64,000 nucleotides of DNA from Armatimonadota bacterium (GCA_039680575.1 JBDKSP010000011.1:7861-71860); one strand, 5' to 3'; numbered from the stretch's first letter, positions 1 to 64,000 are shown. Numbers and translations: made by a program. Notes: generated by a model from the letters alone, not told the origin.

Positions 1-15
1 AGCGCAGCGTGGAAT

Positions 16-1260
16 GTGGGACTTACGGGCGAAAAACTCATAACAACAATCAAGACGAAGAGTTCGACCTTGCCCGCCGGTCAGATCACGGTAAAGTTCG
101 CCGCACCGATCTACGACGACCCGCAGAACTGGTACGGCAAGGACTTCATTGCCTTTGGTAATGGTTTCTTCAACTTTGGTGGCTCGTATGTATACAGTTC
201 CACTGATATGGACAGCTTGCCCATCTACGCATACAGCGAGCAGTCCGGCTTCTGGGAACCGATGCCCGTGAGCGTCAGCCAGGACGGCGTCACATGGTAT
301 TCGTTCGCCAATGGTCCCTATGCTGACGATTATGCTCCGACTCAGGCATTTGCCTGGGACTGGGTGGAAAACAGGTGGCTCAAAAACAGCGCAGGCACAG
401 AAGTCGAACTAGAATTCACCCGTCCGGTCGATCCGAGTCTGACTGTCACGAGCTTCAACCAAAAGTCTGTCGCTCAAGGGATCGATCTATACAAAGGTTC
501 CGGCGGAGGAACTGCTTTCGACCTGGAAGACTTACCGGATTTACCAGCGGACCCTGGGACGGGACTGAAGTGGATTCAGTATGTCAAAGTCGATGGGACA
601 GGCGGAGAAGTGGATGCTTTTGCACGAGTAAGCCATCAAATTGCTCCAATTTCCATCGGAGAAGCAAAGAAACTCGATGATGGGACAAACATTGTGCTCA
701 GTGATGTCGTTGTATCCTCCGAAACATACGCGACCGGTCGGTCCTGCTATATTCAGCAGGCAGACAGGTCCAGCGGCATCAAGCTGATGGGAAGAATACT
801 CGGCAAAGGGCAAAAACTAAGCGCTGTATATGGCAAAACAGACACAATCGGCGGCGAGCGAGTGATCCTGGCGACATCCGTCCTCGCTGAAGCGGACGAA
901 CAGGGTAATAACATCACTGCCGATGTGAGGCCACTCGGTATGACTAATAATGTGGCCGCCGGGACGGGACTCAGCACCAAAGGGCTCCTGGTACGGACCT
1001 GCGGCAGAGTAAAGTCGGTCGATTCCAACGCGAAGTCGTTTGTTGTCGGTGATGGTTCCAACCACGAGATCAAGTGCCTTGCGCCAAGGAACACCAAAGC
1101 CGCCGAACCGAACAATGGTCTGATACCGGACCCTGACTTCGTTCTGCCAGGAGAGGATGATTTCGTCGTAGTCACCGGAATAAACTCCAGCGAAAACACT
1201 GACAATCAACAGGTCTCAATCATCATGCTCCGCAGCAGCGATGATATGCAGATAAAATAA
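16..1260 (+). CDS. Hypothetical secreted or surface protein, possibly N-terminally truncated by the window edge
   Basis: A 414-aa ORF opens at the start of the window. The sequence is Gly/Asp/Thr-rich and mostly hydrophilic with no recognisable catalytic motifs. It sits immediately upstream of two PEP-CTERM genes, suggesting an operon. Confidence 0.45.
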   Translation: MGLTGEKLITTIKTKSSTLPAGQITVKFAAPIYDDPQNWYGKDFIAFGNGFFNFGGSYVYSSTDMDSLPIYAYSEQSGFWEPMPVSVSQDGVTWYSFANGPYADDYAPTQAFAWDWVENRWLKNSAGTEVELEFTRPVDPSLTVTSFNQKSVAQGIDLYKGSGGGTAFDLEDLPDLPADPGTGLKWIQYVKVDGTGGEVDAFARVSHQIAPISIGEAKKLDDGTNIVLSDVVVSSETYATGRSCYIQQADRSSGIKLMGRILGKGQKLSAVYGKTDTIGGERVILATSVLAEADEQGNNITADVRPLGMTNNVAAGTGLSTKGLLVRTCGRVKSVDSNAKSFVVGDGSNHEIKCLAPRNTKAAEPNNGLIPDPDFVLPGEDDFVVVTGINSSENTDNQQVSIIMLRSSDDMQIK

Positions 1261-1276
1261 TCAGAAGGAGAAAAGA

Positions 1277-1876
1277 ATGGTTAAAAAAGGTGTGGGATTG
1301 CTGGCTGCAATCCTGCTGCTCTCGCTGATATCGACAGCAGCGAGCGCATTCTCGTTCGACGATATCCAGCTCTGGGCTGGAAGCGGCAGCAATAAGGCTG
1401 CTCTCGTTATAGATTGGAACGACGGCAAAGAGCCGGAATGTTTGGCTTGGGGTTACAGGTGGGACGGCACAGCAACCGGCAGAGATATGCTTAACGCCGT
1501 TAAAAACCTCGATGAAAGATTGAACGAGGTAATTGGAACGTACGGACAAGCTGCCGTCCTTGGCCTGGGTTACGACCTTGACAGCGATGGCTTTTCCTCG
1601 AACGATTCATCCGATCATTATCAGTCGGGCTGGTCGACATCAGGATTTTGGAGTTATTGGCTCAAATCCACTACTGATGTGAGCTGGTCATTTTCACACT
1701 ATGGGATTTCAGGTAGAACACTCTCCGATGGCTGTTGGGATGGATGGAGTTTTTCGAAGGGAGTTGCGCCCGATTCTATTACAGCGGCAACTTCTGTTCC
1801 CGAACCATCAAGCCTTTTTGCTCTTGTGACCGGAGTTGCTGGCCTGTTTGGGTTCGGCATCAGACGCAAGAAATAA
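1277..1876 (+). CDS. PEP-CTERM sorting-domain protein
   Basis: An AGGAG-like RBS lies 8 bp upstream. The N-terminus is a signal peptide (MVKKGVGLLAAILLLSLISTAASA). The C-terminus is VPEPSSLFALVTGVAGLFGFGIRRKK, which is the PEP motif plus a TM helix plus a basic tail. This is the canonical exosortase substrate signature. Confidence 0.75.
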   Translation: MVKKGVGLLAAILLLSLISTAASAFSFDDIQLWAGSGSNKAALVIDWNDGKEPECLAWGYRWDGTATGRDMLNAVKNLDERLNEVIGTYGQAAVLGLGYDLDSDGFSSNDSSDHYQSGWSTSGFWSYWLKSTTDVSWSFSHYGISGRTLSDGCWDGWSFSKGVAPDSITAATSVPEPSSLFALVTGVAGLFGFGIRRKK

Positions 1877-1904
1877 TCACAATACTTTGAAGAAGGATAA
1901 AAAT

Positions 1905-2558
1905 ATGAAAAGAACAATTGCTCTCGCGCTGCTGATTGTATTAGCGGCAGTGCTTGCCGGTTCTTCTGCGAGCGCATTCTCGTTCGACGATATCCAGCTC
2001 TGGGCTGGAAGCGGAAGCAATAAGGCTGCTCTCGTTATAGATTGGAACGACGGCAAAGAGCCGCAGTCCATGGTGTGGGGCTATCGATGGGATGGGACCG
2101 CCACTGGTAAAAACATGTTCGACGCGGTGCTTGCGCTCGACAGCAGGCTGTACGCCTCTATGGAATACTGGGAGAGCTATAACAGCTACTCAGTCAACAG
2201 TATTAATTATGTATCCGATTCCGCCAATCACTATGCAGAAGGCATGGCCTCGAGCTACTGGGCATATTACATAGCTGAGACAAACAGCTCTCTCCCAACG
2301 AAATGGGATTATTCAGGCTGGGACATATCAGCGCGCCCGCTAAGTAACGGCTCATGGGATGGATGGAGCTACGCTGCCGATTGGCATTCACCAGAACCGC
2401 CAAGTACGCCAACATCTGCCCCGTCAGTACCTGAGCCATCGGGCATTTTAGCACTTGGAAGCGGCGCGTTGGGACTTATCGGCTTCGTGACCAGGCGTAG
2501 AGCAAAACCACAACATGATGGTATAGGTGGACTTGTGCTTCGCAGACGAATAGATTAG
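1905..2558 (+). CDS. PEP-CTERM sorting-domain protein, a paralog of the upstream gene
   Basis: The start is placed at ATG 1905 (MKRTIALALLIVLAAV signal peptide) with an AAGGAT RBS. The C-terminus is VPEPSGILALGSGALGLIGFVTRRRAK. The N-terminal AFSFDDIQLWAGSGSNKAALVIDWNDGKEP domain is shared with gene 1277-1876. Confidence 0.75.
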   Translation: MKRTIALALLIVLAAVLAGSSASAFSFDDIQLWAGSGSNKAALVIDWNDGKEPQSMVWGYRWDGTATGKNMFDAVLALDSRLYASMEYWESYNSYSVNSINYVSDSANHYAEGMASSYWAYYIAETNSSLPTKWDYSGWDISARPLSNGSWDGWSYAADWHSPEPPSTPTSAPSVPEPSGILALGSGALGLIGFVTRRRAKPQHDGIGGLVLRRRID

Positions 2559-2574
2559 TAGATTCATCATGCTT

Positions 2575-2606
2575 CGAAGGGCTGGCGCGAACCAGCCCTT
2601 CGGTAT
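2575..2606. terminator. Bidirectional hairpin terminator between convergent genes
   Basis: Perfect 11-bp stem cgaagggctgg / ccagcccttcg with a 6-nt loop. It lies between the + strand PEP-CTERM gene (ends 2558) and the - strand permease (ends 2645). Confidence 0.55.
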
Positions 2607-2644
2607 TCAAGTCCACCCGTAGTTATGATACCGCGTCTGGGAGG

Positions 2645-3793
2645 CTATGACAATCGGAATGCCCGTCTCACAGCCCAATATGCCCAAAGCAGCGCGAATG
2701 GAATCCATATTAAAATGACAAAAAAGTGTTGTGAAAGCAGGGCTGCTGGTGCTCCAATCAAACTGGCCTTTCGGGCAATTGCAACAAAGTGTGTGAGAGG
2801 AAGAGTATAAGCCAAATGCTGCAAAAACCGGGGCATTGCGCAAACAGGCCATGTTGCGCCGGTCAGCATGAAAAGAGGGACGGATAATATAAGCAATACC
2901 TGTGCTGACAAAAGTGAGCTTTTACATATTCCTGCCATTCCAAACCCTGCAAGGATTTTCACCACGATGAACACTGCTGTCGCTGTCAGCATTACTGCCC
3001 ATGCACCATGATATGGACAGTGAAACAGTCCGAATGGAACATAAGATCCGGCAAAAGCCAGAGGAACCATTATCAGCGCATGCGCGCCTGTTTTCCCAAG
3101 CAGTGCTACAAATGGACTTTTACATGTCTGCCGGAGTTGTCGACGCCGTTCAGTTCCGTAATCCTGGCATAAGGCAATGGATGCGCCAAGCATAGTAACC
3201 TGCTGAAGGGCAATACATACTAAGCCAATCAGTAAAAATGCACTGTAATTGTAACTTGGATTAAACAATGGTCTGAACTCAGCTTGTATGGGAGCTGATT
3301 CAGACATAAGGCTGCTTTTTGGTACTCCGCCCATCATCAGGCGTTTCATTCTTACTCTCGTTCCGAATGTTGCGATGACTGTTTTTGCTGATCTTCCGGT
3401 CACATTGCTGATAAGCAGATTGCTTCCGTCCATCAAAACAGCAACAGTGACCGCCTTACCCTTTCTTATATCATGCTCGAAATCATGAGGTATGACGAGA
3501 CAGATATATGCCTCGCCACGCTTGACATATTCTTCAAAATCGCCTTCGGTCTGACTCAATGCGACGATATGCAGGCTATCCGATGCTCTTACATCGCTGA
3601 TAAGTTCCCGAGATAGAGACGAATGGTCCTGATCTACAATTAGCGTTCCAATTTGCCGGACACGACCGCCTAGATAAACTCCGCCGAAGATCAGCCCGTA
3701 GAAAAACGGACCACAGAGCATTATAAGAAAAATGCGCCTGTCGCTGAAAATCGTCTTCAATTCGCGGTGTAACACACGAAGAAATGACTTCAT
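2645..3793 (-). CDS. ABC-2 type transporter permease
   Basis: The 382-aa product has an N-terminal TM helix followed by a large periplasmic loop and then about 5 C-terminal TM helices. This is the YhhJ/ABC2_membrane topology. Confidence 0.8.
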   Translation of the reverse strand: MKSFLRVLHRELKTIFSDRRIFLIMLCGPFFYGLIFGGVYLGGRVRQIGTLIVDQDHSSLSRELISDVRASDSLHIVALSQTEGDFEEYVKRGEAYICLVIPHDFEHDIRKGKAVTVAVLMDGSNLLISNVTGRSAKTVIATFGTRVRMKRLMMGGVPKSSLMSESAPIQAEFRPLFNPSYNYSAFLLIGLVCIALQQVTMLGASIALCQDYGTERRRQLRQTCKSPFVALLGKTGAHALIMVPLAFAGSYVPFGLFHCPYHGAWAVMLTATAVFIVVKILAGFGMAGICKSSLLSAQVLLILSVPLFMLTGATWPVCAMPRFLQHLAYTLPLTHFVAIARKASLIGAPAALLSQHFFVILIWIPFALLWAYWAVRRAFRLS

Positions 3794-4998
3794 TGCTGTG
3801 CCTCCACAGGAACAGTATCAGCATGCATTAATTTTCTAGCGCCCAGATACGCCGCAGTTATTGCAATAATCGACCATATTCCCAGGCCGGTCATCTGCAC
3901 TCCAAGGTCACTTATCGTTGCGCCCATCATGGTTATCTTACGCACCAGTATCACATAGTAACTTAATGGCAATGAGTATGCGACGATACGCATAACAAGC
4001 GGCATTGCGAAAACCGGCCATGTATTGCCGGAAAGCAGATAGGATGGCATTACCACTACCGCGAACACTTCCGTCGTCATCAGGGAATCACCGATCAGTG
4101 ATGAAAGACCTATTCCAAATAAGATCCAGACAGAAAGGAACCACGCAGTCATCCCTGTCAGCAGCCACAGATCACCGATCATGGGAGCGCCTACCATTAG
4201 GGTAGGGATAGCCAGTGCCAGCATTGAGACGGGGAGCATTATGATTATATATGGTATGGCTTTTCCGATGATTACTGCCAACGGTGAATGTGTGATCGAC
4301 CTGAGCCTGGCAAGTGTGCCATCTTCAAATTCCCTTGCTCCGCATCGAGCTACCAAAAGAACCGTCAACAGTTGGATTGATACGACGACGAACCCGACCA
4401 GCATGAAGTTTGCATAGTTGTAGTTCAAAGACGGATTGAACAATACTCTGCTTTCTGATCGAACAGGTTGGACAACCGACATCGCTGAACTCGCGGATGC
4501 TCTTCCTCGCAGCAGTGATTTTCTTATATCGACACCCACAGAGTATGTACCGATGATCGATGATGCGCTGTTGATGGCGACATTGCCGATAAGTATGTTG
4601 CTCGCGTCAACCCACACAGCCACTTTGCTGCCTCGCCCCGATTTTACATCTCGCTCGAAATGATAGGGGAAGACAAAAGATATATTGGACTTGTCTGTTG
4701 CTGCCTGCGCTGGAAAATCATCTGTAGAATCGCTGTACTGCGCCAACCGGAATGTCTCTGATGCCAGAATGCCCCTTGTGATCTCGCGTGACAGGGCTGA
4801 ATTATCCTGATCCACTATTGTAACAGGGAGATTTGTCACTTTCTTGTTCCAATAGACTGTTCCGAAGAACAATGCGTAAGCAATCGGAACAAGAATCGCA
4901 AGGGCAAACATGCTGCGCAAATGAAATATAGCACGAAATTCCCGCAGCATAACATTCCATATTGTTCGTAACATAGCGTGTTCCATTCCCCTGGGCAA
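3790..4998 (-). CDS. ABC-2 type transporter permease, a paralog of the downstream gene
   Basis: The 402-aa product has the same architecture as 2645-3793. The two genes overlap by 4 bp, which suggests translational coupling. Confidence 0.8.
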   Translation of the reverse strand: MPRGMEHAMLRTIWNVMLREFRAIFHLRSMFALAILVPIAYALFFGTVYWNKKVTNLPVTIVDQDNSALSREITRGILASETFRLAQYSDSTDDFPAQAATDKSNISFVFPYHFERDVKSGRGSKVAVWVDASNILIGNVAINSASSIIGTYSVGVDIRKSLLRGRASASSAMSVVQPVRSESRVLFNPSLNYNYANFMLVGFVVVSIQLLTVLLVARCGAREFEDGTLARLRSITHSPLAVIIGKAIPYIIIMLPVSMLALAIPTLMVGAPMIGDLWLLTGMTAWFLSVWILFGIGLSSLIGDSLMTTEVFAVVVMPSYLLSGNTWPVFAMPLVMRIVAYSLPLSYYVILVRKITMMGATISDLGVQMTGLGIWSIIAITAAYLGARKLMHADTVPVEAQQ

Positions 4999-5088
4999 GT
5001 TATATGAACCAGGCGTATCCGATTGTCAGTGCGGTAATGTTCAGACCATGATTCGGATAATCCGGATTTACATGTTCAACTGCGCTCA

Positions 5089-6324
5089 TTATCTTCCGAC
5101 TTTCTGCATATATGGCAAACGGACTCGTGCAGTCATGCCGGTTCTCAGTTCAGGACAATCCTCCGTAATGCGGACAACAACTTCTATCGATCTGACATCG
5201 TAAGAGTTTTGCTCATTAGTTGCTTTCTTTGTAGCGAAATCCGCTGCTTGCGATATCCGGGCAACTCTACCGCGTATTTTCTTGTTATTCAGGGCTGGGA
5301 TTATCACCTGGACATCGTTACCCAACTGCAATTTTCCGAACTTGGACTCATCCGCGAATACCTTAACCTTGAAGTCCTTGCTCTTAACCAGTGTAAGCAC
5401 CGGGAAACCGGCGGATACCATTTCGCCGGTCTCGGACATTTTCTGCGACACATAACCAGTAATTGGCGATACGATCCTGGTTTCATCCTGATATGCCTGG
5501 GCTTCATTGAGCTGTCCTTTCGCTGCTGAAGCCTTATATGACGCAGCGACAACATCCTGCGCGCGAAGAGACACTTGCAGTGCACTATCCTGAGCAAGTT
5601 GCAGAGCCGCCTGAGCTGCCTTTACGCCTTCGCGTGCCTGTTGGATTTCCTCCGGCCTCGCGCCTTCCTTAACAAGACTCAGTTTTGCCTGCGCAGCCTC
5701 CATCTGGGCTTTAGCCGATTTGTATTGGAACGCGATCTCATCTTCTTTTTGCTCAGGAATCACTCCATCCTTATACAGCCCGTTAAATCTATCGTATGTG
5801 CGTTTTGCTGTTTCGTAAGCCGCGGTTGCCTGTTCGACTGCCTTCTGAGCCGCCTCGATCTCCTGTTTGCGCGCACCATTCAAAGCCATAGCAAGCTTGG
5901 CCTTTGCAGCTTTATAACCGGCTTTTGCCTGCTCGACCTGATCCTGAACGGTTTTTGACTGTAAATCCACTGCAATTCGGGCTTGTGAGTGCTGAACCTG
6001 TGCAGCCTGATACATTCCCGAAGCCTGTTCGACCTTCGCGCTGGTCTCCTTCGATTCTAGTACCACGAGCGTCTCACCCGCCCTGACAGGATCACCCTCA
6101 TCGAGGTTCAATACGCTGATTCTGCCGGGGATTTTCGATGAGACATCAACCTCGTCAGCCTCCAGAGTTCCCTCAAGAGTTGCATAACTGTTCGCGTTCT
6201 TTGCAGGAATCGCAACTCGGGGCGAATTGTGTTTGATGAGCGCGATCATTGCAATCAATAGCGCGATAACCAGGGCAATTCCTATGACCGCTGCCTTGAA
6301 ATTTCGGCTTGCTGATCTCATCAC
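5089..6324 (-). CDS. HlyD-family membrane fusion protein (periplasmic adaptor)
   Basis: N-terminal TM anchor, biotin-lipoyl-like hairpin and a long Ala/Gln/Lys-rich coiled coil. There is a 4-bp overlap with the upstream OMF gene. Confidence 0.8.
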   Translation of the reverse strand: MMRSASRNFKAAVIGIALVIALLIAMIALIKHNSPRVAIPAKNANSYATLEGTLEADEVDVSSKIPGRISVLNLDEGDPVRAGETLVVLESKETSAKVEQASGMYQAAQVQHSQARIAVDLQSKTVQDQVEQAKAGYKAAKAKLAMALNGARKQEIEAAQKAVEQATAAYETAKRTYDRFNGLYKDGVIPEQKEDEIAFQYKSAKAQMEAAQAKLSLVKEGARPEEIQQAREGVKAAQAALQLAQDSALQVSLRAQDVVAASYKASAAKGQLNEAQAYQDETRIVSPITGYVSQKMSETGEMVSAGFPVLTLVKSKDFKVKVFADESKFGKLQLGNDVQVIIPALNNKKIRGRVARISQAADFATKKATNEQNSYDVRSIEVVVRITEDCPELRTGMTARVRLPYMQKVGR

Positions 6325-7688
6325 TGCTTCATCTCCTTACTCACCTCGATTATGTCCCCCATATATCGGTGCAGAGTCAGGTATGCCCGTTCCAATATAT
6401 ATGTAGATTGGCATATGCCTAAATCGGCGGATGATAGCGCTACGTTTGCGTCAATTACTTCCAGGCTTGTGCCTGTACCGACTTCGAATCGCTTTCTAGC
6501 TAACCTGAGACTTTCTTGGGCCAACTCCTTTGCCTTTCGTGATGATTCAAGTGCGCTTTTTGCGGAATCCATATCGAGGTATGAACTTTGAATAGCCAGC
6601 TTGATCTGGTTCTGCGTTTCTTCCTTGTCAAGAAGCGTTTGCTTTTGTTCTGACGCTTTTTGAGCGGCCTTGGCCTTGGTCACTCCGCCATTGAATATAT
6701 CCATTGTCACTCTTACTCCGACAGTCCATGCCGGGTCTGTTTGAGCTATGTTTCCCCTGAGCAGTTCAGCTTCACTTATGCCGGTCACCTGAGGCTTCGC
6801 GCTGGCCTTTTCGAACTTCTCCGCGGACATCTCTGACTGAGCCTTAAACCCAAGCGCTTTCAGCAGGCTGTTTTCGCTCATAGCCTGGTTCTGAGCCTGC
6901 GCAAGCGGTAATGGTTCCGATATTTCATATAAAGCGGCATTGAGTTGGATTGCAGTGTCTTGAGGAAGTAATAAAATACTACGAAGCGCTGCTAATGCAA
7001 GTTCATGCTGGTTTTTTGACTCTGTGAGTCTTTTTTCTTGCTCCTTTACGGCTGTCTCTGCGCGTATAACGTCGTATTTGGCGACCACACCAGCAGCGTA
7101 AGCCTTTTGAGCATCATCTAAATGCTTCTTGTAGGAGTCCAGTGCCTGTTGATTGACATCGATAACCTGCCTGGTCAATAGAGCAGCCAGAAATATCGAG
7201 TTGGCTTGATATACTACGTTTGCGGTTGTGTCGCCGGCAAGCGCTTCGTAAGCGCTTACGCCGGCTTCAGCCTGGGCTGCCGCATAGTCCAACATGCCGC
7301 TTGTATAGATGGGATAACCAGCTTCCAGTCTCAAATGTATCAGGTCCTGCGGAGCAACTTCCACGGGCGGCACCGCTAATGATTGGCCGCCCAACACCGG
7401 CACCTGAGATGGAATAGTTACTGAAGGACTGGCAATAGAGATAATATCATTCAGCCTGAGATACTCAGCCGCTATTCCGATTTTGCCAGCTTGGTAACCC
7501 TTGGCTTCCTTCAATGCCTGGCGTCCGGTCTCGATATTCTGTTTGGCGGAATTCACAATCAGGCTTCGGCTCGCCGCCATCTCTGTCACACTGCCGAAAT
7601 CAAGCACAACAGGGGTATCTGTGCTCGCATATAAAGGCGTTCCGACAAAAAGTGCTGCGCAAATCAATACAATCATCTTTTTCATCAT
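6321..7688 (-). CDS. TolC-like outer membrane efflux protein
   Basis: The start is placed at ATGATG 7688 (MMKKMIVLICAALFVGTPLYA signal peptide) with a GGAG RBS. Two OEP-type coiled-coil/beta-barrel repeats are present. Confidence 0.8.
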   Translation of the reverse strand: MMKKMIVLICAALFVGTPLYASTDTPVVLDFGSVTEMAASRSLIVNSAKQNIETGRQALKEAKGYQAGKIGIAAEYLRLNDIISIASPSVTIPSQVPVLGGQSLAVPPVEVAPQDLIHLRLEAGYPIYTSGMLDYAAAQAEAGVSAYEALAGDTTANVVYQANSIFLAALLTRQVIDVNQQALDSYKKHLDDAQKAYAAGVVAKYDVIRAETAVKEQEKRLTESKNQHELALAALRSILLLPQDTAIQLNAALYEISEPLPLAQAQNQAMSENSLLKALGFKAQSEMSAEKFEKASAKPQVTGISEAELLRGNIAQTDPAWTVGVRVTMDIFNGGVTKAKAAQKASEQKQTLLDKEETQNQIKLAIQSSYLDMDSAKSALESSRKAKELAQESLRLARKRFEVGTGTSLEVIDANVALSSADLGICQSTYILERAYLTLHRYMGDIIEVSKEMKQ

Positions 7689-7739
7689 TACAACTCCAAC
7701 AACAATCAGACGCGAATGCAGTTCTTTACATAGCATGCA

Positions 7740-7946
7740 TCAGGAAAAGTCCTTCAAGGCATCGATCTTCATAAGGACAACCCCTTTTGATAACTGGTGC
7801 CTTATTATAAACAGCCAGTCCCCCTCTTTGATCCCGAGTTCAGCTCGCGCCTTGGCGGGGATTATTATCTGTCCGTGTTTTCCTATTCTCGCTGTGCCAT
7901 AGAATGCTGCAGCCAACCCACTCTCATCCATATTAGCCTCCATCAT
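7740..7946 (-). CDS. AbrB/MazE/SpoVT-family swapped-hairpin DNA-binding protein
   Basis: ARIGKHGQIIIPAKARAELGIKEGDWLFI matches the AbrB-type looped-hinge-helix domain. The start is uncertain (ATGATG at 7946 versus the ORF maximum at 7997). Confidence 0.55.
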   Translation of the reverse strand: MMEANMDESGLAAAFYGTARIGKHGQIIIPAKARAELGIKEGDWLFIIRHQLSKGVVLMKIDALKDFS

Positions 7947-8003
7947 TAAGCCTGCTTTATGGCCCACAATGTGATGGTAGCACAGCACTAGAAACAAGGC
8001 AAA

Positions 8004-8032
8004 TTGCTATTTCATATTGAACTCTATATAAT
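8004..8032 (+). promoter_or_regulatory. Putative sigma-70 promoter of the sigma-54 activator gene
   Basis: -35 TTGCTA at 8004-8009, a 17-bp spacer, then a consensus -10 TATAAT at 8027-8032. An AGGAGG RBS (8051-8056) precedes the GTG start at 8063. Confidence 0.4.
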
Positions 8033-8062
8033 ACCGTTATGGAATAGCCAGGAGGCAAAAGG

Positions 8063-9679
8063 GTGAGAGCAGCAGACCTTAAGTTGAATGAACTAGTGGG
8101 TTTTTCAAAAGCGCAGCTCATGTTTCTAGACCGTCGGCTGATAGTGAGCGATTTGCGCGCGTTCGTTCAGTTTGTAAGAGATCTTCTTGATATGGTCGGT
8201 GCAGAGCATGCCAGACGAATACTCACAAGGTATGGTTACTTTTGGGGGCAGGTTGATGCTCAGGCAATGAAGCGTCTTTTTCAATGGGATAGTCTGGAAG
8301 AGTTACTAAAGGCAGGGATGCGGCTGCAGAGTATGCAGGGGATTGGAAAGGTAGTCGGGACAGCGCCTTTGCTGGACACAGAGAATGGCCGCTACCAAAT
8401 GGAGGTAATCTGGTATAATTCCGGGGCGGCTGAATACTACATGGACGAAATTGGCATTACATCTCATCCTGTTTGCTGGGTCAACACAGGCTATTCCACT
8501 GGATATGTGTCGTGTTGTGTCGATAAACCGGTCTACTTCATTGAGCGTGAGTGCAAAGGCAAGGGCGACGACCACTGCGTGGCGGTAGGAGCAGACGCAG
8601 ACACTTGGGGTACGGAATTGGAACCTTATCTACAGTACTTCCAGGCTGATGATATTCAAGGGAAGATCAAAAGATTGACTGCGGAACTAATGCAGAAGAA
8701 TGTCGAGCTTGAAGACCAGCGCAAACAGCGTTCGGATATGCATAGAAGCCACAGCGGAACAGAGGTGCCTCTAGGTTGCAGCGAATCTTACAAAAGGATA
8801 ATCAAACAGGTAACACATGCTGCACCACTCATATCTCCAGTCCTCATAACAGGAGAAGCGGGTGTAGGAAAGCATTATATTACTCGTATGCTTTGTCGAT
8901 TGTCTCATAGTGCAGCGGCACCATTGCAGGTTATACACTGCGGTGTCTTGTCGGGAACACTTCTGGATAGCGAACTCTTTGGACACGCAGCAGGTGCGTT
9001 TCCCGGAGTTGACCACGAAATAGCCGGTCTGCTTGAAGCCGGTAATGGTGGTACTGTGCTTATTGATGAGATTGAACACACATCTCCTGCCGCACAGCTA
9101 AAAATACTGAGAGCCATAGAGTCTGGTGAAGTCGTGCGGTTGGGCGAAATTGTTCCAAGGCAGACAAACGTGAGGATTATTGCTTCCAGTGAGACTGAAT
9201 TGGCTGAATTGGTCAGGCAGGGGAAGTTTCGCAGTGAACTTTACTACCAGTTGAGCTCGATACAGATCAATATTCCTCCTCTTCGGAACCGCCGAGAGGA
9301 CATCCTGCCTATGGCTCGCGCAATTCTTAGGGATCAATGCAGTAAGCTTAATCTGTGCAATATGAAACTGGATGTGACATGTCTAGACTATTTTCTGAAA
9401 TATGATTGGCCCGGGAACGTCCGCGAACTGGAATATGTTGTCACCCGAGCCGCATTGCTGGCCAAGAAAGGTGTGATTACGCCGGAATGCCTGCCCGAAT
9501 ATATGCTGGGAACGGACTTGCGGCACTGCTCAACAAAATACCTGACCCTGGATCAGGTAGAACGCGAACATATTAGGTCAGTATTGAGAAGTGTAGGAGG
9601 TAATAAAACACGTGCAGCGGAAGTGCTTGGAATTGGCTTGACAACACTCTGGAGAAAGCTTAAAGATATAGGGGATTAG
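8063..9679 (+). CDS. Sigma-54-dependent transcriptional activator, XylR/DmpR-like
   Basis: Walker A GEAGVGKH and Walker B/arginine-finger regions (VLIDEIEHTS, FRSELYYQL, PPLRNRREDI, WPGNVREL) are present. The C-terminus carries a Fis-type HTH (TRAAEVLGIGLTTLWRKLK). The N-terminal roughly 200 aa resemble the XylR_N/V4R sensing module. The GAFTGA motif is replaced by GAFPGV. Confidence 0.85.
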   Translation: MRAADLKLNELVGFSKAQLMFLDRRLIVSDLRAFVQFVRDLLDMVGAEHARRILTRYGYFWGQVDAQAMKRLFQWDSLEELLKAGMRLQSMQGIGKVVGTAPLLDTENGRYQMEVIWYNSGAAEYYMDEIGITSHPVCWVNTGYSTGYVSCCVDKPVYFIERECKGKGDDHCVAVGADADTWGTELEPYLQYFQADDIQGKIKRLTAELMQKNVELEDQRKQRSDMHRSHSGTEVPLGCSESYKRIIKQVTHAAPLISPVLITGEAGVGKHYITRMLCRLSHSAAAPLQVIHCGVLSGTLLDSELFGHAAGAFPGVDHEIAGLLEAGNGGTVLIDEIEHTSPAAQLKILRAIESGEVVRLGEIVPRQTNVRIIASSETELAELVRQGKFRSELYYQLSSIQINIPPLRNRREDILPMARAILRDQCSKLNLCNMKLDVTCLDYFLKYDWPGNVRELEYVVTRAALLAKKGVITPECLPEYMLGTDLRHCSTKYLTLDQVEREHIRSVLRSVGGNKTRAAEVLGIGLTTLWRKLKDIGD

Positions 9680-9744
9680 AACGAACGGTAAACCAACTGC
9701 AATCAGACCGTTCATAACAGGAGACTAAGCGTTGATTTACGTCC

Positions 9745-10920
9745 TCAGAACGAATCTATGAGATAAAATACCGGCGTTCTCTTAGGAAAGACAGCTGCAA
9801 GCATCTCCGCGCCGGGCCGCGCTGGGAGAATTTCGGCTGGATTTCGATAACCGAAGACAAGATCTAGAAGCTGATATTGGGTAAGCCCGATCTTCAACTC
9901 TGATTGATGTTCCGAAACGGCAACATGACCGGGTGAAATGTCGAGAGTGATGTCACCGATGCCGTCTACCGTGATTGTCAACAGCGCCTCACTTCGTACA
10001 TTCGCTGCTTGCTTAGAAAGCTCAGGCAGCAGCCGTTCGAACATATTACGCAGGTTCAAAACTTTCAACATCATATAACTGCACGTTTTGGGCTTAAGAG
10101 GTAAGGCGATTTCTGCAATAGCAGTGTTGATTGTGCTGTAATAAGACAGACGGCATATGAGTTCTTCAGCATGCACCTGTGTAGCAAGATCCCACACTTT
10201 ATGCATAAGTGGCCTGAGCGAAGTCTCATGTGCCTCGCGGCAGCAAACCTCTGAAATCTGATAAGAGTTTCTGTAAGCATGTCCTGCAACATAACCCACT
10301 ATCTCATCATCGCACTCAGCTACCCAAATATCGAAGTGTTCGGCTTCAGGGTTTATCGCAAACCCGCTCCAATAGCCGGGAGTGCGTATTGTGGACAGTG
10401 CTATATCGGAATTGAACTCGTTGTAGATAGAAACTACGGCTTTGGCGTCCTTGTTGTCATATGGCCGCACTGAGTACGGCGTATCGGCTGGCGTCAGGCG
10501 GGGCTTTGGGCTTGATGCACCGACAGGAAAGTCGATTGTGCAGTATCCGAGGCGCTCGTAGTAGGGATTGATGCCTGTGAACAGCATAGAAAAATCCATT
10601 CCGGCATCGAACATAACCTCGATGGCATCTCTCATCGTTGCTGACGAGTATCCCTTTCCCTGAGACCCGGGAAGAGTGCCGACATTACTGATTCCGCCCA
10701 TAACAAGCGTAGAACTCCCGCACCTGACCTCGCGGCGGACAATCTGAACGGCGCTAACGATGCGGCCTTCATCCTCGCAGACGCGAGTGTATTCAGGAGT
10801 AAACCAGGGGTCTCCATAGAAGTATCGTTTGAAGTAACTGCGTGATGTATTTACAAAAGATTTGTCCCATAGATCGAGACATGTGTCGAACTCATCTGGT
10901 TTGATGCCTCTGATAATCAT
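9745..10920 (-). CDS. GNAT-family N-acetyltransferase (Eis-like, two-domain)
   Basis: The acetyl-CoA binding motif GSQGKGYSSATMRDAIEVMFDAG sits in the N-terminal half. The C-terminal extension gives a length of 391 aa, which is typical of Eis-like enzymes. Confidence 0.65.
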   Translation of the reverse strand: MIIRGIKPDEFDTCLDLWDKSFVNTSRSYFKRYFYGDPWFTPEYTRVCEDEGRIVSAVQIVRREVRCGSSTLVMGGISNVGTLPGSQGKGYSSATMRDAIEVMFDAGMDFSMLFTGINPYYERLGYCTIDFPVGASSPKPRLTPADTPYSVRPYDNKDAKAVVSIYNEFNSDIALSTIRTPGYWSGFAINPEAEHFDIWVAECDDEIVGYVAGHAYRNSYQISEVCCREAHETSLRPLMHKVWDLATQVHAEELICRLSYYSTINTAIAEIALPLKPKTCSYMMLKVLNLRNMFERLLPELSKQAANVRSEALLTITVDGIGDITLDISPGHVAVSEHQSELKIGLTQYQLLDLVFGYRNPAEILPARPGAEMLAAVFPKRTPVFYLIDSF

Positions 10921-11357
10921 TAAAGATCTCCGTCGGGCTTGAAGTCCGTAAACCCGTAGGGCATGTAGTCTGAAAGCAACCTTACGATAACAGAGCCGCT
11001 AGTATTTGCAGATATGATAGTCAGAGATTTGCCTGAGGCGAACTCCTGTATTACCTGGAGACATGCGCCGCAGGGGCTAGATGGAGTTCCGTCCGCAACA
11101 ACTGCTATAGCCTCGATTTCTTGTTCCCCTGCTGCTACAGCGTTCGCTATTGCGACTCGTTCCGCGCAGATCGTAAGGCCGAAAGAGACATTCTCGATGT
11201 TGCAGCCGGTAAAGATGCGGTTGCTGGATGTAAGTACCGCTGCACCCACCGGGAACTTCGAATAAGGTGCATATGCGTTCTTTCTTGCCTCTGCCGCCGC
11301 ACGAATCAGTTTATCGTTCAATCCGCAATCCCCTTCACCCTCAGATAAGCGCCACAA
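10920..11357 (-). CDS. cdd: Cytidine deaminase
   Basis: Zinc-binding motifs CAERVAI and PCGACLQVI are present. The length of 145 aa is typical of the homotetrameric CDA class. Confidence 0.85.
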   Translation of the reverse strand: MWRLSEGEGDCGLNDKLIRAAAEARKNAYAPYSKFPVGAAVLTSSNRIFTGCNIENVSFGLTICAERVAIANAVAAGEQEIEAIAVVADGTPSSPCGACLQVIQEFASGKSLTIISANTSGSVIVRLLSDYMPYGFTDFKPDGDL

Positions 11358-13698
11358 TGGTAGCGCCTGCGCCGCCTTCTGCCTGTTCTCCGAGTCTGTA
11401 TGACTCCACCGCCGGATGGCCCTTCAGGAATTGCCAGACAGCGAGCTTCAGCGCGCCGGTACCCTTGCCGTGGATTATGCGGACCTGGGACAGCCCAGCT
11501 CCCTGCGCTTCGTCGAGATACTTTTCGAGCTTATACAGCGCTTGTTCAGCGCGCTGGCCGATCAGGTTTATCTCACCGGAGATATTTGCGGCCTTGGTGA
11601 GCGTTACGCTCATTCCGGTCGGTTCAGGAGCATGCTCTTCTTTTTTACTGCCCCTGGATGGCCTGAGGGATGCTTCCGGGACGTTTACGCGCATTACGCC
11701 GATCATCACGAGCGCTTCGCCGTCTCGGATATCATCCACAAGCACGCCTTCCTGGTTCAGGTTCGCAATTCGCACATTATCGCCCTTTTTGAAGACCACG
11801 CCTTCTACCGGAAGGTCTTCCTCGGGCTCAGGCTGTATGATAAGCTCGTCGCGGACCTTTTCGATGGACTCTCTTGCGTCTTTTTTGATCTGCTCTGAAC
11901 GACTGCCTTCACGGCTGATCTTCGAGAGTTCAGAAAGTGATTTTTCCAGCTTTTTGGTGTAGCGTTCTATAACCTGTTTGCCCTGGATACGGACTTCATC
12001 CTCTGCTCTGGCTCTCGCTGCCTGGAGCTTTCGGATTTCCTCTTCGTAACGAAGCCGGAGTGACTCAGCTTCGTTATAAGATTTCTTTGCCTGGTGCCGG
12101 TCTTCCATGGCAGCTCGCTGGTTTTCTTCGATACGCCGGATAATCTCGTCTGTGCCATTCTCGCGGCCGGAAAGCGCATCTTCAGCTTGCTTTATAATAT
12201 CATCAGGCATACCAAGCCGGGACGCTATCGCAAATGCGTTGCTGCTGCCGGGAACACCCATCATAAGCCTGTAAGTCGGACGAAGGGTTTCCGGGTCGAA
12301 TTCCACGCTGGAGTTTTGAATGCCTTCGCGGGCGAATGCGAATTCTTTCAACTCACCATAGTGTGTGGTCGCGATCATTCGGGTACCCTTGTCCAGCAGA
12401 TGCTCAAGAATAGCCTTGGCAAGCGCAGCGCCTTCTGCAGGGTCCGTACCTGCTCCAAGCTCGTCGAATAGGACGAGAGAGTTAGGCCGGATACCCCTTA
12501 CGACGTCTACGATATTTCGTACATGCGCCGAAAAAGTGGATAGAGACTGCTCTATGCTCTGCTCATCACCGATGTCCGCGAACACTTGGTCGAAGACAGC
12601 TGCTTCTGTCCCTACACCGGCGGAAACATGCATCCCGGACTGCGCCATCAGCGTAAGGAGCCCGACTGTCTTCAGAGTGACGGTCTTGCCTCCCGTGTTC
12701 GGTCCGGTAATTAGGAGCGCCTTGAACCTGCGGCCAAGCTCGATGTCTATCGGCACTACATCACCATGAAGAAGTGGGTGTCTAGCCTGCACGAGTCTCA
12801 TCCAGCCGTTTTTGTTCAGAATCGGCTCAGTCGCGTTCATTGCAAGTGAAAGCTTTGCTTTCGCCGTAACGAAGTCCAGATGGCCTATGACTTCGAGCGT
12901 CGAAAGCGCATTCTGCGCGGAGGCAGCTACTTCACGGCTCAGTTTTATCAGGACCTTCTCTACTTCCTCATACTCTTTTGAGGCAAGATGCTTCAGGTCG
13001 TTTCCAAGCTCGACTATCTGCTCAGGCTCGACAAAGACCGTTGCTCCTGAAGTGCTTGAGTCGTGAACAATCCCTTTGACTTGCGCGCGATATTCGATCT
13101 TCACCGGTACGCAGTAGCGTTCGCTGCGCTGAGTTATGACAGGATCCTGGAGAGCCGTTTTATACTGTGCCGATTGGACAATCGAGTTCAGCCGCTCCAT
13201 AATCTTCGAATGCTTCGACTTGATGTCAGAACGAACACGGGCGAGAGCGGGGCTGGCTGAGTCGAGTATTTCGCCGCCCTGGTTTATCGACTGGGCGACG
13301 TTTCTCTCTATATCGTCGAAGGTAGACATCCTGGAAGCGATCTCTCCGAGAAGCGGAAATTCGTCTTTTCTTTTTACAAGGAACCCTCGAAGTCTTCTGC
13401 CAGAACCTAAAGTATGAGCCACACTGAGGAGTTCCACCGGCGTGAGCATCGATCCAAGCTCGGCTTTATAAATAGAAGGCCGGATATCCGTTATCCCGCC
13501 GAGTGGGATGCTTCCATTTGAAAGGAGTATTCCGCGAGCTTCTGAAGTCTCCGACTGCATTCGTTCGATCCAGTCGACATCCGTCTGCGGGACGAGCGCA
13601 AGCGCACGCTCCCGGCCGAGCGAACAGGCGGTGTGCTCCGCAAGCGCGTTCACAACCTTATCATATTCAAGAACCTTAAGTGTATGGCCTTCCATCAT
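11341..13698 (-). CDS. mutS2: Endonuclease MutS2
   Basis: MutS domain with a P-loop (LITGPNTGGKTVTLKTVGL), then a long coiled-coil linker, then a C-terminal Smr domain (RIIHGKGTGALKLAVWQFL). Total length 785 aa. Confidence 0.9.
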   Translation of the reverse strand: MMEGHTLKVLEYDKVVNALAEHTACSLGRERALALVPQTDVDWIERMQSETSEARGILLSNGSIPLGGITDIRPSIYKAELGSMLTPVELLSVAHTLGSGRRLRGFLVKRKDEFPLLGEIASRMSTFDDIERNVAQSINQGGEILDSASPALARVRSDIKSKHSKIMERLNSIVQSAQYKTALQDPVITQRSERYCVPVKIEYRAQVKGIVHDSSTSGATVFVEPEQIVELGNDLKHLASKEYEEVEKVLIKLSREVAASAQNALSTLEVIGHLDFVTAKAKLSLAMNATEPILNKNGWMRLVQARHPLLHGDVVPIDIELGRRFKALLITGPNTGGKTVTLKTVGLLTLMAQSGMHVSAGVGTEAAVFDQVFADIGDEQSIEQSLSTFSAHVRNIVDVVRGIRPNSLVLFDELGAGTDPAEGAALAKAILEHLLDKGTRMIATTHYGELKEFAFAREGIQNSSVEFDPETLRPTYRLMMGVPGSSNAFAIASRLGMPDDIIKQAEDALSGRENGTDEIIRRIEENQRAAMEDRHQAKKSYNEAESLRLRYEEEIRKLQAARARAEDEVRIQGKQVIERYTKKLEKSLSELSKISREGSRSEQIKKDARESIEKVRDELIIQPEPEEDLPVEGVVFKKGDNVRIANLNQEGVLVDDIRDGEALVMIGVMRVNVPEASLRPSRGSKKEEHAPEPTGMSVTLTKAANISGEINLIGQRAEQALYKLEKYLDEAQGAGLSQVRIIHGKGTGALKLAVWQFLKGHPAVESYRLGEQAEGGAGATIVALI

Positions 13699-13869
13699 TT
13701 CCCATGAATTATACCAAAGGGCAGGATAGGCAGCAAGGAAGCAGGCGAAATTTTGTATAACTATTCAGTATGAACTATAGGAGTTTTCCCTTCACTTCTG
13801 GCAGCAACGCAACTTAGCTTCAGTGGAAAGCAGTCTGATAAATATTTATATTATGTCTATCTGGTACTG

Positions 13870-13903
13870 CTGACACTGTTTGTCAGTTGATATATGCTAC
13901 AAT
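13870..13903 (+). promoter_or_regulatory. Putative cas operon promoter with an overlapping inverted-repeat operator
   Basis: Extended -10 element TGcTACAAT at 13895-13903. The inverted repeat ctgaca-N5-tgtcag (13870-13886) lies over the -35 position. It is 30 bp upstream of the cas3 ATG, within an AT-rich intergenic region. Confidence 0.3.
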
Positions 13904-13933
13904 GCCTATCAGATGTGCTTGCAGTCATAAGAT

Positions 13934-16555
13934 ATGCGTTATGGAAAAGATGAAGGTGAATATATGGACACAAAGATTACTGATCGCGATATTGTAAGGA
14001 TACTGTGGGCGAAATCGAACCCGCCTCACCCCCTCTGGTGTCATCTGCTGGATACCGCTGCTGTGTGCGAGCAGCTTATAAACTGCTTTGGCTGCCCCGA
14101 AGATATTCCACCTCTATGGACAATGTATCTGGCGGCGCTCCACGATATAGGGAAAGCAGATTCGGAGTTTCAGGAACAGCGTGGCGAGGGATTCAGGCAT
14201 GAATCGATGTCTGGAGACTGGGTATACAGATATTTGACCAGTGCCGATCTGGACTGGGGCGAATATGCCGCAAAACTCGCAGAAGCGGTGCTTCGAAGCC
14301 ACCACGGAAACTTTAAGCCGAAGCCTTGCGGTCATCCAGCCGATTACAACACCTGGGAAGGCATTCGTCTGCAGCTTGCCGAGATAGTCGCGGATGCACT
14401 TAATTTGCATAGTGAACCGTTTTCCCCGCCCGCTTTCGGCAATTCAAGCTCCACCGGAGTCAAACTGATCGGACTGACTGTCCTGTCGGACTGGATCGCA
14501 TCAAACGAAGAGCTTTTCCGCTATCATCTCATCGACAACAACTTGAAACCCCAGGAATACTGGCAGAATGCACAGGTAAATGCAGCCCGCGCTGTCGAGA
14601 CGCTTCAGTTGGACCAGCCGGTCAGCCCAATCCAAGGGAATGAGACCCCTTCTTTTCGTGACATCTGGCCGGATATCCAAGAGCTGAAGCCGTCACAGAG
14701 GACTATCGAAGAATCCTGCATAAAAGGTATTCCTCCGGGGCTTGTTATCATCGAAGCGCCTATGGGAGAAGGCAAAACGGAGTCCGCGATATATATCGCC
14801 GAGTGCTGGAGGAGAAAATACGGCACTAAAGGGACCTATATCGCGCTTCCAACTATGGCTACAAGCAACCAGATGCACCATAGATATAGCGAATTCCTGT
14901 CCAATCGTCGCCCCGCTGTCGGTGCTCCTCGGCTGGTGCATGGGATGGCGTGGCTGATCGATAATACCTCGCCTGATAACGGCCCGGATACGTTCGGTGA
15001 TGACCCGAATGAAGAACAGTTACTCGCGCGTGAGTGGTTCAGCCCCTCGAAGCGGGCATTGATCGCGCCGGAAGGCGTCGGAACAATCGATCAGGTCCTT
15101 ATGGCTGCGCTGAACGTAAAGCACGGCTTCCTGCGGCTGCTTGGAATCTCCTCGAAGACGCTTATTATCGACGAAGTCCACGCATACGATGAGTATATGA
15201 CGGTTATCCTCGAACGGCTCCTCGAATGGTGCAGGACGCTCAAAATACCCGTAATTATGCTCTCAGCCACGCTTTCAAAGCCGCAGAAAGAGCGATTGAT
15301 CGAGGCATATCAGGGAAAACCGGATGATTGTCCCGCGTACCCGCTCATTACCATAGTCCCGATGGATGGGAGTGAGACAAAATCCATATCTGTCGAAGGG
15401 CAAAAGACTCGAAAAGTGCTGGTGGAGCAGCATCCGGGTATGCTGGATGATCCAAAAGCCGCCGCTGATCTGGCAGTTGAGCTGGTAAAGGATGGCGGCT
15501 GCGCATGTGTGCTGGTGAACACCGTAAAGCATGCCCAGGCCGTCTATAAAGAGCTAAAGGAACTGCTTCCCGACGAAAAAGAACGCTATCTATTCCATGC
15601 AAGGTTCCCTGCATGGAGAAGAAATGAAATAGAAGAACAAATAGGAGGAAGTAAGGACAAGGGAAGAATCGGCTTGTTCGGCAAAAAGGCTGTAGAGAAA
15701 GGGACTCGGCCAACGAAAGCAGTGCTTGTCGCCACTCAAGTCGTCGAGCAGAGCATCGACCTGGACTTCGATGTCATGATCTCACAGCTTGCCCCAATCG
15801 ACCTATTACTTCAGCGGACAGGCAGGCTTTGGCGGCATAGAGAAACCGATGCTTTTCGCCCGCCGCATCTGAAAGATACACTTCATATACTTATGCCGGA
15901 CCGTACGCTGGGGGACTCGAAATATGTTTACGGAGAATCAGCGCTTCTTCGTACAATGGCGATTCTTGAAAACCGGAATGTGTTCAACCTCCCGGATGAT
16001 TTCAGGCCGCTGATAGATGATTGCTACGGGGATAGGTGCGTTATAGGCAGTATGGTTTCGGAGCGGATACAGCGGCTGGCTGACGCTGAGGCTGAGATAA
16101 AGAAAGAAATGAGCGCAGGAAAAGCGTCCTTATGCCTCATACCGCTCCCTTCTGATCGAGAGTTCTCTCTTGTAAGGCCAAACGCCGCTATATTAAGGAA
16201 TGAGTCCGATGGAGATACGGCCAGCTACTTCAACACGAGCACGCGGCTGGACAGCAATACCTGCCCGGTTATGCTGCTGGAAGACCCAGTGCTGATTGCA
16301 GCGGCGCATAAGAAGAAAACTCCCCCGAAAGATGTGCTTAAAGAGCTGTTCCTTAACAAAGTGGACATTCCGTCTTCCTGGATCAGAGATGCTCAACCGG
16401 CGGACGGATATGGACCTCTGTTTTCAGACGCTAAGTGGCTTCGCCGGACAACCGTGATCCCGCTCATCGACAGCAAATGGAGGGGGATACGGCAAGGCAA
16501 GAATTTCGAGATAACTGTGGATGATATTTTGGGAGTGGAGGTTGGGTGCCAATGA
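13934..16555 (+). CDS. cas3: CRISPR-associated helicase/nuclease Cas3 (type I-E, HD plus DEAH helicase)
   Basis: N-terminal HD nuclease motifs (HLLDTAAV..LHDIGK). Helicase motif I is APMGEGKTESA and motif II is IIDEVHAY. It is the first gene of the cas operon. The alternative start MDTKI at 13964 is also possible. Confidence 0.93.
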   Translation: MRYGKDEGEYMDTKITDRDIVRILWAKSNPPHPLWCHLLDTAAVCEQLINCFGCPEDIPPLWTMYLAALHDIGKADSEFQEQRGEGFRHESMSGDWVYRYLTSADLDWGEYAAKLAEAVLRSHHGNFKPKPCGHPADYNTWEGIRLQLAEIVADALNLHSEPFSPPAFGNSSSTGVKLIGLTVLSDWIASNEELFRYHLIDNNLKPQEYWQNAQVNAARAVETLQLDQPVSPIQGNETPSFRDIWPDIQELKPSQRTIEESCIKGIPPGLVIIEAPMGEGKTESAIYIAECWRRKYGTKGTYIALPTMATSNQMHHRYSEFLSNRRPAVGAPRLVHGMAWLIDNTSPDNGPDTFGDDPNEEQLLAREWFSPSKRALIAPEGVGTIDQVLMAALNVKHGFLRLLGISSKTLIIDEVHAYDEYMTVILERLLEWCRTLKIPVIMLSATLSKPQKERLIEAYQGKPDDCPAYPLITIVPMDGSETKSISVEGQKTRKVLVEQHPGMLDDPKAAADLAVELVKDGGCACVLVNTVKHAQAVYKELKELLPDEKERYLFHARFPAWRRNEIEEQIGGSKDKGRIGLFGKKAVEKGTRPTKAVLVATQVVEQSIDLDFDVMISQLAPIDLLLQRTGRLWRHRETDAFRPPHLKDTLHILMPDRTLGDSKYVYGESALLRTMAILENRNVFNLPDDFRPLIDDCYGDRCVIGSMVSERIQRLADAEAEIKKEMSAGKASLCLIPLPSDREFSLVRPNAAILRNESDGDTASYFNTSTRLDSNTCPVMLLEDPVLIAAAHKKKTPPKDVLKELFLNKVDIPSSWIRDAQPADGYGPLFSDAKWLRRTTVIPLIDSKWRGIRQGKNFEITVDDILGVEVGCQ

Positions 16556-18120
16556 ATAAGACTTTTAACCTACTAAAAGAACCCTGGATTCATGTAGTCC
16601 AGGACAATGAGTTAGTGGAGATGAATCTCCGCGATGTTTTGTGCTTGGCGGACAAGATATCGGAAATATCCGATCCGCTGCCGATAGTGGAATTCGGCCT
16701 TTCCCGACTGCTCGTTGCGCTCGTTATGGATGTTTTTCACCTCTATGACAGCCGCGACAGTTTCGGCCTGAGGGACCTGCTGAATACCGGTCATTTCGAC
16801 CCCGCGCAGATAGATGAATATTTCGAAGTAAACGGTCCCTACTTCGATCTGTTCGACGCCAAAAGGCCATTCCTGCAGATGGCTGATGTCGACAGCCCGG
16901 TAAAGCCACTTTCCGGGCTTCTATCATGCGTCCCATCAGGGACGGCAGCAACTCACTTTCACCACTACGGTGAAATGGAGTTCAGCGTATCCCCAGCCGC
17001 GGCGGCCAGGCTTCTTACTACGATTGCGCCGTTTATGACCGCAGGCGGCGCGGGACTGGCTCCGTCCATCAACGGCGCTCCACCCTGGTATGTGCTTGTC
17101 AGGGGAGAGAACCTGTTCGAGACCATCTGCCTGAACTGCTTTGTCGGGAATACCGGGTTATCAGGCGATGCTCCGCCTGCATGGAGGAACCCGCTGCCGC
17201 CAAAGACCGACGGCCGGTGCGCGGGTGCAAGCCTGCCGGAAGCATTGACCTGGCGGCCAAGGCTGATACAGCTCATTCCTGGTAACTCTGGAGTCTGTTC
17301 CATGTCAGGCGAGGAGTGCGATGTTCTCGTCCAGACGATGAGATTCAAGGCAGGAGCATCCTGCAACTTCGCATGGACCGACCCCAATGTGCCGTATAAG
17401 TACTCAGAAAAAGGGGCGCTGGTGATGAGACCGCAGGACGGCAGGGAGATCTGGCGCGACACCGGGCCGCTCGCGCTCTTGAACGATAACGCATATAAAT
17501 CTTCGGATGCCAAAGTGAAATTCTCCCGTCCGCTGATTGTCGACCAGTTCCAGGAGTTATATAGCCACAAGGATAAACCGTTCTCTTTTGCCGTCTATGG
17601 TATGCGGACCGATATGAAGATGAAAGTCTTCGAGTGGCAAAAGGAAGTCCTTTCCGTTCCTGTAGAGTTGGTCATAGGTCAGAACCACGCAATCTTTGCG
17701 CAGGACTTTATCGACGAAGCGGACAAGGTAGAATACGCGCTGAGAAAAGCGATAAAGCATCTCTACCCCAGGGACGGCGCGGGCAACTCGAATGCGTTCG
17801 AGTCGGTGATTGCCAACGCCAGGCGGCAATACTGGTCGCACCTTCGACCTCACTACAATGACCTGCTAAAGGAGATGGCCAAGCATTCTGAGGATGAATT
17901 GGCCGAAGCTAAATATGCGCTTCAGGACGAGTGGCGCACTCACGAGAAAAAGGCCGCTATGGAAGCATTCCATACCGCATCGGAGGATTTGGACACCTAC
18001 GCAGAGAATATCCGGCGTCAGGCTGAAGCCGGACGGCAACTGCAATCTTCTATAAATGGCGTGTTTTTGAGCCCGGAAGAGAAAGCGGCGAGAAAGAAGT
18101 CCAAAACAAGGAGGAAATGA
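16546..18120 (+). CDS. casA: Cascade large subunit Cse1/CasA
   Basis: 524 aa. It follows cas3 with a 10-bp overlap and is followed by cse2. Size and position are canonical for I-E. Confidence 0.88.
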   Translation: MPMNKTFNLLKEPWIHVVQDNELVEMNLRDVLCLADKISEISDPLPIVEFGLSRLLVALVMDVFHLYDSRDSFGLRDLLNTGHFDPAQIDEYFEVNGPYFDLFDAKRPFLQMADVDSPVKPLSGLLSCVPSGTAATHFHHYGEMEFSVSPAAAARLLTTIAPFMTAGGAGLAPSINGAPPWYVLVRGENLFETICLNCFVGNTGLSGDAPPAWRNPLPPKTDGRCAGASLPEALTWRPRLIQLIPGNSGVCSMSGEECDVLVQTMRFKAGASCNFAWTDPNVPYKYSEKGALVMRPQDGREIWRDTGPLALLNDNAYKSSDAKVKFSRPLIVDQFQELYSHKDKPFSFAVYGMRTDMKMKVFEWQKEVLSVPVELVIGQNHAIFAQDFIDEADKVEYALRKAIKHLYPRDGAGNSNAFESVIANARRQYWSHLRPHYNDLLKEMAKHSEDELAEAKYALQDEWRTHEKKAAMEAFHTASEDLDTYAENIRRQAEAGRQLQSSINGVFLSPEEKAARKKSKTRRK

Positions 18121-18123
18121 GCA

Positions 18124-18813
18124 GTGATCGAAACACCGACTGATACTCCGGTTGTTCCAGAGGAAACCCAAAATGATTACCTTGCTTACGATCTGAAGTT
18201 TATCTGTGATCTGGCGAAGCATCTGAATGGCGACAGAGGCAAGGCTGCCATGCTTCGCAGAAACGCGGGGAATACAATCGCGGAATCGAGAAACATCGAT
18301 TGGTTCTTCCACCTGCTTGGCGGACGTCCCATCACACGTCTGAATGATGGTACGTTCAAAGACGAAGAGGCCTATTTCGTCATTTCGACGCTGTTTGCAT
18401 CGGACAAAGCCAGTATCGAGTGCTTTGCTGATAAAGAAGCTGAGACGAAGCCGGCTAACGGCAATTTCGGTTACACGCTGTACCGGCTTAAAAAGAAGAT
18501 ATGCGATGTGGAATCTGCAGAAAAGACATTCGACCGCAGGTTCGGCATCCTTCTCGATGCCGATTTCGACCCGCAGCTTGGCGGAAGCCTTTCGTTCAGA
18601 CTCAGGCAGATGACAAAGCGTGTAATCGCTGAGAAAGACCCTGCATTAAGTATCAACTGGCCGCAGTTGTTGCGCGATATAAAGCGCTGGAACGGCAGTA
18701 AAAAGCCCACTCAGAAGAGCTGGGCGCGCAGCTATTATGCACCGGTTTTCAAGTCCAGCGACGAGAAACCGGAATCGGACGAAAAACAAGACCACATACA
18801 AGGAGATTATTAA
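18124..18813 (+). CDS. casB: Cascade small subunit Cse2/CasB
   Basis: 229 aa with a GTG start 3 bp after the casA stop. It lies between cse1 and cas7 as in E. coli. The product is helical and rich in Arg/Lys. Confidence 0.8.
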   Translation: MIETPTDTPVVPEETQNDYLAYDLKFICDLAKHLNGDRGKAAMLRRNAGNTIAESRNIDWFFHLLGGRPITRLNDGTFKDEEAYFVISTLFASDKASIECFADKEAETKPANGNFGYTLYRLKKKICDVESAEKTFDRRFGILLDADFDPQLGGSLSFRLRQMTKRVIAEKDPALSINWPQLLRDIKRWNGSKKPTQKSWARSYYAPVFKSSDEKPESDEKQDHIQGDY

Positions 18814-18814
18814 A

Positions 18815-20005
18815 ATGCTTATCGAAATTCATATACTTCAGAACCATTCACCTTCAAACCTGAACAGGGACGATACCGGAAGCCCTAAGGAGGCTATTTT
18901 CGGAGGTTGGAAGCGGGCGCGTATATCCAGCCAGTGTCTGAAGCGGAGCATCCGCAGGTCCGGCATATTCCAGCAGGAGATGAATGGTCATCTAGCCAAT
19001 CGTACCCGGCGGCTGCCGGAACTCGTGCGGGAAAGGCTCATCGCAGGCGGAGTCCCGGCGGAGTTGGCTGAAATCGCCGCCAGGAAGGCATCCGGCTTCG
19101 GCAACAACAAAAATTCGGAGCAGAAAGCGGATAAAGACGGCAAGTATGCGACGGCTCAGACGATGTTTCTTACTGATAAGGACATCGACGCCGTTACGGA
19201 GGTGCTGAAAGAGGCAGCGCTGGCAGCCGGGACGCCCGAAAAGTTCGAGGCGGACAAGACCAGCTATCAGGAGAAGGCCAGACCGTTAGGTTATCGCCCG
19301 GTCAGCGTGGATATAGCGTTATTCGGCAGGATGATTACTTCAGAGGCCTTCAGAGACTGCGAAGCCTCCGCGCAGGTGGCACACGCCATCTCCACTCATA
19401 AAGTCGAGCACGAATATGACTACTTTACAGCCGTGGACGACCTGAAAGGGACAAGCGAAATCGAGGAAGATGCCGGAGCCGATATGATAGGCGATGTGGA
19501 GTTCAATTCCGCCTGTTATTACAAGTATTTCTCGATAGATTTCGAAGGGTTCGTTGCAAATCTCACGGGTGAGTGCGCAGGGAGAAAAGATATTTCCAAA
19601 AACGAGAAAGACGATGCCTCCGATCTCGCTGCGCGGGCAGTTGGCGCACTGCTGAAAAGCGCCGTCTTTACGACTCCATCCGGTAAGCAGAACACTTTCG
19701 GCGCAAATCAGCTCCCGGCTGCGGTACTTGTCGAAGTGAGGCCATACAATACTCCTGTCAATTACGCTAACGCATTTGCAGAGCCCGCGAGATACGCCGC
19801 TGACGGAGGACTCGTAAAAGATTCCATAAACAAACTCACAAAGCACATTTCGGCCTTGACAAAAGGTTTCAACCTGGAATCGAAAGCTCGTTTCCTGCTT
19901 GCGCCGGAATACCCGGAATGCACCATCGAAGGCGTGGGTGTCACCAAAGTCTCTGACATGAATGCCTTGTGTGAGCAGGTGAAGGGTGTGATCCTAAATG
20001 GGTAG
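18815..20005 (+). CDS. casC: Cascade backbone subunit Cas7e/CasC
   Basis: AAGGAG RBS. The start is MLIEIHILQNHSPSNLNRDDTGSPK, which is the conserved Cas7e N-terminal motif. Length 397 aa. Confidence 0.9.
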   Translation: MLIEIHILQNHSPSNLNRDDTGSPKEAIFGGWKRARISSQCLKRSIRRSGIFQQEMNGHLANRTRRLPELVRERLIAGGVPAELAEIAARKASGFGNNKNSEQKADKDGKYATAQTMFLTDKDIDAVTEVLKEAALAAGTPEKFEADKTSYQEKARPLGYRPVSVDIALFGRMITSEAFRDCEASAQVAHAISTHKVEHEYDYFTAVDDLKGTSEIEEDAGADMIGDVEFNSACYYKYFSIDFEGFVANLTGECAGRKDISKNEKDDASDLAARAVGALLKSAVFTTPSGKQNTFGANQLPAAVLVEVRPYNTPVNYANAFAEPARYAADGGLVKDSINKLTKHISALTKGFNLESKARFLLAPEYPECTIEGVGVTKVSDMNALCEQVKGVILNG

Positions 20006-20750
20006 ACCGGTGCTTCTGCTCAGGCTGGAGGGGGTTTGGCAGTCCTGGGGGGAGAGATCGCGGTGGGATGTCCGCGATACCGGGACGGAGCCGACCAAGT
20101 CAGGTATAGTTGGGCTGCTTGGCTGCGCTCTTGGCTACCCAATGCGCGACCCACGGCTGGAAAATGAGCTCGATGCAGGGCTGCGCTTCGGCGTCCGGGT
20201 GGAAAACGCCGGGCGTGTGGTGCAGGACTATCAGACCGTGAGCGGTTTTCTTCCCACAGCCGAAGGCTCTTACCGTCACATGGGGGCAACAGCGAAATCG
20301 CTTGACAAACTTAAAAATTCTCCCGATGTGACACCATCGACGATAGTATCTCCTCGTTATTATCTGGAAGACGCCTCGTTTTTGGCGGCGTTGGAAGAAA
20401 AAGACGGCTTCAATGGGCTGCTGTCGAAGTGCGAAGCCGCCCTAAGAGAGCCGAAATGGCCGATATTTCTTGGACGAAAGGCCTGTGTGCCTACAAGGCC
20501 GGTATTGGAGAGGTTTATTGATGACTACAGTAGTATAGAAGAAGCGTTGGAGCAGTATGAGTGGTCGTGGCTGCGTTCATGCAAGGAAGACCGCAGCGAT
20601 CTTCGTCCGAAAAAGCTGGCTGTAATGATCGAAACGGCAAATGGCGAGCTTTGGCGGCAGGATGTGGTGCAGATGAACCAGGCAAGGCAGTATGGGTTCC
20701 GCCGCGTGCATTCTTACACTGTCAATACCCCGGCAGGAGGTGAGTCCTGA
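19998..20750 (+). CDS. casD: Cascade subunit Cas5e/CasD
   Basis: The N-terminus [46 protein letters not shown] is diagnostic for Cas5e. There is an 8-bp overlap with casC. Confidence 0.9.
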   Translation: [250 protein letters not shown]

Positions 20751-21364
20751 TGTATTTGTCCATGCTTCAGCTCAACCCGCGCTGTAAACAGGTGCAGTCT
20801 GAGATTTACGACCCTTATCAGATGCACCGCACACTCTGTAAGGCGTTCGGGGATGATGAGGAATCCTGGAAGAACGCGAGAGTGCTCTTCCGTGTAGATG
20901 AAACGAACGGAGGCTGCAAACTCTGCGCGTTGGTGCAGTCGAAATTGCGCCCCGATTGGACGAAACTGACTGTTCCCGGCAATTACCAGGTCGATGAGCC
21001 TAAATTGAAGGAAGTCCAGTTCGCTCTTGAAACAGGCCAGAGGTTGGGCTTCCGGCTCAGGGCAAATCCGACCGTAAAGCGCGATGGAAAGCGTGAAGGG
21101 CTCTATAAAGAGGAAGAACAATATGAATGGCTGAGGAAAAAAGGCGAACACGGCGGATTTACCGTGCTGAACGCGATAGCGAGAGCGGACGGTAAGCAGA
21201 AGAGCCTTACGGCTAAGGGGAAAGACGCGGTTTTACTGTCTGTGATATTCGAAGGCATACTGCAGATAACAGACCCGGAATTGTTCTTGAAAACGCTGGA
21301 GTCAGGCATCGGTTCAGCGAAAGGGTTTGGGTTCGGGCTGCTTTCCATTGCGCCGGTGAGGTAG
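20750..21364 (+). CDS. casE: CRISPR RNA endoribonuclease Cas6e/CasE
   Basis: MYLSMLQLNPRCKQ..YQMHRTL parallels the E. coli CasE N-terminus. The C-terminus is glycine-rich (GFGFGLLSI). Length 204 aa. Confidence 0.9.
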   Translation: MYLSMLQLNPRCKQVQSEIYDPYQMHRTLCKAFGDDEESWKNARVLFRVDETNGGCKLCALVQSKLRPDWTKLTVPGNYQVDEPKLKEVQFALETGQRLGFRLRANPTVKRDGKREGLYKEEEQYEWLRKKGEHGGFTVLNAIARADGKQKSLTAKGKDAVLLSVIFEGILQITDPELFLKTLESGIGSAKGFGFGLLSIAPVR

Positions 21365-21368
21365 TATT

Positions 21369-22322
21369 ATGACTCGTGATACTAAACTCAAAGACTTGCA
21401 CCTGCTGCCCAAGATCAAGGACTCGCTTTCGTTTCTGTATGTAGAGCATGCGAAGATAGATAAACATGATCAAGCCATAGCTATACATGACGCTGATAGC
21501 ATGACGCCTGTACCGGTGGCTAGCCTGGCTGTTTTGATGCTCGGTCCGGGAACGACGATCACGCATGCAGCCATCAATGCTCTGGCAGACAATAATTGCC
21601 TTGTAATATGGTGCGGAGAGGAAAATGTGCGGTTCTATGCCTGCGGGATAGGAGGCACGAGAAGCGCAAATCGACTGTTGAGGCAGGCAAGGCTCGCTTC
21701 AAGCGAAACAAGCCGTCTTCAAGTCGTGAAAAGAATGTACAGGATGCGCTTTGAAGAGGAAATTCCAGAGGAAACCACGGTCGATGCGTTAAGAGGTATG
21801 GAAGGCGCAAGAGTAAGACAGGCTTATTCCAGGCTGAGCGCAGAGACCGGTGTTGACTGGAATGGTAGAAATTACGACAGGCAAAACTGGCAAGCTGCCG
21901 ATGTGATAAATCGCGCAATATCGGCAGCGAATTCCTGTCTTTACGGGCTGTGCCACGCCGCGATACTATCGGCTGGGTACAGCCCGGCTATCGGTTTTAT
22001 TCATACGGGAAAGCAGTTGTCGTTCGTCTATGACATCGCTGATCTATATAAGGTGGACTTTACTGTGCCACTTGCATTCAAAATGGCGGCAGACCCACCT
22101 GCGCAGCTTGAACGAAGTGTAAGGCTTGCCTGCCGCGATGCTTTCAAAGAGATGAAATTGGTCAGCCGTATCATTCCTGATATAAAGCTCGTTCTTGGAG
22201 AAGTAGGAGACGAGGACGAGACGAGTCTTTTTGATAGCGATGAGGCGTTACCAGCCGAGTTGTGGCTGCCATCATGGGAAGTTCAGGATAAGGTGACGGA
22301 AGATGATGGTACTGATACTTGA
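21369..22322 (+). CDS. cas1: CRISPR integrase Cas1e
   Basis: 317 aa. The conserved YVEHAKIDKHDQAIAIHD region is present. It is followed by an overlapping cas2. Confidence 0.93.
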   Translation: MTRDTKLKDLHLLPKIKDSLSFLYVEHAKIDKHDQAIAIHDADSMTPVPVASLAVLMLGPGTTITHAAINALADNNCLVIWCGEENVRFYACGIGGTRSANRLLRQARLASSETSRLQVVKRMYRMRFEEEIPEETTVDALRGMEGARVRQAYSRLSAETGVDWNGRNYDRQNWQAADVINRAISAANSCLYGLCHAAILSAGYSPAIGFIHTGKQLSFVYDIADLYKVDFTVPLAFKMAADPPAQLERSVRLACRDAFKEMKLVSRIIPDIKLVLGEVGDEDETSLFDSDEALPAELWLPSWEVQDKVTEDDGTDT

Positions 22323-22590
22323 GAGTGTTCCATCCGGATTGCGGGGTGAGATCAGCCGATGGTTGATCGAACCGAAGGCAGGTGTGTTTGTCGGGAAAGT
22401 ATCAGCCATGGTGCGCGATAAGCTGTGGCAGAAAGCCTGCGAGCATTCTAAAGGGGGTGGGGTAACTATGATATATAGCACAAATAATGAACAGGGATAT
22501 ACATTTAGGACGTTTGGTGAAACATCGCGTTCTATTGTTGACTGGGAAGGCTTGATGCTCGTGAGGATAGACAATAATTCGTCATCCTAG
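22303..22590 (+). CDS. cas2: Cas2e
   Basis: 95 aa, overlapping cas1 by 20 bp. The stop codon is 1 bp from the first CRISPR repeat. Confidence 0.9.
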   Translation: MMVLILESVPSGLRGEISRWLIEPKAGVFVGKVSAMVRDKLWQKACEHSKGGGVTMIYSTNNEQGYTFRTFGETSRSIVDWEGLMLVRIDNNSSS

Positions 22591-22591
22591 A

Positions 22592-24145
22592 GTATTCCCC
22601 ACACACGTGGGGGTGAACCGCGGAGTTGCAGCGGCAAATGGCACAGATACAGGTATTCCCCACACACGTGGGGGTGAACCGCATTGGAATCGCGCTGTGC
22701 GGCGGCCACAAAAGTATTCCCCACACACGTGGGGGTGAACCGAGCCTCCAGAACCCATCCCACAGCAGTTACGAGTATTCCCCACACACGTGGGGGTGAA
22801 CCGATGTTTTCATTTCCCCTGCTCCTCCTTCAGATGTATTCCCCACACACGTGGGGGTGAACCGTTTATGCAGGCTACGGCCGATCTTTCCGCTGGGTAT
22901 TCCCCACACACGTGGGGGTGAACCGGGTCAATTCCTCATTTTCACGCACTAGTGATTGTATTCCCCACACACGTGGGGGTGAACCGGCCTTGAGCACTGC
23001 TGTTTCGAGTTCTGCCCTGTATTCCCCACACACGTGGGGGTGAACCGTCCGGGGTGTTGTGGTTTGTATCAACTCAGGTGTATTCCCCACACACGTGGGG
23101 GTGAACCGCAGCTCGAGCTTGCGGAAAAGCAGCAGGAGTTGTATTCCCCACACACGTGGGGGTGAACCGTCATCCGCAAACCCGATAGCGACGGTGTCGC
23201 CGTATTCCCCACACACGTGGGGGTGAACCGCCGACTGTCCGGGTAGATATGCTCTGCTATAAGTATTCCCCACACACGTGGGGGTGAACCGTTAGGGTCA
23301 CTGTAGGCACAATTCTGGCCTTGGTATTCCCCACACACGTGGGGGTGAACCGATATATTGTCCGCTGAACCGTGGGACGACAGCGTATTCCCCACACACG
23401 TGGGGGTGAACCGAACATACTTGCCGTTGACCATCCCCCAGCCGTGTATTCCCCACACACGTGGGGGTGAACCGAACTGTGCAGGGTATTGGATCGCCGG
23501 CGTCACGTATTCCCCACACACGTGGGGGTGAACCGGGGAGACAGAATCATGAACGAGCAAATACACAGTATTCCCCACACACGTGGGGGTGAACCGGTTC
23601 GCAGGTGGTTTCACGCATAAACTCAACCGTATTCCCCACACACGTGGGGGTGAACCGGGTCGCCACTCTTTCTGGCATTCAGCCGGTCAGTATTCCCCAC
23701 ACACGTGGGGGTGAACCGCAGTGCTCCCTGAGTTCCAGCGAAGCACCGTCGTATTCCCCACACACGTGGGGGTGAACCGGGAGTGCGGTGAACCCGCTGC
23801 CCCTCCAGACTGTATTCCCCACACACGTGGGGGTGAACCGACTGCCGTGAGCACAGAGAACGCTAAAACCGCGTATTCCCCACACACGTGGGGGTGAACC
23901 GCGTGTCAGCATTCGTTCGCGCAGCAGTGCAGAGTATTCCCCACACACGTGGGGGTGAACCGATAGTACCGGCACTGAAATACCGGTGCTGAACGTATTC
24001 CCCACACACGTGGGGGTGAACCGGACAAGGACAAGTTCCACTGCTTGGACGCTCTGTATTCCCCACACACGTGGGGGTGAACCGATGTAAAGGCGCAAAA
24101 CAATCTACACGAACTAGTATTCCCCACACACGTGGGGGTGAACCG
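22592..24145 (+). CRISPR. Type I-E CRISPR array with 26 identical 29-bp repeats (GTATTCCCCACACACGTGGGGGTGAACCG) and 25 spacers of 32 bp
   Basis: Strict 61-bp periodicity was counted directly. The repeat shares the I-E consensus architecture (G.TTCCCC...GGGG.TAAACCG-like) with a CACGTG-containing hairpin core. It is on the same strand as the cas genes. The minus-strand ORFs in the ORF track with recurring HPHVCGEY peptides are artefacts of repeat translation. Confidence 0.97.
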
Positions 24146-24161
24146 GACGGCATTGGCTTTC

Positions 24162-26534
24162 CTAATCCCGTTGTTTTCTTCTCACTATCAGCATCCCGGC
24201 TATGAATGCGAGCGAGGAGAAATACAGGATCATTCCGGTCCGGTATGGTGTGTTCACGTACTCCATTCTTATATCATGTTTGCCTTTGGGGAGGTATACC
24301 GCCCGGAACAGGTAGTCTGCGCACAGGACTTTTACGGGTTTTCCGTCTACCCATGCCTGCCACCGTGGGTAATATACCTCACTGAAGAACAGGTAGCCGT
24401 TTGACGCCATATCAGCCTTAACATCGAGCCTGGTATCCGAGTAGGACGTAATTACTGCCCGGTCTTTTGCCGGATTGCCCGGAACCCGGCGAATTACGTT
24501 TCTGTTTTCGAGTATTATCGTCTTTTTTGGATCAAAGTCCGGCTCTTTTATCTCTTTAAGCGCTGCGTCGGGACTTTCCGCAAGTGTCGCGCTGTGAACG
24601 GTGAAAACTCTCGGAAGCCAGTTCCTGTTGTAGTAGACAAATGACTTTCCCGCGTGGATTTCCGCAAGATGGCTGCCTGTCAATCGCTTCGTGGATAGCA
24701 CATACTTTACGTTGAGCAGGCCGACCAAAGGGGAATCATGCCGGGTAATATCAGCGCTCACTCCGACATACGCAGGCGTGTTCTGGATAGCTCCTGCGTA
24801 GGCTGCGTAACGGCCTATTGAAGTGGGATAATAGCCGTTGACGCTCTCCAGCCCGTCAAAAACCCCCTGGGCGTATTGAAATGAGTCCGTGTCCATAGGA
24901 AGTATGCGGAAGCGGTCGCTGTCGGCTTTGATGATATTTATCGCCATTCTGTCCCCGGAAGTATAGAATTTCCGCGCGTTTGTGGTGAAAAGCAGCGGAT
25001 CGGCATAAAACCACAGGTCGATAAACGATAATGCGATGAGTGCGGTCGCGGCGGCATTAAGACTGATCCATTTTCGCGTAAGAGCAGTGACTGCTAGAGT
25101 CCCTAGCGCAATAAGCGCCGCAGTCCAGGCAAGTCCCGATAGCTGCATCGCATAAAGTCCTGCCAGTTTGCCCATAACGGCTTCGGGGTTGCTCCTGGTA
25201 GAGCCGATAATGCGTTCGGCGTGCGATAATATAATGCCTTTTGCCGCCCACCAGGCCACGAGGGAGATAATTACGGCGAGAAACGAGAAAGCCATGACCT
25301 TCCTGGCCAGCACAGCCTTGCCTTGTGCGTTTTGCGTCTCCGGTTCGATGGCAGCGAGTCGCGGAGACCTGAGCCTGACCGATGATGAGATCACTATATC
25401 AGTTCCGTAAGCCGCAAGCCCCGCCATTGCGAATGTATAGAGGTAAAGTATCTTGCTTGGAGCCCGGATCATACTGAAACCGGGGATTTTGTATATCAAT
25501 TTGAAGAACGGAGTATAATCACCGAGCGCGATCAGGATAGATAAAATGGCAAGCGCCTTGAAATATCCCGCGCGGGAGTCACGCATACCGAAAAATGCGA
25601 TGATAGCGAGAATGAACGGCAGAATGCCGATGAACATCGATCCGTCCCAGTAAAGCGCGCCGAAAGCGGAGTTTTCCTGCACCGGGCTGCCCCAGAACGA
25701 GGGCGCTATAGCAGTGACGAGCTGTGCAGGAGCGAGCGAAAACGAGGATGCGAAGCTGTAGTCCGTGCCGCCTCCACGGTTGGAAAGCGCTGTTGATTCT
25801 AAAAACTGCAGGATATATGGAGAGGATATAAAAAACGTGAAAAGAAAGGCTATTACAGCGAGACCAGCGTAAACCGGGACCAGGTTGAGCTTTCGTTCTT
25901 TGGCAACCATCGGCAAAACGCGCCAGATAAAGAAGATGGCCATAGCCAGCCCGGTGTAGTAGACATATTGTGGGTGCAGCCCAAGCAGTTGAAACCCCAG
26001 GACCACACCGGTCAGAGCAGCATACCGGAACTGCCTTGTCTCGACAGCTTTGTCAAGGAACAGAAACGTGAGTGGTATCCACACGCCCGACCAGATTGCG
26101 CCGCCATGACCCGCGTATATCTTCGAGATAAAGAACGCTGAGAACCCGAAGGCCATTCCTCCGATGATGGAGCCCGTATTGCTGCGTCCGAACCTTCGCA
26201 TGAGCATGTACATAAAGACCGCGGCTCCGAATATATGGATGATATACCGCCATGTCATCTCTCTTGGGAGCGGCATTGTCAGGCACAACCAGTCCAGAGG
26301 GTAAAGAGGTATAGCGGATGTGAGAGGAAAGCCGCTCATCATATAGGGGAACCAGTCAGGTCTCACTCCGCTTTGCACAGCATGGCTGAAATACCAACTG
26401 AACGGGTAACCCTGCGTAACGATATCCATTCCGAAAATAGTACCCGGTCTGAAAATGACATTGTGGAAGATCAGCAGAGTCGAAATGGCGAAAAGCACAG
26501 CTACGGATGGACCGAAAGCAGCCTGTTTTTTCAT
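24162..26534 (-). CDS. YfhO-family GT-C-like membrane glycosyltransferase
   Basis: 790 aa with more than 12 TM helices. The C-terminal soluble domain carries the YYPRWQAWVDGKPVKV...LPKGKHDIRMEY motif characteristic of the YfhO family. It lies in a glycan locus with a GtrB-like GT2. Confidence 0.65.
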   Translation of the reverse strand: MKKQAAFGPSVAVLFAISTLLIFHNVIFRPGTIFGMDIVTQGYPFSWYFSHAVQSGVRPDWFPYMMSGFPLTSAIPLYPLDWLCLTMPLPREMTWRYIIHIFGAAVFMYMLMRRFGRSNTGSIIGGMAFGFSAFFISKIYAGHGGAIWSGVWIPLTFLFLDKAVETRQFRYAALTGVVLGFQLLGLHPQYVYYTGLAMAIFFIWRVLPMVAKERKLNLVPVYAGLAVIAFLFTFFISSPYILQFLESTALSNRGGGTDYSFASSFSLAPAQLVTAIAPSFWGSPVQENSAFGALYWDGSMFIGILPFILAIIAFFGMRDSRAGYFKALAILSILIALGDYTPFFKLIYKIPGFSMIRAPSKILYLYTFAMAGLAAYGTDIVISSSVRLRSPRLAAIEPETQNAQGKAVLARKVMAFSFLAVIISLVAWWAAKGIILSHAERIIGSTRSNPEAVMGKLAGLYAMQLSGLAWTAALIALGTLAVTALTRKWISLNAAATALIALSFIDLWFYADPLLFTTNARKFYTSGDRMAINIIKADSDRFRILPMDTDSFQYAQGVFDGLESVNGYYPTSIGRYAAYAGAIQNTPAYVGVSADITRHDSPLVGLLNVKYVLSTKRLTGSHLAEIHAGKSFVYYNRNWLPRVFTVHSATLAESPDAALKEIKEPDFDPKKTIILENRNVIRRVPGNPAKDRAVITSYSDTRLDVKADMASNGYLFFSEVYYPRWQAWVDGKPVKVLCADYLFRAVYLPKGKHDIRMEYVNTPYRTGMILYFSSLAFIAGMLIVRRKQRD

Positions 26535-26566
26535 CTTGATACACGGCCTCCTTTAAGAGGTTGCAA

Positions 26567-27727
26567 TTACTTATGTGCCGGCTTCAGCAGGCCGAGCATA
26601 GTTGCGCCGATTTTGGCGGCAGTCGCGGTATTGAGCAGCATATTGGAGTAGGCCTGGTTGGCGAGAGGACACCAGCAATTGCCTTTCTTTATGTATTGCC
26701 GGATTTCATCCGCGCGCGGCGAGCGCCAGATCCTCCAGAAGTCGTAATCATAATCCGAGAGTCGTCCCATCGACTTGTCATACCCCAGTACGCAGCACGG
26801 CCATACGTCTCCATAGGGGCTGATGTGAACATTCGATATTCCTCCGTAGCAGGGCAGCACCTGTTTTCTCTCGTGCAGAATACGTACGACGAGATTGTAA
26901 TAAACGAGTCTCGATGCGCTTATCTGCTTTCCGAGCTTTCCGGCTTCTCTCAAGTGCCTGCGGCTTTCATCGGAGAAAGCCCGAATTGCCTGTTCGTAGT
27001 CATCCGCGGTCGGGGTGATCGAGTCTTCCTCGTTGAACATCTCGCTTCTCTGCTCGGCAATCTCGCTTATGTAGCTGTCCAACCCCAGAAGGTGAACGAA
27101 ACGGGCGACTTCTCTGATATTATGCACGTTATAGCTGGATATGACCGTTCCAGCGCCGACCTCCAGGTTCGAATAGCGCTCTTTCAGCTTTTTCAGCCGG
27201 TTTATGGTCTCCAGCAGCTTATCGAAGTTACCGGGGACACCTCGGATCTCGTCATGTGAGTCTCCCACGCCATCGAATGAAGGCTTGACGGTAAACATGA
27301 CCTGTCTTTTGCTTGCTTTAAGCCGTTTCAGGATATCTTCCGTCATTGCGACTATCCGGTCGGTCAGGATGGCGTTCGTCGGAGTATGGATAACCCCAGG
27401 CGTGAGCAGTTCATTAGCGAGTTCCACTATCTGAGGGAAATCTTTTCTGAGGAATGGTTCGCCGCCGCTCATATTGACAAAATAGACGTGTCCCAGGCTC
27501 TTGAAAAGCCTCTCGAAGTCTCCGAGCGTCATTTCGTCTTTCAGGTTTGTGCCGCACTCGCCGCGATACATATCCCATATATTACAGGTCTTGCATCTGG
27601 ACTGGCACATGTTGGTGACGGAAAGGGTGATGTTTATGGGACGGCCCGGAGACACCATACCCAATCGGGCCAGTTTATAGTTCATCGTCCTGGGAAGTAT
27701 GTCAGTTATCAGCGCTTTAGGGGTCAT
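26567..27727 (-). CDS. Radical SAM enzyme with a C-terminal SPASM/twitch-like Cys cluster
   Basis: CQSRCKTC is a CX3CX2C motif located about 40 aa from the chosen start. The C-terminus has PCCV and CWCP cysteines. The start was trimmed to ATG 27727, 22 bp after the upstream flippase stop; the six-frame ORF extends further to 28000. Confidence 0.7.
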   Translation of the reverse strand: MTPKALITDILPRTMNYKLARLGMVSPGRPINITLSVTNMCQSRCKTCNIWDMYRGECGTNLKDEMTLGDFERLFKSLGHVYFVNMSGGEPFLRKDFPQIVELANELLTPGVIHTPTNAILTDRIVAMTEDILKRLKASKRQVMFTVKPSFDGVGDSHDEIRGVPGNFDKLLETINRLKKLKERYSNLEVGAGTVISSYNVHNIREVARFVHLLGLDSYISEIAEQRSEMFNEEDSITPTADDYEQAIRAFSDESRRHLREAGKLGKQISASRLVYYNLVVRILHERKQVLPCYGGISNVHISPYGDVWPCCVLGYDKSMGRLSDYDYDFWRIWRSPRADEIRQYIKKGNCWCPLANQAYSNMLLNTATAAKIGATMLGLLKPAHK

Positions 27728-27749
27728 ACCACCAACAGTTAGCCTCCGT

Positions 27750-29396
27750 TTATTCTTCAGCACCTTTACCCGGAACTGCTGAGGCGTAAACATGCCCGGC
27801 AGAAGGATTAAGCATCGATTTTGCTGAACGGTACGATTCTCTATCGAGAGAAACAGCGATGAGCGGATACGCGATAAGCGTGAGTATAGCCGATCCGAGC
27901 GCTGTAGCAAGCCCGCTCGGAAGTATGAGTGCTGCAATGGCAAACGAGGCGCCGACAGCGCATAATGAGCTGAAAAGCGGGTGTTTGAACATCTCCGCAT
28001 ATCCGCCCACAGTCATATCCAGCATCTTGACGACCTTCCAAAGCGCCATGCTTGTGCCGATAATGTAGGCACAGGTGAAAAGGACCGCAACACCAGCCGC
28101 ACCGAACTTTATCGCAACCGGATAGACAAGCGGCGCCGCGATGCCGAGCTGCAGGAAGTTAAGCCGGTACACCCACTTGGGCTCACCCATGGCCATAAAA
28201 ACGATCCCTGCTGTCGCGCCGATAGACCGGAACATCCCGTAAAACGCAAGTATTCTGAAAAGCGGTATAGCAGGAGCCCATTTTCTTCCGAAAAACCCCA
28301 GCACGAAGTCGCTTGCCGCAAGCGCCAGCCATATCGCTGCCGGGAAAGAGAGCATCGAAATGCTCTTCACGGTCCGAGTGTATGCTCGTCTCAAGGCCGG
28401 TATATCATTGTTCAGTTTCGAGTAAGTAGGAAACATCACTTTGTTGACGATGTGAGTGATATTCGTCGCGGGCAGGTTGCAGATGGTATAGGCAAGGCTG
28501 TAGTAGCCGAGGATAGTCACGCCCAGCCATCTCCCGATAGCCGCGTTGTCGATATAGAAAAAGGCAAGGAACAGGAATGTGGCTGCCATCAGCGGTTTTC
28601 CGAAACTGAGTGTGCGTTTGGCGCTTTCTTTATGAAAAGATGCAACCGGCTTCCAACCCGCGACTGTCCAGGTGACAATGGCGGATATTGTAACGCTTGC
28701 CAGATGTCCGATTACGAGGCTCCATACTCCGAGCCCTTTGTAAGCGAGCGTGATCGAAACGGCTGCATAGGAAAGACCCATCGCAAGCTCCGGCAGCGCC
28801 CGCCTTTTGAACTCAAGGTCTTTTTCCAGAAGAGTCGAAGGGACTGTCGCAAGTGAAGATAAAACGACTGAAAAGCTCATTATCCTGAGCGGCCAGATGA
28901 ACGCCGGTCCGCCGAACACCATTGAGATAAGCGGGCTCGCTGCATAGATCACAGCCCATGCGCTGAAGCCGAATATTGCGCTCATCAGAAATGTCGTTTC
29001 GGCGTTTTTCTGCACATCGGTCTTATGGTAGATAAGCGCCTGGCCGAATCCAAGGTCGCGGAAGAGTGTCAGCGCGGTTACGATCATTGTCCCAAGTGCG
29101 AACAGCCCGAATACGGATGGAGCCAGCAGCCGTGCAAGCACGATTGTCACCAGAAACTGCATTATCCTGACGGTAATCGCGCCTGTAAACGTCCAGCCGA
29201 CTCCGGTAATTACGTTTCTGCCAATAGTTTTTTTCATATAGTCCGCCTGATAGTCAGTGTCGTTGTGTTTTGGAATCTGTTCGATCTTGAGCCGGTCGGC
29301 TAACGTCGCCATGAGATGCCGCTCAATGAATCCTGCAGCGCCTGTTACGAGCGTTTTTATTTTCCGAAAGCAGTTACCGCCAGACTCCTGCGGCAA
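27750..29396 (-). CDS. MOP-superfamily polysaccharide flippase (Wzx-like)
   Basis: 548 aa with about 12-14 TM helices and the usual Wzx layout. Confidence 0.7.
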   Translation of the reverse strand: MPQESGGNCFRKIKTLVTGAAGFIERHLMATLADRLKIEQIPKHNDTDYQADYMKKTIGRNVITGVGWTFTGAITVRIMQFLVTIVLARLLAPSVFGLFALGTMIVTALTLFRDLGFGQALIYHKTDVQKNAETTFLMSAIFGFSAWAVIYAASPLISMVFGGPAFIWPLRIMSFSVVLSSLATVPSTLLEKDLEFKRRALPELAMGLSYAAVSITLAYKGLGVWSLVIGHLASVTISAIVTWTVAGWKPVASFHKESAKRTLSFGKPLMAATFLFLAFFYIDNAAIGRWLGVTILGYYSLAYTICNLPATNITHIVNKVMFPTYSKLNNDIPALRRAYTRTVKSISMLSFPAAIWLALAASDFVLGFFGRKWAPAIPLFRILAFYGMFRSIGATAGIVFMAMGEPKWVYRLNFLQLGIAAPLVYPVAIKFGAAGVAVLFTCAYIIGTSMALWKVVKMLDMTVGGYAEMFKHPLFSSLCAVGASFAIAALILPSGLATALGSAILTLIAYPLIAVSLDRESYRSAKSMLNPSAGHVYASAVPGKGAEE

Positions 29397-30531
29397 CTGC
29401 CGACGGCTTGTAGTCCTGCTGTCCCAGGTATACCTTTTCTACCTGCTCTATCATCCTGTCCAGGCCGAAGAGCGCAGTAACACGTTCCTTGCCTGCTCTG
29501 CCCATCGCTTCAACGCGTTCCTCTTTGAAGATGCTGTAGATCGACGATGCGATAGCGGCAGGATCATGGACAGGAACGATACAGCCGGTGAAACCATCAA
29601 TTATCGTTTCGCTGATTCCAGATACATCGGGAGCGACGACCGGCAGCCCTGCGGCCATTGCTTCAAGCGCTGCAAGAGGGTGTCCTTCCCAGAGTGATGA
29701 CATTGCGAATACATCGAACGCCGGGAGGATTTCGGGTATATCGCTTCTGAACCCTGTAAAGATAACCTTGTGAGCTATCCCCAGATCCTGCGCTAGACGT
29801 TTTACCTCAGGCAGTTCTTCTCCATCCCCAATAAGCACGAAAACTACGTCATCGAGCTGTTTATGCAGGATTGTTGCTGCCCTGACCAGATCACCCAGGT
29901 TTTTCTGCTTCGTGAACCGCGCCGCTGTCCCTACAACGCGGCAGCCGGTCGGGATCATAAGTTTATTTCTGGCGTGGCATTTACTGACGGGTTTTTCGTA
30001 TTTGGTAAGATCTACCCCGCTGTGTATGGTAGTTACGCGATAATCGGGGACTCCTTCGTCTATGGTCATCCTCCTGAGATCGCTTGACACCGTGATAATC
30101 GTGTCCGTCCAATTAGCAAGCTGCTTGTCTGACCATTTATATACATACTCAACGGGTTTTCGGACTGCGCTATATCCGTGGATGAGGTCGGTGGACATAG
30201 AGTGGACAGTATGGACGATCTTCCTGCACCCGGCAAGCCTCGCTGCGATCCGCCCGGTAACACCGGCGCGTACTCCGTTGGTATGCACCACATCGAACCC
30301 ATTTTGTTTTATGGCTTTTGCAAGGTTGATGATTGTCGGTATGTCCGGGTAGCGATGGTACTCTGCGTGTATGATGGGTATTTCTGCCGCCATGAGGTTC
30401 TTATAGAGCTTCTCATGATTGCAGGATACGGCAACCTCATGTCCTTTTTCCCTCATGCCGACCGCCAGATCGTATACATACCTCGCCTGGCCTCCGAAAG
30501 CCGGCGCGCCATCTATCTGAAGAATTTTCAT
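29374..30531 (-). CDS. Glycosyltransferase family 4
   Basis: The GT-B fold motif EGHPLAALEAMAAGLPVVA (the EX7E region) is present. Length 385 aa. Confidence 0.85.
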   Translation of the reverse strand: MKILQIDGAPAFGGQARYVYDLAVGMREKGHEVAVSCNHEKLYKNLMAAEIPIIHAEYHRYPDIPTIINLAKAIKQNGFDVVHTNGVRAGVTGRIAARLAGCRKIVHTVHSMSTDLIHGYSAVRKPVEYVYKWSDKQLANWTDTIITVSSDLRRMTIDEGVPDYRVTTIHSGVDLTKYEKPVSKCHARNKLMIPTGCRVVGTAARFTKQKNLGDLVRAATILHKQLDDVVFVLIGDGEELPEVKRLAQDLGIAHKVIFTGFRSDIPEILPAFDVFAMSSLWEGHPLAALEAMAAGLPVVAPDVSGISETIIDGFTGCIVPVHDPAAIASSIYSIFKEERVEAMGRAGKERVTALFGLDRMIEQVEKVYLGQQDYKPSAVAAGVWR

Positions 30532-30548
30532 CTGGATTTATCCTTCCC

Positions 30549-32042
30549 TCAGTGCCTGTTTTTGATACCGGGAGCCATGACTGCCGCGATTTTGGATATA
30601 TCCTCTTTCGTTATTTCACGCATCGCAGCAAGCGCAAACGCGTAGACCGTAAAAAGGATGACGTAAGTCCCTACCAATTGAAATCCTCGTGCAGGCAGTA
30701 CTCCCGCGGCGAAATAGACCATCATCCCTGATATAATTATTCTGAAAGCGGAGACAGGCGCAATGAGTCCGCCCAGTCTTCCCGCGCAAATCGCGGCGGA
30801 TGTCAAAAGGCCGACGCCCGCCGTTGATACCGATGCGATAGCCGCTCCCGTTATCCCAAACTTGGGGATAAATACCATATTGAGCGCAAATGCTATTGCA
30901 ATCAGGATAGTAGTACCCAAAAGCGGCGTTCGTATATCGCCAATTGCCACCGATATGTTATAAAGCGCGTGAAGAAACCCGAAAAGCATCAAGCCGGCTG
31001 CAAGTATTGCAAGCGCGGGAGCCGCGGCCATGTATTTATCAGTGTAAAGCATCTCGACTGTACCTGCCGATGTGCCGGACAAGACGGCTGTGACCGGTAC
31101 CAGCAGCAGCATATGGAGCCTGAGTGCCTGGCGGACATACTGGTGTATCATTTCGTAATTATTTCTGCTTGCTGCATGTGAGATCGCGGGCAGAGTAGCC
31201 GTAGCGATTCCGATCAGTACATAAAACGGCGCTCGTGCGAGGGTATTGGCGGCTGTGTAGAAGCCGGTGCTTTCCGGCGTTTGCATAAGCGCCTTTACAG
31301 CAAACATATCTATGTTGATCAGGAGTGTAAATCCGATGGAAAGCGCCGCGGTACCGCCTGCGTAACGGATCAGCTTTTTTATAGGATATAGATCGACTTT
31401 AGGCAGTGTTCCGGCAAGTATTACGGCTACCGCAAGCCCCCCGACGGATGCGAGTATATTTCCGATGATTGCGCCTCGTAATCCGAAACCGAGCATCACC
31501 AGAAGAAGTACCGTCCCAACCTTTGAAATGGCATATGTAAGCATAGCGGCAGATTGCTTCGCATAGTTTCGCTTGCCATTCAATATAGCCGTGTAGCAAA
31601 AATAGAACGCATAGACAGGTATATCGAGAGATGCGAGCCGGACAAGCCTGGTGAGGTTCGGGTCATGAAGCAGACTTGCGATCCAGGGAGCCGCGATCAT
31701 TGCAATAACGAATAACAGCGCGCTGAAAATGAGCTGTCCACGCATCGCGGACCGGGCAATCGAAGTCATCAGGTCTTCCCGCTCTGAGCCGAATTTCCTG
31801 ATTGCATACGGGAAGCCGCCGGTCAGAGAGACTTCCATCCATATAAGAAACGCCATGACTATCCCGAACAGACCGTAATCCGCCGGTCCGAGCTTACGCC
31901 CGAGGTAAAAATGGACGACATATCCACCGATCAGGAATGCTGACTGCACTCCGACAAGTGAGATCGTTCCACGGGCAAGACTGTCTTTGCGGCTGGCAGT
32001 TATATCAGATGCTTCGACGGCCATCTGCTCCTCACATCGCAA
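30549..32042 (-). CDS. MOP-superfamily polysaccharide flippase (second copy)
   Basis: 497 aa and polytopic. It is a paralogous class to 27750-29396. Confidence 0.7.
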   Translation of the reverse strand: MRCEEQMAVEASDITASRKDSLARGTISLVGVQSAFLIGGYVVHFYLGRKLGPADYGLFGIVMAFLIWMEVSLTGGFPYAIRKFGSEREDLMTSIARSAMRGQLIFSALLFVIAMIAAPWIASLLHDPNLTRLVRLASLDIPVYAFYFCYTAILNGKRNYAKQSAAMLTYAISKVGTVLLLVMLGFGLRGAIIGNILASVGGLAVAVILAGTLPKVDLYPIKKLIRYAGGTAALSIGFTLLINIDMFAVKALMQTPESTGFYTAANTLARAPFYVLIGIATATLPAISHAASRNNYEMIHQYVRQALRLHMLLLVPVTAVLSGTSAGTVEMLYTDKYMAAAPALAILAAGLMLFGFLHALYNISVAIGDIRTPLLGTTILIAIAFALNMVFIPKFGITGAAIASVSTAGVGLLTSAAICAGRLGGLIAPVSAFRIIISGMMVYFAAGVLPARGFQLVGTYVILFTVYAFALAAMREITKEDISKIAAVMAPGIKNRH

Positions 32043-33252
32043 GGATTGCTTTTATTATTTCTTCAGGGTCCGGCGGACATCCGGGTATGTGAATGATGTT
32101 TTTCGGTATCTCCTCGTAATTTTCCAGCAGGTCGCGGGCGCAGTCGCCGCTTATCAGGATCTTCTGGTTTTTCCTGAACTCCGGCATGCGGTTTCCCCGT
32201 CCGCGTACGACATCGATCCGTTTGAAAAACATGTAGTACGCCAGTTTCGGGATGAACATCCAGTATTTCGGGGTCCTTCTGGCAAGCCTGAACGCCTTAT
32301 GGAACGCCTCATCATCCAGATGGCACGCGCGATGGTTTCTCCATACGTATAAGTTGTGGTTTTTCTTCACGTCCTGCGGCGCGGGATCGAATACGGCTGC
32401 GAGTGACTCGATGCTCATTCCCCGTACATCTGTTTCCCATCTTCCAAGTCCCAGACTGATGGCGCGTTTGATGTGCAGGACTTCTTCGGGGTCCGCTCCC
32501 ATCAGCTTTGCTCCGACGATGTCTGTTTCTACCATATTTTTACCGACCAGGAGCACCCCCATCGGTTTTGGGTGCCCCAGTATCGGTCCGTTTCCTTCCA
32601 TCGCCAGTATTCCGTCTACTACGGTCATATGCGGTCGAACTGCTCTTGCGAGCTGTGCAATCGGCTCATGCAGACCGAGCCGGTGGTACATCTGCCTGTC
32701 TTTGAACGAAAGCAGCCCCCACTGGTTCTTCATAGTGAGCGAAACGGTGGTCCGGTTGTGTGTTTTCAGCTTCGCTACATTGATGTATATGTCAGATTCC
32801 AGCATGGGAGTAGGAACGGACATATAGCCACAGTAGTAGTTTTGGAGTTCATCATCTTCATAATAATTAGGCAGGTTCCTATAGCCATAGCCGATACTGA
32901 CATTAGTTCTGAGCGCGTCGAACAGGTTCAGGAGTCGGGCGTTCTTGCGCTTGGCAAGGTCCGCGTAACCAGTGACTTGAAAAGTCTTTTGGGGGTCGAC
33001 CCCGAGCGCCGGAGCCTCCGCAATCGTGACATCCCGCACTCCCGAATCGTGCAGAAGGTCGATTATGCTTTCCACAACAACGGGATGAACGACAACACCC
33101 GTTTCCGGCGCAAAGGCCTGAACGAGGTTTACTTTGAGGACAGCCTTTCGAGCTCCATCGAAGCTGACCCCGGCTTCCTTCATCCCTTTTGCTATCTCGG
33201 ATTTGATGGCATCCAGATTGTAATGCGATACTGCGCTTAGATATACCGACAT
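32032..33252 (-). CDS. DUF362-domain protein
   Basis: The start is trimmed to MSVYLSAV so that it abuts the upstream gene's stop at 33276. The LKVNLV motif is comparable to the KPNL signature of DUF362. There is no ferredoxin-like tail in this copy. Confidence 0.55.
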   Translation of the reverse strand: MSVYLSAVSHYNLDAIKSEIAKGMKEAGVSFDGARKAVLKVNLVQAFAPETGVVVHPVVVESIIDLLHDSGVRDVTIAEAPALGVDPQKTFQVTGYADLAKRKNARLLNLFDALRTNVSIGYGYRNLPNYYEDDELQNYYCGYMSVPTPMLESDIYINVAKLKTHNRTTVSLTMKNQWGLLSFKDRQMYHRLGLHEPIAQLARAVRPHMTVVDGILAMEGNGPILGHPKPMGVLLVGKNMVETDIVGAKLMGADPEEVLHIKRAISLGLGRWETDVRGMSIESLAAVFDPAPQDVKKNHNLYVWRNHRACHLDDEAFHKAFRLARRTPKYWMFIPKLAYYMFFKRIDVVRGRGNRMPEFRKNQKILISGDCARDLLENYEEIPKNIIHIPGCPPDPEEIIKAILAM

Positions 33253-33275
33253 CTCACCCTCCAGAAAATCAGCGC

Positions 33276-34391
33276 TTATGACTTGAATGATTGCTTTATC
33301 GTTACTGCTCCATTCGGGCACATGTTTACACACATAAGGCAGCGGGCTTTGCTGCACTGTCCATAGTCCAGTTTTTCAGACTCGATGTCTATGGCATTCA
33401 CCGGACACGCGGCTGCGCAGGCATCGCAATAACTGCACCTTTTCCAGTCGATGACAGGGTGAATACCGAACCTGGAATGAAACCAGGGTATAAGGCTCTT
33501 CACTCCGAAATTTGATAAGTAATGGTCGCTCGCATAGACCGTTGCGTATAAATGCCGGTACAGGTTTTTGCGGAGTTTGCTGCTTCCGGCTGCTATATCT
33601 ACCGGCTCGACCTCATCGCCGGCTATATCGATCAGCGGGGAGCGCCCACGGGCTGCGAGCTTTAGGTGCTTTACATCCGATCTTTCAAACCCCAATAACT
33701 TCGAGGCGAACAGGTCCAGAGCGAGCATATCTGTCGATGCGGCAATTACACCCATGCTCATATATTCTCCATAGACCGCACCCGAGACCGGAATGACCAG
33801 CCCTTCCATTACCGACATTACCGGGCGAAACAGCTTGTAGAGCGCTGCGATTCCGGCATCCAGCCCCTTGGCGTGTACCTCCCGCCTGCTGCTCTTATGA
33901 AGCATACCGAAACAGTTCTTGATTGCCAGGCTCACATCGGTCAGCTTGTGACATTTCATCTTTGGGACGTTTACGATAGCTTCTGACTCTACTGCGGTCG
34001 CGGCTATCTTCACTCGCCTGATCCTTGGGTGGTCGAATGGGACTTCTATATATCTATCCTCTTCGAAGTTTACGACCTCGACCCCAAGCTGTTGGGCGAG
34101 GTCTCTTATTCCCAGGATGTCAAATGTAGTATAAGAATCATATTCAAAACCTGAACAATCGCCTATTACAGGAGTAGCGCCGGCATCTATGATTTCCTGC
34201 ACCACTGCAGCCAGAACATCGAAGTTGGTTACAGCGGCAGGTACCGGCGCGACCAGATTCGGCTTGACCAACACAGTCCAGCCGGGACGGATATTCTCCT
34301 TCAGGCCGCCCGATATCGAGATCGCTTGCCTGCAGGCTGCGACAATATTCTCCGTGCCTTCCCCGACCTTTACAACAGCTACCGTTGCCAT
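33276..34391 (-). CDS. DUF362-domain protein with a C-terminal 2x[4Fe-4S] ferredoxin domain
   Basis: TVLVKPNLV motif in the N-terminal region. The C-terminus has CSYCDACAAACP and CLMCVNMCP, which are two CX2CX2CX3CP clusters. Confidence 0.65.
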   Translation of the reverse strand: MATVAVVKVGEGTENIVAACRQAISISGGLKENIRPGWTVLVKPNLVAPVPAAVTNFDVLAAVVQEIIDAGATPVIGDCSGFEYDSYTTFDILGIRDLAQQLGVEVVNFEEDRYIEVPFDHPRIRRVKIAATAVESEAIVNVPKMKCHKLTDVSLAIKNCFGMLHKSSRREVHAKGLDAGIAALYKLFRPVMSVMEGLVIPVSGAVYGEYMSMGVIAASTDMLALDLFASKLLGFERSDVKHLKLAARGRSPLIDIAGDEVEPVDIAAGSSKLRKNLYRHLYATVYASDHYLSNFGVKSLIPWFHSRFGIHPVIDWKRCSYCDACAAACPVNAIDIESEKLDYGQCSKARCLMCVNMCPNGAVTIKQSFKS

Positions 34392-35366
34392 CTATAGGTA
34401 CCCCTGATCTATGTACCATTCGACTGTTTGCTGTATTCCGTCCGAAAGGCTGACCTGTGGTTCAAAACCTAGTGTCTGCTCTGCTTTGGATGTGTCGGAT
34501 GCATGATCACGGGTGAAAAAGTTTACCTGGTATCTGGTCAGAGGCGGCTCATGGTTGAGAATTCCCGCCGCGGCTTCAGCACCGTAAGCTGCAAGTTTCG
34601 CAAGGATAACCGGCACATTTTTGCGTGTAGACCTCAATCCAAGCGTATTGGAGATGACCTTGGCGAGTTCGAAAACCGTAACAGGCCTGGGACCTGCTAT
34701 GTTGAATATTTCACCGAATGCGGCAGGGTTCTCCATCGTGATAAGGCATCCACTGACAACATCGTCCACATAGGTAGGGTGAAGCAGGCTTCTTCCGCTG
34801 CCGATAAGCGGGAAACGGTCTTCCTTTATGGCTTTGAACAGCTTGAGCTTGTGCAGATCTCCCGGACCGTAAACGAAGTCCGGCCTTATTACAGTCACGG
34901 CAACATGATTATTCTTGTGATAGGCAAGCGCTGTCTTCTCTCCATCGCATTTGGTGCGCTCGTATAGCGCCGACGGTCTGTAAGGCAGGCATTCCGGCGC
35001 AACCCCGGACATACCGACCACACCGGGGGTGCTGCAGTGTATGACTTGCCGGACGTTATTCCGTTGACAGGCTTCCAGAAGGACTCTAACGGCCTGAACA
35101 TTGACTTGCCGCATCTCATCGACCTTTACCGCCTGTCCCCCGAGTTTCGCTGCCAGATTGAAAACCACATCGACATTCCGGCAGGCTGCAGAGACTGATT
35201 CAGGATCGACCAGAGAGCCTTTTTTTATCTCGACACCGTTAGAACTAAGCCTCTCATAGTTGCTGCTCTCACGCACGATAGCACGCACCTCATGTCCCGA
35301 TCTGAGGAGTGCCTGCACCAGATGTCCTCCGATAAACCCTGTAGCGCCCGTTACCAGGATCAGCAT
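34392..35366 (-). CDS. NAD-dependent sugar epimerase/dehydratase (SDR family)
   Basis: Rossmann motif LVTGATGFIGGHL and a catalytic YxxxK motif. The length of 324 aa is typical of UDP-hexose 4-epimerases. Confidence 0.85.
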   Translation of the reverse strand: MLILVTGATGFIGGHLVQALLRSGHEVRAIVRESSNYERLSSNGVEIKKGSLVDPESVSAACRNVDVVFNLAAKLGGQAVKVDEMRQVNVQAVRVLLEACQRNNVRQVIHCSTPGVVGMSGVAPECLPYRPSALYERTKCDGEKTALAYHKNNHVAVTVIRPDFVYGPGDLHKLKLFKAIKEDRFPLIGSGRSLLHPTYVDDVVSGCLITMENPAAFGEIFNIAGPRPVTVFELAKVISNTLGLRSTRKNVPVILAKLAAYGAEAAAGILNHEPPLTRYQVNFFTRDHASDTSKAEQTLGFEPQVSLSDGIQQTVEWYIDQGYL

Positions 35367-36502
35367 CCGGTACCTCCTGCTTCGCTCACAAGGCTCTCTA
35401 TAGCCTCGACAAGCCTGCTCCAGGAGAACTCTTCTCTAAAAGCTGATATATTGTCGATGAACTCCCCGGCTTTATCCTCTTCAAAGAACCTGACCACTGC
35501 GCGCGCAAGCGCGTATGAGTCCTCAGGGGACACTACGTACCCTGTTTTTCCATCAATGACGGTCTCGGGCAGCCCTCCGACGTTCGTGGTGACGACAGGC
35601 CTGTCGAACCCGTATGCGATCTGCGCGATTCCGCTCTGTGTGGCGGTGACATAAGGCAGGACAACCAGGTCTGCAGCAGAGAAATACATCCCGACGGCCT
35701 CGTTAGGGATATATTCATCCGTAATCTTGACGCAGTGATCTATCCCAAGGTCTTTTATCAGCCGAACATACTTCTCTTTACCGTCGTAGAACTCTCCTGC
35801 TATGACAAGTACGGCATTTACCGATGAAAGGATGGCTGGCATTGCCTCTATCAGATATTTCAACCCCTTATACTCCCGTACGAGGCCGAAGAAGAGTATT
35901 ACGTTCTGATTTTGGCTCAGTCCCAGTTCGCGCCGGGCAGTATCCTTCGATATCGGCTGCTTCCTAAACACCTCGTAGGTTGGGTGGCGGGCTTTCCGCA
36001 CCTGCGCATTTGGCAGAATATCCTTCAGGTTTATGGTGTCTTCTTCCGAATGAGTAATGAACATGTTTCCCTTGCCCAGGGCATATTTCGTGAAAAGTCT
36101 GACCGGTCCGCTCTTTTCGTGCGGCAGCACATTGTGGCACAGGAACATTACCTTGGTGAATTTGCGGCATAGCGCTGCTAACGACCCGAAAGCCGGTGCA
36201 AAAAACGGATGCCACCACTGTATGATGACCAATTCGGGTGAATATTCCCGTATTCTTTTCGCCGCGTGTGACCATGACAGAGGGTTCATTGAATCGACGA
36301 GCGGTTCGGCTCCTTCAACCACCAATTTTACTGCGCTTTCATCCCTTTGGGTCTTGCCGGGAAAAAGCAGCCGGGGATACTGGCGTGACATCGACACAAG
36401 CTGCACTTCATGTGACTCCGCAAGACTTTTGCAGAGTAATGCAGTGTAGTGTGCGATTCCTCCCCTGAAAGGAAATGAAGGCCCGACAACAATGATACGC
36501 AA
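35360..36502 (-). CDS. Glycosyltransferase family 4
   Basis: GT-B C-terminal domain with GGLPETVIDGKTGYVV. Confidence 0.85.
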   Translation of the reverse strand: MRIIVVGPSFPFRGGIAHYTALLCKSLAESHEVQLVSMSRQYPRLLFPGKTQRDESAVKLVVEGAEPLVDSMNPLSWSHAAKRIREYSPELVIIQWWHPFFAPAFGSLAALCRKFTKVMFLCHNVLPHEKSGPVRLFTKYALGKGNMFITHSEEDTINLKDILPNAQVRKARHPTYEVFRKQPISKDTARRELGLSQNQNVILFFGLVREYKGLKYLIEAMPAILSSVNAVLVIAGEFYDGKEKYVRLIKDLGIDHCVKITDEYIPNEAVGMYFSAADLVVLPYVTATQSGIAQIAYGFDRPVVTTNVGGLPETVIDGKTGYVVSPEDSYALARAVVRFFEEDKAGEFIDNISAFREEFSWSRLVEAIESLVSEAGGTGC

Positions 36503-36559
36503 ATCAGTCCTATGCCCCTGTTTTTATGATCTATTTGATTGCTTATACCAACATCGATA

Positions 36560-37627
36560 CTATATCCACGGTCTGGCAGCTTCAGATTCCGGATTTTTCT
36601 TGCAGATTGCCTGTGCCGATTTGCCCGTTATCCTGCACACCTGAGATTTCTCGTCCTTGTTCTGGCGCGCGATCATCTCAGCCAGCAACCCATGGGAAAC
36701 GAACTGTACACCGAGGATCATCAAAAGGACGCCCAGCATAAGGAGCGGCCTGCGTCCTATCGCCGCGCCTCCGATCCAGATTGCGGCGAGGTATATGTTG
36801 ACTACAGTCCCGGCGAATAGAAGCATCAGGCCTAGAGAGCCGAACAGGTGAAGAGGTTTTGTGGTGTACCGGGTAATGAAGAGTACGGTCAGCAGGTCCA
36901 GCAGCCCGCGTGTGAACCTGGCTATGCCGTATTTCGACTTCCCGAACTTTCTGCTCCTGTGGTTCACTTTGATCTCAGCCACGCTGAACCCGCTTCCGAA
37001 CGCCAGCGCCGGGATATAGCGGTGAAGCTCGCCATAAATTTTGACATTCTCGATGACCTCACGCTTATATGCCTTGAAACCGCAGTTGAAGTCGTGCAGC
37101 TTCAATCCGGTGGTCATCGATGCTACTTTGTTGAAGAGCTTGGATGGAAGTGTTTTTGAAATAGGGTCCAGCCGCCTGAACTTCCACCCGGAGACCATGT
37201 CGAAACCTTCCGAAAGTTTCGAAAGGAAGTTTGGTATCTCCTTGGGGTCGTCCTGAAGGTCCGCGTCGAGGGTAAAGACAATATCACCGCTCGCTGCCTT
37301 AAACCCTTCTGTGAGAGCTGCGGCTTTACCGAAATTACGGCGCATGTATATGGCTGTGACCCGTGGATCAGTTTCACACAAGCGCGTGAGGATGTCGGCT
37401 GATCCGTCTGTGCTTCCATCGTTGACAAATATGATCTCATACCTGCAGCCAATGTTGTCCAGCGTGCTCGTTAACTCTTCATAAAGAGTTCCAAGACTCT
37501 CTTTTTCGTTGTAGAGTGGGATTACTACGGATATTGCCTTTTCCACTGCAGTTTTGTTGGACTCATCAGCGACGTATCCGGCCTGTCTCTCCACTGCTGT
37601 TGCCTCCTTGACATAAAAGAACCCCAC
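36560..37627 (-). CDS. GT2 polyprenyl-phosphate glycosyltransferase (GtrB/ArnC/CsbB-like)
   Basis: N-terminal GT-A domain (VVIPLYNE..FVNDGSTDGS..DAD) followed by two C-terminal TM helices. This is the architecture of UndP-sugar synthases. Confidence 0.8.
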   Translation of the reverse strand: MGFFYVKEATAVERQAGYVADESNKTAVEKAISVVIPLYNEKESLGTLYEELTSTLDNIGCRYEIIFVNDGSTDGSADILTRLCETDPRVTAIYMRRNFGKAAALTEGFKAASGDIVFTLDADLQDDPKEIPNFLSKLSEGFDMVSGWKFRRLDPISKTLPSKLFNKVASMTTGLKLHDFNCGFKAYKREVIENVKIYGELHRYIPALAFGSGFSVAEIKVNHRSRKFGKSKYGIARFTRGLLDLLTVLFITRYTTKPLHLFGSLGLMLLFAGTVVNIYLAAIWIGGAAIGRRPLLMLGVLLMILGVQFVSHGLLAEMIARQNKDEKSQVCRITGKSAQAICKKNPESEAARPWI

Positions 37628-37899
37628 CTCTTGATTGAAAACAGATGTGGGGATGTCTTTTCCCCACCATCGCTTCCGAAACTTGAAATACCCACCGATG
37701 AGTCGTTAAAAACATCGAAGCCAATTTCTTCATGGCATGAGCTTTCAGTGTTAATCTGCCAAAAATGAACATGGTCACAGAAATCGATTCATAGGTTTTC
37801 GGCTGACGGTCAATAACCAACCATTTGCCGGTAATTGCCGAAAATCCGCTGGAGAGTCTCAGGTGTAAGTCTCGCCTGAACCCATAGACCGTTAATCGA

Positions 37900-39315
37900 G
37901 TGGCCGGATTAGGCAGTATGAGTAGTATGAGCAGCGATTCGTCCGTAGAATCAGATAAGCTCCGAAACTTTCCACAAGGAGCAGGCTTAACCATCAAGCT
38001 CGGCTTCTGGGGAGCATTTTTGATTGCAACACTGGCGGTATCGGTCGTCGCCAAGCTGCCGTTTACTGCTCCGAGCGCTCAGGCATATATCACGATATGC
38101 GCGATGACTTCTGCTGTCTACCTGGCTGTTTTTACTCATTGCCTGATGCGTCTTGCATACTGCCGATGCCCCAGTTGGTTACTCTACACATCCAGTTTTG
38201 CGGCCTTATCGATATCCGGGTTGATTGGCGTAGTTCTCAATTTGGGGTTGATAGAAAGTGATATCACGTGGAGGCGGTTGTATCTGCTTAGGTCGGCGTT
38301 ATTGCCGACAGCTACAACACTCCTTGTTTTTGCGTCACATGCGCTCAAGGCCAGCACCAGGGGATACCGGTTGAGAACATGGAAAATCAGTGTTTGTGCT
38401 GTTTTGGTCGTAGGTTTTCTGGTGGTAATGTGGCGTACCGGCGTATGGTATTTTACATGCAGCATGATCCGAAGTTCAAATATGGACCCACTCCTGGCGA
38501 TATACACGGCCTCCGCTGCTACATCGATAGTCCTGCTGTATAATGTCAACAAGCTGGCGGGCTCCAGTCCGAATGAAATATTCGTTCCGGTATGCTATTG
38601 GAGTGTTGCCATGGTTATCGAATCAGTGCTGACGCTTATATCCTGGACCTTTTTGGACACTCTACGGTTCAAGATGATGGGAATCGAACTCGCGGGTGTT
38701 ATGGCAATGCTGATAGGCCTAAGTATGGAAAATGAGCGGGCGCATAGAGGCGCAGCCCAGCAAATGTCGGATTTGGAAGCGATGCAAAAGGTTTCCTGGT
38801 CACTTGTAGGCGCAGGTGATCTGATGGAGCTAATGTCTACTTTTGTTAAAGCTATTTCAGAAGGATTTCAGGATGCGCCGGTCGTGGCGTATCTGGATAA
38901 AGAGGATGTTGGAGAGTCACTTACCATCGCCGCTGTGACAGGCATCGATGATCCGGCCATATACTTTGGAAAGGTATGCTCTCTCAGACCGGAAAGAAGG
39001 CCGGGGTTCCACAATGGTCATACGGCACGTGCATTTGCGAGTTCCGAGGTCCAGACTGCAAAAGCGGTGTTCTCGGATGTAGAGTTTATGCCCTGGAGAA
39101 TGGTCGCGCATGAGGACGGAATGGTAGTGTCGGTACCTCTCCCGTATCAAAACAGGGTGATAGGGGTAGTGAACCTGTTCTTAGCCGGAGCGCGGGATGT
39201 TTCAGATGACCGTATAAGACAGTTGGAAGCTATCGCGGCAGCAGTATCACCAGCCATAGAGAACGCGCGGCTCAGAGTCAGAATAGCTGATGTCAGCCTG
39301 GAGCAGGCCGCATAA
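37900..39315 (+). CDS. Polytopic membrane protein with a C-terminal cytoplasmic GAF-like domain
   Basis: About 8 TM helices, followed by a roughly 170-aa soluble domain with GAF-like secondary-structure periodicity. No kinase, GGDEF or HD-GYP output domain follows. Confidence 0.5.
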   Translation: MAGLGSMSSMSSDSSVESDKLRNFPQGAGLTIKLGFWGAFLIATLAVSVVAKLPFTAPSAQAYITICAMTSAVYLAVFTHCLMRLAYCRCPSWLLYTSSFAALSISGLIGVVLNLGLIESDITWRRLYLLRSALLPTATTLLVFASHALKASTRGYRLRTWKISVCAVLVVGFLVVMWRTGVWYFTCSMIRSSNMDPLLAIYTASAATSIVLLYNVNKLAGSSPNEIFVPVCYWSVAMVIESVLTLISWTFLDTLRFKMMGIELAGVMAMLIGLSMENERAHRGAAQQMSDLEAMQKVSWSLVGAGDLMELMSTFVKAISEGFQDAPVVAYLDKEDVGESLTIAAVTGIDDPAIYFGKVCSLRPERRPGFHNGHTARAFASSEVQTAKAVFSDVEFMPWRMVAHEDGMVVSVPLPYQNRVIGVVNLFLAGARDVSDDRIRQLEAIAAAVSPAIENARLRVRIADVSLEQAA

Positions 39316-39394
39316 TATCTTCGAAAAACGACCGCGGATATATCCGCAATTTGCTTACTGCTCATCAATTCGCCTCAAACATCGCAAACCGCAG

Positions 39395-39424
39395 TTTACT
39401 TTAAGTCCGCTCGTCTGCTATAAT
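39395..39424 (+). promoter_or_regulatory. Putative eno promoter
   Basis: -35 TTTACT (39395-39400), an 18-bp spacer, then the extended -10 TGcTATAAT (39416-39424). A GGAGAA RBS lies upstream of the ATG at 39511. Confidence 0.45.
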
Positions 39425-39492
39425 CGGGTATCTTTTTGGGCAGGATAAAGTTTAGTGTATCCATTATTGTGGGATGCACTTTTTATTAATGA

Positions 39493-40806
<1,314 letters not shown>

Positions 40807-40837
40807 TAAGCTCGATATAAGCTGATATTAATATACT

Positions 40838-40884
40838 GGAGCCACAATGGAGTGAAAAGAGCCATGTGGCTCCCTTTGTGTCTT
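40838..40884 (+). terminator. Rho-independent terminator downstream of eno
   Basis: 9-bp stem ggagccaca / tgtggctcc with a T-rich tail ctttgtgtctt. Confidence 0.45.
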
Positions 40885-40900
40885 AGGAAGACTAAAATCA

Positions 40901-42316
40901 ATGAGAAAAACAAAGATCGTTTGCACAATCGGACCTGCGTGCTCATCTGAAGAGTGCGTAAAGAACCTGATCAAGGCTGGTATGAACGTCGCACGGCTAA
41001 ACTTCTCGCATGGGACGCAGGAGGAACATGCCGAACGGATAGAGATGATACGTTCTCTTTCAGCATCGCTCGGCCAGCCAGTGGGGATATTGCAGGATTT
41101 GTCAGGTCCGAAGATCAGGCTGGGAATGATTGCCGCAAAATGCGTTAATCTTGTAGAAGGCCGGAAATTCGTATTTACGACCCGGGAGGTTGCAGGCAGC
41201 GAAAAAGAAGTCACGCTTCCTTACCCGGAGTTTGTTGAGCAGGTAAAAAAGGGCAGCACGATCTTTGTTGATGACGCGCGGCTACAGTTCAGGGTTATCT
41301 CGAAAACTGATACAGACATAGTCACGAAAGTGGTGATAGGCGGAGAGCTGAGTTCCAGAAAAGGCGTAAGCGTTCCGGGTACCAGACTCTGCGCGGCTCC
41401 GCTCACCGAAAAGGACATATCCGATCTCGAGTTCGGACTGAAGCATGGCGTGGACTGGGTGGCTGTATCTTTCGTTCGGACCCCGAATGACAGAGCCGCA
41501 GCGGATGAAGTGATGAAACGGGTTGGGATCAAAAGGCCGCTTATAGCGAAGATAGAGCGTCCTGAAGCAGTAGCTGCTATTGATGAGATTATCGATGCAT
41601 TTGATGGGATAATGGTCGCGCGAGGCGATCTGGGCATAGAGCTTGCTATTTATGATGTCCCGATCATTCAGAAATCGATTATCAAGAAGTGCAATGCAGC
41701 AGGAAAACCTGTAATTACCGCAACGCAGATGCTGGACTCCATGATATCCAACCCCAGGCCAACGAGGGCTGAAGCATCGGATGTCGCCAATGCAATCCTC
41801 GACGGTACAGACGCGACAATGCTCTCAGGGGAGACAGCGGCTGGTGATTATCCTGTAGAATCGGTCAGAATGATGGCAAGAATCGCAAGGCGCGCAGAGC
41901 GGTCGATCTCCTATACCGAAGAACTGAGGGAAAGGACTGCTATGCCGGCCAGGAGTGTGACTGAGGCGATAGGTCAGGCAAGCGCCGAACTTGCTGCAGA
42001 CCTCAAGGTAGCTGCGGTAGTTACCTGTACTGCTACAGGGACAACCGCGCGGCTTGTATCCAAATACAGGCCTTCTTCTCTGATCGTGGCCGCTGTATCG
42101 AGGCCTGAAGCCGTTGGACAGTTGACGCTTTCGTGGGGTGTTTTGCCGCTGCCTGTTCCCGCATCGAATAGCACAGACGATCTCATCTATGTAGCGGTGA
42201 GGTCTGCGAGAAAAGCCGGATATGTCCGCCCTGGGGATACGGTAGTCGTGACCGCAGGAGTACCTGTAGGGGTTCCCGGCAATACGAGCTTAATACGTGT
42301 GATAAGTGTGGAGTAA
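40901..42316 (+). CDS. pyk: Pyruvate kinase
   Basis: MRKTKIVCTIGPACSS..ARLNFSHG and MVARGDLGIE motifs. Length 471 aa. Confidence 0.95.
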   Translation: MRKTKIVCTIGPACSSEECVKNLIKAGMNVARLNFSHGTQEEHAERIEMIRSLSASLGQPVGILQDLSGPKIRLGMIAAKCVNLVEGRKFVFTTREVAGSEKEVTLPYPEFVEQVKKGSTIFVDDARLQFRVISKTDTDIVTKVVIGGELSSRKGVSVPGTRLCAAPLTEKDISDLEFGLKHGVDWVAVSFVRTPNDRAAADEVMKRVGIKRPLIAKIERPEAVAAIDEIIDAFDGIMVARGDLGIELAIYDVPIIQKSIIKKCNAAGKPVITATQMLDSMISNPRPTRAEASDVANAILDGTDATMLSGETAAGDYPVESVRMMARIARRAERSISYTEELRERTAMPARSVTEAIGQASAELAADLKVAAVVTCTATGTTARLVSKYRPSSLIVAAVSRPEAVGQLTLSWGVLPLPVPASNSTDDLIYVAVRSARKAGYVRPGDTVVVTAGVPVGVPGNTSLIRVISVE

Positions 42317-42448
42317 TACGCCTGTTTGCTTCCAATGGCTTAGTGAGTTGTGTTATAAAGAAGCTGTGCGTAATGAGTTTTATGTGAAAACTGAAACTTT
42401 CCCGGAAGATTATCGGCAACAACCGGCAAATGATCAGTTGCCGGCAGC

Positions 42449-42501
42449 GCCGAGGGGTCTAGTAGGAGGAAGCTAGCCGAGGGGTCTATTAGGAGGAAGC
42501 T
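42449..42501 (+). repeat. Tandem duplication (27 + 26 bp) of the RBS-containing 5' leader immediately upstream of ATG 42502
   Basis: gccgaggggtctagtaggaggaagcta is followed by gccgaggggtctattaggaggaagct. Each copy carries an AGGAGG Shine-Dalgarno sequence. Confidence 0.8.
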
Positions 42502-43398
42502 ATGAGACGTGTTTCCAGCCATATATCATATTTGATCGTTATAACGGCTATGCTGGCGGTTTTTCTGACTATGCTGTCGATATCTGCATCTGCTCAGCAA
42601 TCATCAAGCCGGATTTTTGTCCTGGGTTCTGTTAACAAACCGGGTGAATATCCTTTTAGCGCCGGAATGACGGTAAAAGACGCAATAGAGCTTGCAGGCG
42701 GACTCCTGAACAACTACGAAAAAACATCCGCAGTGCTTGTGAGTGAAAAGAACGATAGGACTGCCATCAATTTGCAGGCAGTCTTGTCTGGTACAGAGAT
42801 CGTTACGCTTTCGGCGGGTGATACGGTCATAGTCAGGCCTGCCAGCATACGCGTCGAAGGCCGCGTGAAGGTTCCGGGTGAGTTCAACCTGAAACGTGGG
42901 ATGACGGCATCTGATGCGCTGACGCTTGCGGGCGGAGTCGATGAGAACGGGGCACGTGAAGCGACCTATGTCACAAGAAACAGCAAAAAGATCAGCGCCA
43001 ACCTCGATAAGCTGTCGTCAGCACTTCCTCTGGAACCGGATGATGTTGTGACTGTCCCGGAATATCAGGCATCGGTAACAGGCGAGATAAATCAGCCTGG
43101 TACATATAGCCTCGTACCAGGGAAAACTGCTAACCTCGATGCGCTGATACAGGCAGCGGGCGGAATTACCGCTAAGGCTGACCTGAAAAAAGTCCGAATA
43201 TCGCCGCTTGAAGGGATCGACCGGCCTACCCGCATCGTCGATGTGTCCAACGTGAGTGTGAGGCAGGCGACAAAAGTCGAATGTGGAGATGTTGCATTCA
43301 TCCCGCAAGCACAGATACATCAAAAGCGAAAGATGTCGCTGGGTAATGCTACGCAGATCACATTGATGATTTATACGCTGCTTCAGATATTTAAATAA
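42502..43398 (+). CDS. Secreted protein with three SLBB (soluble ligand-binding beta-grasp) domains; polysaccharide-export (Wza periplasmic)-like
   Basis: Signal peptide, then three repeats of about 90 aa. Each contains a V.G.V..PG.Y.......dAi..AGG motif of the kind found in Wza/GfcE periplasmic domains. Confidence 0.6.
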   Translation: MRRVSSHISYLIVITAMLAVFLTMLSISASAQQSSSRIFVLGSVNKPGEYPFSAGMTVKDAIELAGGLLNNYEKTSAVLVSEKNDRTAINLQAVLSGTEIVTLSAGDTVIVRPASIRVEGRVKVPGEFNLKRGMTASDALTLAGGVDENGAREATYVTRNSKKISANLDKLSSALPLEPDDVVTVPEYQASVTGEINQPGTYSLVPGKTANLDALIQAAGGITAKADLKKVRISPLEGIDRPTRIVDVSNVSVRQATKVECGDVAFIPQAQIHQKRKMSLGNATQITLMIYTLLQIFK

Positions 43399-43863
43399 TC
43401 ACAGTCCCCCGCCAGTATCCTGAGGTTCTGCATAGGTGTCTGATGAGTTCGGACGGACCGGGTCGGATACGACATGCGGTTTGCGGTTGTTATTGTTTGG
43501 CACGGGGCGGTTGTAACCCGAATTCCGAGGGTTTTGGTTTTGAGGCGGCACTGGTTGCAGCTGTACAGGCGCTGTCTGTTGCCGTGATGTTGGGGCAGCC
43601 TGGTTGGCCTGCTGTGGCGATTCTCTCATAAAGAGCATCCAGTAAGCTATAGCGAATATGATTAAAGTCGCCACGGAGATTATGGCGATCATCATCTTTT
43701 GGTCTTTTTCCTGGGTTTTTTGCTTCTGGTCGCGTGCCTTGTCGTCAGCCTTCCGCCGCTTGGCGTGTTCGGTTGCTTCCATTACGTCCTTCAGCAGGTC
43801 TTTGTTGATTAGGCTATCGCCATCGTCTAGCTGATTCAGGTCCAGACGCTTGTCATTTGCCAT
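43399..43863 (-). CDS. Hypothetical bitopic membrane protein with a Pro/Gln/Asn-rich tail
   Basis: 154 aa with a charged N-terminus, a single TM helix (MMIAIISVATLIIFAIAYWMLF) and a low-complexity C-terminus. Confidence 0.4.
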   Translation of the reverse strand: MANDKRLDLNQLDDGDSLINKDLLKDVMEATEHAKRRKADDKARDQKQKTQEKDQKMMIAIISVATLIIFAIAYWMLFMRESPQQANQAAPTSRQQTAPVQLQPVPPQNQNPRNSGYNRPVPNNNNRKPHVVSDPVRPNSSDTYAEPQDTGGGL

Positions 43864-44029
43864 TTATTTTCGCCTCACATAAAGCTTTGTATTTATATTA
43901 CCCATGCTACCATTGCATGACATAAGGTTCAACCCCTAATTTGGATTATATGGCGTGGGTAACGGTTGCTGGATATGCGCAGGAGTGATATAATTTCTCG
44001 ATTCCGAAGTATGAACGGAGAACCGAAAT

Positions 44030-44320
44030 TTGAAGCTGACAAGGGAAGAAGTAACCCAGATAGCGTTCCTTGCGAGGCTCGAACTGAGCGATCAGGAAGC
44101 GGATAACCTAGGCGGTCATTTGAACAGGCTCCTCGAAAACTTTGAAAAGTTGAAAGAGATCGATACGGAAGATGTGGAGCCGACTTCTCATACAATCCCG
44201 GTGCATAATGTGCTCCGAAAGGATGTTTCCCGTCCTTCGCTTCCCCCGGAAGAGGTTTTGGCCAACGCCCCGGAACGCGCTGATGATACATTTGAAGTTC
44301 CAAGGATAGTGGAGACGTAG
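44030..44320 (+). CDS. gatC: Glutamyl/aspartyl-tRNA amidotransferase subunit C
   Basis: 96 aa. LTREEVTQIAFLARLELSDQE is typical of GatC. It lies directly upstream of gatA. Confidence 0.9.
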   Translation: MKLTREEVTQIAFLARLELSDQEADNLGGHLNRLLENFEKLKEIDTEDVEPTSHTIPVHNVLRKDVSRPSLPPEEVLANAPERADDTFEVPRIVET

Positions 44321-44323
44321 GAT

Positions 44324-45790
44324 ATGGTAGACGGACTGTATAAACTGACGGCTCATGAGCTTCACGACCTCATCCGTACCAGGCAGGTGACCGCAAAAGA
44401 AGTCACAGAGTCTGTCTTGGCGCGGGTAGGGGACGTGGATGACCGCGTAAAGTCCTACGTCACCGTAACCGGCGAGCTTGCGCTTGCCCAGGCGGATGCC
44501 GTGGACGCCAGAGTCGCGGCCGGAGAAAAAATATCTCCGCTTGCGGGCATTCCATTTGCACTGAAAGACAATATGAGCACCCGTGGTATCCTTACCACCT
44601 GCTCATCGAAGATTTTATATAACTATAAGCCGGTCTACGACGCTACTGTCGTGGAGCGTATAGCAGGCGCGGGCGGTATAACAGTCGGTAAGACGAACCT
44701 GGATGAGTTCGCTATGGGGTCATCCACAGAAAACTCCGCGTTATTTACATCGAAGAACCCGTGGGACCTAGATACGGTCCCTGGTGGGTCGAGCGGCGGG
44801 TCATCTGCAGCGGTCGCGGCGGATGAAGCCGTTATAGCGTTCGGTTCCGACACCGGCGGCTCAATCAGGCAGCCTGCGTCGTTCTGCGGCGTGGTCGGGA
44901 TGAAGCCGACATATGGCCGGGTGTCTCGCTACGGGCTTATCGCCTTTGCGTCGTCGCTCGATCAGATAGGTCCCATCACCAAAGATGTCACGGACTGCGC
45001 TCTTGCTATGAATGTGATATGCGGGCACGATTCCTGTGACTCGACATCGCTCGATGTGCCTGTCCCGGACTTCACCAAGTCGCTTGTGCCGGATGTGAAG
45101 GGCGTCAAGATCGGTATTCCTGAGGAGTTCTTTGCTCAGGGAGTGACGCCAGAGGTTTCGGATGCCGTTATGAAGGCTGTCGAGGTCCTTAAGGGGCTTG
45201 GAGCCGAGTACAAAGAAACCTCGATGCCGATGGTCGAGTACGGCCTGCCGACATACTATATAATCGCTCCGGCTGAGGCCAGTTCCAACCTTGCGAGGTA
45301 TGATGGCGTCCGCTTTGGTCTTAGAAGCGATGACAGCCCGGACCCGATCACGATGTTCAGAAAGACCCGCGAGGCCGGTTTCGGACCTGAAGTCAAACAG
45401 CGGATTATGATCGGCACGTATGCCCTTTCTGCGGGCTATTATGATGCCTATTACCTCAAAGCTCAGAAGGTGCGGACGCTGATCCGCCAGAGCTTCGAGA
45501 GACTGTTCGAGGAGTTCGATGTATTGATAGCGCCGACCTCACCGACCGTAGCATTCGGCATCGGAGAGCGTGCCGCGGACCCGTTCAGCATGAAACTTGC
45601 GGATATTCTGACGATTCCGGCTAACATGGCGGGAATCCCAGCTATTTCAGTCCCGTGCGGGTTCCATAACGGCCTGCCTATTGGCCTGCAGATCATCGGA
45701 AAATCACTCGATGAAGAAACGATCATTCGCGTAGCCTATGCATTCGAGCAAGCAACCGACTATCATCGGCAGAAGCCGAATTTGATGTAA
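44324..45790 (+). CDS. gatA: Glutamyl/aspartyl-tRNA amidotransferase subunit A
   Basis: Amidase signature [13 protein letters not shown]. Length 488 aa. Confidence 0.95.
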
Positions 45791-46111
45791 GATGTAAGGA
45801 TGTAAGATGAATGGTGCAAATCTGCACCATTCTCATCCCTAAATCCTGAATTGATGGTGCGCGGTTTGCAACCGTGCATTTGAAAGAATCCCGCCATTTG
45901 TAATGGCTTTTTCTGGATTATAAATCCAGATGTTCTTTTTCGGACGCGATTGCAAATCGCATCCGATCAAAGGCGATTTAATATGCTTCGGGACCGCTTT
46001 TCGTCCCGAAGCGCGAGTCTCCACTAATCCGATAAGTTGGCTTCGGTGCAAAATACGCGCGCTGAAGCATCACTGAATCCTGAATCTTATCCTAAGTTGA
46101 GTAGATAACAA

Positions 46112-47563
46112 ATGATTGAGTACGAGCCTGTAATCGGTATGGAAGTCCATGCGGAACTCTTGACGGAGAGCAAGATGTTCTGCGGGTGCAAGGTAGCATT
46201 CGGCGGAGAGCCGAACACAAGGTGCTGCCCGGTCTGCATCGGCCTGCCGGGGTCGCTTCCGGTAATGAACGAGCGTGCGGTGCATTTTGTCGCCCGAACA
46301 GCGCTTGCGCTGAACTGCAAGATATCCGAGCACAGTATATTCCACCGGAAGAACTACTTCTACCCGGACCTCCCGAAGGGTTATCAGATTTCGCAATATG
46401 GGGAAACTCCTATCGGTATTGGTGGGTATGTCGAGATCAACGTGAACGGCAAGACCAAGCGGATCGGTATCAAGCGGGTGCACCTCGAAGAAGATACCGG
46501 TAAGCTCTTTCATGTAGAAGGCGATAAGAGCCAGATAGACTACAACAGAAGCGGCGTTCCGCTGATGGAGATCGTTACCGAGCACGACCCCGCCAAGGGG
46601 TTCGACCAGATCAACTCCGCCGAAGAAGCGCGTGAGTATCTAGTCAGGTTACGCTCGATTATAATTTATCTCGGAGTCTCGGACGGCAAAATGGAGGAGG
46701 GAAGTATGCGGTGCGAGCCGAATATCTCCATAAGGCCGAAAGGGAGCAGTGAGTTCGGGACAAGAACAGAGATCAAGAACCTGAACAGCTTCAAAGCCGT
46801 CTATGGCGGCGTGCAGTATGAAGTCGAGCGGCAGGCGAAGATCCTTAATCGCGGCGGGACAGTTGTCCACGAGACCCGAAGGTGGGATGATTCCCGTGGA
46901 GTGACAGCTGTGATGCGCAGCAAGGAGATGGAACAGGAGTATCGTTATTTCCCGGAACCGGACCTTGTGCCGCTCCAGTTCGATCCTGCATGGATAGAGG
47001 AGCAGAGAAAGCTTCTGCCGGAGCTTCCGCAAGAGAAAAAACGCCGGTTTGTCGAGCAGTTCGGGATACCCGATGCCGATGCCGAGGTACTGACGGACTC
47101 GAAAGCCCTGGCTGCGTTCTATGAGACGGCTGTTCAGGACTACCATGACCCGAAAGTTGTCGCAAACTGGGTTATGGGTGATTTCCTGAGGATGCTTAAC
47201 GCAGCCGGTTTGGATGCCGACCAGTCGAAGATCGCTCCAGAGCATATTGTAGAGATGCTGAAACTCATAGACAACGGGACGATCAGCGGAAAGATAGCGA
47301 AAACCGTCTTTGCTGATATGTTCGAGACAGGAAAACGTCCTGAAGAGATCGTCAAAGAAAAGGGACTTGTCCAGATAACCGATGAGAGCGCTATCGAAAC
47401 TGCAGTAGACCAGGTGTTGAAAGATAACCCTGCCGAAGTCGAAAAATACCGTGCCGGAAAGCAGGAGTTGATGGGGTTCTTCGTCGGCCAGGTGATGCGT
47501 TCTACCAGAGGGAAGGCGAACCCGGGCACAGTCAATAAATTGCTTAAAGAAAAACTCGCATAA
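46112..47563 (+). CDS. gatB: Glutamyl/aspartyl-tRNA amidotransferase subunit B
   Basis: [24 protein letters not shown] start and a C-terminal GatB/YqeY domain. Length 483 aa. Confidence 0.95.
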
Positions 47564-47642
47564 TATTCTGGACATAGCACGGAACGGATTGTGTTCAGCT
47601 GCAAAATACAGGGAAGATTTGCTTTATTGGATGAGGTGTTGA

Positions 47643-48479
47643 ATGGAATCGATAGGTGAAGCACTTAAAGCTCGACGGGCCGAAAAAGGGTTCAGCCTTA
47701 AGGATGTTTTTGAAGCGACCAAGATAACCATGCAGAACCTTGCTGCTCTTGAGGAAAATCGCTTCGATGCGTTCGCCAACAAGGTCTACGCAAGGGCTTT
47801 TTTAAGGGATTATGCTAATTTTCTGGGGTTGGACAGCACTGAGATGCTGCAGAACTATGAATCGGAATGGGTGACATCTACTCCTGTGCCGGTGGTTCAG
47901 AAGAAACGTTCGCCTGTCGCGGCGGTTATAATCGTCGTATTACTGCTTGCGGGGCTTGGTGCCGGAGCTTATTACTATTATCCAAAATATGTAAATTCGA
48001 TGGATAAGAAACCTGCCGCCACGCCGGTTACGCAGAAACCTGAACCTAAACCAGATGTGAAGCCAACACCTGTAACTGCTCCGAATGGCACAGCCGCTAA
48101 ACCTAAACCTGGAAACAACCAGGTCAACCCGGCTGTTCCTGTTGCAAACGGTGCAATTCCAACCAGCCAGCCAGGGAAACCTGCAGCTAATGGCACTGAT
48201 AAACCTGCCCAGCCTGCCAAGAAACCGGCTCCCGCTGTGCTACCGGGCCAGGTAAGAGTAGAGTTGACGGCGCGCCAGGATGTATGGGTTCACATCAAGA
48301 CTGATGGTGAGACGGCGATTATCAAGACATTGAAAGCCGGAGAGAAGGCAGCTGTCGCAGGCAAGGTCGTCTCCGTAAGAGCCGGAAGCTCGGGCGCGCT
48401 CGATGTAACCGTGAATGGAAAGAAACTTGGCAAGTTCGGTCCTGCTGGCCAACCGACGACCAGAACGTTCAAGCCTTAG
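47643..48479 (+). CDS. RodZ-like HTH (XRE) domain membrane protein
   Basis: N-terminal HTH_XRE, a single TM helix (AAVIIVVLLLAGLGAGAYYY), a Pro/Ala/Lys-rich linker and a C-terminal beta-rich domain. This matches the RodZ layout. Confidence 0.65.
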   Translation: MESIGEALKARRAEKGFSLKDVFEATKITMQNLAALEENRFDAFANKVYARAFLRDYANFLGLDSTEMLQNYESEWVTSTPVPVVQKKRSPVAAVIIVVLLLAGLGAGAYYYYPKYVNSMDKKPAATPVTQKPEPKPDVKPTPVTAPNGTAAKPKPGNNQVNPAVPVANGAIPTSQPGKPAANGTDKPAQPAKKPAPAVLPGQVRVELTARQDVWVHIKTDGETAIIKTLKAGEKAAVAGKVVSVRAGSSGALDVTVNGKKLGKFGPAGQPTTRTFKP

Positions 48480-48505
48480 TTTAGAGAAATAGAAATAGGA
48501 TTAAG

Positions 48506-48547
48506 GGGAATGGTGGAGATTTCCGCCATTCCCTTTTCGCGTTTTTC
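48506..48547 (+). terminator. Rho-independent terminator after the rodZ-like gene
   Basis: Stem gggaatgg / ccattccc followed by ttttcgcgttttt. Confidence 0.5.
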
Positions 48548-48720
48548 GTGCTTCCTCGCGCATTTCGCGATTCAAAACTGACTGCTGTCCTCCGATGTTT
48601 AGCACTCATACCCCACGGGAAGATAAAAAGAGGGCGAATGGCTTCGCGATACTTTGGTACGTGATGTTCAAGACGCTTGAAACGTCGTAAGCTCCTACCG
48701 ATCTGAGGAGGGAAGTTGAA

Positions 48721-49329
48721 ATGGAAGATGAGATCCATGTTCAGCGAGAGGAAGAAGCCGGTCGAAGAGGTGGCGCCGCATCAGCGTATGCAGGCGCATA
48801 TGCCCAGCCGGTTGAGCGTGGAATTCTATTAAAAGATAGAGTTAGGTGGGCTTCGGTCTGGGGCGGTTATCTTGTAGCGTTCGCGCTCCAGCTCTGGCTT
48901 ACTGTCCTTGGATTTGCCATTTTTGGTCAGGGGTTGGGTGCAGCAACAACTTCAGTGACGACAGGCCTGGTAATTTGGGCTGGAGTCGCAGCCCTGATTG
49001 CGCTTTTCGTAGGAGGACTCCTAGCAGCAAGGTTAGGTGGAATCGCTGGAACCGATAATGGCATATACAACGGCGTAGTGCTGTGGGGTCTGTCATTTGT
49101 TATCTTGATGGTCCTTGCATCGCTCGGCGCAGGAGGAGTGCTCGGCGCAATGCTTGGACAGACTGGTGGAGGCGCTCCAACAACACCTGGAGCAACATCG
49201 ACAGCTCTTGGAACAGCTACGACAGGAGCGTGGTGGTTCTTCATTTTCCAGTTCCTGGCATTAGTAGCGGCAGCCGCAGGCGGTGCCCTTGGTGCTCGCC
49301 CGGCTCCAGAAGAGGAAGCAAGCCGGTAA
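48721..49329 (+). CDS. Hypothetical Gly/Ala-rich membrane protein
   Basis: 202 aa with about 4 TM helices. A + strand terminator lies immediately downstream at 49361. An alternative minus-strand ORF (48927-49508) was rejected. Confidence 0.4.
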   Translation: MEDEIHVQREEEAGRRGGAASAYAGAYAQPVERGILLKDRVRWASVWGGYLVAFALQLWLTVLGFAIFGQGLGAATTSVTTGLVIWAGVAALIALFVGGLLAARLGGIAGTDNGIYNGVVLWGLSFVILMVLASLGAGGVLGAMLGQTGGGAPTTPGATSTALGTATTGAWWFFIFQFLALVAAAAGGALGARPAPEEEASR

Positions 49330-49360
49330 CAAATAATTATCCTGAATTGAACTTGGTTTA

Positions 49361-49391
49361 GGGGCGGATCTACAGGGTCCGCCCCTTTTTC
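49361..49391 (+). terminator. Rho-independent terminator
   Basis: Stem ggggcgga / tccgcccc followed by a ttttt tract. Confidence 0.5.
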
Positions 49392-49531
49392 GATTCTACG
49401 GGTGAATAAGGAGTCAAACAAAAGGAAATAACCATCGGCACGGATAAGTGGTCTCAGGAACAAGAAGATAGCAAGTTGATCAGCAAGAGCGTTATCCATG
49501 GGGATCATGAATGACGCTGGTTAGGACGAAA

Positions 49532-50314
49532 ATGGCAATACTTATCAGTAATGACGATGGTATCCACTCAGAAGGGATACTTGCACTAAAAAATGCTCTT
49601 CAAGAGCTTGGCAGAGTAGTTGTAGTTGCCCCGGACAGGCCGAGAAGTGCCTCAGGACACTCGATAACGCTTCACAAACCGCTTCGGGTAGAGAAAGTGC
49701 GGATGCTCGACGGTGATTTCGGCTATGCCACGAACGGGACGCCGTCGGACTGTGTCTCACTCGGTGTGCTGGATGTCGTAGGCGAAAAAGTCGACCTCGT
49801 CGTCTCAGGTATCAACCGCGGACCGAACCTAGGCTGGGACCTTACATACTCCGGAACCGTATCCGCTGCTATGGAAGGCGTTGTCATGGGCGTGCAGTCT
49901 TTTGCTATCTCGGTGGCGTCTTACAAAGAGGATGCCGGATACGACTACGCCGCGAAGTTTGCTGTATTTATGGGTAAATTGCTTCTCGAAAACCCGCTTC
50001 CTGAAAGCGTGTTGCTCAGTGTAAACGTACCGGGCATTCTCCCGGATGAAATCAGAGGGATAGAAGTCACCCGGCAGGGTAAAAGGCACTACGCGGGACG
50101 GATCGAAAAACGGACTGACCCTATGGGGCGGGCTTACTACTGGCTCGGCGGCGATATGCCGCTTGATAACCTGGAAGAAGGCACCGATGTGAAAGCCATC
50201 GCGGATGATAAAGTCTCTGTTACGCCCATTCATCTTGATCTGACGGGGTATCCGGCGCTCGATATAGTGAAAGGGTGGGGCGTAGAGTCATTTAAATATC
50301 GAACAGGCAGTTGA
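49532..50314 (+). CDS. surE: 5'/3'-nucleotidase SurE
   Basis: [19 protein letters not shown] is the SurE hallmark. AGGA lies 9 bp upstream. The ORF could alternatively start at 49511. Confidence 0.88.
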
Positions 50315-50357
50315 TGTTATAAATATATCCACAGTTAATAACGGAGGAATTGGCAGG

Positions 50358-51092
50358 TTGGATAAAACAATTCGAGTAACGGTATGGAACGAGTTCCGGC
50401 ACGAAAAGGACCTGAATGACAAGACTTCGAAAGTGTATCCTGACGGGATACATACGGTTATCGCAAAGAATCTCAGCTCTCAACCCGGGTTTGTTGTGCA
50501 GACGGCGACACTGGATGAGCCGGAGCACGGGCTGACTGAGGAAGTGCTTAAAAACACGGACGTTTTGATCTGGTGGGCTCATATGGCGCATCATGAGGTC
50601 TCTGATGAGATCGTGGAGCGGGTTCATCAGCGGATTATTACAGACGGTATGGGGCTGATCGTCCTGCACTCAGGGCATTTTTCAAAAATATTCAAAAAAC
50701 TGATGGGGACCGGATGCGACCTCAAGTGGCGCGAAGTAGGTGAAAAGGAACGGATTTGGGTCATCGACCGGGCACACCCGATAGCGGAAGGACTGCCGGA
50801 CTATTTCGAGCTCCCCCAAACGGAGATGTACGGCGAGCCGTTCGGTATTCCCAGCCCCGACGAACTGGTTTTCATCAGTTGGTTCCAGGGTGGAGAGGTC
50901 TTCAGAAGCGGCTGCTGCTGGCACAGAGGCATGGGCAAGGTTTTCTACTTCCGTCCGGGACATGAGACCTATCCGATCTTCTTCAATGAGACCGTGATGA
51001 AGGTCATCTCGAACGGTATCAAGTGGGCTGCCCCGACGTGCGGACCCGCGTTCATACAGGGCGAAAGAAAACCGCTTGAGAAGCTGGGCTGA
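50358..51092 (+). CDS. ThuA-like protein (class I glutamine amidotransferase-like fold; trehalose-utilisation family)
   Basis: 244 aa. The overall pattern (VTVWNEF..E, LIWWAH, LIVLHSG) is consistent with the ThuA family. The assignment was made from memory of the family, not from a search. Confidence 0.55.
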
Positions 51093-51200
51093 GATTTAGA
51101 ACCGCGGAGACGCGGAATGAATGGAAGCGCGGATTTAGCGGATTTTGCGAATGGTGGAGATTTACGGCACCTAACCCTATGCTCCGGCATCGCAGTTCAT

Positions 51201-51271
51201 CTACCCCGTGGACCTACTGGACCACGGGGGTATTAACCGTGGACCTACCGGACCACGGGGTAGAAGCACGA
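51201..51271. repeat. REP-like imperfect palindromic element, duplicated unit
   Basis: ctaccccgtggacctactggaccacggggg / tatt / aaccgtggacctaccggaccacggggtag aagcacga. Each half forms a hairpin. A related single-unit copy is at 56798-56836. Confidence 0.75.
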
Positions 51272-51404
51272 GTCTCCCGGAAGGGCAAATGAGGCATCTC
51301 TGATGCCGGGTGATCGGTTGAGGTCGAATAACCGGGATCAGAGATCCCTATCCGGCCTATGCGGGCTGGATTGCAAATACGCCCGAGAAAAAGGAACAGG
51401 TTCA

Positions 51405-51986
51405 ATGTCAAGTAAAGGTATAGCAACTGTAGGTGAATATCTGTACTGGTCGTACGCCAACTTGGGCATGGCACACGCAGCGTTGTCTAGTGGCGCTCAT
51501 TCTTATGGCCGGGTTCACTATATAATCCGCAACAAGCTCTATCGTGGGCTGGTCAACGGTACGATGCATCTCGGCTCACTAAAGGAAGACGAGAGGTTGA
51601 AGCTTGTTATGCCACAAGCTTGCTGTTATTGTGGTTCCATAACAGAACTGACGCTGGATCACTTGATACCAACAAGCAAGGGTGGAAAAGATACAGCAGA
51701 CAACATTGTCTGGGCGTGCAAGTCATGCAATAGTTCCAAGGGTGCGATGGATGTGCTGGAGTGGCACGAAAAGACGAGCAGATTCCCATCGGTATTGCTG
51801 CTCCGACGTTATCTGAAACTTGTTATCGAGTTTTGCGATTGCAACGGATTAATGGAATCAAACCTAAATGATCTGCTTCAGCTTCCATTTTCTCTTAGGT
51901 GCATACCTCAAGAGTTTCCCGAACTTAATACATTGAAGTTATGGGTTATTCCTATCTGCAATGGTAGCTTAGTCTCACCGCTGTAG
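51405..51986 (+). CDS. HNH endonuclease-domain protein
   Basis: CCYCGS...LDHLIPTSKGG..DNIVWACKSCNSSKG is an HNH motif with Cys4 zinc ligands. AAGGAACAGG RBS. The start was trimmed from the ORF maximum of 51303 to ATG 51405. Confidence 0.7.
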   Translation: MSSKGIATVGEYLYWSYANLGMAHAALSSGAHSYGRVHYIIRNKLYRGLVNGTMHLGSLKEDERLKLVMPQACCYCGSITELTLDHLIPTSKGGKDTADNIVWACKSCNSSKGAMDVLEWHEKTSRFPSVLLLRRYLKLVIEFCDCNGLMESNLNDLLQLPFSLRCIPQEFPELNTLKLWVIPICNGSLVSPL

Positions 51987-52136
51987 CAGTGTTAATGTAT
52001 ACCTAAGATTCTGTCAGAGTTTTCACCGCGACAAATTCCCTCCCTCCATGCTAAAATAACCTAAAGAGTTTCAGGCGATTGGCTGCTAACTGAACAGCTG
52101 AGAGTCGATAAGTATAACGAAATTAGAGGTTTTGCA

Positions 52137-52790
52137 ATGTCGCATCATCATGATCACGGCTGCGATTGCGGTTGTGAGGAAAACATCAAAGTACTCTTCC
52201 AGGGAGACAGCATTACGGACTGTGACCGAAGCCGCGATGACCTGAAATGTTTGGGCCATGGCTACCCAATGTTCATCGCCTCCCGGTATCTGGCGAAACA
52301 TCCCGAATATCCGGTGGAGTTCATAAACCGAGGTGTCAGCGGCGACCGTTCGCGTGACCTTAAGGCTAGGTGGGACAAGGACTGCATCGAGATCCAGCCC
52401 GACCTGGTGTCTATTCTTGTCGGAATCAACGATGTCTGGCGCAGGTACGACAACAATGACCCGACATCTGTTGACCAGTTTGCCGATAACTGCCACGATA
52501 TCCTTACGAGAACGGTAGAATCGACCGATGCCGGAATCATCCTTCTGGAGCCATTCCTTCTTCCGGTCATGGATGAACAGGATGCATGGCGTGAGGACCT
52601 TGATCCCAAGATTCAGGTAGTCCGGGCGCTGGCGCGCGAGTTCGATGCTTCGCTCATTCCGCTGGACGGTTTGTTCGCCCAAGCCTCAACAAAGAGAGAA
52701 CCCGAGTTCTGGTCTGCTGACGGCGTTCATCCCACCTTTGAAGGTCATGCACTGATTGCTCAGGCCTGGCTGGATGCTGTAGATATTTAA
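52137..52790 (+). CDS. SGNH/GDSL-family hydrolase
   Basis: Block I GDSIT, block III GxND (VGINDV) and block V DGVHP..GH. The N-terminus is unusual: MSHHHDHGCDCGCEEN. Confidence 0.75.
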   Translation: MSHHHDHGCDCGCEENIKVLFQGDSITDCDRSRDDLKCLGHGYPMFIASRYLAKHPEYPVEFINRGVSGDRSRDLKARWDKDCIEIQPDLVSILVGINDVWRRYDNNDPTSVDQFADNCHDILTRTVESTDAGIILLEPFLLPVMDEQDAWREDLDPKIQVVRALAREFDASLIPLDGLFAQASTKREPEFWSADGVHPTFEGHALIAQAWLDAVDI

Positions 52791-52815
52791 AAGAAAGGCT
52801 GCCTGAGTAGAGTAT

Positions 52816-53784
52816 ATGCTTTTAGAATACAATCACCCGTCAGTCAGATTGACCGGACGCTGGTACTGCGATTCGGAGAAACGTGCTTCCACCGTCTGCA
52901 CAGGGTCGAGTATCGATATTGCATTTAAAGGCGGATACGCCCTGCTTTTCTTCGATACGTCGACCAACATCGATCCGTTTCCGCATCTCTGGTTGGAACT
53001 CGATGGAAATGGAAGGGTCGAAGCGCCTCTCGACCGTATACTCAGAGTCGAGGCTGAAGGACAGGGACAACATCACCTCAAAGTCATCTTCAAATCTGCC
53101 GTCGAGCTTCAAAACCGCTGGAAAGAGCCGATTCAAGCTGTAATTCGCTTCAAAGGAGTAGAGGTAGAAGACGCAGCAGAGCTGTCTTCGGAAGAGAAGC
53201 CTGTAATCGAGTTCGTAGGGGATTCGATTACCGAGGGAATTCTTATCGATGTAGAGCACTGCCCAGCAGCAAACTACAACCAGAGAATATATCAGGATGA
53301 CGCATGCGCTACTTATGCATGGCTTGCAGCCGAGAAGCTTTCGATGCAGCCGGTGATGATGGGGTTCGGCAGAATCGGTGTCACGATAGATGCGAACGGC
53401 GGAGTGCCTGTGATTCAGGAGTCCTATCCGCTTTGTTATGAAGGAGCGCCGCTCACGGATAGTAAACCCAAAGCGATAGTCATCAATATCGGCACGAATG
53501 ATATGTCTGCACCGCTGGATGACTTCAAAAATGGTTATATTGCCCTGCTGAAAGCGATACGTTCGAAAAACCCCGATGCAGGGATATTTGCGTTATCTCC
53601 GTTTATCGGCTATTTCGAGGAAAGCCTGCCTGGTATAGTCGCTGAATACAACGATACGTGCCACGATGATGTCAAAGTTATCAGCACGGCAGGATGGCTG
53701 CCTAAAGAGCCCATGCACCCGCGGAGAGACGGGCACAAACGCGCGGGGAAACTCCTGGCGGAACAATTGGCAAAATCGATATAA
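52816..53784 (+). CDS. SGNH hydrolase with an N-terminal beta-sandwich domain (CE2-like carbohydrate esterase architecture)
   Basis: The C-terminal half has the GDSITEG and GTNDM blocks. The roughly 120-aa N-terminal domain precedes it. Confidence 0.6.
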   Translation: MLLEYNHPSVRLTGRWYCDSEKRASTVCTGSSIDIAFKGGYALLFFDTSTNIDPFPHLWLELDGNGRVEAPLDRILRVEAEGQGQHHLKVIFKSAVELQNRWKEPIQAVIRFKGVEVEDAAELSSEEKPVIEFVGDSITEGILIDVEHCPAANYNQRIYQDDACATYAWLAAEKLSMQPVMMGFGRIGVTIDANGGVPVIQESYPLCYEGAPLTDSKPKAIVINIGTNDMSAPLDDFKNGYIALLKAIRSKNPDAGIFALSPFIGYFEESLPGIVAEYNDTCHDDVKVISTAGWLPKEPMHPRRDGHKRAGKLLAEQLAKSI

Positions 53785-53847
53785 GCAAGAGGCAGTCCTG
53801 TAATTCAAAAACGGGGCTGCCTCACATCATATTCTCAGTGGCTGAAC

Positions 53848-54372
53848 CTACTTCACGCCCAGCTTGGCAAACTCAGCTTTCAGTGTATCTGCGCTTACTT
53901 CACCGATGAATATCGCCTTGATTACTCCGTCTTTGTCGATGATAAAGGTAGCTGGAACACCCTCGATACCGTAATTCTCGATCACATCGGCACCTGCGTC
54001 CGTTCCCGCGAATGCGTTCTGGTATTTGACGGAGTATTCCTTTACGAATTTTTGAGCGCTTTCAATGCTGCCATCTACGCTTACGCCGACAACATTTATT
54101 CCCTTGGATTTGAGATCGTCGTATACTTTGTTCAGGATCGGAGCCTCATTCTGGCAGTGAGAACACCAGCTTGCCCAGAAAGCCAGCATGGTGGGTTTAT
54201 TGGTATAGTCGGACAGCTTAATGGTTGATTTCCCATCGACACTGCCGAGCGAGAAATTCGGAGCCTTCTCGCCCACGGACACGGCCGCTGAAGCCGTGGG
54301 GGCGAGGACCAGCATAACAGTTACTACCAGCACTAATGCCGATGCCAAAGCCGACCTGTTATATAGCATCAT
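53848..54372 (-). CDS. TlpA-like periplasmic thiol:disulfide oxidoreductase
   Basis: Signal/anchor sequence followed by a thioredoxin fold with WASWCSHCQ (a CXXC active site). Confidence 0.8.
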   Translation of the reverse strand: MMLYNRSALASALVLVVTVMLVLAPTASAAVSVGEKAPNFSLGSVDGKSTIKLSDYTNKPTMLAFWASWCSHCQNEAPILNKVYDDLKSKGINVVGVSVDGSIESAQKFVKEYSVKYQNAFAGTDAGADVIENYGIEGVPATFIIDKDGVIKAIFIGEVSADTLKAEFAKLGVK

Positions 54373-54490
54373 ATCTCACCTACTGCTAACAGCATTGCCC
54401 CACTTGTAGTACTGTTACCCGTTTATTGTTGCAATTGCAGCATTTGAATAAATGGGATAGTGCTGACGGCTGAAAACTGAATGCTGATAG

Positions 54491-56773
54491 CTAACGAAGC
54501 AGTTCTCTGAGCAGGAATGCGGCGCCCTGTTTATCGAGAGGTTCGTTGTTGTTACCGCATTTGGGCGATTGGACGCATGACGGGCAGCCGTCCTCGCAGC
54601 GGCAGTCTTCTATGGCTCTCAGAGTGGCAGCCAGAACTTCATCCAGCCGGTAATATGCCGTTTCGGATATGCCTACTCCGCCGGGGTGGGCATCGTAGAT
54701 GAAGATAGCGGGCAGGTTCGATACATCGGGATGAGCCGGGTGCGACACGCCGCCGATGTCCTGCCGGTCGCACATAGCGAAAAGCGGTAATATCCCGATG
54801 GCAGCGTGTTCTATCGCATGGATACTGCCCGCGAGGTTGAACCCTCTTCCAACGAGTTTACCGGCAAGCTCCTGTGGGATCGAAAACCAGACCGATTGCG
54901 TCGGAAAATCGATCTCTGGCAGGTCGAGCGGCACATGCTCGATCATCTCGTCGGTGAACAGCTTTTTGCGCCTGAAACCGGTCACCTTGCTCGTGACCTG
55001 CACATCCCCCTGATAGGCTGTGGTCTTGAAGAAAGGTTTTTCGCCGAGTGTTTCTTTCTTCATGATCCAGGTCATAGAGCTTGGCACGGTGTAGTAGTTC
55101 AAATCGGCGGGATGCACATACGCCGTTCTTTCGCTTACATCCAGCTTTTCGACGATGTAGGACTCGCCGCCGTGAAGGTAGACCGCTCCCTGGTGGATAG
55201 TCTCGAAGGCGTTGGTCGCGTCGACCGTTCCGAGGAAAGTCATGCGCCTCACGTCGACAATATTATAGCTGTCGCTCGATGTCGAACGGATGTTGACCTC
55301 TTTGGCCGGGTAGGTGTCTCCGGTCCAGTACCATCTGCCTCGATACGCGAGCTCACCGGCTTCACCGAGCGTTGCAAGCACTTCGTATAGCCGTTCGCCG
55401 AAGAGCGCCACTTCATCATTTTCGATAGGCAGCTCATAAGCCGCGCAAAGAGCGTGCGCGGCAAGAAGATATGGGTTTTCCGGGTCGATTATCGCTTCCT
55501 CATGTGTGTGTTCGAAGAAATAATCGGGATGGCGCATCAGAAACTGGTCAATAGGGTTGTCGATGGCGACAAGGACTGCGAGCGATGATTCTTTGGTCCG
55601 CCCGGCGCGTCCGGCCTGCTGCCAGGTACTTGCTATAGTGCCGGGATAGCCCGTCATAATCGAGGCGTCGAGGTTACCGACATCGATCCCCAGTTCGAGC
55701 GCCGTTGTGCTTGTCACTCCGAGCAGATCGCCTCTGAACAGCCTGTGTTCGATCTCCCGCCGCTCTTCCGGCCTGTAACCGGCCCTGTAGGACATGATTT
55801 TGTCCGCTGCAGGCGAATGGTGGTCTTCCAGCGACTTTTTCGCGTATCGGAGGATTAGTTCAGCGCTTTTGCGTGCGAGAGTGAAGACTATTGTCCTGAC
55901 TCCGCTTTCGACCAGCTTGATAAAGATGTTGACGGCTTCCGTATTGGCGCTTTTTCGCTCGCCGTTTTGCCCGATAAGCGGAGGGTTCCAGAATATGAAA
56001 TACTTTTCGCCGGATGGAGAAGTGTCCTCATCTATGACTCTGGCTTCGAGCCCCGTCAGAGATCTGAAATGATCGCTGGGGTTGGAAATAGTTGCCGATG
56101 CGCTGATGAACTGCGGGTTTGTGCCGTAGTGCGCAGCAATTCTTCTCAGCCTGCGGATGATATCCGCGACATGCGACCCGAACACACCGCGATAGGTGTG
56201 AATTTCATCAATTACCACGTATTTCAGGTTCCTGAAGAACGATGCCCAGTTAGTGTGATACGGCAGAATGCTGACATGGAGCATATCCGGGTTGGTGAGT
56301 ATTATGTGTGAGTTCCGCCTGATCTGACCTCGCAGGTAAGACGGAGTGTCGCCGTCATAGGTAGCTGAACGCTGCGCTGCTTCGATGGGATACCTTTTGA
56401 TTTTGCCCAACTGGTCCTGAGCGAGAGCTTTTGTTGGGAATATATAAAGCGCGCGCGCATTTTGGTCATCAATGAGCGTTTCCATCACTGGGATGTTGTA
56501 GCAGAGCGTCTTTCCTGAGGCTGTGGAGGTGACGACGACCACGTTTTCGCCACGGCGTGCAGCATTTACCGCTCCGGCCTGGTGCGCGTACAGCTCGAGC
56601 ACCCCGTCGTTTTTGAGCGCTCTTTCTATTTCATCCGGCAGAGGATCATCCAGATTGCCGAAAACAGCGGGTCTCGCGGGGATATGCTCGATGTGGACTA
56701 TCTGTCCGCGATAATCGGGATCATTCTTCAACCTCTCGATAAATTCGTACGCGCGCAAGTAAAATCGCTCCAA
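54491..56773 (-). CDS. DEAD/DEAH-box helicase with a C-terminal DUF1998 zinc domain (MrfA/YprA-like)
   Basis: Motif I TSTASGKT, motif II VVIDEIHTY, and a C-terminal CRCEDGCPSCVQSPKCGN four-Cys cluster. Total length 760 aa. Confidence 0.85.
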   Translation of the reverse strand: MERFYLRAYEFIERLKNDPDYRGQIVHIEHIPARPAVFGNLDDPLPDEIERALKNDGVLELYAHQAGAVNAARRGENVVVVTSTASGKTLCYNIPVMETLIDDQNARALYIFPTKALAQDQLGKIKRYPIEAAQRSATYDGDTPSYLRGQIRRNSHIILTNPDMLHVSILPYHTNWASFFRNLKYVVIDEIHTYRGVFGSHVADIIRRLRRIAAHYGTNPQFISASATISNPSDHFRSLTGLEARVIDEDTSPSGEKYFIFWNPPLIGQNGERKSANTEAVNIFIKLVESGVRTIVFTLARKSAELILRYAKKSLEDHHSPAADKIMSYRAGYRPEERREIEHRLFRGDLLGVTSTTALELGIDVGNLDASIMTGYPGTIASTWQQAGRAGRTKESSLAVLVAIDNPIDQFLMRHPDYFFEHTHEEAIIDPENPYLLAAHALCAAYELPIENDEVALFGERLYEVLATLGEAGELAYRGRWYWTGDTYPAKEVNIRSTSSDSYNIVDVRRMTFLGTVDATNAFETIHQGAVYLHGGESYIVEKLDVSERTAYVHPADLNYYTVPSSMTWIMKKETLGEKPFFKTTAYQGDVQVTSKVTGFRRKKLFTDEMIEHVPLDLPEIDFPTQSVWFSIPQELAGKLVGRGFNLAGSIHAIEHAAIGILPLFAMCDRQDIGGVSHPAHPDVSNLPAIFIYDAHPGGVGISETAYYRLDEVLAATLRAIEDCRCEDGCPSCVQSPKCGNNNEPLDKQGAAFLLRELLR

Positions 56774-56797
56774 ATAATATGCTTCCGGGATAACATC

Positions 56798-56836
56798 CTA
56801 CCACGTGGACCCACTGGACCACGTGGAGAAGCACGA
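56798..56836. repeat. REP-like palindromic element, single unit (same family as 51201-51271)
   Basis: ctaccacgtggacccactggaccacgtggagaagcacga shares the flanks ctacc..cgtggacc and ggaccacg.gg.agaagcacga with the 51.2-kb copy. Confidence 0.75.
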
Positions 56837-57068
56837 TATTCACTAAACTAGGGTATTATGCCCTTATCGAGGGTGGAGGTCAAGCGGAAAAGCGAGGTTC
56901 AGGGGGTAGGGGATGATAAGAATACTGGAGAAAACCGGTATATCTAGCAGTTGACATTTCGCTATGCTGATGATAGCCTTAGCAAGCTGCCGCTAAATGT
57001 GGCAGAAACGAATGCAGCTAATTTTCAGACACCGCATATAGTATTTTTATGGGGAACAGGAGTGAATC

Positions 57069-57764
57069 ATGGTATATTCTACTTTACGCTCAAGATTGTG
57101 CAGCGTGGTTATCTTAATTTTCATACTGCTTTGTTTTACCGCACTTCCAGTTAGCGCCGCGCAAGTATACTGGGCGGACTGGATTAACGGTACGGTGGGC
57201 AATAACGGGTCTGTATCCGGTGTAATCAATTTACCCGGCAAGACATTGAGCTTGAGATATACTGGGCAGTCATACTTCATCACGACATCCGGCGGCACGA
57301 ATTACTGGAATCCTTCTACGCCGTACGTCAGCGCTATGGTCGGCAATCCGCCACCGGCGTCGGATATCATCGCCATAAGCGACACCTCTATGAGGACTTT
57401 GACATTCTCTGAGCCGGTACAGAATCTATTCCTGGCGTTCGTGAGCCTGAATGGCAATGGATACAAGTTCAATCACGATTTCGAAATCGTAAGTACCGGC
57501 AGGGGATATTGGGGCGACGGAACAGTCGTCAGAGAAGACTTGGGCGGAAATCTATATGAGTTACGCGCGACAAGTAATGAACCGCATGGTGTGATACGGT
57601 TCAAGGATCCTGTATCCTCACTGTCATGGACATGCAATGTAAATGAGAATTGGCACGGCTTTACAGTCGGTACATACAATGTGCCTGAACCCGGCTCGTG
57701 CGTTGTGCTGGGAGGCGGCTTAATGAGCCTGCTCGGATACGCTCTACGCCGCAAGAGAAGCTAA
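57069..57764 (+). CDS. PEP-CTERM sorting-domain protein
   Basis: Signal peptide. The C-terminus is VPEPGSCVVLGGGLMSLLGYALRRKRS. Confidence 0.7.
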   Translation: MVYSTLRSRLCSVVILIFILLCFTALPVSAAQVYWADWINGTVGNNGSVSGVINLPGKTLSLRYTGQSYFITTSGGTNYWNPSTPYVSAMVGNPPPASDIIAISDTSMRTLTFSEPVQNLFLAFVSLNGNGYKFNHDFEIVSTGRGYWGDGTVVREDLGGNLYELRATSNEPHGVIRFKDPVSSLSWTCNVNENWHGFTVGTYNVPEPGSCVVLGGGLMSLLGYALRRKRS

Positions 57765-57885
57765 TCCCTTCAAGGCAAAATACAGATCTACACTAGCCCC
57801 AGGTTTGCAGGAATGCATGCCTGGGGCTATTATCATGTTCACTCTGTAACCTCAGCTATTGATTCCACGTCATTACTTAATATAT

Positions 57886-57965
57886 ATTAAGTATATAGAG
57901 AAGTGATTATGCATTAAGTATATAGAGAAGTGATTATACATTAAGTATATAGAGAAGTGATATGG
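57886..57965 (+). repeat. Tandem direct repeat: 2 full 27-bp units and 1 partial unit (ATTAAGTATATAGAGAAGTGATTAT[G/A]C), immediately upstream of the RND operon
   Basis: Unit 1 at 57886-57912 and unit 2 at 57913-57939 differ by 1 nt. A partial unit 3 runs 57940-57965. An 18-bp perfect palindrome acttaatatatattaagt (57874-57891) overlaps the first unit. Confidence 0.85.
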
Positions 57966-57975
57966 AGATTTGTAG

Positions 57976-59544
57976 ATGAAGAGATGGTTGAGCATTGTAA
58001 TGCCTGTTTTTTTGTTAGGTTCGCTTGTCACCTGGCGGATTGCACAAAAAAAGGCTGAGAACGCCTCCCAGTCACAGCAAATGGGTGCAAGGATGAAGGG
58101 ACCGGTATCGGTTGCTCTCGGAAAAGTCGAAATCAAAGACCTTTCAAGCACATTTGATGCGATGGGCTCGGTTGAAGCGCCTATGAGCGTAAAAATTGCT
58201 CCGAAAGTTACCGGACGCATAGATTATCTTGATGTCCATGAAGGCGACCGGGTGCGAAAAGGCCAGGTCCTGGTGAAGATAGACGCATCGGACGTGGAGG
58301 CTCAAGTTCAACAGGCAATGGCTGCGGTGGCAGAAGCGCGCTACCGCCTTGCTCAGGCACAGATGACTCAAAACCCCACAGATGTTTCGATAAACACCCA
58401 GATAACTCAGCAAGGATCAGCGCTCGCAAGCGCCGCTGCCGATTACGATCAGGCGCAAAAGTCCGCCGATGCGCAGATTTTGGCAGCCGAGGCCAACTTA
58501 AAAGACTCTGGATCGAAAATAGAGAACGCAAAAGCCGCAGTAAACAGTGCTCAAGCCAATGTAGACAACGCGCAGACGAAATTTGATAGATCCCAGAGAT
58601 TGTATGAGAAAGGCTACGTAGCCGCTCAGGATGTGGATGACACCAAAGCTGCTCTGACTGTGCAAAAGTCAAATCTGGAAATCGCAAATGGACAGCTCAA
58701 ATCAGCAATTCTCCAAAAGGATGCCGTTGCAGAGCAGCTCAATGTGACGAAAGCTAAAGCGGTATCCGACATAGCGGCAGCTAAAGCCAAGCTCACTCAG
58801 ACGCAGGCATCTTTGAAATACGCTACGGCAAACACATCGCAGAAGAGCGCATATCGGCAGAGCATCGCTGCACTGAAAGCCTCTGTGGATGCTGCTATGG
58901 CAGGTCTCAGAAGCGCACAGGCTAAGCGTCAGGATACCATTCTTAGATCGCCTCTTGACGGCTTCGTTACCGGACGCTACGCCGACCCCGGCGCAATCGC
59001 TTCGCCCACTCAGCCAGTGCTCGCAGTGCAGTTCACCAAGCAGATATGGGTGTCAGTATCTGTCCCGGAAGACATCTGTTCAAGAATTCATATAGGCCAA
59101 CCATCCAAAATCAACTTCGATGCTTTTCCGGATAAAACATTCAGTGCGAGTGTGATACAGATCAACCCATCAGCCGATTCGATGAGCAGGCAGTTCACCG
59201 TTCGCGTCATAATGGCTAACCCGGACAGCATGTTCAAGCCGGGAATGTTCACACATGTCTCTATAGAGACTGACCGCGTGCATAATGCAGTAGTAGTGCC
59301 GCGCGAAGCCGTACAGACTGACCGTGACGGCAAGTACGTGATGACTGTTGGGGCGGACAAAACGGCCAGACGTGTTCCTGTATCACCGCAGGGTGGGGAC
59401 GACAGCTTTATCAACATAGGAAATGCCCTGAAACCCGGCGACAGCGTAATTATTATGTCTGCGACGCCGGTTAAGGACGGTCTGAAGGTTAAGACCGGAG
59501 AGCAGCGCGGCAAGGGAGGCTTTGGGAAGGCAGGGCGTAAATGA
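57976..59544 (+). CDS. Efflux RND transporter periplasmic adaptor (HlyD/AcrA family)
   Basis: TM anchor, long coiled-coil, then beta-barrel and MP domains. There is a 4-bp overlap with the downstream pump gene. Confidence 0.85.
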   Translation: MKRWLSIVMPVFLLGSLVTWRIAQKKAENASQSQQMGARMKGPVSVALGKVEIKDLSSTFDAMGSVEAPMSVKIAPKVTGRIDYLDVHEGDRVRKGQVLVKIDASDVEAQVQQAMAAVAEARYRLAQAQMTQNPTDVSINTQITQQGSALASAAADYDQAQKSADAQILAAEANLKDSGSKIENAKAAVNSAQANVDNAQTKFDRSQRLYEKGYVAAQDVDDTKAALTVQKSNLEIANGQLKSAILQKDAVAEQLNVTKAKAVSDIAAAKAKLTQTQASLKYATANTSQKSAYRQSIAALKASVDAAMAGLRSAQAKRQDTILRSPLDGFVTGRYADPGAIASPTQPVLAVQFTKQIWVSVSVPEDICSRIHIGQPSKINFDAFPDKTFSASVIQINPSADSMSRQFTVRVIMANPDSMFKPGMFTHVSIETDRVHNAVVVPREAVQTDRDGKYVMTVGADKTARRVPVSPQGGDDSFINIGNALKPGDSVIIMSATPVKDGLKVKTGEQRGKGGFGKAGRK

Positions 59545-62500
59545 ACATAGCCAAATTCGCAGTCAGCCGCCCGGTCGCGGTCATAATGCAGATCGCGGCA
59601 CTGGTCCTTCTCGGCATCGTATGCCTGATGCGGCTTCCTGTAGACCTTTTGCCTGATGTCACAATGCCGACAGTCAGCGTGACCACACAGTGGCCGAACG
59701 TTGCGCCAGAAGAGATCGAGGCGCAGATTACACGTCCTATCGAACGCGCGGTTTCGTCAGCACCGGGAATGAACCAGGTCACATCTAGCAGCGTTACGGG
59801 CACTTCACAGGTGCGGATTCAGTTCCGATGGGGAGTCGATATCGGCCAAGCCGCGGTAGATGTTCTTCAGCAGGTGCAGCGCGCGCAGAGGTCGTTCCCA
59901 TCCGACCCGACCATACAGAACCCGACCGTACTCAAGATGGACCCTAACCAGATGCCGATTATCACCTACGCGGTGTCAGGTATAGATGATCCTGTAAAAC
60001 TGCGCTCCCTGGTTGATAACCAAATCACCCCGATGCTGGACTCGGTGGATGGGGTCGCGTCCGCGACAGTCTCAGGCGGCCAGCAAAGAGGCATCATAAT
60101 AGATGTAGACCCTTACAAGCTGAAGGCGCATCATCTGTCGTTTTCGGACATCTCTAAACGAATCTCTCAGGAAAATGCAAACCTGCCTGCCGGTATCGCA
60201 AAAGAGAGCAACACAGAGTACACTATCCGAAGCATTGGTTGGTTCAGGAGCATTAATGAGATCGGCAGAATCCCGCTCAAGTCTATCGATGGGGACCTGG
60301 TGCACTTAAGCGATGTCGCCAGTGTCCGTGACTCGCATTCAGAAACCAGGCTTTTCACCCGCATCAACGAAAGACCGTCCGTTGGTATCTCCATCACCAA
60401 ACAAAGCGGAGCTAATACCATCAGTACAGCAGATGCGGTATTTCAACGGGTGAAGCAGATCGAAAAAATCTACCCGAACCTGAAATTCGGGCTTGCGAAC
60501 GACCAGTCGCAGTTCATCAGGAACTCCGTCAATAACGTGAGAGACAGCGCCATCATCGGCGGAATCCTGGCTATACTCATACTCCTCTTTTTCTTGAGGA
60601 ATATCCGCAGTACCATTGTTGTAGCGCTTTCGATCCCGATTTCGATTATCTCGACGTTCGCGCTCATCTACATGTGCGGTTTTTCTATCAATACCATGTC
60701 CCTTGGCGGCATTGCGCTTGCTACAGGGCTTATTGTCGATGACGCAGTTGTTGTTCTAGAGAATATATTCCGACACATAGAACGAGATAAGAAAACCGCA
60801 GCGGAGGCGGCTGTCAGCGGCACATCAGAGATAATATCGGCCGTTGTAGCGTCCACCTGGACAGTAATGGTGGTCTTCCTGCCGCTGCTTCTCATAAAAG
60901 GCCAAGCTGGGCAGATGTATACGCAGTTCGCTCTTGTGGTCATCTTCTCTCTTGCTGTTTCGCTTCTGGATGCTGTTACAGTCGTCCCGATGCTGGCGAC
61001 AAAGCTGATATCCGGTGAGGCGCACTCGGAGAACCTTGCGAACGCAGCAGATCATCCGAATATTCTGATGCGGATGTTCCATCGCTGCGGAGAGTGGCTG
61101 AGCGAACTGGACAATGCCTATTCCAGGGGACTCCATTGGGCGATTCATCATAGATTGTGGACCGTATGCGGCGCGCTGGGGATTACTCTTATCTGTCTAC
61201 TGTTCGCTACTCAGGTTGGCACGGAGCTTATGCCGAAAACTGACAGCGGCAACTTCAACGTAAACGTCAAAATGCCTATCGGCACCGCACTTTCTCAGAC
61301 TAACAAGGCAATGACAGCCGTTGAAAACATAGTCATGAAGAACCCGGACGTCGAAACGACAATGACGACGGTCGGTTCTGGCGGAAACTTCAGAGCAGGC
61401 TCGGAAAGGCCGTATCAAGGCTCGGTTTCAGTGAGCCTAAAGGATAACCGGAGCAAATCTACAGCCGATATCATCAAAAGCCTTCGGAAATCACTGGGGC
61501 GGATACCGGGCGTAAATGCCCGGCCATCGCAGAACGACATTGTGACACAGATGATGACCGGCGGTTCTCAGAACATAGAAATCGATATCTTTGGCGATGA
61601 TCTGACCACACTATCCTCAATCGCAAAAGAGATAATGGGGCGGCTCAGAGGCATAAACGGGCTTGAGAACCTGGACATTAACTGGCAGGAAGCAATGCCG
61701 GAAATCCAGTGGCGCATCGACCGGGATAAAGCCCAGCAGCTTGGTGTCAGTTTCACAGATGTTGCCGATACCCTGAGCACCGCGACAAACGGTGATATCG
61801 CAAGCTATTATCAGGAAAATGGATTCCAGTATCCGATAATTGTGCAGTTGCCGGAAGCTGAACGGAAAACTGTATCGAAGATGAGCGATATCATTGTGAA
61901 AGCCAATGAAAACGCGCCTGATATAGTCCTGAGTCAGGTCGCTGCACCAGAATACGCGATGGGACCCAGCGAAATCACCCGCATGGACCGGAAACGCTAT
62001 GTGGCGGTTACTGGAATGCCGCAGGGACGCTCATCAGGCGAAATCAATGCCGACATAGAGAAAGCTATGGAAGGAATCGGTCTCCCGACAGGCTACTACT
62101 GGGACTGGGGAATCCATCAAAAAGAGACTGCGGAGGAGTTCGGCGGAATGACACTCGCTGTATTTCTGGCTATCGCTCTCATTTATATGCTTCTTGCGTC
62201 CCAGTTCGAGTCGTTCATACACCCGCTTACGATCCTACTTTCTGTCCCGCTGGCAGGAGCCGGCGTAGTGCTCGGTCTGTTCCTTACGAACAGGGCATTC
62301 GGATTGACTTCGTTTATCGGTGTATTGATGCTCGTGGGAATCGTCGTCAAAAACGGCATTTTACTGGTCGACTACACGAATAAGCTGAGGGAGCGCGGGA
62401 TCAAGCGTGAGGAAGCGCTCATTACTGCAGGGAGGACAAGGCTTCGGCCGATCCTTATGACCGCTTCCGCAGCAATTCTGGGTATGCTGCCGCTCGCGCT

Positions 62501-62669
62501 TGCACTCGGCGAAGGTTCCGAAATTCAGGCTCCGATGGCAACCACTGTCATAGGCGGTCTTATGACTTCCACAGCGCTTACATTGTTCGTTGTGCCGGTT
62601 GTTTACTCGCTGTTGGATGATCTCGTGGGAAAACGGAAAGATAAGGAGCAGGCGGATGTCCGACAGTGA
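59541..62669 (+). CDS. Efflux RND transporter permease (AcrB/HAE family)
   Basis: 1042 aa with 12 TM helices and two large periplasmic loops. The product has the AcrB/AcrD/AcrF family layout. Confidence 0.95.
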   Translation: MNIAKFAVSRPVAVIMQIAALVLLGIVCLMRLPVDLLPDVTMPTVSVTTQWPNVAPEEIEAQITRPIERAVSSAPGMNQVTSSSVTGTSQVRIQFRWGVDIGQAAVDVLQQVQRAQRSFPSDPTIQNPTVLKMDPNQMPIITYAVSGIDDPVKLRSLVDNQITPMLDSVDGVASATVSGGQQRGIIIDVDPYKLKAHHLSFSDISKRISQENANLPAGIAKESNTEYTIRSIGWFRSINEIGRIPLKSIDGDLVHLSDVASVRDSHSETRLFTRINERPSVGISITKQSGANTISTADAVFQRVKQIEKIYPNLKFGLANDQSQFIRNSVNNVRDSAIIGGILAILILLFFLRNIRSTIVVALSIPISIISTFALIYMCGFSINTMSLGGIALATGLIVDDAVVVLENIFRHIERDKKTAAEAAVSGTSEIISAVVASTWTVMVVFLPLLLIKGQAGQMYTQFALVVIFSLAVSLLDAVTVVPMLATKLISGEAHSENLANAADHPNILMRMFHRCGEWLSELDNAYSRGLHWAIHHRLWTVCGALGITLICLLFATQVGTELMPKTDSGNFNVNVKMPIGTALSQTNKAMTAVENIVMKNPDVETTMTTVGSGGNFRAGSERPYQGSVSVSLKDNRSKSTADIIKSLRKSLGRIPGVNARPSQNDIVTQMMTGGSQNIEIDIFGDDLTTLSSIAKEIMGRLRGINGLENLDINWQEAMPEIQWRIDRDKAQQLGVSFTDVADTLSTATNGDIASYYQENGFQYPIIVQLPEAERKTVSKMSDIIVKANENAPDIVLSQVAAPEYAMGPSEITRMDRKRYVAVTGMPQGRSSGEINADIEKAMEGIGLPTGYYWDWGIHQKETAEEFGGMTLAVFLAIALIYMLLASQFESFIHPLTILLSVPLAGAGVVLGLFLTNRAFGLTSFIGVLMLVGIVVKNGILLVDYTNKLRERGIKREEALITAGRTRLRPILMTASAAILGMLPLALALGEGSEIQAPMATTVIGGLMTSTALTLFVVPVVYSLLDDLVGKRKDKEQADVRQ

Positions 62670-63147
62670 CATAATACAACAGGCGAATGAACTGGCATCG
62701 CTTATTTCCAAGCTCATACGCACGCTGTATACACTCGAAACCGGCGATATGACCGGTGGACTCCCAATAGCGCAGCTTCGTGCTTGTGGTACTCTTCTGG
62801 AGAAGCCAAGGACGATATCCTGCCTCAGCAAAGAGCTCGGTATATCGGCAAGCGCCGGCACACAGCTTGCCGATCGCCTTGAAAAAGCAGGACTTGCAGA
62901 GCGTTTTGCCGAACAGGGCGACAATCGATTAAAGCACCTGCGATTGACGGACCACGGGCGGCAGATGATAAGCGCCCGTCGTGAAAAACGTGTCGAACAT
63001 ATAGCAAAAGCACTCAATGAGCTCTCTTCAGAAGACCGTGAGAGGGTCATCTATTTCATTATGAAGCTCTACCAGGCAGGAAAATCAACAAAAGAGAAGC
63101 CGCCGGTTGAGGACTCACTGGCCGCTGTCGTAACATCGTTGGATTAA
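62656..63147 (+). CDS. MarR-family transcriptional regulator
   Basis: Winged HTH (ISCLSKELGISASAGTQLADRLEKAGLAER). AAGGAG RBS. The start ATG 62656 overlaps the pump gene's 3' end by 14 bp. Confidence 0.7.
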   Translation: MSDSDIIQQANELASLISKLIRTLYTLETGDMTGGLPIAQLRACGTLLEKPRTISCLSKELGISASAGTQLADRLEKAGLAERFAEQGDNRLKHLRLTDHGRQMISARREKRVEHIAKALNELSSEDRERVIYFIMKLYQAGKSTKEKPPVEDSLAAVVTSLD

Positions 63148-63176
63148 TCCTGGGAATAATCAGCACTGGAGCCTAT

Positions 63177-63629
63177 TTATTTCTTTTTGTCGATCAACGT
63201 AATTACGCTTTCTTCAGACATCCTAAGTACAGCCGACAGCTCTTCAGTAAGCAGCTTTTTGGCTCGCTTTAGTTGCTGTTGCTGGGTTATCTTGGGATAG
63301 CGTGATTTAGGCCCTATTATACCGCTTCGGATAGCACGTGCAAGGTCAATAGGATCACCCCAATTTATTGTAAGTTCTTCATCACAAAGGTTGGTATCAT
63401 CGGCTTCGCCGGAGAGGATACTTATAGCTTGTTTGAGTGTTTCTGCTGCAGCCAGAGGCCGCAGCCCAATTTGGTCTGCGGTGTCTATCGGTACAAGGAT
63501 TGTTGAGGCCATAGATGGTTTAGGAATAACATAATAATCTCTGGACATGCCATCTTCAGAACGTTCCTCAATTGATTTTATAATCCCTACACCATACCTG
63601 GGATGTAAAACTGCGTCGCCGATTTCCAT
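63177..63629 (-). CDS. CarD/CdnL-family RNA polymerase-binding transcription factor
   Basis: The N-terminus MEIGDAVLHPRYGVGIIKSIE matches the CarD_TRCF RNAP-interacting domain. Length 150 aa. Confidence 0.78.
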   Translation of the reverse strand: MEIGDAVLHPRYGVGIIKSIEERSEDGMSRDYYVIPKPSMASTILVPIDTADQIGLRPLAAAETLKQAISILSGEADDTNLCDEELTINWGDPIDLARAIRSGIIGPKSRYPKITQQQQLKRAKKLLTEELSAVLRMSEESVITLIDKKK

Positions 63630-63826
63630 TCGAGAAACCGCCCCCTTTCAAGGTCTTTGTCAGCGGCCGGTTGATAACGATTACTTCAATACCGGATTGC
63701 TCTCTGTGAAACTCAGTTGGTAGCCTCCATTTATGCTATTGATATGAGGTCACATCAACGGATTGACACTTATATTATATAATTATATAGTATAAGTATA
63801 CAACATTATGAGGTAAAAAATCAAGT

Positions 63827-64000
63827 ATGGTAGACGATATAATTGACGCACTTGAAACAGCAAAAGAAGCCTGCAAACTTTTGCCGCCATCACTGCCGAA
63901 TATGAAACCGGTCCATTTTCGTGTCTTGAACGCGATTTACCGAATCCACGATGATTCCGCCAGTTCACGCATATCAGATATCAGCAAGGTATTGGGTTTT
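63827..64000 (+). CDS. Partial ORF running off the window end; possible HTH regulator
   Basis: ATG at 63827 follows an AT-rich promoter-like region. The frame stays open to the window end (MVDDIIDALETAKEA...ISDISKVLGF). It is not in the ORF track because no stop codon is reached. Confidence 0.3.
   Translation, partial: MVDDIIDALETAKEACKLLPPSLPNMKPVHFRVLNAIYRIHDDSASSRISDISKVLGF

Follow-up and report, generated by a model that had tools for sequence, protein, structure and literature searches.

Gene content and hairpin repeats at the locus

The window, by which we mean the whole 64-kb stretch of DNA analysed here, taken from an Armatimonadota MAG, contains two loci, copy A and copy B, of a short palindromic repeat that bracket a 5.5-kb block. 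Within this block, Pfam and NCBIfam matches identify an HNH endonuclease, two SGNH/GDSL hydrolases, a TlpA/ResA-like thioredoxin and a DEAH helicase with an MrfA-Zn-domain (TIGR03817); SurE and ThuA lie to its left, and to its right lies a 231-aa protein with only a faint match to a PEP-CTERM tail. The gene content reported in the initial annotation agrees with these matches; as a correction, the HNH gene spans 51405–51986 and not 51303–51986. Copy A is located 142 nt upstream of the HNH start. Copy B is located 40 nt upstream of the helicase start, called at 56758 for a 755-aa product on the − strand, and lies between divergent genes, the helicase on the − strand and the 231-aa gene on the + strand.

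51201..51229, + strand: hairpin unit A1, CTAC-CCCGTGG-A-CC-TACT-GG-A-CCACGGGG; covariance-model score 51.9 bits
51233..51263, + strand: hairpin unit A2, in the same orientation as A1, 7 nt after A1, ending in GTAG
51405..51986, + strand: solitary HNH endonuclease gene, 193 aa, identical to NCBI call P0241, outside the segment common to the close relative
56798..56829, + strand: hairpin unit B, CTAC-CACGTGG-A-CC-CACT-GG-A-CCACGTGG
56855..56883, − strand: sigma-70-like promoter match TTGACC-17-CATAAT facing the helicase (10/12 matches)

The two SGNH genes, the TlpA-like gene and the helicase gene are normal in GC, GC3 and codon usage, and the HNH gene is slightly low in GC, at 0.46. No integrase or transposase was found among the window ORFs scanned, and no tRNA.

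The core hairpin and its pairing

Three units of the form CGTGGACC-YACY-GGACCACG occur in the window, all on the + strand (51207–51226, 51238–51257 and 56804–56823). The pattern CGTGGACCNACNGGACCACG has exactly three exact matches in the 64 kb, compared with 0.05 expected from shuffled sequences, none of 100 of which reach three. The repeat copies and shared flanks described in the initial annotation are real. A repeat search of the window recovers the same family (as D4). The copies share a 5′ flank, CTAC, and a 3′ flank, AGAAGCACGA, and their likeness reaches further 5′ than first described, through TATGCTyCCGG...CATC.

The core hairpin spans 26–29 nt: its 8-bp stem is followed by an A·A mismatch and a CC/GG step, and the loop is YACY. 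The core contains a GGACC-N4-GGACC repeat inside the inverted repeat. The hairpins fold well beyond shuffled controls (z = −3.4 to −6.2), and the predicted RNA hairpins are stable on both strands (−17 to −44 kcal/mol). A1 and A2 jointly also fold into a single long hairpin. Stem pairing is maintained through compensatory changes: across six units with ten pairs each, 96.6% of cells are paired and compensatory changes appear at 2 of the 10 stem pairs, a value drawn from only six units and reached by 16 of 500 shuffles; for example, a C-G pair of unit A1 is an A-T pair in unit B. At three loci the first unit is preceded by CTAC; CTAA replaces it at a locus in another Armatimonadota genome (L063, described below), and GTAG follows copy A only. 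These CTAC/GTAG tags at the hairpin ends pair with each other, a polarity opposite to 5′-GTAG-stem. A covariance-model scan of the window revealed no further degenerate copies. Rfam contains no family for the hairpin at gathering thresholds, and permissive thresholds return only sub-threshold look-alikes of miRNA precursors.

Hairpins nested within other palindromes

The core hairpins lie among several other inverted repeats and a recurrent tail motif.

45985..46030, + strand: intact palindrome of a second family, GCTTCGGGAC-N8-GTCCCGAAGC, then tail GCGAGTCTCCACTAATCC, part of the mosaic
51153..51161, + strand: GGTGGAGAT, 5′ arm of the thuA-downstream hairpin, from the alignment 3′ of thuA between the window and the closest relative's contig L143
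51178..51200, + strand: TATGCTCCGGCATCGCAGTTCAT, left arm and loop, in degenerate form, of a second-family palindrome, from sequence comparison
51263..51277, + strand: tail GAAGCACGAGTCTCC, also found behind a different hairpin at 46008–46022 and behind the doublet of another Armatimonadota genome (L110)
51292..51349, + strand: further inverted repeat (I2) with 25-nt arms, 80% complementary, within the 312-nt thuA–HNH spacer
56777..56848, + strand: composite element B, with outer stem TGCTTC...GAAGCA, small arm GGAT-AAC-ATCC, the GGACC hairpin and tail CGATATTCACTAAAC

In L143, the hairpin downstream of thuA is intact, as GGTGGAGAC-N18-GTCTCCACC; in the window, the 3′ partner of the GGTGGAGAT arm, GTCTCC, lies at 51272–51277, about 110 nt off. 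The second palindrome family has the form ATGCTTCGGGAC-CGCAGTTC-GTCC..., and its loop CGCAGTTC is identical in L063. The core hairpin sits nested in two other modules: one is the hairpin GCTTCGGGAC...GTCCCGAAGC, the other the hairpin GGTGGAGAC...GTCTCCAC together with its tail. The tail and the palindromes of the second family also recur independently, which makes the arrangement a mosaic. Composite element B folds as a three-way junction (z = −6.2). In the Logan assembly of the source sample, the sequence breaks at 51286–51313, in the thuA–HNH spacer, and the Logan source contig L133, identified by a protein look-up, begins at the 45985..46030 palindrome.

Presence and absence in the closest relative

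The closest relative available is represented by two contigs: L134, which has approximately 89% nucleotide identity to the window and a helicase identical at 95% of amino acids, and L143, which runs from GatB to ThuA.

52022..57831, no strand assigned: segment colinear between the window and the closest relative (L134, by blastn), comprising the two SGNH genes, the TlpA-like gene, the helicase gene and the 231-aa gene

This colinear segment is offset from the hairpin-bracketed block, with its left synteny break downstream of the HNH gene and not at the hairpins. L134 aligns to the window at 52022–56773 and again at 56849–56905, and the intervening 56777–56848 (~71 nt) is replaced by about 11–12 nt. 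Between L134 and the window, the 56849–56905 segment, which holds the promoter-like match, is 93% identical, which would place copy B within the 5′ leader of the helicase gene. In L143, copy A is absent 3′ of thuA, and an uninterrupted hairpin stands where the window has the doublet. In the approximately 17 kb of this relative that were covered, no core hairpin was found. Presence of the hairpin therefore differs between close relatives, with copy B missing from L134 and copy A from L143. The L134 sequence does not show a clean empty site: ~12 unrelated nt stand in place of element B. No clear target-site duplication is visible there, in a comparison too diverged to call one, so that the difference may instead reflect a deletion in the relative.

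Occurrence in other genomes and metagenomes

The repeat recurs in a second Armatimonadota genome, MAG 8_bin.138. One contig, L110, carries the element at 90% identity over 92 nt, including the doublet and the tail, with an oxidoreductase gene on one side and an outer-membrane-like gene on the other; another, L063, carries a single unit between hutH and hutU. Neither site is syntenic with the window. The loci counted are two in the 64-kb window and at least two in MAG 8_bin.138, and all four are intergenic. These two contigs came from a scan of genome contigs with CGTGGACCNNNNGGACCACG, a pattern too loose for counting: it returned at least 117 stretches and, among the matches listed, nearly all are chance coding matches in high-GC Actinomycetota, with L063 and L110 alone being real. 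A metagenome scan with the YACY loop returned 15 stretches, several of them coding (for example, a collagen-like Gly-Pro repeat) and none with Armatimonadota flanks. A scan of viral sequences for the hairpin gave 0 matches.

Covariance-model matches in unrelated metagenome contigs are intergenic, lying between housekeeping genes, and share the same apex on different, covarying outer stems, such as GCTGCGG...CCGCAGC and GGTGCGG...CCGCACC. On contig L119, the hairpins lie at polX/recO and deoC/trpA, gene identities assigned by eye from translations; on L132, they flank galE, encoding a GalE-like epimerase; and L127 also has covariance-model matches. No transposase adjoins the hairpins in L110, L063, L119 or L132. 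A REPtron architecture was considered for the L132 and L119 hairpins and rejected, as the flanked genes are GalE-like, polX/recO-like and deoC/trpA-like rather than a transposase. An association between HNH genes and the hairpin was likewise rejected: HNH homologs are found in other settings that lack the hairpin, and no HNH gene lies near the hairpins of L110 and L063.

Helicase orthologs were found at 55–95% identity, and every named source is either a member of the Armatimonadota or an unclassified bacterium, a pattern that fits vertical descent. The more distant of these orthologs (69–78% identity) share no neighbours with the window and are therefore uninformative for synteny.

Origin of the repeats

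We favour, with a probability of about 0.7, the interpretation that both loci are copies of a small, lineage-restricted palindromic repeat of Armatimonadota, either REP/BIME-like or a very short MITE, that is polymorphic for insertion. This retains one of the suggestions in the initial annotation, a REP/MITE-type family: the element is a short extragenic palindrome, is absent at the sites of the close relative and is found elsewhere, between genes, in a second MAG of Armatimonadota. Between the copies lie 5.5 kb of ordinary resident DNA that do not form a unit, and it is through chance spacing, without functional reason, that these genes are flanked by the copies.

The alternative suggested in the initial annotation, that the repeats border an inserted island, would make the copies att-like direct repeats at the ends of 5.5 kb of horizontally acquired DNA. 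The direct orientation of the copies, the ~39 nt that they have in common, the functionally mixed genes between them and the slightly low GC of the HNH gene fit such an island. However, the relative lacks the hairpin at the copy B site yet stays colinear straight through it, and synteny on the left breaks at 52022, after the HNH gene, and not at 51271. The block has neither an integrase nor a tRNA, and its GC and codon usage are normal. With helicase orthologs whose sources fit vertical descent, and with the same repeat found in L110 and L063 without any such block, an island is extremely improbable. Only slightly less remote is the idea of an operator: the palindrome would be the site of a DNA-binding regulator, such as a repressor of the damage response, ahead of the HNH nuclease and the MrfA-like helicase. 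A DNA-processing gene does start a short way downstream of each copy, copy B is downstream of a promoter-like site, and the core contains a GGACC-N4-GGACC repeat in an inverted repeat; yet the orthologous helicase promoter region of the close relative has no such site, HNH homologs of other Armatimonadota lack the upstream hairpin, and the remaining copies stand at oxidoreductase/outer-membrane-like and hutH/hutU genes.

Retention of the hairpins mainly as functional RNA, as bidirectional terminators or stabilizers of mRNA 3′ ends, is unlikely. REPs have been reported in such roles (PMC3733652), the RNA hairpins are stable on both strands, and copy A and both MAG 8_bin.138 copies are downstream of a gene. 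Copy B, by contrast, lies between divergent genes, so that no 3′ end adjoins it, and downstream of the conserved promoter-like site; a helicase ortholog with 95% identity does without the element; and no T-run follows either copy on either strand, with both copies omitted by a terminator scan. The proposal of the initial annotation that the repeats act as bidirectional terminators fails on the position of copy B in the helicase leader and the lack of a T-tract at either copy. We give a similarly low probability to the view that the GGACC-YACY-GGACC hairpin is a widespread, conserved structured motif recognized by a conserved protein, of which the Armatimonadota copies are a local expansion. 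The shared apex with covarying, different outer stems in L119, L132 and L127 argues for it, as does the lack of an Rfam family covering the motif. Against it, the copies are few and no associated protein was found, the same observations also fit ordinary REP superfamilies, and the metagenome contigs were found with an exact-core pattern and so form a biased sample. A related view, doubtful though a little less so, is that the hairpin is a module of its own and no ordinary REP. It would then be a mini-element that targets hairpins and whose tags run opposite in polarity to those of RAYT-type REPs; its apex (A·A mismatch, CC/GG step and YACY loop) would be conserved across phyla, and a putative enzyme would insert it specifically into the arms or loops of other palindromes.

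The lineage-restricted repeat that we favour would spread as hairpin DNA in single-stranded form, through an enzyme whose gene lies elsewhere in the genome. The obvious, though purely conjectural, candidate is a RAYT-like or IS200/IS605-type HUH tyrosine transposase, with no transposase seen in the window. Existing hairpins may be the preferred landing sites of the repeat. Local effects would be incidental: copy A would have split the thuA-downstream hairpin, and copy B would give the helicase mRNA a stable stem-loop in its 5′ leader.

These results remove a false lead, as there is no 5.5-kb island at the locus, and document nested REP/BIME-like palindromic repeats in Armatimonadota. Such repeats break short-read assemblies and make strain-level insertion polymorphisms in promoters and leaders, and the repeats are usable as typing markers. 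The nesting of hairpin in hairpin and the apex common to unrelated metagenomic lineages are small leads on target choice.

Comparison with known systems

REPs are short (20–40 bp), imperfect, extragenic palindromes with tens to thousands of dispersed copies per genome. The REP-associated RAYT (Y1/HUH transposase) is typically flanked by the REP, and canonical REP polarity has an unpaired 5′-GTAG head. The repeat described here resembles REPs as a 26–29-nt imperfect, extragenic palindrome with an 8–11-bp stem and an internal mismatch, in occurring as singletons and closely spaced dimers and in varying between close strains. CTAC/GTAG tetranucleotides sit at the stem ends here as well, but the hairpin reads 5′-CTAC-stem...stem-GTAG-3′ with the tags paired, rather than from an unpaired 5′-GTAG head. 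The repeat is counted here at few loci, and no RAYT was seen in the window. GTAG- and CGTC-tagged REP superfamilies have been described, with the unpaired tag at one end (Di Nocera et al. 2013, PMC3733652). Among the papers of the library searched in full text, none mentions Armatimonadetes together with repetitive extragenic palindromic sequences.

The repeat is unlike an intrinsic terminator, having no U-tract and, in copy B, a position between two gene starts, and unlike an att-bordered genomic island, with no integrase or tRNA, normal composition and a relative colinear across the right repeat. Similar to MITEs such as Correia/NEMIS and RUP, it is short and non-coding, has 6-bp inverted termini (TGCTTC...GAAGCA in copy B), is polymorphic for insertion and can land in a 5′ leader; unlike them, it has no related IS element and, at ~70 nt, is far shorter than is typical, and the diverged empty-site comparison shows no clear target-site duplication. 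REPINs are mobilized by RAYTs (Bertels & Rainey 2011, PMC3116915), and copy A and the L110 element resemble them as doublets with a 7–8-nt spacer that fold as one long hairpin, except that their units are direct and not inverted, as seen from the loop asymmetry and from GGACC-YACY-GGACC on the same strand. Finally, as in the BIMEs of E. coli, REP hairpins are joined variably with other motifs at different loci, here with the tail GAAGCnCGAGTCTCCACTAATCC and with the GCTTCGGGAC and GGTGGAGAC hairpins; whereas BIME modules simply alternate, the modules here appear nested, with hairpins interrupting the arms or loops of other hairpins.

Hairpin family and gene context

The core CGTGGACC-NACN-GGACCACG has exactly three matches in the 64-kb window, at 51207–51226, 51238–51257 and 56804–56823, all on the + strand, against 0.05 expected by chance from dinucleotide-preserving shuffles. 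A repeat search of the window groups these units as a single family, D4: two form a doublet in the thuA–HNH spacer (copy A), and the third is a single hairpin between the helicase and 231-aa genes (copy B). Each unit has an 8-bp stem and, above an A·A mismatch, a CC/GG step capped by a YACY loop, and the copy regions fold much better than shuffles as either RNA or DNA (z from −3.4 to −6.2). The hairpins are present where the initial annotation placed them, and the 5′ CTAC and 3′ tail AGAAGCACGA that it described as shared are real.

Across six hairpin units, aligned from copies A and B and from two stretches of Armatimonadota bacterium 8_bin.138 (L110 and L063), 96.6% of cells are paired, compared with 21–48% in slid controls. 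Compensatory changes occur in 2 of 10 stem pairs (copy B has A-T for C-G, and L063 differs at the outer pair), and the observed value was reached by 16 of 500 column shuffles; in this small sample, the alignment is suggestive of conserved stem pairing. Searching the window and ~150 kb of other Armatimonadota loci with a covariance model of the six units revealed no additional copies, and no Rfam family matched the GGACC-YACY-GGACC hairpins, whether from Armatimonadota or from the other metagenome copies described below.

Genes around the copies (Pfam and NCBIfam matches except where stated; − strand where marked)
47643–48479, RodZ-like
49511–50314, SurE
50358–51092, ThuA
51405–51986, HNH gene, 193 aa, equal to the NCBI call
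52137–52790 and 52816–53784, two GDSL/SGNH hydrolases
53848–54372, −, ResA/TlpA-like thioredoxin
54491–56758, −, DEAH helicase with MrfA Zn-binding domain, above the TIGR03817 cut-off
57069–57764, 231-aa protein, faint PEP-CTERM tail match only
Right of the 231-aa gene, RND adaptor and AcrB-type pump (family matches)

These assignments bear out the proposed content of the hairpin-bracketed block (HNH, SGNH pair, TlpA-like protein and MrfA-like helicase); of the PEP-CTERM gene placed to its right, the 231-aa ORF exists and the family assignment comes down to a faint tail match. The HNH start at 51405, in a homolog family spanning 181–198 aa, makes the thuA–HNH spacer 312 nt long. The 755-aa helicase (start 56758) is identical to the NCBI Armatimonadota MAG protein P0001. 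Two Logan contigs of SRR15035646 cover the region: L133 equals window 45983–51313 at 100% identity, and L144, by coordinates window 51286–57941, has an identical helicase and the same gene order. They overlap by just 28 nt (51286–51313) shortly after copy A. This implies that the assembly graph branches where an inverted repeat (51292–51349) begins, owing to either a repeat or strain variation.

Presence and absence in the closest relative

The closest different genome, SRR15035648, provides two contigs for comparison: L134, with a helicase 95% identical in protein, and L143, which spans GatB to ThuA (ThuA 79% identical). L134 aligns with window 52022–56773 at 89% identity over 4,756 nt, and again at 56849–56905 (93%), 56931–56988 and 57054–57831. 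The copy B element lies wholly within the intervening ~71 nt (56777–56848), where L134 has ~12 unrelated nt. Because L134 aligns on either side, the flanking genes are kept in a close relative without copy B. The same intergenic region carries what the alignment indicates is a second insertion/deletion difference: an extra ~790-bp segment between the helicase and 231-aa homologs (L134 4714–5124), against 26 nt in the window, containing a 136-aa ORF with no family match.

Copy A has a different setting. L143 and the window match for ~50 nt downstream of thuA. L143, which extends 172 nt past thuA, has an uninterrupted hairpin there, GGTGGAGAC-N18-GTCTCCACC, and then a T-rich stretch; in the window, the equivalent arms, GGTGGAGAT at 51153–51161 and GTCTCC at 51272–51277, are separated by ~110 nt that hold the doublet. 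Given an intact hairpin in L143 and split arms in the window, copy A appears to have inserted into the loop of a hairpin that already stood downstream of thuA. Stems of the GAATGGTG type follow shortly after the gatA, rodZ-like and thuA stops (45809–45832, 48492–48547 and 51149–51169); the second is followed by a T-run and resembles a normal terminator, and the arm after thuA has no nearby 3′ arm.

The initial annotation suggested as an alternative that the hairpins could be borders of an inserted island, a reading that fails every test. Besides the colinearity of L134 without copy B, homology with L134 begins at 52022, 36 nt past the HNH stop and ~750 nt right of copy A, and shared gene order ends with the 231-aa gene, followed in L134 by SASA-domain and faint-GH18 proteins and in the window by the RND pump. 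The shared segment, 52022–57831, is therefore offset from the hairpin-bracketed 51272–56797 and does not coincide with it. Block GC (0.50–0.55), GC3 and codon usage are ordinary, the HNH gene alone being slightly low (GC 0.46). No integrase or transposase was found among the window ORFs scanned, nor any tRNA. Helicase orthologs at 69–78% identity have entirely different neighbours from those in the window, so gene order is fluid in the group generally.

Left of the homology, L134 has three unrelated ORFs of 139, 134 and 267 aa, without matches in Pfam or PADLOC. Window 52022–52056, directly 3′ of the HNH gene, corresponds to the final ~30 nt, stop included, of the 267-aa ORF; the remainder of that ORF and the other two are missing from the window. 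As judged from this comparison, 52022–52056 is a strain-variable breakpoint adjoining the HNH gene.

The neighbours of HNH homologs differ at each locus examined. In L145 (Armatimonadota), a 79%-identical homolog directly follows proS, an arrangement repeated in L146, and the last ~90 nt of proS (7840–7935) recur after the homolog (8545–8650) at 86% identity. This duplication suggests a mobile HNH cassette that may insert near gene 3′ ends. The hairpin GGTCCAGGAA-ATCC-GTTCCTGGACC is part of a ~60-nt unit that occurs twice in L147, ~300 nt apart, downstream of the HNH homolog (8560–8900), making up another local palindromic repeat family; an IS110-family transposase gene (11410–12480) lies ~2.5 kb downstream of these repeats.

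Dispersal and mosaic construction

A loose pattern scan of genome contigs returned at least 117 stretches among the matches listed; among these, family flanks were present in just two, L110 and L063. L110 1204–1294 is 90% identical to window 51191–51277, including the doublet, the 7–8-nt spacer and the tail, and lies between a long Gfo/Idh/MocA-type oxidoreductase-like ORF and an outer-membrane-like 223-aa ORF. L063 has one unit, between hutH-like and hutU-like ORFs (neighbours in both judged from translations alone). Since neither locus has any gene in common with the window, the element is dispersed, tied to neither the block nor the HNH gene. An extragenic palindrome absent from the relative's matching sites and dispersed in 8_bin.138 agrees with the REP/MITE-like family first proposed.

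The element appears to be composite. Its tail, GAAGCnCGAGTCTCC(ACTAATCC), recurs where L134 and L143 end and, at window 45985–46030, behind a different hairpin, GCTTCGGGAC-N8-GTCCCGAAGC. Intact members of this second family lie at window 45985, L063 7616 and L134 1814. The GGACC hairpin of copies A, B and L110 is flanked on one side by the second family's degenerate left half (TATGCTyCCGG...; the copy A loop CGCAGTTC is the same as in L063) and on the other by that family's right end, GAAGCA. Copy B is predicted to fold as a three-way junction in which TGCTTC/GAAGCA forms the outer stem and GGAT-AAC-ATCC a small arm alongside the GGACC hairpin. Across four loci, the mosaic could have arisen either by nested insertion or by spread of a ready-made composite unit.

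In metagenome contigs that are unrelated and of higher GC, the covariance model also detected extra copies adjoining exact-pattern matches. These share the GGACC-YACY-GGACC apex and have outer stems that covary, as in GCTGCGGACCTACTGGACCGCAGC and GGTGCGGACCTACCGGACCGCACC.

Intergenic hairpins in metagenome contigs
L119, 9476–9497 and 11107–11138
L132, 494–525, 641–671 and 1781–1812
L127, 2078–2108 and 2238–2268

By eye from translations, the L119 hairpins lie between polX-like/recO-like and deoC-like/trpA-like ORFs and those of L132 on either side of a GalE-like epimerase ORF, with no transposase between the hairpins of either contig. In this sample, which the search pattern biases, the distribution hints at an apex that serves as a recognition feature in more than one lineage.

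Local effects

The suggestion that the repeats act as bidirectional terminators finds no support: both strands lack a T-run after either copy, a terminator scan of the window names neither, and copy B, lying between divergently transcribed genes, adjoins no gene's 3′ end. A sigma-70-like match, TTGACC-17-CATAAT (10/12; − strand, 56883–56855), lies just outside the copy B element, within the 57-nt stretch 93% conserved in L134. If this is the helicase promoter, copy B would lengthen the 5′ leader from ~30 to ~90 nt and add a hairpin of a modelled −22.6 kcal/mol. That the hairpin serves as an operator is unlikely, as the orthologous helicase promoter region in L134 has no hairpin site and the L110 and L063 copies adjoin unrelated genes.

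Other features of the window

A complete type I-E CRISPR-Cas locus occupies 13934–24147 (Cas3, Cse1, Cse2, Cas7, Cas5, Cas6e and Cas1, with cas2 likely), its array (22592–24147) holding at least 26 29-nt repeats (GTATTCCCCACACACGTGGGGGTGAACCG) at a 61-nt period. Upstream of the RND adaptor gene (57881–57988), a 27-bp AT-rich unit, TATAyATTAAGTATATAGAGAAGTGAT, forms three tandem copies; by coordinate mapping, L144 ends inside this array (~57941). Another 27-bp tandem duplicate (42449–42502) precedes an SLBB-domain gene. A 161-nt direct repeat (1340–1500 and 1968–2128; 84% identical) spans two adjacent ORFs without family matches, probably paralogs.

Comparison with known repeats

REPs usually carry a 5′-GTAG head. 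Here the tag is ambiguous: CTAC stands before the first unit, GTAG comes after copy A alone, and the two pair together, with a polarity opposite to the canonical one. Four REP criteria of Di Nocera et al. 2013 (PMC3733652) apply to the element: its size, its palindromic form, its extragenic position and its presence in some close strains but not others. REPINs in the strict sense consist of inverted units (PMC3116915); the doublet is direct and so is no such REPIN, yet it folds as one long hairpin. A full-text literature search returned no paper naming both Armatimonadetes and "repetitive extragenic palindromic". The assignment of the element to an already known kind, REP/MITE-like repeats, is supported; its points of note are the clean presence/absence polymorphism, the possibly conserved hairpin apex and the nested mosaic construction, which is similar to that of E. 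coli BIMEs.
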